A stretch of DNA of 64,000 nucleotides from the human T2T-CHM13v2.0 reference genome, Homo sapiens. Shown here in pieces: positions 1-64,000 of this stretch. The notes under the pieces were generated by a model. The model was not told where the DNA came from and searched no databases. It was given only the letters and a program-made list of their open reading frames with translations. Where the stretch lies: NCBI RefSeq assembly GCF_009914755.1, contig NC_060946.1. One strand, written 5' to 3'. The number at the start of each line of letters is the position of its first letter. The stretch's first letter is position 1. The position numbers and the translations under genes were made by a program.

Positions 1-208
<208 letters not shown>

Positions 209-227
209 CCAGCAAAAACCAAACAAA

Positions 228-428
228 ACATAATGCATGTTCTCTCTTATAAATGGGAGCTAAACATGGGGACTCATTGACTTAAAGATGGCAACAACTG
301 GGAACTGCTGGATGGGGAGGGAGGGGAGGGGTGAAAGGCCAACTGTTGGGGAGTATGCTCATATCCACGTGACAAACCTGCACATGTGCCCGCTGAATCT
401 AAAATAAAAGTTGAAAGTAGATTTAAAA
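228..428 (+). mobile_element. Old L1 3' end fragment (L1PB/L1MA-like)
   Basis: gcatgttctctcttataaatgggagctaaac ... acaaacctgcacatgtgcccgctgaatctaaaataaaagtt resembles the L1 3' UTR. Confidence 0.8.
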
Positions 429-681
429 AACCCCAAGAGGGCTGGGTTTGGCTTGTGTGTCCATAGCTTGTTAACCTCCGCTTTAGATATTAACTAATAG
501 AAACATAGTGCTTATCTTCCCAGGCCACCTATTTTGTTCCTCTCCAAGGTGATGGATAGATGAAGGCCTAATCCAGCCGCCTGGAAGTTTGCTGACGCTT
601 GTCCTGTCACGGATTAATGAAGCATTGTTTTCTGATGAAGGTTTCATGCCGCTGTGCTGATGTGTCTTCTCTTCTCTCTAG

Positions 682-727
682 GCAGGAAACTGCATATCTT
701 CTGGTTTACATGAAGATGGAGTGCTAA
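682..727 (+). CDS. USP18: Terminal coding exon of USP18 (or of a duplicated USP18 last-exon copy): (W)QETAYLLVYMKMEC*
   Basis: Pyrimidine tract plus AG at 680-681, then g CAG GAA ACT GCA TAT CTT CTG GTT TAC ATG AAG ATG GAG TGC TAA, matching the USP18 C-terminus as I remember it. Upstream exons are outside the window, so gene versus LCR22 duplicate is unresolved. Confidence 0.85.
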
Positions 728-1307
728 TGGAAATGCCCAAAACCTTCAGAGATTGACACGCTGTCATTTTCCATTTCCGTTCCTGGATCTACGGAGTCTT
801 CTAAGAGATTTTGCAATGAGGAGAAGCATTGTTTTCAAACTATATAACTGAGCCTTATTTATAATTAGGGATATTATCAAAATATGTAACCATGAGGCCC
901 CTCAGGTCCTGATCAGTCAGAATGGATGCTTTCACCAGCAGACCCGGCCATGTGGCTGCTCGGTCCTGGGTGCTCGCTGCTGTGCAAGACATTAGCCCTT
1001 TAGTTATGAGCCTGTGGGAACTTCAGGGGTTCCCAGTGGGGAGAGCAGTGGCAGTGGGAGGCATCTGGGGGCCAAAGGTCAGTGGCAGGGGGTATTTCAG
1101 TATTATACAACTGCTGTGACCAGACTTGTATACTGGCTGAATATCAGTGCTGTTTGTAATTTTTCACTTTGAGAACCAACATTAATTCCATATGAATCAA
1201 GTGTTTTGTAACTGCTATTCATTTATTCAGCAAATATTTATTGATCATCTCTTCTCCATAAGATAGTGTGATAAACACAGTCATGAATAAAGTTATTTTC
1301 CACAAAA
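728..1307 (+). other. USP18: USP18-type 3' UTR
   Basis: Follows the stop at 725-727 and ends just after AATAAA at 1286-1291. Confidence 0.75.
1286..1291 (+). terminator. Polyadenylation signal AATAAA
   Basis: Canonical hexamer followed ~12 nt later by CA and a T-rich tract. Confidence 0.75.
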
Positions 1308-2087
1308 GGACTTTGCAGTTTTAACGGGGGGCAGTAGGGATTGTGCTATAGAAATTCAAAGGCAAGGGAAGTCACTTCTGTTGTGGGGCCCTGGGAGGAG
1401 CCTCCAGGCTGGAAAGGGTTAAGGTGGAGGTCTCCGATAGGGGCAGCGTACACAGTGGACTGGCTGCAAAAGGCCGTGCTCAGCATTCAGACAGCATCAC
1501 ACACTCCGCTTTTCTCTACCAGGGAGGCAGGTGGGGAAGGATAGCGATGGGAAGGCAGGCGGAGCTCAGAATGTGGAAGGGGATCCAGTAAGACTTGGAA
1601 GTTTGCACCTGATCTGGTGGGTGGTGAGGGGCCCTTGAAGGGGCAAGGAGGCGAGGAGCACTCAGCTGTGTTCTTACACTGATCTGCCACTGGGGTTAGA
1701 GACAAACGTGGTGGGAATGGAAAGCCACGCACAGTCACTAGCGCCTCTAGGGGGAGAATGGATGTGGCTGGTGAGAGAACAGGGGGGCCCAGGGAGAGTC
1801 CGGCACCAACCTGGGTGGGGGAGCCCAGTGGGTGTGAGCACCCCCACTTTAGAGATGAAGTGATGGAGACATTCAGATGTTTAACCCCTTGTTCAAGATT
1901 CCATACTTGATAAATGGCAGATCAAACTCCCAACATAAAATGTGGGTCATTTCTTTATTATTTTATTTGTATTGGTTAACAATGATCAGCCATGCAAGAA
2001 TAAATGATTATTGTAAAATCTGCAAACAATGTAGATATGTAGAGAGTCCCTTCCTTGGAGCTTGACCTTGTCAGACAGGTATAGATG

Positions 2088-2300
2088 AGTGTTCCGGGGC
2101 AGCCGTAAAAACTGCCAGAGACTGGGCTGCTTATAACAGAAACGCATGGTCTCCCAGAAGCCCACATTCAAGGTGTCCAAAGGCCTGGCTCCTGGAGGCT
2201 CTGGAGGAGAGCCTGTTCCCTGTCTCTCAGCTTCTGCCGGTTGCCAGCAAGTGTTGCCGTTCATTCACTCCAGCCACTGCCTCCATCTGCACACAGCAAA
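2088..2300 (-). mobile_element. MLT1-type MaLR LTR fragment
   Basis: ggctgcttataacagaaa ... ggaggctctggaggagagcctgttccctgtctctcagcttctg resembles antisense MLT1. Confidence 0.65.
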
Positions 2301-3721
2301 ACAGCGTATCCTGAAGTGCTCAACCTTATAGCCATTATTTTAAAATATCCGGAACACACAGGACCGTGGGAGTGGCTGTTGGAGAAATTTTCATGAAGGA
2401 AGAAAGATTACAACTAAGTTTTAAAATGCTAATTTTGTTTGTTTTGTCTTGGAGAGGAGGTCAAAGTGGGAGTAAAAATAGGGAGTTTGGTGTAAGGTGG
2501 GAAAAGCAAAGGAACCCCGCATGGATGGGCTGAAGGGTGTGATGGGAGAACAGTGAGAAGTACGTTTGGGGAAGCAATTGGAAATAGTAGCTAAGCTTAA
2601 TCACAATCTATCAAAAGGGACTTGTTGAAGAATTAATGTGTGACTAGGAACAGGGAGGTTATGGGCTTGTCAGCTCGACAGTGGGCACTCAGTTCCACTA
2701 ACGAATGATGCCCGTGTGGACAGACAGAATGATGGACAGGCAGATGAATGCGTGGGCTTTATGTGAAAAAGGTCCTCTTGGTTGTTGACAAGATACTGTT
2801 TTAAAGTTCCATTTTGCCATACTTCGAACAGCTTGTCATTAGCTCAATTTAGCCACATGTGAAATCACTAAGGCGGACGGACTTCCAGAGTTCCCACATG
2901 AAAATCAAATGTAAACCAGCAGTGACCTGCTTCAACACCATCATCGGAAGTCAGAAGTTGAACTCTTTTTTGATGTTTAAAGCCTGCATAATATTCGCTG
3001 TATTATTATTCAGCATATTACTATTTCCTTCGTGATGGAAATTTGGTTTATCCCAATTTTCTGTTCTATCAAAACACCGCTACATAGAAAATCCCCATGC
3101 ACATATTTCTCCTAATTGTGGAAATATTTTACATAAAAGACTCTTGACATGGGATGAAATTCCCAGGTTATTGGAATTTTAATATAGATAGGTACTTCCA
3201 AATTGACCTCTTACAAATTATATGAATTCGTAAGCTTCCAACTGTTATGGAGTTACCCATTTTGAGAAATCTGTGCTAAAAGGACCCAAACAATGCTGAT
3301 GACAATGATCAGGATAATAAGTACGCTGGGAAGACAACAAAATGATTTAGATCTTAGACAAGTCATTCTAGGTGTCTCCACTGTTTCAGTTCTTGCGTTC
3401 GTTCATTCTTGTGCTTTTTCATTTTACCAAATAAAATAGCTCCTTGATGTCATATGAATCCACGCTATGCTTAATGAGTATTGGTTAGTAAAATGCCTAT
3501 AACTAGTAATCTTCATCTATGCAATTAAATATTCATTCATAAAACACTTCAAATGTAAACAATAATTAGTAAAAGAAAAGTACATAATACCTCAATTAGA
3601 AAAAAATCACTCCATTAAAAAGACATTATTTGTGTGATAAAAGAGATTGCCATTTTTGTATTTTTCTACAAGGTTAAAGAAAACTAAGTCAACTTATACA
3701 AGTGAATTTTAAAAGACTTTA

Positions 3722-4040
<319 letters not shown>

Positions 4041-5434
4041 AGCCTTTAACCCAGAATGCTGAGTAAATTGGCCAAAAATGCTAACCTATGCATTTCAATA
4101 TTATAGGAGTTGCATGGGTAGAAATAACCAGATGAAATACTTCTGGTATTTCACCTTCCCAACCCACACGAGCCAGTGTTTTTCTGTGAATAACAAAAAC
4201 AGCAGAATTTACTTGCCTCTCCATAAGAGGTTACCACTTCTGTGTGTTCCCCCGAAACAGGTGGTGGCTGGGTGAGAAGGTGGACAGCACTAGGGCAGGA
4301 GATGGGGGCTCCAGTATCGTGGGTGAGCTTCCTAAACCTCTGCAACTTTCAGCCCCTAAATGGGATGAGCCATCAGAATTTTTAGCACAATGCCCAGAAC
4401 AAAGTAAGGATTTGACAAATGACGCCTCTCTCCACATTGTTCTGTCATCAGCCACCGCATCCTGTACCTCCAAGCCCACTGGGCTCCGGCTGTTTCCATC
4501 ACATGGAGAATGACTCAGAGCCTGGCCTCCAGCCACCCTCCTGGCCTTTCTTCTTCTCACTCTGCCACTGGCTCCTCATGGACCACCAGCCTGGGTGTCC
4601 TCAGACATACCACACACTTCACTGTGGGAGTCACGCAGCCCTCACTGCTCCTTCGCCAGGGAGCCACGGGGCTTTCCTCCTCAGGAGGACTCTGCAAGCA
4701 GCTGGATGAAGGGCCCTCCCGTCTCTCATCCTTCCTTAATTTTTGTCACAGTTCTCCTTCCTTCCACTCAGTGCAGCGCACACTGATTGATCCTCCATCT
4801 TCCCCAAAAGACAGGAACAGCATGAGCAGTGGAGAGTAGATTCCAATGATAGAAAAAATAGTCAGTGATTTCTCATTTCCATTGATCATCAATGAAGAAA
4901 ATGTATCCTGAAGGTCATGTACCTCCTATGGGACTGCTGCATCCTCAGCCTCCTGAATTTCAGCCCAGCACCTTCCTCCCCAGCACAGCAACAGGTCAGC
5001 CCTTACCAGCATCCCTCTCTTATTGCCTTTGTGCAGAGCCAGCACCAGGGCCAGGGGAGGCCTTGGGATTGTCCCTCCCCAACAATCTGTGAAACAATCC
5101 TTTATGTCACCAACAAAGCACAGCCTTCTGCACTGGTGGTCAGTCCCTCTCAACACCTCTGTCACTGTAAAGCTGGCAGGCAACCCTCCAAGGTTGGCCT
5201 TCCCAAGCACTGCACCTCTAGGTGACAGAGCACGTCCTTACCTTGAAGCCTGGGCGCCCAGTCTATCCTGTCCAATGAGCGAGCTGTGGAGAAGGGGGGA
5301 TTCCGGGTTAAGGGGAGACTAGCAGGGCTCCTGCTTTTATGTTGCCCTGTTGGGAAGGCTATTAAAGAAACACAAAGTGCTAAGCAGTGAGGATAGAACA
5401 TGTTTTCATTATTTCAACCAATACATTCCACAGA

Positions 5435-5835
5435 TGGAATAATAAGAAATGCTACAACCAAGCTAACTGAATCCAACAGCATATCAAAAAGATAATCCAC
5501 CATGATTCAAGTGGGTTTCATACTAGGGATGCAGGGATGGTTTAACATACGCAAGTCAATAAATGTGATACATCACATCAATAAAACTAAAAACAAAAAT
5601 CACATGATAATCTGAATAGATGCAGAAAAAGCCTTTGACAAAATCCAGCATTTCTTTATGATTAAAACCGTTCGTCAAAATCAGCATAGAACGGACATAC
5701 CTTAAGGTAATAAAAGCTATCTATGACAAACCCACAGCCAACATTTTCCTGAATGGGGGAGAGTTGAAAGCATTCCCCCTGAGGAAGGGAACAAGACAAA
5801 GATGCCCACGTTCACCGCTTCTCAACACAGTGCTG
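5435..5835 (+). mobile_element. L1 ORF2 (RT region) fragment
   Basis: gggatgcagggatggtttaacatacgcaagtcaataaatgtgata; gatgcagaaaaagcctttgacaaaatccagc. Confidence 0.9.
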
Positions 5836-7904
5836 TTCACTACAGCATTGGTTATAAGAGCAAGACTGGAAACAGAACAAACGGATACCCATAGCGGGGT
5901 GCTTAAGTAATTTTGGGAATAGTCATGGGGTGCAGTACTTTATAGCTCTGAAACAATACAATGGATTTACATTTGAAATGTGGAATGATAACTAAGGTGC
6001 ATTGCCCAGTGATATATGCAGAGGTGCAGAGGACTTTGTGTAAACACGATCACACATCAGCCTGCATTCCAGGTGCATGCTTCTATTTGCACATAGATTG
6101 CAGGGATGATATGCAAACAAAAATGTTGACTTGGTGTTTGGAAGTTCAGAGTGGAAGGGAAACTTCCTTGCTAACCTTTTATGATATTTAGAGTTTCTAA
6201 ATGTGAATACGTAATACATTTAGAAATCTTAGTTAATAAGAAAAGCCTCTGTTCCTGGCCTCTTGCTGGCACATGTCAGGTGGAAATGGGGCTGTCATGC
6301 TAATGTGTGCAAACTGAGAAAAATCCAAGAATGGGAGTCTGCTTTTTTCATCATACAAATAATTGTTAATAGAAACAGTATGATAATTGCTCATTGATAT
6401 ACCATGCATATTCTATTAGATAATAATAAATTTCTGAAATTTGAACTATACTTACACATGGAAATTGAAATATATGGATGAAACATTGTGGCTTATATAG
6501 GCAATTGTTTTATTGGCATTTTACAAACTGATCATCATTCCTCATGGCACGGGTCCATGTGATATTAAGTAGCTTGTTATGCTTGGGAAAGGCAGTGATG
6601 ACCACAAGAATGACTTCAACTACTAAAGTACAATGGAGATTTCAACAATGTTTTGTTTAATATTTAAATATTTCATTGTGCTCCCAGGCTTTTTCTCACC
6701 CTAATAGCTCTCATCCATATCATGTGGGTCCCATTAATACAGATACTTCCGAATGCACCACTCTTCCATTATATCCAGTCAATTGCTGGTTACCTTGGGC
6801 CTACCAACTGGGGGAGGGCAGGGGCTGCTGGCCACCTCCTCATCTACAGTAAGAGTCAATGAGCAGTTAAATGGATACTGAAAACCATTTATCCTGCTGG
6901 AGTGAGAAATAAATGGTTTCTTTCAATAGCGTAGTAAAATGCATCTTTTCCAAACTATTTATATGACTCAAGGCCCATCTCAATTTCAGATGTGGTTAGC
7001 CTCAATTCCTGATTCTCACCAAGGTGTGTAATGTCATCCACGGCCCAGTGCAGAGGAACACAGGTGCTGCCGTCAGACTGCCAGGGTCCGATCCCGCCTC
7101 CTCACTCACCCCGGGAGATCCCTTTAAGCCAGGAGTCAACAGTGAGGATGGAAACATGAGTGCTTTTTAAAGTCCTGAAAGTTCAGAGGCAGACTGTCAA
7201 TTTCTCCTCCACCCCTGGGCACACACCAGGAGAACTCTGTCTCCAGGTTGAAGGAAGTGCCTGTGAGAGAGTTGTGTCCCTCAGATTCTGTTCACCACAG
7301 GTGACACTCGATGCAACCCCAAACCTCTTCTGCACAATCCCAAGGGGTGCTGACTAATCCAACCCAAAGGCTGTGATGTTTGGCAGAGGCAGAAAAGAAA
7401 AGGCCAGGTGTTCTGGGAAAGACCACCTTTAAATATCACAGCACCCTCATAGCCCAGAGAGACAGTTCTAACTATTATGCCAATAAACCCGGAAAAGACC
7501 AAATCCAATATGACACATATTTCCTGTTTCCTTTTGATTTCATGCCCCCTCCCTTAACCTCCCAAGCAGCATGGATACCCCGAAGGCCCCTGGGAACTCT
7601 CTCCAATTGGATCTTACGTGGAAAGTAGTTACCTACCTACAAATCCCCATCATCAGATATGCTCTCCACAATCAAATCTTTAGAAACACAAACACCAGGA
7701 TAAGTCATTAGAGAGAGGCCCACCCACTCCTCCCACCCTAGCTGAAGCCATGGTGCTTCGCACAGGATCCCCTGGTGTTTCCTCTGGGCTCACAGATATC
7801 CCTACAGCCTCTCTGGACATTGTTTTATACTTGCAAAATCATTTGCTCTCACCAGACTCCAAATCCTCCTTCCCAAAAGGAGCCCAGAATCAGGTTTCTG
7901 TACC

Positions 7905-7976
7905 CTAGAGATGGCGTTTTTTCCTCAGGAAGTGAGTTATTTCAGGGTAGGTATCATTCTCCAGTGTCAATGGCTC
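7905..7976 (-). other. FAM230 downstream exon, coding-like part EPLTLENDTYPEITHFLRKKRHL*
   Basis: Acceptor ttttcttttctataattgcag; phase 0, matching the phase-0 donor of the array exon; TAG at 7905-7907. Confidence 0.7.
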
Positions 7977-8345
7977 CTGCAATTATAGAAAAGAAAACAT
8001 TAGGAGGGTGAAATGATGCCATACACGTCACACAGATCTGATAGTCTCTCGACAACTTGAGAGAGAAAATAAGAAGGGGTATAGTGATTGAGTCAAAGGT
8101 CAAAGTCCCCCAAAACTGGCACGGAAGACACCTGTGGAAAAGACAAGACCTTTTCCCACAGAATTTATCTTTAAAGTGTATCTAGATTGGCAGTTTCACA
8201 ACTCTTAATCCATGGGGGAAAACTGCTGTGGAGGGAAACACCTCTGCATTGCAGTGGATCGTGGATGCTGCCATCTACCACACCCCAGTGTGCCTGGCAT
8301 GGGTTGGTGAGAGGCTGCCAATCAATAGCACCACACCAAGGGAAT

Positions 8346-8456
8346 TGCAGATGTCATAAATAGTCCACATTGGCAGATGTTCATGTCTACATTTGATTAA
8401 ACTGCAGATGACATCGATAATGCACACTGGCAGATGTTCATGTCTACATCTGATTG
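8346..8456. repeat. Two-copy ~57-bp tandem duplication
   Basis: tggcagatgttcatgtctacat(t/c)tgatt occurs at ~8370 and ~8427. Confidence 0.85.
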
Positions 8457-8511
8457 GAAAGAAGCCAGGAAAGTAACATTTCTGTTCAAGACAAAGAAAA
8501 GTGTCTTACAT

Positions 8512-10625
8512 TGGCAGCATCTTCTTTTTTACAGATGTCTTGTACAGTGTCCTCATTAGCAATGTCATATACAGCGTCCTTATTAGCGAATTCGTATACA
8601 GCATCCTCATTAGCGATGCCATATACAGCGTCCTCATTAGCGATGTTGTATACAGCGTCCTCATTAGTGATGTCGTATAGAGCGTCCTCATTAGCGATGT
8701 CATATACAATGTCCTCATTAGCGATGTCATATACAGCAACCTCATTCGCTATGTCTTGTAAAGCATCCTCATTAGCGATGTCATATACAACGTCCTCATT
8801 AGCGATGTCGTATACAGCGTCCTCGTTAGTGATGTCTTGTACGGTGTCCTTATAAGCAATGTCGTCTACAGCGTCCTTGTTAGCATGCCTTGTGGGTGTC
8901 ATTAGCGATGTCATATAGAGCATCCTCATTGGTGATGTCTTATATGGTGTCCTCATTAGCGATGTTGTGTACAGCGTCCTCGTTAGCAATGCCTTGTACA
9001 GTGTCCTCGTTAGCAATGTCATATACAGTGTCCTCATTAGCGATGGCTTGTACACTGTCCTCATTAGCGATGTTGTGTACAGCATCCTTGTTAGCGTGCC
9101 TTGTACGGTGTCATTAGCGATGTCGTATACAGCGTCATAATTAGCGATGTCTTATAAGGTGTCATCATTAGTGATGTTGTGTACAGCGTCATCGTTAGCG
9201 ATGCCTTGTATGGTGTCCTCATTAGCGATGTCGTATACAGCGTGCTCACTAGCGATGTCTTTTTTTTATATATATACTTTAAGTTTTAGGGTACATGTGC
9301 ACATTGTGCAGGTTAGTTACATATGTATACATGTGCCACGCTGGTGCGCTGCACCCACTAACTCATCATCTAGCATTAGGTATATCTCCCGATGCTATCC
9401 CTCCCCCCTCCCCCCACCCCACAACAGTCCCCAGAATGTGATATTCCCCTTCCTGTGTCCATGTGATCTCATTGTTCAATTCCCACCTATGAGTGAGAAT
9501 ATGCGGTGTTTGGTTTTTTGTTCTTGCGATAGTTACTAGCGATGTCTTATACGGTGTCCTCATTAGCAATGTCGTGTACAGCGTCCACGTTAGCGTGCCT
9601 TGTCGGTATCATTAGCAATGTCGTATAAAGCGCCCTCATTGGTGATGTCTTGTACGGTGCCGTCATTAGCGATGTTGTGTACAGTGTCCTTGTTAGCGAC
9701 GGCTTGTATGGTGTCCTCGTTAGCGATGTCGTATACAGCGTCCTCATTACCGATGCCTTGTATGGTGTCCTCATTAGCGATGTCGTGTACAGCGTCCTCG
9801 TTAGCGTGCCTTGTACGGTGTCATTAGCGATGTCATATACGGCACCCTCATTAGCGATGTCGTATACGGAGTCCTCATTAGCGATGTCGTGTACAGTGTC
9901 CGCGTTAGCGTGCCTTGTCGGTATCATTAGCAATGTCGTATAAAGCGCCCTCATTGGTGATGTCTTGTACGGTGCCGTCATTAGCGATGTTGTGTACAGT
10001 GTCCTTGTTAGCGACGGCTTGTAGAGTGTCCTTGTTAGCGATGTCATATACAACATCCTCATTACCAATGCCTTGTATGGTGTCCTCATTAGCGATGTCG
10101 TGTACAGCGTCCTCGTTAGCGTGCCTTGTACGGTGTCATTAGCGATGTCATATATGGCATCCTCATTAGCGATGTCGTATACGGAGTCCTCATTAGCGAT
10201 GCCGTGCACGGCATCCTCGTTAGCAATGCCGTGGGCAGCGTCCTCGTTGGCGATGCCATGGGTGGCGTCCTCGTTGGCGATGCCGTGGACGGCGTCCTCG
10301 TTGGCGATGCCCTGGGCGGCGTCCTCCTTGGCGATCCCGTGGGCGGCGTCCTCCTTGGCGATGCCCTGGGCGGCGTCCTCGTTGGCGATGCCCTGGGCGG
10401 CGTCCTCGTTGGCGATGCCCTGGGCGGCGACCTCGTTGGCGATGCCCTGGGCGGCATCCTCGCTGGCGATTCCGTGGGCGGCGTCCTCGTTGGCGATGCC
10501 CTGGGCGGCGTCCTCGTTGGCGATGCCCTTGTCGGCGGCCTCGTTAGCGATGCCGTGGACAGTATCCTCGTTAGCGATGTCGTGTGTGGCGTCCTGGTTA
10601 GTGATGTCATGTACGGTGTCCTCAT
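8512..10625. repeat. 27-bp minisatellite (consensus tcctcattagcgatgtcgtatacagcg; minus-strand translation ANEDAVYDI)
   Basis: Directly visible period; 9-aa periodic translations in several frames; GC-rich variant block at 10215-10560. Confidence 0.98.
9262..9534 (-). mobile_element. 5'-truncated young L1 (L1PA2-like) inserted in the minisatellite
   Basis: L1 3' UTR antisense with T-tail; 14-bp TSD actagcgatgtctt at 9248-9261 and 9535-9548; GAG rather than ACA/ACG at the Ta-diagnostic site. Confidence 0.93.
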
Positions 10626-11877
10626 GGGGAGCTAGAAAAACACAGAGTTAAGGTCAGTGCCCTGGTGGTGGAGACTGTGAATCACCCAGGGGCTTGCTTG
10701 GTGTGATGCATGGAGGTGGCTGATCACAGCATGGGTCAAGCTGATGCTGGGACATCCTCCCAGGTGGACCTGCACTAGTGAAGCTAAGGGATGTGGCTCA
10801 GAACACTTTCTGCAGTGGGAATCAGTTTCCAGGTTCAGGTATGCATTATCTGGTGAAGTGGGGAAATATAAAAAATAAAAATTGACAAATTCATGAAAAG
10901 CCTTCCATGAGTGCAAGTGTGAGTTTTTTATCCACTTTACATTCAGTATGCATTCACACATACAAAATATTTTTACAAGAAATCAGAAATTTTAATTTTT
11001 GTCAGTTATGTGAAATCTAACTTAGCTGCCAGCATAAAGATTCTATCTCATTTACTTGGTCTCGAGAAAATCTAGCACATAGTAAGTAGACCAAAATGTT
11101 TATTAAATGAAAACACAGAGCAGAGATAGGGGGGCTGCTAGGCAGACTGGGTTGCACCTGATTACCTGGATGATAATAAACTGCACAAAACCTCGGTCAA
11201 ATTAATATTGAAACTGCCTTTTGCTTGGGCTCATTTCCCTTGCGGAAGAAGGATGACCAAGAAGATGAACAGGAAAGAAATGAGAAACAGAGGCCTTTGC
11301 TTAGTAGCTAAAGGCCACCTTCTGTAACATGAAATAGTCTACAAGTGGCCTTGAACTCTGCCGTGATTTAGTGACAGAGTTCCCTCATGTCTTCTACCCA
11401 GGTTGAAGTCCAGCAAAATTGCGACTGTCCTCTTTACAACTTGCGAGACCACACTGCTTCTGCATTTGCCTGTTGTATGTATGAGATTTACACTTGTTTT
11501 AGAGCAACATTTTGTTTCAGTTGGGCTGGTGGCCATACCCGGCACTAGCCGGTCAATAGTGAGATGGCTCCTCATGGAGGAGGCTTGGCTTGAGGCTGAG
11601 GGTCTTTAACCCACATATACAAGAGAGTTGCCACTAAGGGATGGAAGCCAGGCTAATAACCAAGTGCCACACAGAGTTCCTATCTGTCCCTCCTCACCAT
11701 TTTTGGCTGGCAGGATTTGAGCATTTTAGGGCTTGGGAAGATAGTATTACTAAATCTACTAAAGTACATCACCCATCCTTATAGACTTTGGCCAGTTGCT
11801 GAGCAAATTAACTTCACAACTGAAGTGGGCCACACTGGCCTTTGTGGTCCCCCACTCCTCTTAGAATTTGTGAGCGT

Positions 11878-12061
11878 GGGGCCTACTGGAGGGTGGGAGG
11901 TGGGAGGAGGGGGTGGATCAGGAAAAATAACTGATATTAGGCTCAATATATGGGTGATGCAATAATCTGTACAACAAACTCTCATGACACACATTTATAT
12001 ATGTAGCAAACCTGCACATCCTGCACATGTACCCCTGAACTGAAAAGTTAAATAAAAAAAA
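11878..12061 (+). mobile_element. L1PA 3' end fragment
   Basis: gggtgatgcaataatctgtacaacaaac ... aaacctgcacatcctgcacatgtacccctgaact plus A-tail. Confidence 0.9.
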
Positions 12062-12847
12062 GGGATCTGTGAGCTGAGCCAAACACCTGGGGATCTTTGT
12101 GCTTTTGACACACTGATGACTATGCCGGTCCGTGGGGAGATGAGCCTATAACTGCCCTGGGTTGTGTGACCACGGAGGCCACTTTATGATGATGGGCAGT
12201 GTCTGGGGCCTCTTGGGCTCGGTGCCTTAGGGTTTATACATGAATGCTGGACTCCCTGTGTGGTGGTGAACACCCCATGACTAAGTGCATGTCAGCGTCA
12301 GCACTGGCCCACACTCCTGGGTTCGTGTTTTCACTTTTTCATTCAGGAACTCGGGAGCTGGGGCCACTCCCTTGGCCCTTCAGGTTCTCCACCTGAGCAG
12401 TGGGGATAATAAGGCAGACCCGGGGATGGCTCTGGTGAGGGTGGAGGAGTCACTGTACAGAGAGAGTAGAGCGGGGGTGGATTTTATTGTTAGAAGTGGA
12501 CACTGGTGATTGGGTTGTATAAGTGGGAAATCTCTCCTGAGAAAACACACAGCCTCACCTGTACAGAAACACACACATTCACACCACACGATGCAGCCTC
12601 ACACAAGACACCACCAATCCTCAAGCACCCAACTCAGCACCACCCAAAAGGGAGCACAGCTGCTTCCTCAAAATTTGGCCATAATTTTTCCCTGGGGAAT
12701 TCAGGTTTTAAAAAAACACTTCCCCTATACTTATTCCTATCACAATCCCAGGATCAGGGAGGCTCTTCACATTGAAACCAGGCAAGGATGCCACACCTTT
12801 CTTGGCATCCAGATTGTTTTCTTGGCAAGTGATTCCAGAATACTTAC

Positions 12848-12881
12848 TAGATTCAAGCCTCAGAGGGGCCACCTGCACCAC
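12848..12881 (-). other. FAM230 exon (34 nt, phase 0 to 1): VVQVAPLRLES
   Basis: tttgtttctgtattgcag acceptor, gtaagt donor. Confidence 0.75.
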
Positions 12882-13346
12882 CTGCAATACAGAAACAAAG
12901 CTTTTTGAGGGGTATGTCATGTTGTGGATTGTTTGCACAAGGCTCTGTTTCTCTCAATGAATACTGAAAACTTGATCAGAAAGTGTAGTCAACTTCAAGG
13001 CCTCCAAAACAAGAGTAGGATACACACTGGAAAAGACATCAGCTTCTGGATGGTGGATCTCTCAGGTCCACGTAGGTTGGCAAGTGCAAAATACTGAATC
13101 CAAGGAGAAGACATTGCTTCCAAGGACAAGGACCCCAAGGATACAGTCTACAACCTGAAGCCGTCATAGCTAAATGCCATTTTGGATTACATATCAGTTG
13201 CTAAGAGTCACTTCTTCCTCCCCCTCAGAAAACTGCATTTAATACCTGTCATGGACATTGTCATTTTTTCACATGTAAAGTCAGTTGAAAAAGAAAGACA
13301 CCAAGAAAGGAACATTTCTATTTCAGAGAAAGCAAGGCAACCTTAC

Positions 13347-13408
13347 CCTCGCGTTGACTGGCCTCTCTCCATCTCCTCTGTCCTTGTGAACTAGAGACTC
13401 CTCAGAGG
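13347..13408 (-). other. FAM230 exon (62 nt, phase 1 to 0): ASEESLVHKDRGDGERPVNAR
   Basis: ctctgtgtcctcctag acceptor, gtaagg donor. Confidence 0.75.
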
Positions 13409-14379
13409 CTAGGAGGACACAGAGCAACAGTTAGTCATAGATGCTTTTGTTCATGAGTTATTCAGGGAGCTCTGCTTAATGTGGACAACAGGACAGTGTG
13501 TGTGGATGTGTTTCATTAAAAGCACAGCTTGAGCTCCTGCTAGAAAATCTTCCCTCGTGGAAAGACAGGCAAGAACGAGGAGCTAAGGAGCGAGAAATAG
13601 AGTCCCTGGCATTTTGCTGATGGCAACTTAAGAAAATGGGAATGAGTCAGTCTACAAATGGTACTGAAGCACATGCTATAGTTTGATGAGAGTCCCACTG
13701 CTCACACTGTGAGGTTTGAAACCCAGCTAAATGGTTTTCTAAACCTGTAAAAACAATATTAGCTTGCAGGATTTATGTCCCAAGACTACTTTTACCTCTG
13801 AGGATCCACAGTGGCTGTCACTGCAGTTATGTGTTTTAGCATTTTGCACTTGAATAAAAGCAAAGTTTAATAGATAGATTGGATTCAATTCTAGGCAAAA
13901 CAGTCTATGGTATTTATTCACTAATCCTTTGTTATAACTGCTGATGGGAGAATTAGAAGTACTGAAATTATATCCTTTAAAATTAATTAAAGCATAATTA
14001 TTAATCACACAATATTTTTTCATCCAGGCCTCCTTTTCTTTGTCATGCATGCATATTAATTGAGGATGGAGAATATCTACGCTTGTTCAGGCCAGCCAAC
14101 ATACGACAGTTTACTTCAAGAGAGGAGACATGGGTTGAATGCTGGTGTGTTTTAACTCTGCAGTGCAAACAGCTGCAACAAGTGTGGTGAACTAAACACC
14201 AGATGGCCCTTTGCTGCCTTATTTGTCATTGTGCCTTACATGTAGCTTGCAGGATTTGATTACGCTTATGTTTTGTGGTGATCATACTTTCAACTATTCC
14301 TAAAATACTGCTTCAGTCTTATCTGTTTGGGGTCAACTGCCGAGGATTTCATACAAATTAATGAAGTTTGTGAATCTAA

Positions 14380-15350
14380 AGTTCTACACAAAGGTGGAAA
14401 TATTTGCAAATCATTTATCTTGTAAGAGACTAAAATTTAGAATATATTTTAAATATATTTAAGATATATTCAAAAATCTACAGCAACAAACTAACTAAAT
14501 AAAAATCAGACAACTCTTTAAAAATGGGCAAAAGACTTCAACATATATTTCCCTAAAGAAGATACAGCCACAGATAGTAGCACAGGAAAAGCTGCTCAGG
14601 ATCATTAGTCATTAGGGAAATGCAAATGAAAAACACAAGCAGCCACCAATATACACCTACTAGGATGATTTAAAGGAAAATAAGTGTGAAGAAGGACGTA
14701 AAGAAATTGTAACCCTGATACATTGATGGTAGAAATGGATAAAGTTGCAGCCACTGTGAAAAACAGTCTGCAGTGGCTCAGAAGGTTAAATATAGAACCC
14801 CTGTTGGACCCAGGAACTCTATTCTTAGGCACCCCAAAGAATAGAGAACAGAAATCAAACAGATGTTTGTATACTAATGTTTGCAGCATCACTTTTCACA
14901 GGAGCCAAAAGGTGGAAATAATCCAACCATCAGTGAACAAATGAATGTAACAAAAGCAAGGTGGTCTGCATGCAATGCTACATCATCCATCTGTAAAAAA
15001 CGAACATCATTTTGATAGATGATACAACATGGGTGGACATTGAGAACATTATGCTTAGTGAAATAAGCCAGACACAAAAGGAATATATTGTATAATTGTA
15101 ATTACATGAAGTGCCTAGAATAGTCAAATTCATACAAGAGAAAGTGGGATAGGAATCACCATGGGCTGGAAATAGGGGGAAGGTGCTATATTGCTTATTG
15201 TGGACAAGGTTTTGTAAGAAATCATCAAAATTGTGGGTGTAGATAGTGGTGTTGGTTATGCAACCCTGTGAATATATTGAATGCCATGGAGTGCACACTT
15301 TGGTTAAAAGGTTCAAATGATAAATATTGTGTTATATATATTTCCCCACG
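14380..15350 (+). mobile_element. Old L1M (L1MB-like) 3' portion
   Basis: aaaatgggcaaaagacttcaac, tcattagggaaatgcaaat, cattatgcttagtgaaataagccagacacaaaagg. Confidence 0.85.
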
Positions 15351-15407
15351 ATAGAAAACACGCACAGCCAAGCCCAGATGCCAGTCTTGTTAGCTGCCTT
15401 CCTTTAC

Positions 15408-15473
15408 CTTCAAGAGTGGGCTGAAGCTTGTCCAATCTTTCAAGATTGCTGAAGACTGTATGATGGAAGTCAT
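15408..15473 (-). other. FAM230 exon (66 nt, phase 1 to 1): DDFHHTVFSNLERLDKLQPTLE
   Basis: tttctttcccaatgcag acceptor, AAG|gtaaag donor. Confidence 0.75.
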
Positions 15474-16280
15474 CTGCATTGGGAAAGAAATTAATGGAGA
15501 GAGGAGAAAATTTGAGAATCCACAGTACTCACCCTGCAGGGCCAAGAACTCTGTCTCCCATGCTTTGCTGTCCTGTCTCAGTATTTCCTGTGACCACCTC
15601 CTTTTTCAACTGAAGACTTTGCACCTGAAGGGGTTCCCAGGTTTTTCACCTCGGCCCTTGTCAGGACTGATCCTCTCAACTACTGACCATTTCACCTCCA
15701 TTCATGTCCATGCCACATCAGGCTGTGTTGTCTAGATGGAATGAATCCACCCCAAATGTCCCTTTCTGGAGGAAGCCACCATTATGCTGTACCTCCAAGC
15801 ATAATGGTACGTCCACACACACCAAGGCACCTCGCTCATGCAAGGTGTGTGTCCTCTAACAAAGTTTCACGCTCTAAACCCAGATAACTTTTGAAACCCA
15901 AGTTCTGTTGATTCCCCTACTTTGGGTGCTCCATAGATGCTCATTTGTCTACTAAACACTGCCCCAGGCAATTAAATATTCCAAAGTGACCAGCAGAATT
16001 TTTATGTTAATTCTGACATTGCGTTGTTAGTACAAGTGTTTTTCCCCCTTCAAATTTATGTCTTTGTTACTGATAAATGTAACTGATAATGCGTTTTTCA
16101 GCTATGTTGCCAAGCATATTTATATAAAAATATACTCAGATTGTTTTCAGAATTTGACAAAGATGATAGCAACAATGATAATCTTATTTGTTTTATACCA
16201 ATCTTTATGTGTTACTTTCATCATTTCTTACATATTGGGGCCTACCATACATTGTACGGTGAAATTAGTGCTATGCATCA

Positions 16281-16670
<390 letters not shown>

Positions 16671-18469
16671 TCAAAGCTACATTACTCATCAAAGAAAATA
16701 ACAAAACAATTAAATGTCCATTAACTGATAAATGAATAAACACTATCTGTATGAGTAAACACAGCAGACTATGAAGGAAAACACATGACCAGCACGTGCT
16801 AACACGTCAATTAACTTCAAACATAGTATGCTAAATGAAGGAAGTCAGATTCCAAATATATATATATGTCCATTTCTATTAAGCAAATGGGAAATTTATG
16901 GAGATGGAATGTCACAGCAGTATTGCTTAGGGCTGGAGATGGGAGTGGGGATTAACTGCCAGTGCGCAAGAGAGAACTTGGGTGAGGGAAACATATTTAA
17001 ATTAGATCGTGGTGATGGGTGCACACAGTATCAATTTAATAAAGCATCAAATTGTAGACCTTTTCAGTGGGCAAACTTTATGGTGGGTTCACACCCAATA
17101 TAGGTGTTAAAAATAAATTAATGTTACGGAAATTCTTGTCGGGTTTTTAACAAGCCAAGAGATATGCTGTGAAAGCAGCATTAATTCAAATGGTTGTCAC
17201 AGGTCACTTAAAGTTAGATAGTTGTCCTACAAATATAGGGTGAATGTTATTCATGAATTTCCTGAATCTATTGCAATAATCACATTTTTTTCCATTAAAC
17301 TCTTGAGGTAGCTAATTTTATTTATTGCATTTTCAATGTTAATCTACTATTTCATATATTGAGATTAACTCACATTAGTCAGAATTTACAGTATTTTAAA
17401 ATATCACAGAATTTAATTTACCTTATCTGGTTTTGGTTTCAAGACTATACTAGCCATTTCATTTAATTGTACATGTAGGGTATTCTAATTTATGGAAAAC
17501 TATTACATCTTCCTTGATTTTTTTTTTTTTTTAGAAATTACTTCTAGGGATCTATATGGTAGAGTCCATGGAGAATTGTTTTAATTCTTCATTCATGTCT
17601 TCAGTGGGTATAGGATTGGTCATATTGGTCATAGTTTTCTGCTCGGATTTCAATAAGAAACTTGTGGAAGAACCTGAAGGGTGGGATCTTTGAGGGAGCC
17701 TAAGACAGAGCAAGACAAGCTAAGAAGGAGGGCAGTGCCACAGCAGAACTGCCATTGATGCCCCCTCGCCTAGATTGCGGAAGAGACATCCAGCTGTAGA
17801 CACTGAGGTGCAGGAAAACAATGGAGCACCATCAGAGAAAGCAGTGCCCAGGAACAAGGAGGCACTGATGGTGGCAAGGGGCAAAGACAGCTGCCACGAG
17901 GCTGTTCACATGAGGGTCTCAGGCTGCATAGACACCCACACCAGCTGAGGGGTCCTGGTTTTCATAAAGTGTGTGGCTCAGCCAGGCCACCAACAAGCAG
18001 TTCACAAACAGTAGTAATACGACACTTTCCAAAGACCTTACTTGAGTAACACGGTGATCCTCACAAATTTCCAATCAGGATGGTCGCACAGTTCCTCCTG
18101 CTTTAGGACTCAGAGCCTGCCCGTGGTCACAGTGGGTAGGTGCAGACTCTGAAGATGCACTTTGGTCAGAGACCCTGCTGAACTCTGTCTAATGAGGACC
18201 TCTGTCCTGTCTGCTGACCACCGGTCAGAGGTGCAGGCTGCAGTGGGGAGTAAGAATGCCACCTTCTCAATGTTGGGAAAACTCCCTGCCAGAACTGAGA
18301 ATGGCCCTTTCTAAGCAGAAGGCAAGCTCAGACTAAAGAAGGAGGCCGAACACATCAGGTTGGCAGATTGCCAAAGATTCACTCAGGGAGAGCCCACATC
18401 CTGGGCCATCTTGGGTGGTGGCAAGATGAGGTAGACGACTGCTTTTGCAACACACACCTGACAACAAAA

Positions 18470-20030
<1,561 letters not shown>

Positions 20031-20381
20031 ATATGCTCAGTTTTTATGTCAATTTAAAACTCTCTAAAGAAATATATTAATTGAAAAATAATAATATAGC
20101 ACCACTCTTTCAGGGAGATCTATGCTTATGTTTAACAACCAGGTAAGTTCTAGACATTAGCTTGAAACATTGTCTATCATTAAACATGAACCAAAATTGA
20201 CTTTTAAGTAGATATTTACTTTTGTGGTGGTAGCAATATTTACTGACCAGGCAAATTAGAATCCTGACACATTAAAAAATATGGCTTAGTCTCTTCATAG
20301 TTTCCTCTTACATATGGGACACTGAATACTCCCCGCAACTGCAATTCTTGAATCAACTTAATTAATGAACTTCCACAGTAC

Positions 20382-20468
20382 CTTCTTGTGGGTACCTCTT
20401 CTTCTTTACCCGGGAGCCATGAGGTCTCCTACACTGGTTGGTGTGCACAGCATATCTTCTTATATTCT
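20382..20468 (-). other. FAM230 exon (87 nt, phase 1 to 1): ENIRRYAVHTNQCRRPHGSRVKKKRYPQE
   Basis: catcttctctgatag acceptor, AAG|gtactg donor; stop-free and a multiple of 3. Confidence 0.65.
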
Positions 20469-23414
20469 CTATCAGAGAAGATGCTGGTTAATGCATTTAC
20501 AATAGATAGGGCTGTTGACATCTTGCTGACAGAGGACCAGAGGGAAAATAGTGATAATCTGTTCTAAGTTTAAACTTATGATCCTTTTCTTTACAGGCTT
20601 CCAAGCAGAGCCCACTGAATCAAAGTTGGGTTTCAGGAAGATCACGGAGTTCAGTGAGCACTCAACACCTCTATCAGACAGACTGCGTGGGCAGTGCCTT
20701 CCTGGAGAGGAGAATACAGCAGGATGACTGTGAGTGCAGGGCTGGTGCAGAGTAGGGGCCCGGATTCAAATTCCACTAAGCCATGTGGACCTGGCAAGCT
20801 CATGTCCTCCCTCTGCCCTCAGTTCTCTGCACTGTCATAATGTAATTTTAGCAATACTTTTTAGGCCCTATTTAGGCCCTACTTCTTAGTATCACAGTAC
20901 AGGGCTAAAAAATCACTAAATACAGGAAAACCTTAGAGAGGACTGGTACTTCAGTAATGTTCTCTAAGTGTTTACTACAGGCCAGGAGGAATAAGCTGGA
21001 CACTCAGCAGTGGCGGAATATGGAGGGGGAACTTGGATGGCTCCGGGGCAGTGGAGCATGCTTTCCTGTTCGGCTTTTCCGTGGGCATGATGCCTTATGG
21101 TTTATGGAGAACATCAGCCCTGCAGGGGGTGCAGAGGAGGGGCTGTGGCTGAGATTTTACACTTGAGGGTGCTGACATTCAGAGATGATAAGTGACGAGC
21201 AGAACCTCAACCCCGCTGAGTGAAGGACCTGAGATGGGAAATGTATTTGGTTCCCTAGAGAGAGAGATTCCTGAAAAACTGCCACCTCTTCATCACGCCC
21301 TGTGCCAGAGACCCAAGAGACCCCTCACTGTTTTTCTCCAGTCCTCCTAGCCCAAGGTGTGTGGGTGGACAAAGGTGATGCTCTGGAGGAAATGCCTGAG
21401 ATAAGGACAGGTCCTTAATGATAAAGAATTCTCCTTCCTCTTTCAGATCCTTGACCTCCCAGTATGACAGCTTAAAGGCTGTCATCTCTGTGGCCTGCCT
21501 CCCCTTTCCCTTCACCCTGCCAGCTGCCTCTCAGTGACTGTCTCCTCCAGTGACTACACTGAGGGACCAGGGACTGCTTGCCTCCCGAGGCTGCTCAGAC
21601 CTTCCGACACTGCAAAATGATTGTCAAAAGATGGGTCTGCAAAGAGTAACTTCCCTTCCACTGATCAAACCTGAATATGCAAGCTACTGTGAATTAACTG
21701 GAAAAGTGGCCGTGTGGGCTGGTGCTTTGGTGATTTAATGAATTAAGTCTGCAACCCCCACTGCCTCCTTGACTATTGATCAGAGCTGCCTGCAATAAGG
21801 TCTGGCTAAGAATGGGCAGTGGCTGCACCAGCTCTGGGTAAAATTTGACCTAAAATGACCAGTCTCATTCACTAACCTCACCATAGTCTTATGGGTTCAA
21901 TGGACCTGTCCAATCCTTTGCTCTGTTCTCTCCATCACCTTCCTGTGTAATTTTCCTCCACCACGCACATAAGAGAAACATGGCACAGGGGAGCTAATCG
22001 CCTCTTTTATCCCCCACTTCAGGCTCACACGTAAGTTTATAGTAAAAGCCTTTTCAAATGACTGCTTTAACTGCTGCTACAGCATGTGTCATCAGTTGAA
22101 TGGAATCTGTCACGTGACTTTAAGCAACCCTTTGCTGAGAGACAAGATTCAATACTAGGGACAGTATTCTAGTGTACTACATCATTGATTTTATGTTATG
22201 AAGATCATCATTTATTGAAAATGTATAAATAATGAAGCCCAGCCTTACTCTTCAACGCTGTGTGTGTAAATCCACTGAGTGTGCTGACCCCCACGCTTGT
22301 ACCCACCTGCTAACACAGAAAGGGTCCACTCAGAAGGCAGGCACAGCTCCAGCACTGAGGCTGTCCACACCAGCTTCACAAGAGGGTTGCCACAAGGACG
22401 ACGGATACCCGGATAACAACCAAATGGTAATTTGAGTACTTAATGGTCATGATCCCTAAAGTGTGTAGCTCAGAGGGCTTGTGGTGATAACTCCATCAAG
22501 ACTCTAAAGCATCTCCCCAATTCTTACTGGACTTGATCCATGTCTTGAGGAGACCCAGCTATGACACGCAGGCACCACGTTGTCCTACTTAGTGCCTCCC
22601 TTAGTGTTTCAGAACCTGTGATTTGATCAGAAACATGGGCTTTCTATGTTGGTTTCACACTAAGGACTATGTGACACCTGCAGGAAGATGTCTACATAGC
22701 TACCTGGATTATGAGATCATGAGGCTGTCTTATGTGAGGGATGGCGTTTGGGATCTCTGCAGGCGTGGGTAATTCCAGGCATAGAGGGTGCTGGAACTCC
22801 CTTGCATGGTGAATAGTGATCTCTTCACTGGCTGATAAATAGTGGTTGTAGTTCAGGCCTTCAACATTAGCACCGTATGAGGAAACATTTTGACTCTTCA
22901 CTATGCAGCAAGTGAACCAGGGCACATTTATTTATGTGGCTTAGTTTCTCCATCTGGCATGTGGGCTCAATAAACAAGCTCACAACATATGGGCATGATG
23001 ATGATGAGGTGTGAACTAATGTAAGTAAAGTATGTGGTCTGATTTGTTAAATTAAGAAACATGGCACTGAGAGTTGTGCTGGGTAAACACAACATTTTTT
23101 TCCTAGGGGAAACACACATAGACACACATTCACAAGCAAATCATGCAGACTTGCACACAGACCACCTCACCCCACCCCCGCCCTAATACACACATACCCA
23201 CACACAACCTAATGTGAACATGTTCCCAGAAACTATACATAGATAAAAAGAGTATGTCACCAGGAAAACCAGTTTCTTTTACTATACCCTACATCCTCAT
23301 TCCCACCAGATGTCTTGGATCATGGAGGCTCTCCAGACAAAAGCCAGCAGTTAAGCTCCAGATTTCCTGTAGAATCCTTTTCTAACAACCAGTGAGTGAT
23401 TCCAGAATACGTAC

Positions 23415-23439
23415 CATTGAATGTGCTCCCTGAAGTCAC
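23415..23439 (-). other. FAM230 exon (25 nt, phase 0 to 1): VTSGSTFN
   Basis: ttttccttctctaattacag acceptor, gtacgt donor. Confidence 0.7.
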
Positions 23440-23907
23440 CTGTAATTAGAGAAGGAAAACACTCTGAGAATCAGGCTATGCTATGGATGGCTCACACAGG
23501 TCTTTTGTTCACTTGGAAACTCTGGGTAACCAAGACTGGAAATAAGGTTCAAGTCAAAAGCCCCAACTCTAGAGTAGAGTTGCCTTAGGAAAGCACAGGA
23601 GCTTTTGTTGAAGAATGTTTCTGTCTAGGTAATTTTTGAGTAGCAATTGCAGAATTCTTATCTAAAGTGGAAAGCTTGTTCCTGAAGAAAACATCCCTTA
23701 ACACCCAGTGTACTATCTGACACTGCCAATTTTGCACGTCCTCTGGAATCAGGTGTCAGTTGGTAAAATACACCTCCTCCATCCCCAAGGAAATATTATC
23801 TAACACCTATAATGTAGTGGAGAATTTTCCCATAGCTGATATCAACTGAAAAATAAAGGATCCAAGAAAACAACATTTACATCTTAGGCAAAGACAGGCT
23901 ACTTTAC

Positions 23908-23966
23908 CTTGGTAGTAGAGTAGGGCTTCCTTTTCACACGCTTTTTGGAAGGCTTCTTCGAGTCAC
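23908..23966 (-). other. FAM230 exon (59 nt, phase 1 to 0): GDSKKPSKKRVKRKPYSTTK
   Basis: ccctccacatcccctag acceptor, AAG|gtaaag donor. Confidence 0.7.
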
Positions 23967-24474
23967 CTAGGGGATGTGGAGGGACACAGCATGGCTGTCA
24001 GTTCATTGGCAGTGCTACTCATGAATGACTCAGGGACTGGAACTTAGGGGCGTGCCTGGTTAACAAGCATGGAATGAGCTTCTCCTGGACCATCTTCTTC
24101 ACGGACCAAGGAAGGCAAAGAAAGAGCAGCAAGGAAATGAGAGTAGAGCCCTTGGCTTTCCAGGTAATGGCAAATGAAAGCAACGTGAAATAATCAACTC
24201 CAAATGAACAAATGCTAAAACACATGCTACGATTCAACCACAGCATCCTGTCACTTCTTCAGACCCTTTAAAAGCCCAGCAGGACTGCCACTACCTTCTT
24301 GACATCGACCAAGTCCCTTTCAACCTCCACAGACCCACATACACTGCTACTGCATTTATCATGGAGGGTATAGGGTTCTGCCCTGTTTATGTGTGAATTT
24401 TTTAAAAACTAGATTTAATACCATGCACCAGCATTAATTGTATTTATTTCTTTTCTTGGTTATGAAAATAATCA

Positions 24475-24587
24475 GTCAGGCATAGTGGCTCACACCTGTA
24501 ATCCCAGCAGTTTGGAAGGTGGAGGTGGGTGGATCATTTGAGGTCAGGAGTTCGAGACCAGCCTGACCAACATGGTAAAACCCCATC
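24475..24587 (+). mobile_element. Alu left-monomer fragment, abruptly truncated
   Basis: gtggctcacacctgtaatcccagc ... aacatggtaaaaccccatc followed by non-Alu sequence. Confidence 0.9.
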
Positions 24588-24706
24588 ATTGAAGATAAAT
24601 GTTTTATATCCATGGTTAACAGATGAGATGACCATGAAATGAACACCAGTGTACTGGGTGGAGCAGCTTATCTATTCAGTCTTCGGCACTAAAACCTGTG
24701 AAACAA
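24496..24706 (-). other. Candidate FAM230 exon ending in the antisense Alu (ATGs at 24589 and 24586)
   Basis: Acceptor ttgtttcacag near 24707; donor CAG|gtgtga after 24496; phase 1 from the ATGs. Confidence 0.45.
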
Positions 24707-25530
24707 TATCATCTTGCCTTATTTACTAACAAATACAAGTGCCTCTAAACTTAGACAGTTTCCAAGTCATGGAACTGATGAGCACTTAGCTCCTGCAGAG
24801 AGCTCTGGATGATGGGTCGGGAGAACAAAGACACAATACATCAAAACAGCATTCACAAGTAAACAGGTTTTCAAAGCCCTCTACATGCAAATTTACACAA
24901 TTATCCTTTTAATTTTTATCTTCATATATATGTACATAATCTACTTGCTTCTGAGTATAAATCAAACTGTATGTTCTTAGTTAATAGTCTCTATAAATTC
25001 ACTCTATTTATCTTTCTGAGTTGAAATACTGCATCTCATTGGATAACAAAAAAAAAAATTTGACTAAGATTACACTGGAAAGGTGAGTAGGTTGGGTGAT
25101 TGACTGTGATTGACAATTCCATGATTCTGGATAACTTCCAAAGCATAAAAATAAATGTGTGTTTTCTTTCACACGTAGACAATACACATGCTTATTACTT
25201 TAAAAAATTAATATGTGCATGGAAGTGACTTACTACAAATATATTAAAGTAAATACACATTTCACAAAAAAAGAAGAGAGGAAGGGAAAAACATGTTAAA
25301 AACAAAGAGAGTTACATTTTATTGTGTGAAAAGCCTCCAACGGATCCTTACTACTGTGGCTTTGTTCCAAAGTTTTGGAAAGTAATGATTTCATAGGTTC
25401 TTAATTGGGTTAAAAACAGCATTAAAATAGACTTCGCCATATTCTCCCCAGGGGAATAACTTAATCTGTGGGGTGGGGGATGGAACGTTGAAGGATGCAG
25501 GTTGAAGGATGCAGGATGTAAAAGGAAATT

Positions 25531-26158
25531 ATATATATATTATGACATATATTATATTATATATATTATGACATATATTATATTATGACATATATTATAT
25601 ATGACATATATATAATATATGATAATTATATTATGTATATAATATATATTATTTATATATATTATATATATTATATATATGATATATAATTATTTATTAT
25701 ATATTATATATTATATAATATATAATATATAATTATATATCATATATATTATATATATAATATATATTATTTATTATATATTATATAATATATAATATAT
25801 ATAATATATAATTATATATTATATATTATATATTATATATTATATATAATATATAAATAATATATATTATATACATAATATATAATATATAATATATATA
25901 ATATATATAATATATAATATTATACATATTATATATAATATATATTATATATACTATATATATTATATATAATATATATTATATATACTATATATATTAT
26001 ATATAGTATATATATTTTATATATAATATAAAATATATATAATATATTACATATAATGTATATATTATATATAATATATATGTTATATATATTATATATT
26101 ATATAAAATATATATAATATATTATATATTATATATATTATATATATATATATAAAAT
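25531..26158. repeat. AT-rich low-complexity block 1
   Basis: Almost pure (TA/TAA/TTA)n. Confidence 0.98.
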
Positions 26159-26190
26159 TTGGGAATTTGGGAATAAACGGACTCCCAATT

Positions 26191-26349
26191 CACACTGGGA
26201 CTACACCAGCTGCCACCATGCCTGGCTAATTGATTGTATTTGTAGTAGAGACAGGGTTTCACTGTATTCGCCAGGATGGTCTTGATCTCCTCACCTTGTG
26301 ATCCTCTTGCCTTGGCCTCCCAAAGTGCTGGGATTACAGGCCTGAGTCA
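26191..26349 (-). mobile_element. Alu fragment of cassette 1
   Basis: Antisense left monomer and part of the right monomer. Confidence 0.9.
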
Positions 26350-26911
26350 AGATACATATTTTTTAAATGAAGAAAAATTTCAAAGATACTCTGCTTGGTA
26401 CAGTAATCAAATATATAAATTGAGGAATAAAACATAATCATGAAACATATTTATAACTGCATATGGAAAATACAGAGGCTAATTTTTTAAATAACATATT
26501 TTGAAAGCATTAACTAGTAATTTGAAAAGATCGCATTTGACAGGCCAGTATGAACATACCTTGAATGCAGCCACACAGGTTCCCCATAAGAAAAATCAAA
26601 ATCAGGGAAAATGAAACCACAATGGTTCAATCTGCTCTGACCTTTGAAAAACTCAGCACAGATAGTGGCACGTAGGACCAAGGGCAGGAGATCCCTAATC
26701 CCATCACCATGGTGATAGGGCATAAACATTCCAGGGTGAAGGCACAATCCACACTGTGAGGTCCAACTGCTGCCATGCAGACAGGTGGGCTTTTACAACT
26801 ACAGGAAGGTCATCAAAGGCTCAGTGTTTTGTTTCAAAAACTGAATCCCAAGCCCACACATTATTATGCTGGCTTCTTAAAATAAGTTATGAGATGGGAA
26901 ATAGGGCACCC
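26350..26911. repeat. HSAT1(B)/DYZ2-like unit, copy 1
   Basis: ~560-bp unit present five times in the window, always between an Alu fragment and an AT-rich block: the tripartite HSATI/Alu/AT cassette known from 22q11 and Yq12. Confidence 0.8.
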
Positions 26912-27034
26912 AAAAATATATATATATATAATTATATATAATATAATATATAGTATATATATAATATATTTAATATATTTTTTATATATATATATATAAA
27001 ATTTGGGAATTTGGGAATAAACTGAATCCCAATT

Positions 27035-27193
27035 CACACTGGGACTACACCAGCTGCCACCATGCCTGGCTAATTTTTTCTATTTGTAGTAGAGACAGGG
27101 TTTCACTGTATTGGCCAGGATGGTCTTGATCTCCTCACCTTGTGATCCTCTTGCCTTGGGCTCCCAAAGTGCTGGGATTACAGGCCTGAGTCA
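27035..27193 (-). mobile_element. Alu fragment of cassette 2
   Basis: Near-identical to 26191-26349. Confidence 0.9.
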
Positions 27194-27757
27194 AGACACA
27201 TATTTTTTAAATGAAGAAAAATTTCAAAGATACTCTGCTTGGTACAATAATCAAATATATAAATTGAGGAATAAAACATAATCATGAAACATATTTATAA
27301 CTGCATATGGAAAATACAGAGGCTAATTTTTTAAATAATATATTTTGAAAGTATTAACTAGTAATTTGAAAAGATCGCATTTGACAGGCCAGTAAGAACA
27401 TACCTTGAATGCAGCCACACAGGTTCCCCATAAGAAAAATCAAAATCAGGGAAAATGAAACCACAATGGTTCAATCTGCTCTGACGTTTGAAAAACTCAG
27501 CACAGATAGTGGCACTTAGGACCAAGGGCAGGAGATCCCTAATCCCATCACCATGGCGATAGGGCATAAACATTCCAGGGTGAAGGCACAATCCACACTG
27601 TGAGGTCCAACTGCTGCCATGCAGACAGGTGAGGGCTTTTACAACTACAGGAAGGTCATCAAAGGCTCAGTGTTTTGTTTCAAAAACTGAATCCCAAGCC
27701 CACACATTATTATGCTGGCTTCTTAAAATAAGTTATGAGATGGGAAATAGGGCACCC
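27194..27757. repeat. HSAT1(B)-like unit, copy 2
   Basis: 844-bp offset from copy 1 (ORF track 26514 vs 27358). Confidence 0.8.
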
Positions 27758-29765
<2,008 letters not shown>

Positions 29766-30331
29766 AAGATACATATTTTTTAAATGAAGAAAAATTTCAA
29801 AGGTACTCTGCTTGGTACAATAATCAAATATATAAATTGAGGAATAAAACCTAACCATGAAACATATTTATAACTGCATATGGAAAATACAGAGGCTAAT
29901 TTTTTAAATAACATATTTTGAAAGCATTAACTAGTAATTTGAAAAGATCGCATTTGACAGGCCAGTATGAACATACCTTGAATGCAGCCACACAGGTTCC
30001 CCATAAGAAAAATCAAAATCAGGGAAAATGAAACCACAAAGGTTCAATCTGCTCTGACCTTTGAAAAACTCAGCACAGATAGTGGCACTTAGGACCAAGG
30101 GCAGCAGATCCCTAATCCCATCACCATGGCGATAGGGCATAAACATTCCAGGGTGAAGGCACAATCCACACTGTGAGGTCCAACTGCTGCCATGCAGACA
30201 GGTGTGCTTTCACATGTACAGGAAGGTCATCGAAGGCTCAGTGTTTCATTTCAAAAACTGAATCCCAAGTCCACACATTATTATGCTGTGCTTCTTAAAA
30301 TAAGTTATGAGATAGGAAATAGGGCACCCCC
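29766..30331. repeat. HSAT1(B)-like unit, copy 3
   Basis: Same unit as copies 1 and 2, slightly more diverged. Confidence 0.8.
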
Positions 30332-31848
30332 AAATATATATATATATTATGTATAATATAATATATATAATATATAACATATATATAATTTCCTTTTACA
30401 TCCTGCATCCTTATATATAATATCATATTTAATATAATATATAATATTATGTATAATATATATTGTTATACATAACATTATATATAATATAATATATATA
30501 ATTATGTATAATTATATAATTATATATGAAATATAATAATGTATAATTATATATGTAATATAATAAAGCATAATAGATAATATATATTATATATTATACA
30601 AAATATTATATAATGTAACATGTAATATATAGTATATCATAATATAATATATTTTATAATATAATATATTATATATTATATATGATTACATTATATTATA
30701 TTATATTATATATTATATAATATATGATATATTATGGTATATTATATATTATTATATATAATACAATTATATATAATATACCATAATATATATGATATAT
30801 GATAAATAATATATTATATATATCATAAATTATATATAATACATAATATATATCATAAATTATATATAATATATAATATCATATAATATAATTATATATA
30901 ATATAATATATAATATATAATATAATATAATTATATATAATATAATATATATAATATAATATAATATAATATAATTATATATCATATAATATAAAATATA
31001 TAATATATAATATAATATAATATAATTATATATAATATATCAGATATAATATATAATATATATCAGATAAAATATATAATATATAATATATATCAGATAT
31101 AATATATAATATATATCATATATTTTACATAATATATATCATTTATTATGTAATATATATCTTTTATTATATATAATATATATCATTTATTATATAATAT
31201 ATGATATATCATATATGATATATATCATCTATATCATATATTATTTATCATCTATATCAGGTATGATATATCATCTATGTCATATATACGATATATCATC
31301 TATATCATATATGCGATATATCGTATATATCATATATGATATACCATGTATATCATATATATGATATATCATGTATATCATATGTAGTATATAATCTATA
31401 TCATATATATTGTATATAATCTATATCATATATATTGTATATAATCTATATCATATATATTGTATATAATCTATATCATATATATTGTATATAATCTATC
31501 ATATATGTTGTATATAATCTGTATCATATATATTGTATATAATCTGTATCATATATATTGTATTTAATCTGTATCATATATATTGTATATAATCTCTATC
31601 ATATATATTGTATATAATCTATATCATATAGTATATAATATATATCATATATTGTATATAATATATATCATACATATTGTATATAATATATATCATACTT
31701 ATTGTATGTAATATATATCATACATATTGTGTATAATATATATCATACATATTATGTATGATATATATCGTATATATTATATATGATATATATCATATGT
31801 AATATATACGATATATATCATATATATTATATATGATATATATCATAT
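30332..31848. repeat. AT-rich block including a 25-bp minisatellite (tatcatatatattgtatataatcta) at ~31390-31700
   Basis: Directly visible. Confidence 0.97.
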
Positions 31849-31943
31849 TAAGTTAAGTTTGGGGATAGCCCAGAATTATATATGGATTTTCAACTGCACA
31901 GGAGCTGGTCCCCTAACCCTTGCACTGTTCAAGGATCAACAGT
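31849..31943 (+). mobile_element. Tigger2/MER8-type DNA transposon terminus, truncated by the AT block
   Basis: agttaagtttgggg ... cccctaacccttgcactgttcaaggatcaacag resembles the Tigger2 terminal sequence. Confidence 0.7.
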
Positions 31944-32483
31944 ATGTATAATACTACAGATTTTATTCATATTTTAGAGTGTAGTACTACTACTCATTAA
32001 AAAAAATTAACTATGAAACAGCTTCAGGAAGGTCTTCCACGAGTTCTTCCAGAAGAAAGCCTTGTTATCATAGAGAATGACAGCTGCATGTATGTTATTG
32101 CCACTGAAGACCCTGAAGACCTTTCACTTGGACAAGATTTCGAGATGGAAGACAGTGATATTGATTATCCTGACCCTTACAGGACTAAGCTAGTGTGTGT
32201 GTTTGTATCTTAGTTTTTAACAAAAATGTTTAAAACATAAAAAATCAAAATAAATGAAGCTTATCAAATAAGGATATAAAGTATTTCTGTACAGCTGTTC
32301 AATGTGTTTTTGTTTTAAGATGTGTTATTATCAAAGAATCAAAAAATTAAAAAAATTAAAAGTTTATAAAGTTATGATAAGCTAAGATGAACTTGTTAAA
32401 GAAAGAAAAAATTTAAATACATTTAGTGTAGCCTAAGTGTACAGTGCATATAAAGTCTATAGTTATGTACAGTAATATCCTAG

Positions 32484-32872
<389 letters not shown>

Positions 32873-32938
32873 TGTACTGTGTTTTTACTGTATCTTTTCC
32901 ATGTTTAGATATTACTACTGTGATATAACTGCCTACAG

Positions 32939-33574
<636 letters not shown>

Positions 33575-34920
33575 GCCTACTGTATTCAGCACAGTGACAT
33601 GCTGCACAGGTGTGTAGCCCAGGAGCAATAGGCTGTACGATATAGCCTAGGTATGTAGTAGGCTACGCTGTCTAGGTTTGTATAAAGTACACTCTTTGGT
33701 GTCTGCACAGCCACAGAATCACCTAATGATGCATTTCTTGGAATATATTACCATTAAATGAGATTTACCTGTATTAGTGTCATCTCAGGTTTATTGTCTA
33801 GTAATTTTAAAAGTATTTGTATATTCTTTCCCAGACACATCATCATACTCTGGTGCATATCTCTATTTTATTCCCTAGACCCACTCTTAATTTTTCTGCA
33901 TTCTGCTTTGTTCCTTAGGAGGCTCACCTGAATTGGATACTTCAGAGATCTCCCTTACCCTCATGCTTTTATTGGGGTTCAGCTAATGGAGGGGGTGGCA
34001 GAAGATAGGTGAGAGAAGAGTGTGTTTATCCCCCACCTCTGCCCCTGCAGGGTCAGCACAGGCAGACTGTGTCCCTTTGCTGAAGATCACAGCTTCTGTC
34101 TGGTGCCTTCTTGGCAAGCTGGCACTGTCTCTAGTCAGGTGACTGCTTGGCCCCTTACTACTTACACTCTTCTGTCTGGTTTCTTTGTGACTTTCCTGCT
34201 GTGCTGTAAGTAGTCCCTTTATTAGAATCCATCCACATTACCCAGTTATATAAAGACAAATAGTTGGTCACTGATGTAGTTCACTCCCTGAGAATCAGCC
34301 TTCATCAAAGATCCCTAACAGTCACATATTCTGTTGGCCGCTCCATTCCTGCTCCCCATTATTCTAGTTGTGTCTTCCTTGTCTCTAGTGCAGTCACAAA
34401 GCATAAGCGCCTCCACTGTCACTTGTTCTTTGCAACTCTAGGATCACATCATTCCCCTTGAAATCAGAGAATCTGCAATCTCCCCAAGCCCACAAAATTC
34501 AGCCATCACAGTACTTTTCAAGCATGCCAGCAGCCCTCCCCAACAAACGAATCCTTAATTTCTTAGAGAAACATCTTCTGGGCTTCCTGTGGGACACAGT
34601 GCGGGTCGGCTTGGCATGTGGATCACACCTGATATTTTTACCCCCACCTCCTACTATTCCTATTCCTTTGTATGCACCTCTCTTTATTATGCTAGGAAAG
34701 CTCTGGCAACACAACCTCAAAATAAGCAGGCCAGTGTGGATTCACAGTTTCTGTCAGACAAACAAACTTGAGCACCCCTTCTAACTTCTTGGGCTAAGAC
34801 TTTAACTTCAGAATCTCTATGTATCTATGTTGATAAACTTAGCCTATGTCAAGATTATATTCTGCATGCCTTAGTCAAACACCATGTAAATCTATACCTC
34901 ATATATTCTCTAGGCTTTAG

Positions 34921-35303
<383 letters not shown>

Positions 35304-36229
35304 GAATCCATTGCACTCTTACAGACCATGTTGACAAAATTATAACTGCAACAGTCAACTACAATAGCAATTTTACCTCTCATGTACCACTTTAAAAAAC
35401 ACATCATTCCCAATAACCACATTTGATGATTTAAGTAATCATGATACCACCGTACACTACAGATGATCAGGTTTCTGTCTCCTCCCGACAACAAGGTCAG
35501 GAATTCATTCAGACTGAAACAGGTCAGCAAACCACTTCCAGATTCTCATCTATAAAGATCTATTTCTAGAACCATTTCTAGTACCTATACAATATTAGAA
35601 TCAAGTCAGGAAGCAGAAAACATTCTAGATATTTTAAACAGAAAACAATTCATGGAGAGATCAATTACAAGAGTATGTGTAGCAAAAGATGAAAGGGTCA
35701 GGTAACTTGATAAATCTCTGCTTCTTTTGTGTTGGGTGATAAAAATGTTGACCAGAGATCAGTGGCAGATGATCCAAGGCGTCAGCTGTCCAAGCTCAGC
35801 ATCTGGAGCCGGTGCTGAGGAAATGTGCATTTCTAGGTCTGGGCGCCATTGGACCATCACTACTGTCCTTGAAGCTGCCACCGTGAGAACTCACATCTCA
35901 GCTGCTATAGCCACAGCTGATATTGTCATTGCTTCCAGAATTATTTCCCTTGCTCCATCGTGGGGATCCCGCAATACTGCTGCTGCTGAAATCACTGTTG
36001 TTGCTCCTTCCAGAACTGTCGGCACCGCAGCATTATTATCACTGCAGCTACCACTGGAGATGGCTACAGACACCAGAAACGGAAGAGCACCTCTCCCCTC
36101 CTCCGGCAGTGTGACTTTCAGTCGGCTCCTCTCGTAGCCAGATGGTATAGAAATGACACACCAATGTCCTTCAGAACATACATGCAAAATAGTTTAAATA
36201 TACTAGAAATTCTATTCCCCTTAGAAAAC

Positions 36230-38230
36230 TAAGTCCACCTACATATTTTTCAAAAATCCATCAGCAATACAGAATAAAGGCATTGGTTCTATACAGCGTT
36301 GCAAGAATATTTTAACAATAGAAGGTATTTTAATGTCATTCACCACATTAGGAGATTGAAAAAGGGAAAACACAGGATTACCTTAGCAGATGTAGGAAAA
36401 AAAATAAGATGGTAAAATACAACATTCATTTATATTAAAATCTTTATACCAAACTAGGAAAAGCAGACAAATTTCTTAACCTGATAAGCTTATCTATAAC
36501 AAAACCATCGACACCACCATATGTAATGTTGAAGCATAATCGTTATTTTTTATAAAAGCTAGGAAAGGGAATGAGATGTCTGTTGACACTGCTCGTATTT
36601 ATCATTGTCCTGGGGTTTCTGGCCAGTTCAGTTAAGATAGGACAAAGAAATATTATAGAAAGAGGAAGAAAAAAAGAAAACACATACGTTGTCATTGTGT
36701 GGAGTTTCTGTTTGTTTGTTTATGTGTTTTTGTGAGATGGTGTCTCACTCTGTCGCCCAGGCTGGAGTACAGTGGTGTGATCTTGGCTCACTGCAACCTC
36801 ATTGTGTGGAGATTTGTAATTACCCATAGAAAATCCAAGAAAATTTGTGGATGCACTAATCAAATCAGCAAGGTTTTCAGATATGAAGGCAAAGTAAAGA
36901 GAAAATGAAATTCTTATAAACAGTAGCAACCAATTAAAAATATTATATTATAATATCACATTCATGGTAACATAAAACATTAACGTATCTAAGAATTAAT
37001 TCAGAAAACACATGATCTTTCATTTAATTTTATTAAAGTTATTTCAATAAATATACCACCAGTATTTTTTTAGAACTTGATTGGAAAAGTCATATTAAAA
37101 TAATCAATGGAAAGGAAGAACCAAAGTTATTCTGAACAATAATAGCCTATCAATATTTAAATGTGTTTTAATTATAATAATTAAAATGGTTTGCTTTGGC
37201 TCAGTGATACACCGTTAAACAATGGGAAAAAATGGAAGCACCAAGAAATAGATCCATAGATATGCTGAATACATTGGACTTGTAATAAAAGATATGATAC
37301 TAAAAGTCAGTAGAAAAATTATACTATTCAATAAATGATGTCAGAAAAAACATATAAATTTTTATCCATATATAAATAAAAATCTGTATATTACAGCATA
37401 TCACAAAATCCTGTATCTATTTAGGTTAAAGACTCAAATCTTAAACTACTTGTGAAATTACTTATGAATATTACATGTTTAAGATATTTAAAAGTATATA
37501 CAGAGAACTAATGACGTTGGGCAACAAATGGCTTATTAATCAAATGCCAGAATGCATGAAGAAGAAAAGAAAAGAAAAATAAATTAGACTGTATTAAAAT
37601 GAAAAATCCTAGGCATCCTAAATAAAGGTTAAATGCAAGCCAGAAAATTGGGTAAAATATTTACAAAATATATAATTGAAAAGTATAATATCCATTATAT
37701 AAAGAGGATTTCTACAAATTCATGATATAAAATAAATAATATAGTAGAAAAAATGATTAAGAACTACTACACAATATTCACAACAGATGATAAATAGTGA
37801 ATTATTGTGAAAAGACAATTGAAAAGAGCAAGGTACAATTCAACAGCAATAAGACTTTATGCCCTTTTCTATAAAAACACAAAACTATGCCAAGGGCTTT
37901 AGGAACCGTGAATTTATACACGGCGAAGGGGAGTTTAAATCTGCCACTTTGAAGAGTTTTTTGGAAATATATAGTAAAGTTGAAAATATATACATATGTG
38001 TATATATATATACCCACACACATACACATACACACTAGAAATTCCACAGGGTAAACCTTCTCCAAGAGAATACACACACATTTGCAGAAGAGATGTCCAA
38101 AGGTGTTTGTTGAAACATTATTGGTAATAGCTAAAAATTGGAAATAATCTTAAAGCTCATTACTAGGAAAATGGAAAAGTGAATCGTGGTATGTGCATAT
38201 AATGTAAAACTATACATCAGTTAAAATTAA
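36230..38230 (+). mobile_element. Highly decayed L1M ORF2/3' remnants (Alu fragment at ~36730-36800)
   Basis: A-rich sequence with residual L1 motifs (aatacaacattcatttatattaaaa, ctattcaataaatgatg). Confidence 0.55.
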
Positions 38231-38254
38231 TTGTCTGAATTTATATGGATCAAT

Positions 38255-40735
<2,481 letters not shown>

Positions 40736-40739
40736 GAAA

Positions 40740-44145
<3,406 letters not shown>

Positions 44146-44605
44146 AGGCGGCCCGGGCGCGGGGCAGCTGCTGCGGGGAGGCGGGGAGGCGGGGGGCCTG
44201 GCCGGACACCCCTGCGCCCCCTCCCCGCACCCGGGCGGAGGGCGGCCTCTTCCCCCTCCCCCTCCCCCACCACCCCCGGCAGCCGCCTCCCCCAGGACGC
44301 AGGAGGCGGGCGGAGGCCGGGTCCGCCCAGCTGGCGACTTGCGGCATGGGCCGGGTCGAGGTGGGGGGGCGGTTTCGGGGGCTGGGAAGCTGGGGTGCCG
44401 GGGACAGGAGGGTGGGGGAGCTGGGGAAAGGAGGGCTGGGGGGCCGGGGACAGGAGGGCCATGCAGGCAGTGGCAAGCGGGCGGCGAGGGCTCCGTGGGG
44501 CAGGTGGACGGGGATCAGCGCCTGGGGCTGCTCCGTTCCCCAGGCGGGTGTCGTGGCTCTGGCCTCCATGCAACTCCAGGTCTGCGCGCCCCGCGCTGCT
44601 GGAGC
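44146..44605 (+). promoter_or_regulatory. GC/CpG-rich, G-run-rich 5' segment of the PPP1R26 retrocopy (CpG-island-like)
   Basis: Abrupt switch from AT-rich L1 to very GC-rich sequence at 44146; many retained CpGs and G4-like runs. Confidence 0.6.
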
Positions 44606-47600
44606 CCCAGTCAAAAGTCTATTTAAAAAGCAGAGAGAGGATGCTTCCCTCTGAGTGGAGCGATGAAGACCTGATCCCTGGGCCATTTGGGAACACTAGC
44701 TGCCTTTCATCACAGTCAACCTGGACTCAGAGAATGTCAAGAGCTTGTTGGTTGGGTCAAGAATGAATCTAGGCATGACGTCATAGTTTATAGTCATCCT
44801 TTTAAACCTGCAAAGAAGCATTTGCAGGTTTAAAGTTATTTCACGGGTACTGCTTGCCAATCTTTGGAGGATGTGAAGCCTGCAGAGAAATAAAGTGTCG
44901 CCCCTCTGCGCGTCGCTCCCCATCTGCTAGAATGTTTCTCATGAATGCTCCTCCAGTGGTTGCTCTCCAGCCCAAATGGGAGGCCTCTGTCCCACCAGGG
45001 AGCTTTAGGTTCCCCGGGTGCTTCTCGGAGGCTGACAAGGGCGTGGAGAGCATGTCGGTGAGCACCCGGGTGCAGATGCTCATCAGCACGCTGCAGAGCG
45101 ACAGGGCTGCTAGGGGCACCAGCGATGAGCGCACTGCGCAGAGGGGGCAGAGGGATGCCACGACGCCAGGCCTGCTGCCAAGCCCACCATGCACAAGGAG
45201 CTGCCTGCGTTGGCTGCCTGTGGTCTTGTTGCTGACTTTGACCCCGTGGGGGAGGAGGAAACTGCAGACTTTGGCCCATTGGTGCTAGATTCAGACAGTG
45301 ACGATTCCGTGGACCGGGACATTGAGGAGGCCATCCAGGAGTACCTGAAGGTAAAGAGTGGAGCCGCACAGCCCGGGGCCAGCGGGGCCCAGCCATGCAC
45401 AGCCTTCCAGGGCTGCGGGCGGAGGCAGTAGATGTAAGCGGGAACTGGCTCACAGCAGTGCCCAACTGCCCTGTGTTCCCCAAAACTTGTACCTGGCTCA
45501 GGTGGTGTGGCCCTGGCAGCCAGGTGGGATCCAGCAAGGACCAGGGCTCTGCCTCCCCAGTCAGCATGAGCAGAGCAGACTCCTTTGAGCAGAGCATCAG
45601 GGCAGAAATAGAACAGTTTCTGAATGAGAAAAGACAGCATGAGACCCAAAAATGTGATGGGTCAGTGGAGAAGAAACCAGACACACATGAAAATTCGGCG
45701 AAGTCACTCTCGAAATCCCACCAAGAGCCGGCTACAAAGGTGGTGCACCGGCAGGGCCTGATGGGCGTCCAGAAGGAGTTCGCCTTCTGCAGACCTCCCC
45801 CGGTTAGCAAAGACAAACGTGCAGCCCAGAAGCCTCAGGTCCAAGGTCACGACCACGACCACGCAGGAGAAGGAGGGCAGCACAAAGCCAGCAACCCCCA
45901 CCGCCCTTCAGAAGCAGTACAGAATAAAAGTGGGATTAAAAGGAGCGCCAGCACCGCAAGGAGGGGAAAGCGAGTCACGAGCGCCGTACAGGCTCCCGAG
46001 GCGTCCGACTCCAGCAGCGACGACGGCATTGAGGAGGCCATCCAGCTGTACCAGGTGCAGAAAACACACAAGGAGGCCGACGGGGACCCGCCCCAGAGGG
46101 TCCAGCTCCAAGAGGAAAGAGCACCTGCCCCTCCCGCACACAGCACAAGCAGCGCCACAAAAAGTGCCTTGCCAGAGACCCACAGGAAAACACCCAGCAA
46201 GAAGAAGCCAGTGCCCACCAAGACCACGGACCCTGGTCCAGGGGATCTGGACGCTGACCATTCCCCCAAGATCCCAAAGGAAACCAAAGCTCCACCTCCA
46301 ACGAGCCCGGCTTCCAGGAGCAAGTTTGTGGAATGGTCCTCTTGCCAGGCAGACACCTCCGCTGAGCTGATGTGTGTAGAAGCAGTCCTGGACATTTTCA
46401 AGACGATCCTGCCGGCCCTATGGAGGGCAGCGATGGGTCCCTGTCCGCAAGCCCACTCTTCTACTCCCCCAACGTGCCTTCCCGCTCTGATGGTGACAGT
46501 AGCTCCGTGGACAGCGACGACAGCATTGAGCAGGAAATCTGGACGTTTTTGGCCCTCAAGGTGCAGTCTAGAAGTTTGCTGGCCAGAGGTGAGAGCTGCC
46601 CTCAGGCTGCCCAGGGCCCACTTTCACCACCTGGCCTCAGCAGCCAGACCGGCAGCCCCAAGGCCCCTCTCTCTAAAACACTGGACCCACTCCTGGCTGC
46701 AAAAGGAAGCATAGAGGCGGCTGCCAAGTGAGGCCATCCACTCCCAAGAACATGCGGGTGGTGGGGAAAGAGGGTGGCCAGGATGCCGACCGCAGCCAGG
46801 GGAGAGCCGGGCCCGGCCATGAGGGGCGGGACCTTTCCATCCAGGGCACAGCCAGCGAGGCCCCGGGAGGAGAGGGCGCCGCTAGGGTGCCCGGTGACAC
46901 TCGCACGTCACAGGGCCAGGGTAAGACAGACGAGGCAAGGCACCTAGACAAGAAGAAGAGCTCCGAAGACAAAAGCAGTTCCCTGGACAGTGACAAGGAC
47001 CTGGACACAGCCATCAAGGACTTGTTAAGGTCCAAGTGAAAGCTCAAGAAGAGGTCCAGGGAGCCCAGGGCTGTGTGCAGGAAGAAGGTCAGGTTCAGCA
47101 CCTCCCAGACGCACTTCCAGGAGCAGCTGGGCAGGCTCCTGAGAGAGTGGAAAAACAGGCATCTGCAGGTGCTGAAGAGCTGCCTAAGTCCAAGAGAGAC
47201 AGCTGCGAGGGCTCCAGGAAGAAACCCCCCAGTGTCTTTGGCAGCAGGGCCGAGAGGACGAAGCCTCGGCCTTCCTGGTGAGGAGACCCGCTTCTGCCTC
47301 CGCCTCCGAAGAGAATCTATTCCCCAGAGAGTCCCAGGGCCCAGCTCCCAGCCCTGGCTCCTTGTCTGACAACAGCAGTTCAGTGGACAGCGACGATAGC
47401 ATCGAACTGGAGATTAGGAAGTTTTTGGTGGAAAAGGCCAAGGAGTCGGTGAGCAGTTCAGAAGTTCAGGCAGAGGGCCCCACCGCTCTCGGGACAGGGG
47501 GCCCAGCCAGGCCAGAGGTACCTTGCAGGAAGGAGCCGGCCCCACTGCCTGGCATGTGCACACGGAGCCAGAGGGCCGGGGGGTCCCACATTTGGCTAAA

Positions 47601-48780
47601 GGGCATCGAGGCGCAGGGAGCGCAGGAGCACAGGGCGCAGCGTGCCTGCTCAGCCAGGGTGGGAAGGGGCTCCCCACTGATCCGGCGGAGGGGATCATGC
47701 GCCACCCAGGAGGACCAGCGGCAGTGTCTCCGCCAAGGTCTCTCAGTGAGCAAGAGAAATGTTTACATTTACAAAGACCAGAGCCCACGAGGGGCTGAGC
47801 CTGCTGCCAAAAGTGCTTTTGGTCAGCGGCCCAGCTGTGCCACAGCGGGCACCGAGGCAGGAGGAGCCAGGGGGACCTTTCACGTGGACTGCAGGAACCG
47901 GAGCTTCCTGACCCCCAGCCCGGGAGCTGAGAGGGATGCTGGGGCCCAGGCCAACCGCGCCCCGCCCTGGAGTGACTTTGCCCACCACAGTCGGCTGCCC
48001 AGCCCATGGGCACTGCGCTCCAAAGGTAGAGATGCGGCGTGGAGGGGGCGGCATTGGGAGAGAGAGACAAGGGGTCCGAGGGCCCCGCCCGGGGCCTGCC
48101 CAGCCTGCCCCTTGCGGGCTTCTCCCCGCTGCTGTCCACCCAGCTCTTCCACTTTGGAAAGGGTGTCTCCTGGGGGGGCAGGGAGACCGGCCTCTTCAGC
48201 CCCTACCTGGGGCTGCCTCTGCAGGGCCTGTCCTTCTCGGCCTTCAGGGAGTCCCAGGCCAGGCCCAGCCCTGTCTTTGGAAGCCCACACTTGCTGGCGA
48301 AGAAGGACTGCGATCACCGGCCAAGCAGGAAGGTACAGACGGGGCTGAGTTTGCACAACAGGAAGAGCTCTGGCTCGGAGGAAAGGATTTTAGACCTGAG
48401 GTATCCACGAAGGGTCAATCAGTAGAGTTGACCAGGACCAGGACACCTTGGGCAGGGACACCAGTGATTTCAGCAACACCTCCGCAGAGGTGTTGCTGCT
48501 GCAGTGGTGGCAGCTCAGTAGTGAAGGTATAAGACCTCGAGCTGTGGGTTCGCGTCCTGGGTTCCATGCATTCGTGGAAAGCGGCATAGCCGACGTGTAT
48601 CTGTGCCTGTGTGTGATGGTTCTGTGGTTGCAGGGAGGGGAAACAGTCTGTTATACATAGTCTTGTATATATGTATACCAACACGAAACAATGCTTTTAT
48701 TTAACAGATGTGTCCTGGTAAATATGATTTTTGTAGATTTTGTACATTATTTAAAGTGATGAAAAATGTTTTTGGAAAAT
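44146..48780 (+). pseudogene. PPP1R26P: PPP1R26 (KIAA0649) processed pseudogene; former CDS 44932-48532 broken by many frameshifts and stops
   Basis: MFLMNAPPVVALQPKWEA..., DSDSDDSVDRDIEEAIQEYLK, SFEQSIRAEIEQFLNEKRQHETQKCDGSVEKKPD, ...GGSSVVKV* spread over different frames; inserted in an L1. Confidence 0.93.
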
Positions 48781-49099
48781 ACTGTTGGTCAATTTTGTAG
48801 GGTGTTCCTTAACTGCAGTTTTCTGTGTTCTGCATACAAGTCTTAGATTAGAAAACATTTGGTTTTTATCATCACAACCAGGTTTACAGGGACTCTGATG
48901 TTTTTTGGTTGGTTGCTGGTGAGAATGGCCAGCGCTGGCTGCAGGGGTAGCCTTAGGAAGGCCGAGGTGCCCTCCCCAGGAATCGCTCACATGCCCCAAA
49001 GTGTCCGTCAGGAAGTTCCTGGGACAGCACTTTTTATACAGAGGACACCCCCCCACCACCGCCTGGCTTCATGGTCCTTGGAGGCCAGAGCACATCTGA

Positions 49100-49375
49100 A
49101 AACTACAGGAACGGAAAACCAAACTCCGCATGTTCTCACTCATAAGTGGGAGTTGAACAATGAGAACACTTGGACACAGGGCAGGGAATATCACACACTG
49201 AGGCCTGTTGGGGGATGGGGGCAAGGGGAGAGATAGTATTAGGAGAAGTACCTAATGTAAATGATGGGTTGATGGGTGCAGCAAACCACCATGGCACATG
49301 TATACCTAAGTAATAAACCTGCACTTTCTGCACGGCTACCCCAGAACTTAAAGTATAATTAAAAAAAAAAAAAAC
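49100..49375 (+). mobile_element. L1PA 3' end
   Basis: catgttctcactcataagtgggagttgaacaatgagaac ... ccagaacttaaagtataat plus A-tail. Confidence 0.95.
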
Positions 49376-51190
<1,815 letters not shown>

Positions 51191-51214
51191 AACAAAATGG
51201 TTTAAAAAGTAATA

Positions 51215-55520
<4,306 letters not shown>

Positions 55521-55599
55521 TACTTACTACCACTAAATTCTACACTTAAAAATGGTATAATCTGTTATGTATATTTTGCCACAATAAAAACATTGGAAA

Positions 55600-56660
<1,061 letters not shown>

Positions 56661-56699
56661 AAGGTGTGGTCAATCACTGACAGAATGGGAATGAGGAAT

Positions 56700-57840
<1,141 letters not shown>

Positions 57841-58159
57841 CAGTGGGCTAGGCACGGTGGCTGACACCTATAATCCCCACACTTTGAGCCTGCCAAAGTG
57901 CCTTTTAAGTGCCTTTCACATAAAGACTATGACACAGCTAAGCTATTCATGTACTAATAAATACCTGCCCTGAGCTGTGTGACCACGGACACCACCCTAT
58001 AATGTGGCCAGTGTGTAGGAACTCTGCAGGCTCAGATCATTCCAGACATACATGCAGATGTTGGAACTCCCTTGCACAGTGACTCATGATCCCAAGGCTG
58101 AGTGCTGAGGGCAGGTCAGTAGTTCAGAGCCTCAGCATTGGGGCCGTATGCTTGGGTTC

Positions 58160-58370
58160 CCATCTTGGCTCCCACACTTTGGGAGCCCGAGGTGGGTAGA
58201 TCGCTTGAGCTCAGGCATTCGAGACCAGCCTGGGCAACATGGTGAAACCCTGTTTCTACTAAAAATACAAAAATTTGCCAGGCGTGGTGGTGTGTGTCTG
58301 CATTCCCAGCTACTCAGGAGGCTGAGGTGGGAGGATGGCTTGAGCTGAGGAAGCAGAGGCTGCAGTGAAC
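58160..58370 (+). mobile_element. Old Alu (AluJ-like), 3' truncated
   Basis: gatcgcttgagctcagg, gaggtgggaggatggcttgag. Confidence 0.9.
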
Positions 58371-59097
58371 TGCCCTGCTGAGAGTGGAGCTCCTGCTCAG
58401 CTCCTAGGAAGGCAAGAGCCAGCAAGGCCACTGCCCAGGCCCCCGAGGGTTCTAGGGGGTCCCATCCCTGGGAAGGTGGAATCTGGGAGGTGAGGGGGAC
58501 CTAGGACCCCATTGTGTGCACAGCTTGGGCTAAGGCATGAGATAAGACCAGGGTGACAGTACAGGAGTATCCAAGAACTGACTTCACCTAACTTCTGCAT
58601 TTGACTTCCCATCCCCAATGTGGGTAGGGCCCTGCCCTCTGGCGATTGGAAAGAGGCGCAGGGTGCAAAGAAGTCCCCTCCTCTGACCTCCTGCAGGGCT
58701 CCATCTTGGCCTGGATCAGCAGGGGGGCCTGGGCAGGAGGGAGGCTGTGGTCTTGGGATGGGGTGGCAGTTCCAGGCCCACAGCGGGGCAAGAGACATCC
58801 TACACCTTCCTCCCATCCTTGCCCCGAAAGTCATGGGCGCTGGGGTTCAAGGTGCCCTCACTATTTGACCTTTCTTGCTGGTGGCTTTGGTGTGTCATTC
58901 TGGTCCCCAGCCTCTGTTTCCTGGACTGTAAGTGGGGATAATAATAGGTCACCCCTCCCCTGCAGGATTAACCTCAGCGATTGTTGCTGGCATCAGTGCA
59001 GCCCTGGGACCAGAGCACACCTGGGTGAGTTTGGAGCGCTCGCGCTCTTCCTGGTGGCCCTGCCTGGGCACCGACCCCTCCCATCCTCTCCTCAATA

Positions 59098-59135
59098 GCC
59101 ACGCCCCTAGCCCAGCTAGCTAATGAATAAATATG
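59098..59135 (+). promoter_or_regulatory. Candidate CA15 core promoter remnant (GC/CACCC box plus TATA-like element)
   Basis: gccacgcccc at ~59098 and aataaata at ~59126, about 80-110 nt upstream of exon 1. Confidence 0.4.
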
Positions 59136-59211
59136 TAGTAGCCAGGCCAGCATCCTGGCTCCGAGGTCTAGCCACTTTCTAGTCCTTCCTAGCTGCGGCT
59201 GCCACTGAGCC

Positions 59212-59575
59212 ACGCACGCCCCTGGCATCATGCTCGCCTTGCAGTGCAGCTGGTGTGGTGCAGACTCTGAGAGTGAGCACCAGGACTCTTCCCGTCTGGT
59301 CTCCAATCTACCCTCTTGCCATGCTCCACCACCCCTTAGGTCTTGCCACTGGGAGTGGGGAGGGACTGGGGAGAGAAAATACTGGGGTAGGGGTGACAGG
59401 AGAGAAGGTTCTTCACTGGCCTCCCCTGGCCTAAGCCCCTGGCCTACTTCATTCTTGGACCCCAGTTGATGGGATGGGGCTTGGAGAGGACCCAGATAAC
59501 TGGTCTCTCAGCTCAGCCTCCTGCCCACTGTCTCTATAGGTGCCTGGTGCTACGACTCCCAGGACCCCAAGTGTG
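59212..59575 (+). pseudogene. CA15P: Carbonic anhydrase 15 pseudogene 5' fragment: exon 1 (~59212-59272) and exon 2 (59540-59575)
   Basis: Exon 2 (tatag|...|gtgagg) translates xAWCYDSQDPKC, matching mouse Car15 GTWCYDSQDPKC as I recall it; exon 1 is signal-peptide-like and ends ADSE|gtgagc in phase 1; CA15 is a known 22q11.21 pseudogene. Confidence 0.8.
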
Positions 59576-59640
59576 GTGAGGACAGAGTGTCATGTGAGGC
59601 TGAGTGACATCAGTCTGTGTCCTGGGACCACCAGACACCA

Positions 59641-61126
59641 TAATACATATTATGTAATATGTATGATACATATTACATAATAAATGACATATATAATATA
59701 TGATATATATTACATATAATATATGACATATATTACATATATGTGACATATATTACATATAATATGTGACATACATTATATGTAATATATGATATATAAT
59801 ATATAGTATATGATATAAAATATATAATATATGATATATAAGATATATATTATATTACATATAATTATATTATATTATATATATTATATATATCATAATA
59901 TATTATATAATATATAATGTATATCACAATATATTATATATTATATATAATATATATCATAATATATTATATATTATATATAATATGTCATAATATATTA
60001 TATATTATATATAATATATAATAATATATTATATATTATATTATTATTATAAAATATATAATACTATATAATGTTATATATAATATAATATTATATAATA
60101 ATATATAATATAATATTATATAATAATATATAATATATTAGATTATAATATATATTATACTATAACATATTGTATAACATATGATAATATAATATATATT
60201 ATATATTATATTGTATAAAATATTATATTATATATAATATATAATATTTTATATAAAATATTATATAATATATAGTATAATATATTATATAAAATATTAT
60301 GTAATATATATTATATATTATATATTATTATCTTGTATATATAATTATATAATTATATATAATTATATATATTATATTATATGTAATAATTATATATAAA
60401 TATATATTATATCATATGTAATAATTATATATAATTATATATTATATTATATGTAATAATTATATATAATTTATGTATTATATTATATGTAATAAATACA
60501 CATAAGTATATATATTTTATTATATATAATATTATATATAATTGTATATTATATTATATATAATAATTATAGATTATATTATATGTAATAATTATGTTTT
60601 ATATTATTTTTAATATTAATTAATATTAATTAATAATAATTAATTTAAAGTATTAATTATTATTTTATATATTATATTATATATTATATTATTTTATATT
60701 ATATATTATATTATACATAATATTATATATTATATTATATTATATATTATATTATATTATATTATAATATATAATATATTATAATATATTATTATATTAT
60801 ATTACATATTATATTATATATACGTATATATAATATATTATATTATATATACGTATATATAATATATTATATTATATATATTTATATATAATATAATATA
60901 TTATATATGTTTATATATAATATATTATATTATATAGAATTATATAGAATTACATATTATATTATATAATTATATATATTCATATATATTATATTATATA
61001 TAATAATACATATTATATTATACATAATATTATATATAATATAAGGATGCAGGATGTAAAAGGAAATTATGTATATGTTATATATATTATATATATTATA
61101 TTGTATATAATTATATATATATATAC
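59641..61126. repeat. AT-rich block (inverted counterpart of 27758-29355)
   Basis: Shares landmark variants in reverse complement (tacaagataa / ttatcttgta; ataatctaat / attagattat). Confidence 0.97.
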
Positions 61127-61130
61127 TTGT

Positions 61131-61692
61131 GGGTGCCCTATTTCCCATCTCATAACTTATTTTAAGAAGCCAGCATAATAATGTGTGGGCTTGGGATTCA
61201 GTTTTTGAAAGAAAACACTGAGCCTTTGATGACCTTCCTGTACTTGTAAAAGCCCTCCTGTCTGCATGGCAGCAGTTGGACCTCACAGTGTGGATTGTGC
61301 CTTCACCCTGGAATGTTTATGCCCTATCGCCATGGTGATGGGATTAGGGATCTCCTGCCCTTGGTCCTAAGTGCCAGTATCTGTGCTGAGTTTTACAAAG
61401 GTCAGAGCAGATTGAACCATTGTGGTTTCATTTTCCCTGATTTTGATTTTTCTTATGGGGAACCTGTGTGGCTGCATTCAAGGTATGTTCATACTGGCCT
61501 GTCAAATGCGATCTTTTCAAATTACTAGTTAATGCTTTCAAAATGTGTTATTTAAAAAATTAGCCTCTGTATTTTCCATATGCAGTTATAAATATGTTTC
61601 ATGATTATGTTTTATTCCTCAATTTATATATTTGATTATTGTACCAAGCAGAGTATCTTTGAAATTTTTCTTCATTTAAAAAATATGTATCT
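61131..61692. repeat. HSAT1(B)-like unit, copy 4 (inverted), followed by Alu fragment 61693-61851 (+)
   Basis: Same 77-aa pseudo-ORF, now on the + strand (61295-61528). Confidence 0.8.
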
Positions 61693-61992
61693 TGACTCAG
61701 GCCTGTAATCCCAGCACTTTGGGAGGCCAAGGCAAGAGGATCACAAGGAGAGGAGATCAAGACCATCCTGGCCAATACAGTGAAACCCTGTCTCTACTAC
61801 AAATACAAAAAATTAGCCAGGCATGGTGGCAGCTGGTGTAGTCCCAGTGTGAATTGGGATTCAGTTTATTCCCAAATTCCCAAATTATATATATATATAA
61901 ATATATATTTTATATAATATATATATATTATATTAAATATATTATATATATACTATATATTATATTATATATAATTATATATATATATTTGT

Positions 61993-62554
61993 GGGTGCCC
62001 TATTTCCCATCTCATAACTTATTTTAAGAAGCCAGCATAATAATGTGTGGGCTTGGGATTCACTTTTTGAAACAAAACACTGAGCCTTTGATGACCTTCC
62101 TCTACTTGTAAAAGCCCACCTGTCTGCATGGCAGCAGTTGGACCTCACAGTGTGGATTGTGCCTTCACCCTGGAATGTTTATGCCCTATCGCCATGGTGA
62201 TGGGATTAGGGATCTCCTGCCCTTGGTCCTAAGTGCCACTATCTGTGCTGAGTTTTTCAAAGGTCAGAGCAGATTGAACCATTGAGGTTTCATTTTCCCT
62301 GATTTTGATTTTTCTTATGGGGAACCTGTGTGGCTGCATTCAAGGTATGTTCATACTGGCCTGTCAAATGCGATCTTTTCAAATTACTAGTTAATGCTTT
62401 CAAAATATGTTATTTAAAAAATTAGCCTCTGTATTTTCCATATGCAGTTATAAATATGTTTCATGATTATGTTTTATTCCTCAATTTATATATTTGATTA
62501 TTGTACCAAGCAGAGTATCTTTCAAAATTTTCTTCATTTAAAAAATATGTATCT
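61993..62554. repeat. HSAT1(B)-like unit, copy 5 (inverted), followed by Alu fragment 62555-62713 (+) and AT block 62746-63105
   Basis: Near-identical to copy 4. Confidence 0.8.
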
Positions 62555-64000
62555 TGACTCAGGCCTATAATCCCAGCACTTTGGGAGGCCAAGGCAAGAG
62601 GATCACAAGGTGAGGAGATCAAGACCATCCTGGCCAATACAGTGAAACCCTGTCTCTACTACAAATACAAAAAATTAGCCAGGCATGGTGGCAGCTGGTG
62701 TAGTCCCAGTGTGAATTGGGATTCAGTTTATTCCCAAATTCCCAAATTATATATATATATTATATATATATATATAAAATATATATATATATATAAAATA
62801 TATATATAATGTATTTAATATATATATAATATATTAAATATATTATATATAATATATTGAATATATGATATATATGATATATATAATATATTATATATAT
62901 TATATACAATATATATTATACATTATATAATTATATATTATGTATATTATATATAATATATAATATATAATTATATATTATATAATTATATATTATGTAC
63001 ATTATATATTATTTATATATATTATATATAATATATAATATATATAATAAATAATATATATATTATATATATCATATAATATATAATATATATAATATAT
63101 ATATAATTTCCTTTTACATCCTGCATCCTTCAACGTTCCATCCCCCACCCCACAGATTAAGTTATTCCCCAGGGGAGAATATGGCAGAGTCTATTTTAAT
63201 GCAGTTTTTAACCCAATTAAGAACCTACGAAATCATTACTTTCCAAAACTTTGGAACAAAGCCGCAGTAGTATGGATCCGTTGGAGGCTTTTCACACAAT
63301 AAAATGTACCTCTCTTTGTTTTTAACATGTTTCTCCCTTCCTCTCTTCTTTTTTTGTGAAATGTGTATTTACTTTATTTGTAGTAAGTCACTTCCATGCA
63401 CATATTAATTTTTTAAAGTAATAAGTATGTGTATTGTCTACGTGTGAAATAAAACACACATTTATTTTTATGCTTTGGAAGTTATCCAGAATCATGGAAT
63501 TCTCAATCACAGTCAATCACCCAACCTACTCACCTTTCCAGTGTAATCTTAGTCAAATTTTTTTTTGTTATCCAATGAGATGCAGTATTTCAACTCAGAA
63601 AGATAAATAGAGTGAATTTATAGAGACTATTAACTAAGAACATACAGTTTTATTTATACTCAGAAGCAAGTAGATTATGTACATATATATGAAGATAAAA
63701 ATTAAAAGGATAATTGTGTAAATTTGCATGTAGAGGGCTTTGAAAACCTGTTTACTTGTTAATGCCGTTTTGATGTATTGTGTCTTTGTTCTCCCGACCC
63801 ATCATCCAGAGCTCTCTGCAGGAGCTAAGTGCTCATCAGTTCCATGACTTGGAAACTGTCTAAGTTTAGAGGCACTTGTATTTGTTAGTAAATAAGGCAA
63901 GATGATATTGTTTCACAGGTTTTAGTGCCGAAGACTGAATAGATAAGCTGCTCCACCCAGTACACTGGTGTTCATTTCATGGTCATCTCATCTGTTAACC

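What the first reader, a model, noticed from the sequence alone, without database searches (positions are those of the whole stretch)
9547..24589. Hidden spliced ~503-aa ORF in a FAM230 'lncRNA': eight exons with matching phases
Seen: minus-strand GT-AG exons 24589-24496 (94 nt from the ATG), 23966-23908 (59), 23439-23415 (25), 20468-20382 (87), 15473-15408 (66), 13408-13347 (62), 12881-12848 (34) and 10631-9547 (1085) sum to 1512 nt, or 504 codons, with no internal stop. Translation: [178 protein letters not shown](IANEDAAQG)n... The array is entered in the acidic ANEDA frame, and its far end leaves in that same frame into EPLTLEND...RHL*. The six-frame track cannot show this. Inference: FAM230 is a current or recently decayed protein-coding gene for a protein with a basic NLS-like head (KKPSKKRVKRK, RVKKKR) and a variable-length acidic repeat tail. 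Caveat: I chose the exons by eye, and the first (Alu) exon is the weakest.
Basis: partly seen in the sequence, partly recalled or inferred. Interest (0 to 1): 0.85.

Follow-up and report, generated by a model that had tools for sequence, protein, structure and literature searches.

The report
Real FAM230D reading frame, already known
The long spliced reading frame in the 'non-coding' gene FAM230D is real and descends from a fast-evolving testis protein family of Old World monkeys and apes, but it is already in public records, starts at a different first exon than proposed, and stops early inside its own repeats.

Summary
The arithmetic holds. The eight minus-strand exons have AG/GT borders, sum to 1512 nt and read open for 503 codons plus TAA. 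Exons 2-7 and the exon-8 acceptor are simply RefSeq's FAM230D exons.

Two parts of the model are wrong. The Alu first exon is unsupported and unnecessary. RefSeq exon 1 (29977-30111) holds the transcript's first AUG, in frame, giving MGNLCGCIQ-GDSKK.... The tail is also misdescribed. The frame slips twice out of the acidic register and stops at 9547-9549 inside the 27-nt array, 11 nt before an L1 fragment. The peptide EPLTLEND...RHL* lies in another frame and exon.

The frame is inherited from a catarrhine-only family of predicted proteins. The idea is not new:
- The same RefSeq release annotates two paralogues as protein-coding with this CDS plan.
- Delihas 2020 noted the large ORFs.
- A 2025 PeptideAtlas audit names FAM230D as the nearest locus to UniProt B4DYQ5, with testis peptides.

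Among the nine human copies the exons diverge like introns and 17 of 20 changes are non-synonymous. The stop leaves four downstream junctions, which predicts NMD.

Verdict: a truncated, drifting copy of a real testis protein gene. Already known.

The parts
29977..30111 (-). RefSeq exon 1 of FAM230D. The start codon is at 30004-30002 and the coding part is 29977-30004 (28 nt, MGNLCGCIQ + 1 nt). The donor is GTATGT.
   Evidence: this is the only ATG in the first 200 nt of the RefSeq transcript (position 108) and it is in frame with exons 2-8..
27404..27538 (-). Second tandem copy of exon 1, with the same start codon, the same nine codons and the same GTATGT donor. It overlaps RefSeq's 'OCT4 hESC enhancer' 27385-27886.
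   Evidence: 97.7% identical over 175 nt.
26560..26694 (-). Third tandem copy of exon 1, with the same start codon and donor. The position of the acceptor reads GG instead of AG.
   Evidence: 98.3% identical over 173 nt.
24496..24589 (-). It is not part of any annotated FAM230 transcript.
   Evidence: masked 24472-24610; 23 matches in the window; 0 of 15 and 0 of 4 transcripts use it.
23908..23966 (-). Exon 2 (59 nt): GDSKKPSKKRVKRKPYSTTK, the polybasic cluster.
23415..23439 (-). Exon 3 (25 nt).
20382..20468 (-). Exon 4 (87 nt), with the second basic cluster. It is the fastest-diverging exon against FAM230I (17 of 82 aligned nt differ).
15408..15473 (-). Exon 5 (66 nt). It was not found in FAM230I and is missing from most monkey and gibbon proteins. 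It is present in orang-utan P0005.
13347..13408 (-). Exon 6 (62 nt).
12848..12881 (-). Exon 7, short form (34 nt). A long form, 12797-12881 (85 nt, donor GT at 12796-12795), adds an in-frame 17-residue piece (SKYSGITCQENNLDAKK) that gibbon, gelada and colobus proteins use.
9547..10631 (-). Coding part of exon 8: a 27-nt repeat array read from the acidic register, ending at TAA 9549-9547.
9913..10128 (-). First out-of-register block (about residues 289-360 of the 481-aa ORF). The acidic repeats here lie in another frame.
   Evidence: Coordinates were derived from residue numbers.
9598..9813 (-). Second out-of-register block (about residues 394-465), 315 nt from the first.
9859..10173 (-). The 315-nt gap in the RefSeq exon set (AT..AC borders). 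It equals one unit of the 315-nt higher-order repeat at 9537-10224 and is in frame. I read it as a repeat-number difference between the cDNA and this assembly rather than an intron (inference).
9260..9536 (-). A 277-nt 3'-end fragment of an L1 element with an A-rich tail, in gene orientation. It splits the array and begins 11 nt after the stop codon.
   Evidence: The L1 identity rests on my recognition of the sequence, not on a database call.
8510..9259 (-). Distal array (27.2 copies of the 27-nt unit) ending in ...DICKKEDAA. This is the stretch most like the primate proteins (72% identity to gibbon residues 119-212), but it is not in the start codon's frame.
7904..7976 (-). The exon holding EPLTLEND-TYPEITHFLRKKRHL*.
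7637..7677 (-). The exon matching the ancestral acidic C-terminus (DLIVESISDDGD against ...LIVESISDDEDFA in apes and monkeys).
   Evidence: match at 7687-7643.

Best explanation
FAM230D is one of at least nine near-identical human copies (eight in the chromosome 22 low-copy repeats, one on 13p) of a catarrhine-specific, testis-expressed gene that once encoded a small, low-complexity protein.

The ancestral protein has four parts:
- a Met-Gly-x-x-x-(Ser/Gly)-Cys N-terminus;
- a polybasic head;
- acidic 9-residue repeats (DIxNEDAVx);
- an acidic C-terminal tail.

In FAM230D the seven head exons are intact, and the transcript's first AUG (exon 1, 30004-30002) opens the frame. The expanded 27-nt array then slips twice out of the acidic register. 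The frame stops at 9547-9549, next to an L1 insertion, and the ancestral C-terminal exons are left out of frame.

The resulting ORF is 376 aa on the RefSeq exon set and 481 aa on the contiguous genome. It is followed by four exon junctions, which makes the mRNA an NMD candidate. That is the likely reason RefSeq curates it as lncRNA (inferred).

Shown here: the anatomy, the homology, the shared stop among copies, and the lack of detectable constraint among copies.
Inferred: some protein is made in testis from this or sister copies (published multi-mapping peptides). If made, it would be N-myristoylated and palmitoylated and held at membranes by the adjacent basic cluster.

My commitment: this copy is a drifting, truncated family member, not an independently selected gene.
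For: ORF and exons.
First AUG, stop position and four downstream junctions (the last is 1306 nt after the stop).
Same CDS plan annotated protein_coding in LOC128966590 (445 aa) and LOC128966596 (474 aa).
All 9 of 9 D-type copies keep AG/GT at exons 1-7 and an open 121-codon head. ORFs run 306-1532 aa. 7 of 8 chr22 copies end at the same ...HDIANED(T/S)V stop.
The head is open in only 45 of 20,000 shuffles.
Homologues are catarrhine primates only: 7 hits among 840 scored candidates and 12 among 15; sequences.
A tblastn-like search of the whole reference with gibbon P0002 gave 130 matches, all on chr22 or chr13.
Ancestral C-terminal pieces map to the downstream FAM230D exons in another frame.
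Frame slips. L1 fragment.
No visible constraint among copies. Head CDS divergence is 0.55-3.9% against intron divergence of 0.8-3.8%. There are 19 variable columns, 3 synonymous and 17 non-synonymous, against 5.9 synonymous expected (p=0.22), and P(no stop in 20 neutral events)=0.57.
Older protein-level selection. Between FAM230D and FAM230I the CDS differs at 41 of 290 nt against 38 of 720 in the 60-nt flanks (p=7e-6). Non-synonymous sites against flanks give p=4e-8.
Literature, passages read:
- PMC12679747 names FAM230D as the nearest genomic equivalent of UniProt B4DYQ5, states testis expression, and reports peptides in testis and cancer lines.
- PMC11601488 reports FAM230A with 6 strong peptides, almost all from testis or sperm, multi-mapping.
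- PMC7098633 describes large ORFs in FAM230 and a 454-aa ORF in an NMD transcript.
- PMC7436996 lists FAM230A as testis-specific.
Against: No peptide, Ribo-seq read or cDNA could be examined here. The published peptides are explicitly multi-mapping, so translation of FAM230D itself is not shown.

The paralogue comparison has little power (20 events). It cannot separate neutrality from weak or positive selection. An excess of non-synonymous changes (17 of 20) would also fit ongoing adaptive evolution of a working protein.

The start-codon frame is the only one of the three that stays open through the whole 1083 nt of the proximal array. That could reflect maintenance.

NMD is predicted from a recalled rule of thumb and was not measured, and testis transcripts often escape it.

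The acylation motif is a recalled pattern match only.

The primate proteins are automatic predictions, which favour open frames.

D-type features appear in some monkey proteins (P0001, P0007). The D/I split is therefore old, and intron similarity may be affected by gene conversion.
Confidence: 0.65

Rival explanations
1. FAM230D and its sister copies are working protein-coding genes: a multi-copy, rapidly evolving testis/sperm protein with variable repeat length. On this view the lncRNA label is an annotation error caused by the NMD rule and by multi-mapping.
For: The first AUG opens the ORF. 9 of 9 copies have an open head and intact splice sites. The start frame alone stays open through the proximal array. 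Exons diverged faster than flanks against FAM230I. 17 of 20 changes among copies are non-synonymous. Gnomon calls two sister copies coding. Peptides were found in testis and sperm.
Against: The open frames across copies are expected by chance at this divergence (P=0.57). Exon divergence is close to intron divergence among copies. The ancestral C-terminus is lost, and about 140 residues are an out-of-register reading of the repeat. There are four junctions after the stop. The PeptideAtlas authors could not place the peptides, and they class FAM230C as aberrant translation.
Confidence: 0.2
2. FAM230D acts only as an RNA or has no function. The ORF is a relic that is not productively translated.
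For: RefSeq and HGNC class all FAM230 members as lncRNA (finding's annotation). The transcript is an NMD candidate. No constraint is detectable among copies. The array is open in several frames by construction.
Against: The head ORF is not chance (45 of 20,000 shuffles). It is homologous to primate proteins. It begins at the first AUG. Peptides of this protein type are reported in testis.
Confidence: 0.12
3. One reading: a transcript that starts in the Alu at 24589, splices from 24496 to exon 2, and encodes a 503-aa protein ending in EPLTLEND...RHL.
For: The Alu segment has an in-frame ATG and a usable GT donor, and the joined frame is open.
Against: No annotated FAM230 transcript uses it (0 of 15; 0 of 4). 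Annotated exon 1 already supplies the first AUG in frame, in three tandem copies. Primate homologues and all human copies start Met-Gly. The stated tail lies in another frame and exon.
Confidence: 0.03

Closest known systems
RefSeq Gnomon models LOC128966590 (XM_054326256.1, 445 aa) and LOC128966596 (XM_054326261.1, 474 aa) in LCR22A of T2T-CHM13
   Same: They have the same eight-exon CDS plan, the same start (MGNL(C/S)(G/C)CIQ), the same head, the same two out-of-register blocks and the same stop (...HDIANEDTV*). The head differs from FAM230D at 4 and 7 of 363 nt.
   Different: They are annotated protein_coding, whereas FAM230D is a curated lncRNA. They carry different numbers of acidic repeat units (ORFs of 445 and 474 aa against 481 aa).
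UniProt B4DYQ5 / 'FAM230A' TrEMBL entries (cDNA BAG63817.1)
   Same: PMC12679747 states that FAM230D is the nearest genomic equivalent of B4DYQ5 and reports peptides in testis and cancer lines. Delihas 2020 links BAG63817.1 to the FAM230A ORF.
   Different: I could not retrieve these entries, and they did not appear. The paper says much of B4DYQ5 would be missing from FAM230D, which fits repeat-number differences.
FAM230I and the ape and monkey 'uncharacterized LOC' proteins (P0010 bonobo, P0011 gorilla, P0002 gibbon, P0009 gelada, P0006 colobus)
   Same: They share the exon order, the Met-Gly start, the GDSKKPSKK cluster, the ASEES...GERPVN...VAPLR block and the acidic 9-residue repeats.
   Different: These keep one acidic register through to ...ICKKEDAxKEPxxLENDLIVESISDDEDFA and are 194-334 aa long. 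Human FAM230I keeps a complete 240-aa ORF. FAM230D has an extra exon 5, a much longer array, frame slips, an early stop and an L1 insertion. Its head CDS is 14% diverged from FAM230I.
UniProt Q9UF83 (DKFZp434B061)
   Same: It comes from the same 27-nt repeat family. The paper calls FAM230D a 'Q9UF83-related lncRNA'.
   Different: Q9UF83 corresponds to a different reading register, the S/P/T/R-rich frame seen. Its best genomic match is on 13p, and its peptides come only from cancer lines.
Dual-acylated, polybasic N-terminal membrane anchors (SH4-type, as in Src-family kinases; recalled from general knowledge)
   Same: They share Gly at position 2, a small residue at position 6, neighbouring cysteines, and a Lys/Arg cluster within the next 20 residues. 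The net charge of residues 1-65 is +16.
   Different: No sequence homology is claimed and there is no kinase or other domain. Acylation was not tested. This is an analogy of mechanism only.

Membership tests
Catarrhine FAM230-type protein family (Met-Gly head, polybasic cluster, acidic 9-residue repeats, acidic tail) | Head exons homologous and in the same order and phase. | tested here: met
   exons 2, 4, 6 and 7 of the window align to P0002, P0005, P0006, P0009, P0010 and P0011; the same exon lengths and AG/GT borders occur in 9 D-type copies.
Catarrhine FAM230-type protein family (Met-Gly head, polybasic cluster, acidic 9-residue repeats, acidic tail) | Start codon followed by Gly, in the exon-1 homologue. 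| tested here: met
Catarrhine FAM230-type protein family (Met-Gly head, polybasic cluster, acidic 9-residue repeats, acidic tail) | Acidic repeats read in one register through to the ...ICKKEDA...LEND... tail. | tested here: not met
   there are two register slips and a stop at 9547-9549, and the tail exons (8510 end, 7904-7976, 7637-7677) are in another frame.
Protein-coding gene by usual annotation criteria | Long ORF opened by the 5'-most AUG of a supported transcript. | tested here: met
   the only ATG in the first 200 nt is at position 108, giving an ORF of 376 aa on the RefSeq exon set.
Protein-coding gene by usual annotation criteria | Stop codon in the last exon, or within about 50-55 nt of the last junction (the NMD rule, recalled). 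| tested here: not met
   four junctions follow the stop, and the last is 1306 nt downstream.
Protein-coding gene by usual annotation criteria | Purifying selection on the coding sequence. | tested here: inconclusive
   among the 9 copies, exon divergence is close to intron divergence and 3 synonymous against 17 non-synonymous changes were seen, but there are only 20 events; against FAM230I the exons evolved faster than the flanks. No primate DNA was available.
Protein-coding gene by usual annotation criteria | Locus-specific peptide or ribosome evidence. | not testable with these tools
   The published peptides are multi-mapping, supplements are closed and no reads were available. D-only tryptic peptides are listed.
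   it occurs in 0 of 15 lncRNA transcripts and 0 of 4 multi-exon mRNA models. RNA reads were not available.
N-myristoylated/palmitoylated polybasic anchor | Gly2, a small residue at position 6, no Pro at position 7, nearby Cys, and a basic cluster (pattern recalled from PROSITE-type rules). | tested here: met
   MGNLCGC in 6 of 9 D-type copies (MGNLSCC in X2, MGNLCCC in C); MGIHFSC (FAM230I, bonobo, gorilla); MGNHFSC (gibbon); MGNQFSC (colobus); the head carries a net charge of +16.
N-myristoylated/palmitoylated polybasic anchor | Demonstrated acylation and membrane binding. | not testable with these tools
   This needs a metabolic-labelling or localisation experiment.
Any curated protein domain family or solved fold | A significant profile or structure match. 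| tested here: not met
   no Pfam family reached its cut-off for 4 of 4 proteins; 0 PDB sequences at E<=1; no usable Atlas hit.

The most novel reading that the evidence does not exclude
The D-type FAM230 copies together encode a great-ape or human-lineage, multi-copy spermatid protein. It would be tethered to membranes by an N-terminal myristoyl/palmitoyl plus polybasic anchor. It would carry a hypervariable acidic repeat followed by a newly acquired out-of-register Ser/Thr/Tyr-rich tail. It would evolve adaptively, with dosage and repeat length varying with LCR22 structure. If so, the 22q11.2 low-copy repeats would carry a real, polymorphic reproductive gene family currently annotated as lncRNA. 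Separately, FAM230I would be an overlooked intact gene of 240 codons.
Probability: 0.15. Interest if true: 0.6.

Novelty: already known. Interest (0 to 1): 0.25.

Why it matters
The FAM230 genes sit in the low-copy repeats that mediate the 22q11.2 deletion, and they are routinely treated as lncRNAs, including in many cancer-biomarker papers (listing). The transcripts in fact carry a first-AUG frame inherited from a fast-evolving primate testis protein, and peptides of that type are seen in testis. That affects how expression and 'lncRNA function' studies of the family should be read.

For FAM230D itself the practical message is limited. The frame is real, but it is already recorded. It is truncated relative to its ancestors, and it cannot be told apart from its sister copies in current proteomics.

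The useful corrections are:
- the true start codon, in exon 1;
- the true end of the frame;
- the reinterpretation of the basic head as a possible lipid-anchor partner.

Tried and rejected
Tried without result:
- Pfam scan of three primate homologues and the exon-8 translation. Nothing reached a cut-off.
- PDB sequence search with P0011. It gave 0 hits at E<=1.
- ESM Atlas look-alikes for P0011. No usable hit, and the Atlas holds no model of it.
- Structure prediction on alignment A1. I give only charge and composition.
- Retrieving human B4DYQ5/FAM230A entries. They were absent from both protein searches. In one search, 7160 candidates were left out as unnamed, 37 were. The absence therefore says little. 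The third protein search was left unused.
It required two of six terms and returned only Delihas 2020, so it does not test whether a single peptide occurs in print. Supplementary peptide tables of the PeptideAtlas papers are closed and may list the actual peptides.

Considered and rejected:
- The 9859-10173 gap as a true AT-AC intron. It equals one 315-nt higher-order repeat unit.
- Intact ORFs in 9 of 9 copies as evidence of selection. P=0.57 under neutrality.
- Array openness as evidence of coding. Several frames are open.
- The Alu exon as the start.

Rows dropped:
- FAM230I was left out of the nine-copy statistics because it lacks exon 5 and has an in-frame length change in exon 4. It was analysed separately.
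- In one search, array-internal tblastn hits were filtered from the printout.
- One search uses megablast HSPs only. Unaligned intron stretches are not counted, so intron divergence may be underestimated.

Full report
OBSERVATION

The eight minus-strand segments have the stated lengths, every internal border is AG...GT, and the sum is 1512 nt.

Exons 2-7 and the acceptor of exon 8 are exactly those of RefSeq NR_136570.2 (finding's annotation). The matching phases are therefore those of a curated, cDNA-based transcript and were not discovered afresh.

Three details fail.

First, the proposed exon 1 (24589-24496) lies in a masked dispersed repeat (24472-24610). That repeat has 23 matches in the window, itself included. 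No annotated transcript uses it: 0 of 15 RefSeq FAM230 lncRNA transcripts and 0 of 4 multi-exon Gnomon mRNAs of the paralogues.

Second, the tail is not EPLTLEND...RHL*. The ORF ends ...HDIANEDTV*. The quoted tail lies in exon 7904-7976, in a different frame of the transcript.

Third, the array is not crossed in one acidic frame. Two blocks of about 70 residues each are the acidic repeat read out of register (window ~10128-9913 and ~9813-9598). In those blocks the acidic reading sits in another frame that ends in stops.

THE TRUE START

RefSeq exon 1 (29977-30111) contains the only ATG in the first 200 nt of the transcript, at position 108 (window 30004-30002). It is in frame with exons 2-8 and gives MGNLCGCIQ followed by GDSKKPSKK....

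On the RefSeq exon set the ORF is 376 aa. On the contiguous genome it is 481 aa. The 315-nt difference is the RefSeq gap at 9859-10173. That gap has AT..AC borders and equals one unit of a 315-nt higher-order repeat (2.2 copies, 94% matches). I read it as a repeat-number difference and not as an intron.

Exon 1 is present three times in tandem in the window, each time with the same nine codons and a GTATGT donor.

ANATOMY OF THE LARGE EXON

Tandem Repeats Finder gives two blocks of 27-nt repeats: 41.0 copies at 9537-10625 and 27.2 copies at 8534-9259. They are separated by a 277-nt fragment at 9260-9536, which I recognise as the 3' end of an L1 element with its A-rich tail (one look, as it stands).

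The stop codon lies 11 nt upstream of that insertion, in gene orientation. The distal block is the part most like the primate proteins and ends ...DICKKEDAA at the exon end, but it is not in the start codon's frame.

A long open frame through the array is not evidence of coding in itself. Transcript positions 557-877 are open in all three sense frames. The head is different: only 45 of 20,000 shuffles of its 360 nt stay open.

WHAT IT DESCENDS FROM

Two protein searches returned only catarrhine primates. Searching with the exon-8 translation gave 7 hits among 840 scored candidates, with 7160 unnamed candidates left out. Searching with the head of gibbon P0002 gave 12 hits among 15 scored candidates, with 37 left out. 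The species are gibbon, siamang, orang-utan, gorilla, bonobo, macaque, gelada, mangabey, colobus and green monkey, plus a human entry named 'p14ARF/FAM230A fusion protein' that uses exons 2-7 in this same frame.

These predicted proteins are 194-334 aa long. Their layout is a Met-Gly-x-x-F-S-C start, GDSKKPSKK, a conserved middle block, acidic DIxNEDAVx repeats in one register, and a tail ...ICKKEDAxKEPxxLENDLIVESISDDEDFA.

Searching the whole human reference with the gibbon protein gave 130 matches, all on chr22 or chr13, that is, the FAM230 loci themselves. The pieces of the ancestral tail all map to downstream FAM230D exons or nearby sequence.

Pfam, PDB and the Atlas gave nothing.

THE PARALOGUES

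I fetched the other copies from the same reference.

All nine D-type copies keep AG/GT at exons 1-7, identical exon lengths and an open 121-codon head. These are FAM230D, F, J, G, B and H, two unnamed LCR22A copies, and FAM230C on chr13.

Their ORFs from the start codon are 306-1532 aa long. 7 of the 8 chr22 copies end at the same ...HDIANED(T/S)V stop. The slips and the stop therefore predate the spread of these copies.

The two unnamed copies are annotated protein_coding in the same RefSeq release, with exactly this CDS plan (LOC128966590, 445 aa; LOC128966596, 474 aa).

SELECTION

Among the nine copies the head CDS diverges like the introns: 0.55-3.9% against 0.8-3.8% (megablast-aligned introns only).

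There are 19 variable columns and 20 events, 3 synonymous and 17 non-synonymous. Neutral expectation is 5.9 synonymous (p=0.22). The probability of no stop in 20 neutral events is 0.57. Pairwise dN/dS scatters from 0.29 to 3.14. There is thus no sign of purifying selection since the copies spread, and power is low.

Against the older paralogue FAM230I, the coding exons differ at 41 of 290 nt while their 60-nt flanks differ at 38 of 720 (Fisher p=7e-6). Non-synonymous sites against flanks give p=4e-8, synonymous sites p=0.05, and dN/dS is 1.6.

Exons that change faster than introns point to adaptive protein evolution at some earlier time, as is common for testis genes. Gene conversion of the introns is an alternative I cannot exclude.

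WHY IT IS CALLED NON-CODING

The stop is followed by four exon junctions, the last of them 1306 nt downstream. By the usual 50-55-nt rule (recalled) this makes the mRNA an NMD candidate. Delihas describes FAM230A transcripts in the same terms.

WHAT IS IN PRINT (passages read with 'find', not whole papers)

[quoted passage not shown] In my tables FAM230J gives 454 aa.
- PeptideAtlas audit preprint, PMC11601488: FAM230A has 6 strong peptides, almost all from testis or sperm, unplaced because they multi-map. FAM230C has 19 peptides and is classed aberrant.
- PMC7436996 lists FAM230A among testis-specific genes.
- PMC9834047 reports FAM230C and FAM230F among the most Y-spermatid-specific transcripts.

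The supplementary peptide lists were closed.

MECHANISM

Shown: a testis-annotated transcript whose first AUG opens a 376-481-aa frame. The frame consists of a strongly basic head (net charge +16 over residues 1-65), an acidic array (net charge -34 over residues 122-305) and a derived, out-of-register tail.

Inferred: with the true start, the N-terminus fits the recalled N-myristoylation pattern. Gly is at position 2, a small residue is at position 6, and cysteines flank it. Gly2 is present in all ten human copies and in the seven primate proteins that begin at the exon-1 homologue. It is followed at once by the Lys/Arg cluster. Neither was tested.

My best reading (confidence 0.65) is that FAM230D is a truncated, NMD-prone, drifting copy of a real testis protein gene. 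Its product, if made, would be redundant with the products of its sister copies.

VERDICT

The core claim is already known from public annotation and from papers. Interest: 0.25.

Noticed in passing
outside the window: chr22:23884837-23909741 (FAM230I; loci L018, L019, L025): RefSeq lncRNA NR_110539.2 carries a complete 240-aa ORF from its first AUG, with the full ancestral layout through to the acidic ...DDEDFAA tail. It is 225/238 identical to bonobo P0010 and 220/238 identical to gorilla P0011, and every length difference is in frame. It looks like an intact member of the family annotated as non-coding. Its stop lies 146 nt before the next junction.
   Followed up: partly
window 29977-30111, ~27404-27538, ~26560-26694 (minus strand); 61348-61482 and 62210-62344 (plus strand): The first coding exon is tandemly repeated about every 845 bp, three times for FAM230D and twice for FAM230F/E. 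Every copy has the same start codon, the same nine codons and the same GTATGT donor. The middle FAM230D copy overlaps the RefSeq 'OCT4 hESC enhancer' 27385-27886.
   Followed up: partly
outside the window: chr22:20757811-20766515 (downstream of annotated FAM230G; loci L012, L013): The 27-nt array is hugely expanded in CHM13 here, with open frames of 1417-2211 aa. The ORF from the FAM230G start codon runs 1532 aa and ends in a different register.
   Followed up: no
window 9550-10629 minus strand, frame +1: The same array read one base later gives a 175-residue S/P/T/R-rich repeat (...ASPTRTPPR...). This is the reading type deposited as UniProt Q9UF83, which the PeptideAtlas audit reports with 20 peptides, all from cancer cell lines.
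   Followed up: partly
window 3289-3357, 5243-5285, 6797-6844 (minus strand): Short stretches match C-terminal pieces of monkey proteins that are not FAM230D exons. One is a hydrophobic, tail-anchor-like segment of colobus P0006 (LRSKSFCCLPSVLIILIIVISIV in the window). Some lineages may therefore make a membrane-inserted isoform.
   Followed up: no
window 12797-12847 (minus strand): There is an in-frame 51-nt extension of exon 7 with its own GT donor at 12796-12795. Gibbon, gelada and colobus proteins use it, and the human p14ARF/FAM230A fusion entry reads through it.
   Followed up: partly
window 15408-15473 (exon 5): This exon was not found in FAM230I (only part of its downstream flank matched) and is absent from most monkey and gibbon proteins. 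It is identical in orang-utan P0005, and a differently worded insert sits at the same place in colobus and green monkey proteins. It is probably a lineage-specific or alternative exon.
   Followed up: no
literature, not the window: Murat et al. [quoted passage not shown] This is odd for autosomal genes and unexplained here. My search of the reference with P0002 listed matches only on chr22 and chr13.
   Followed up: no
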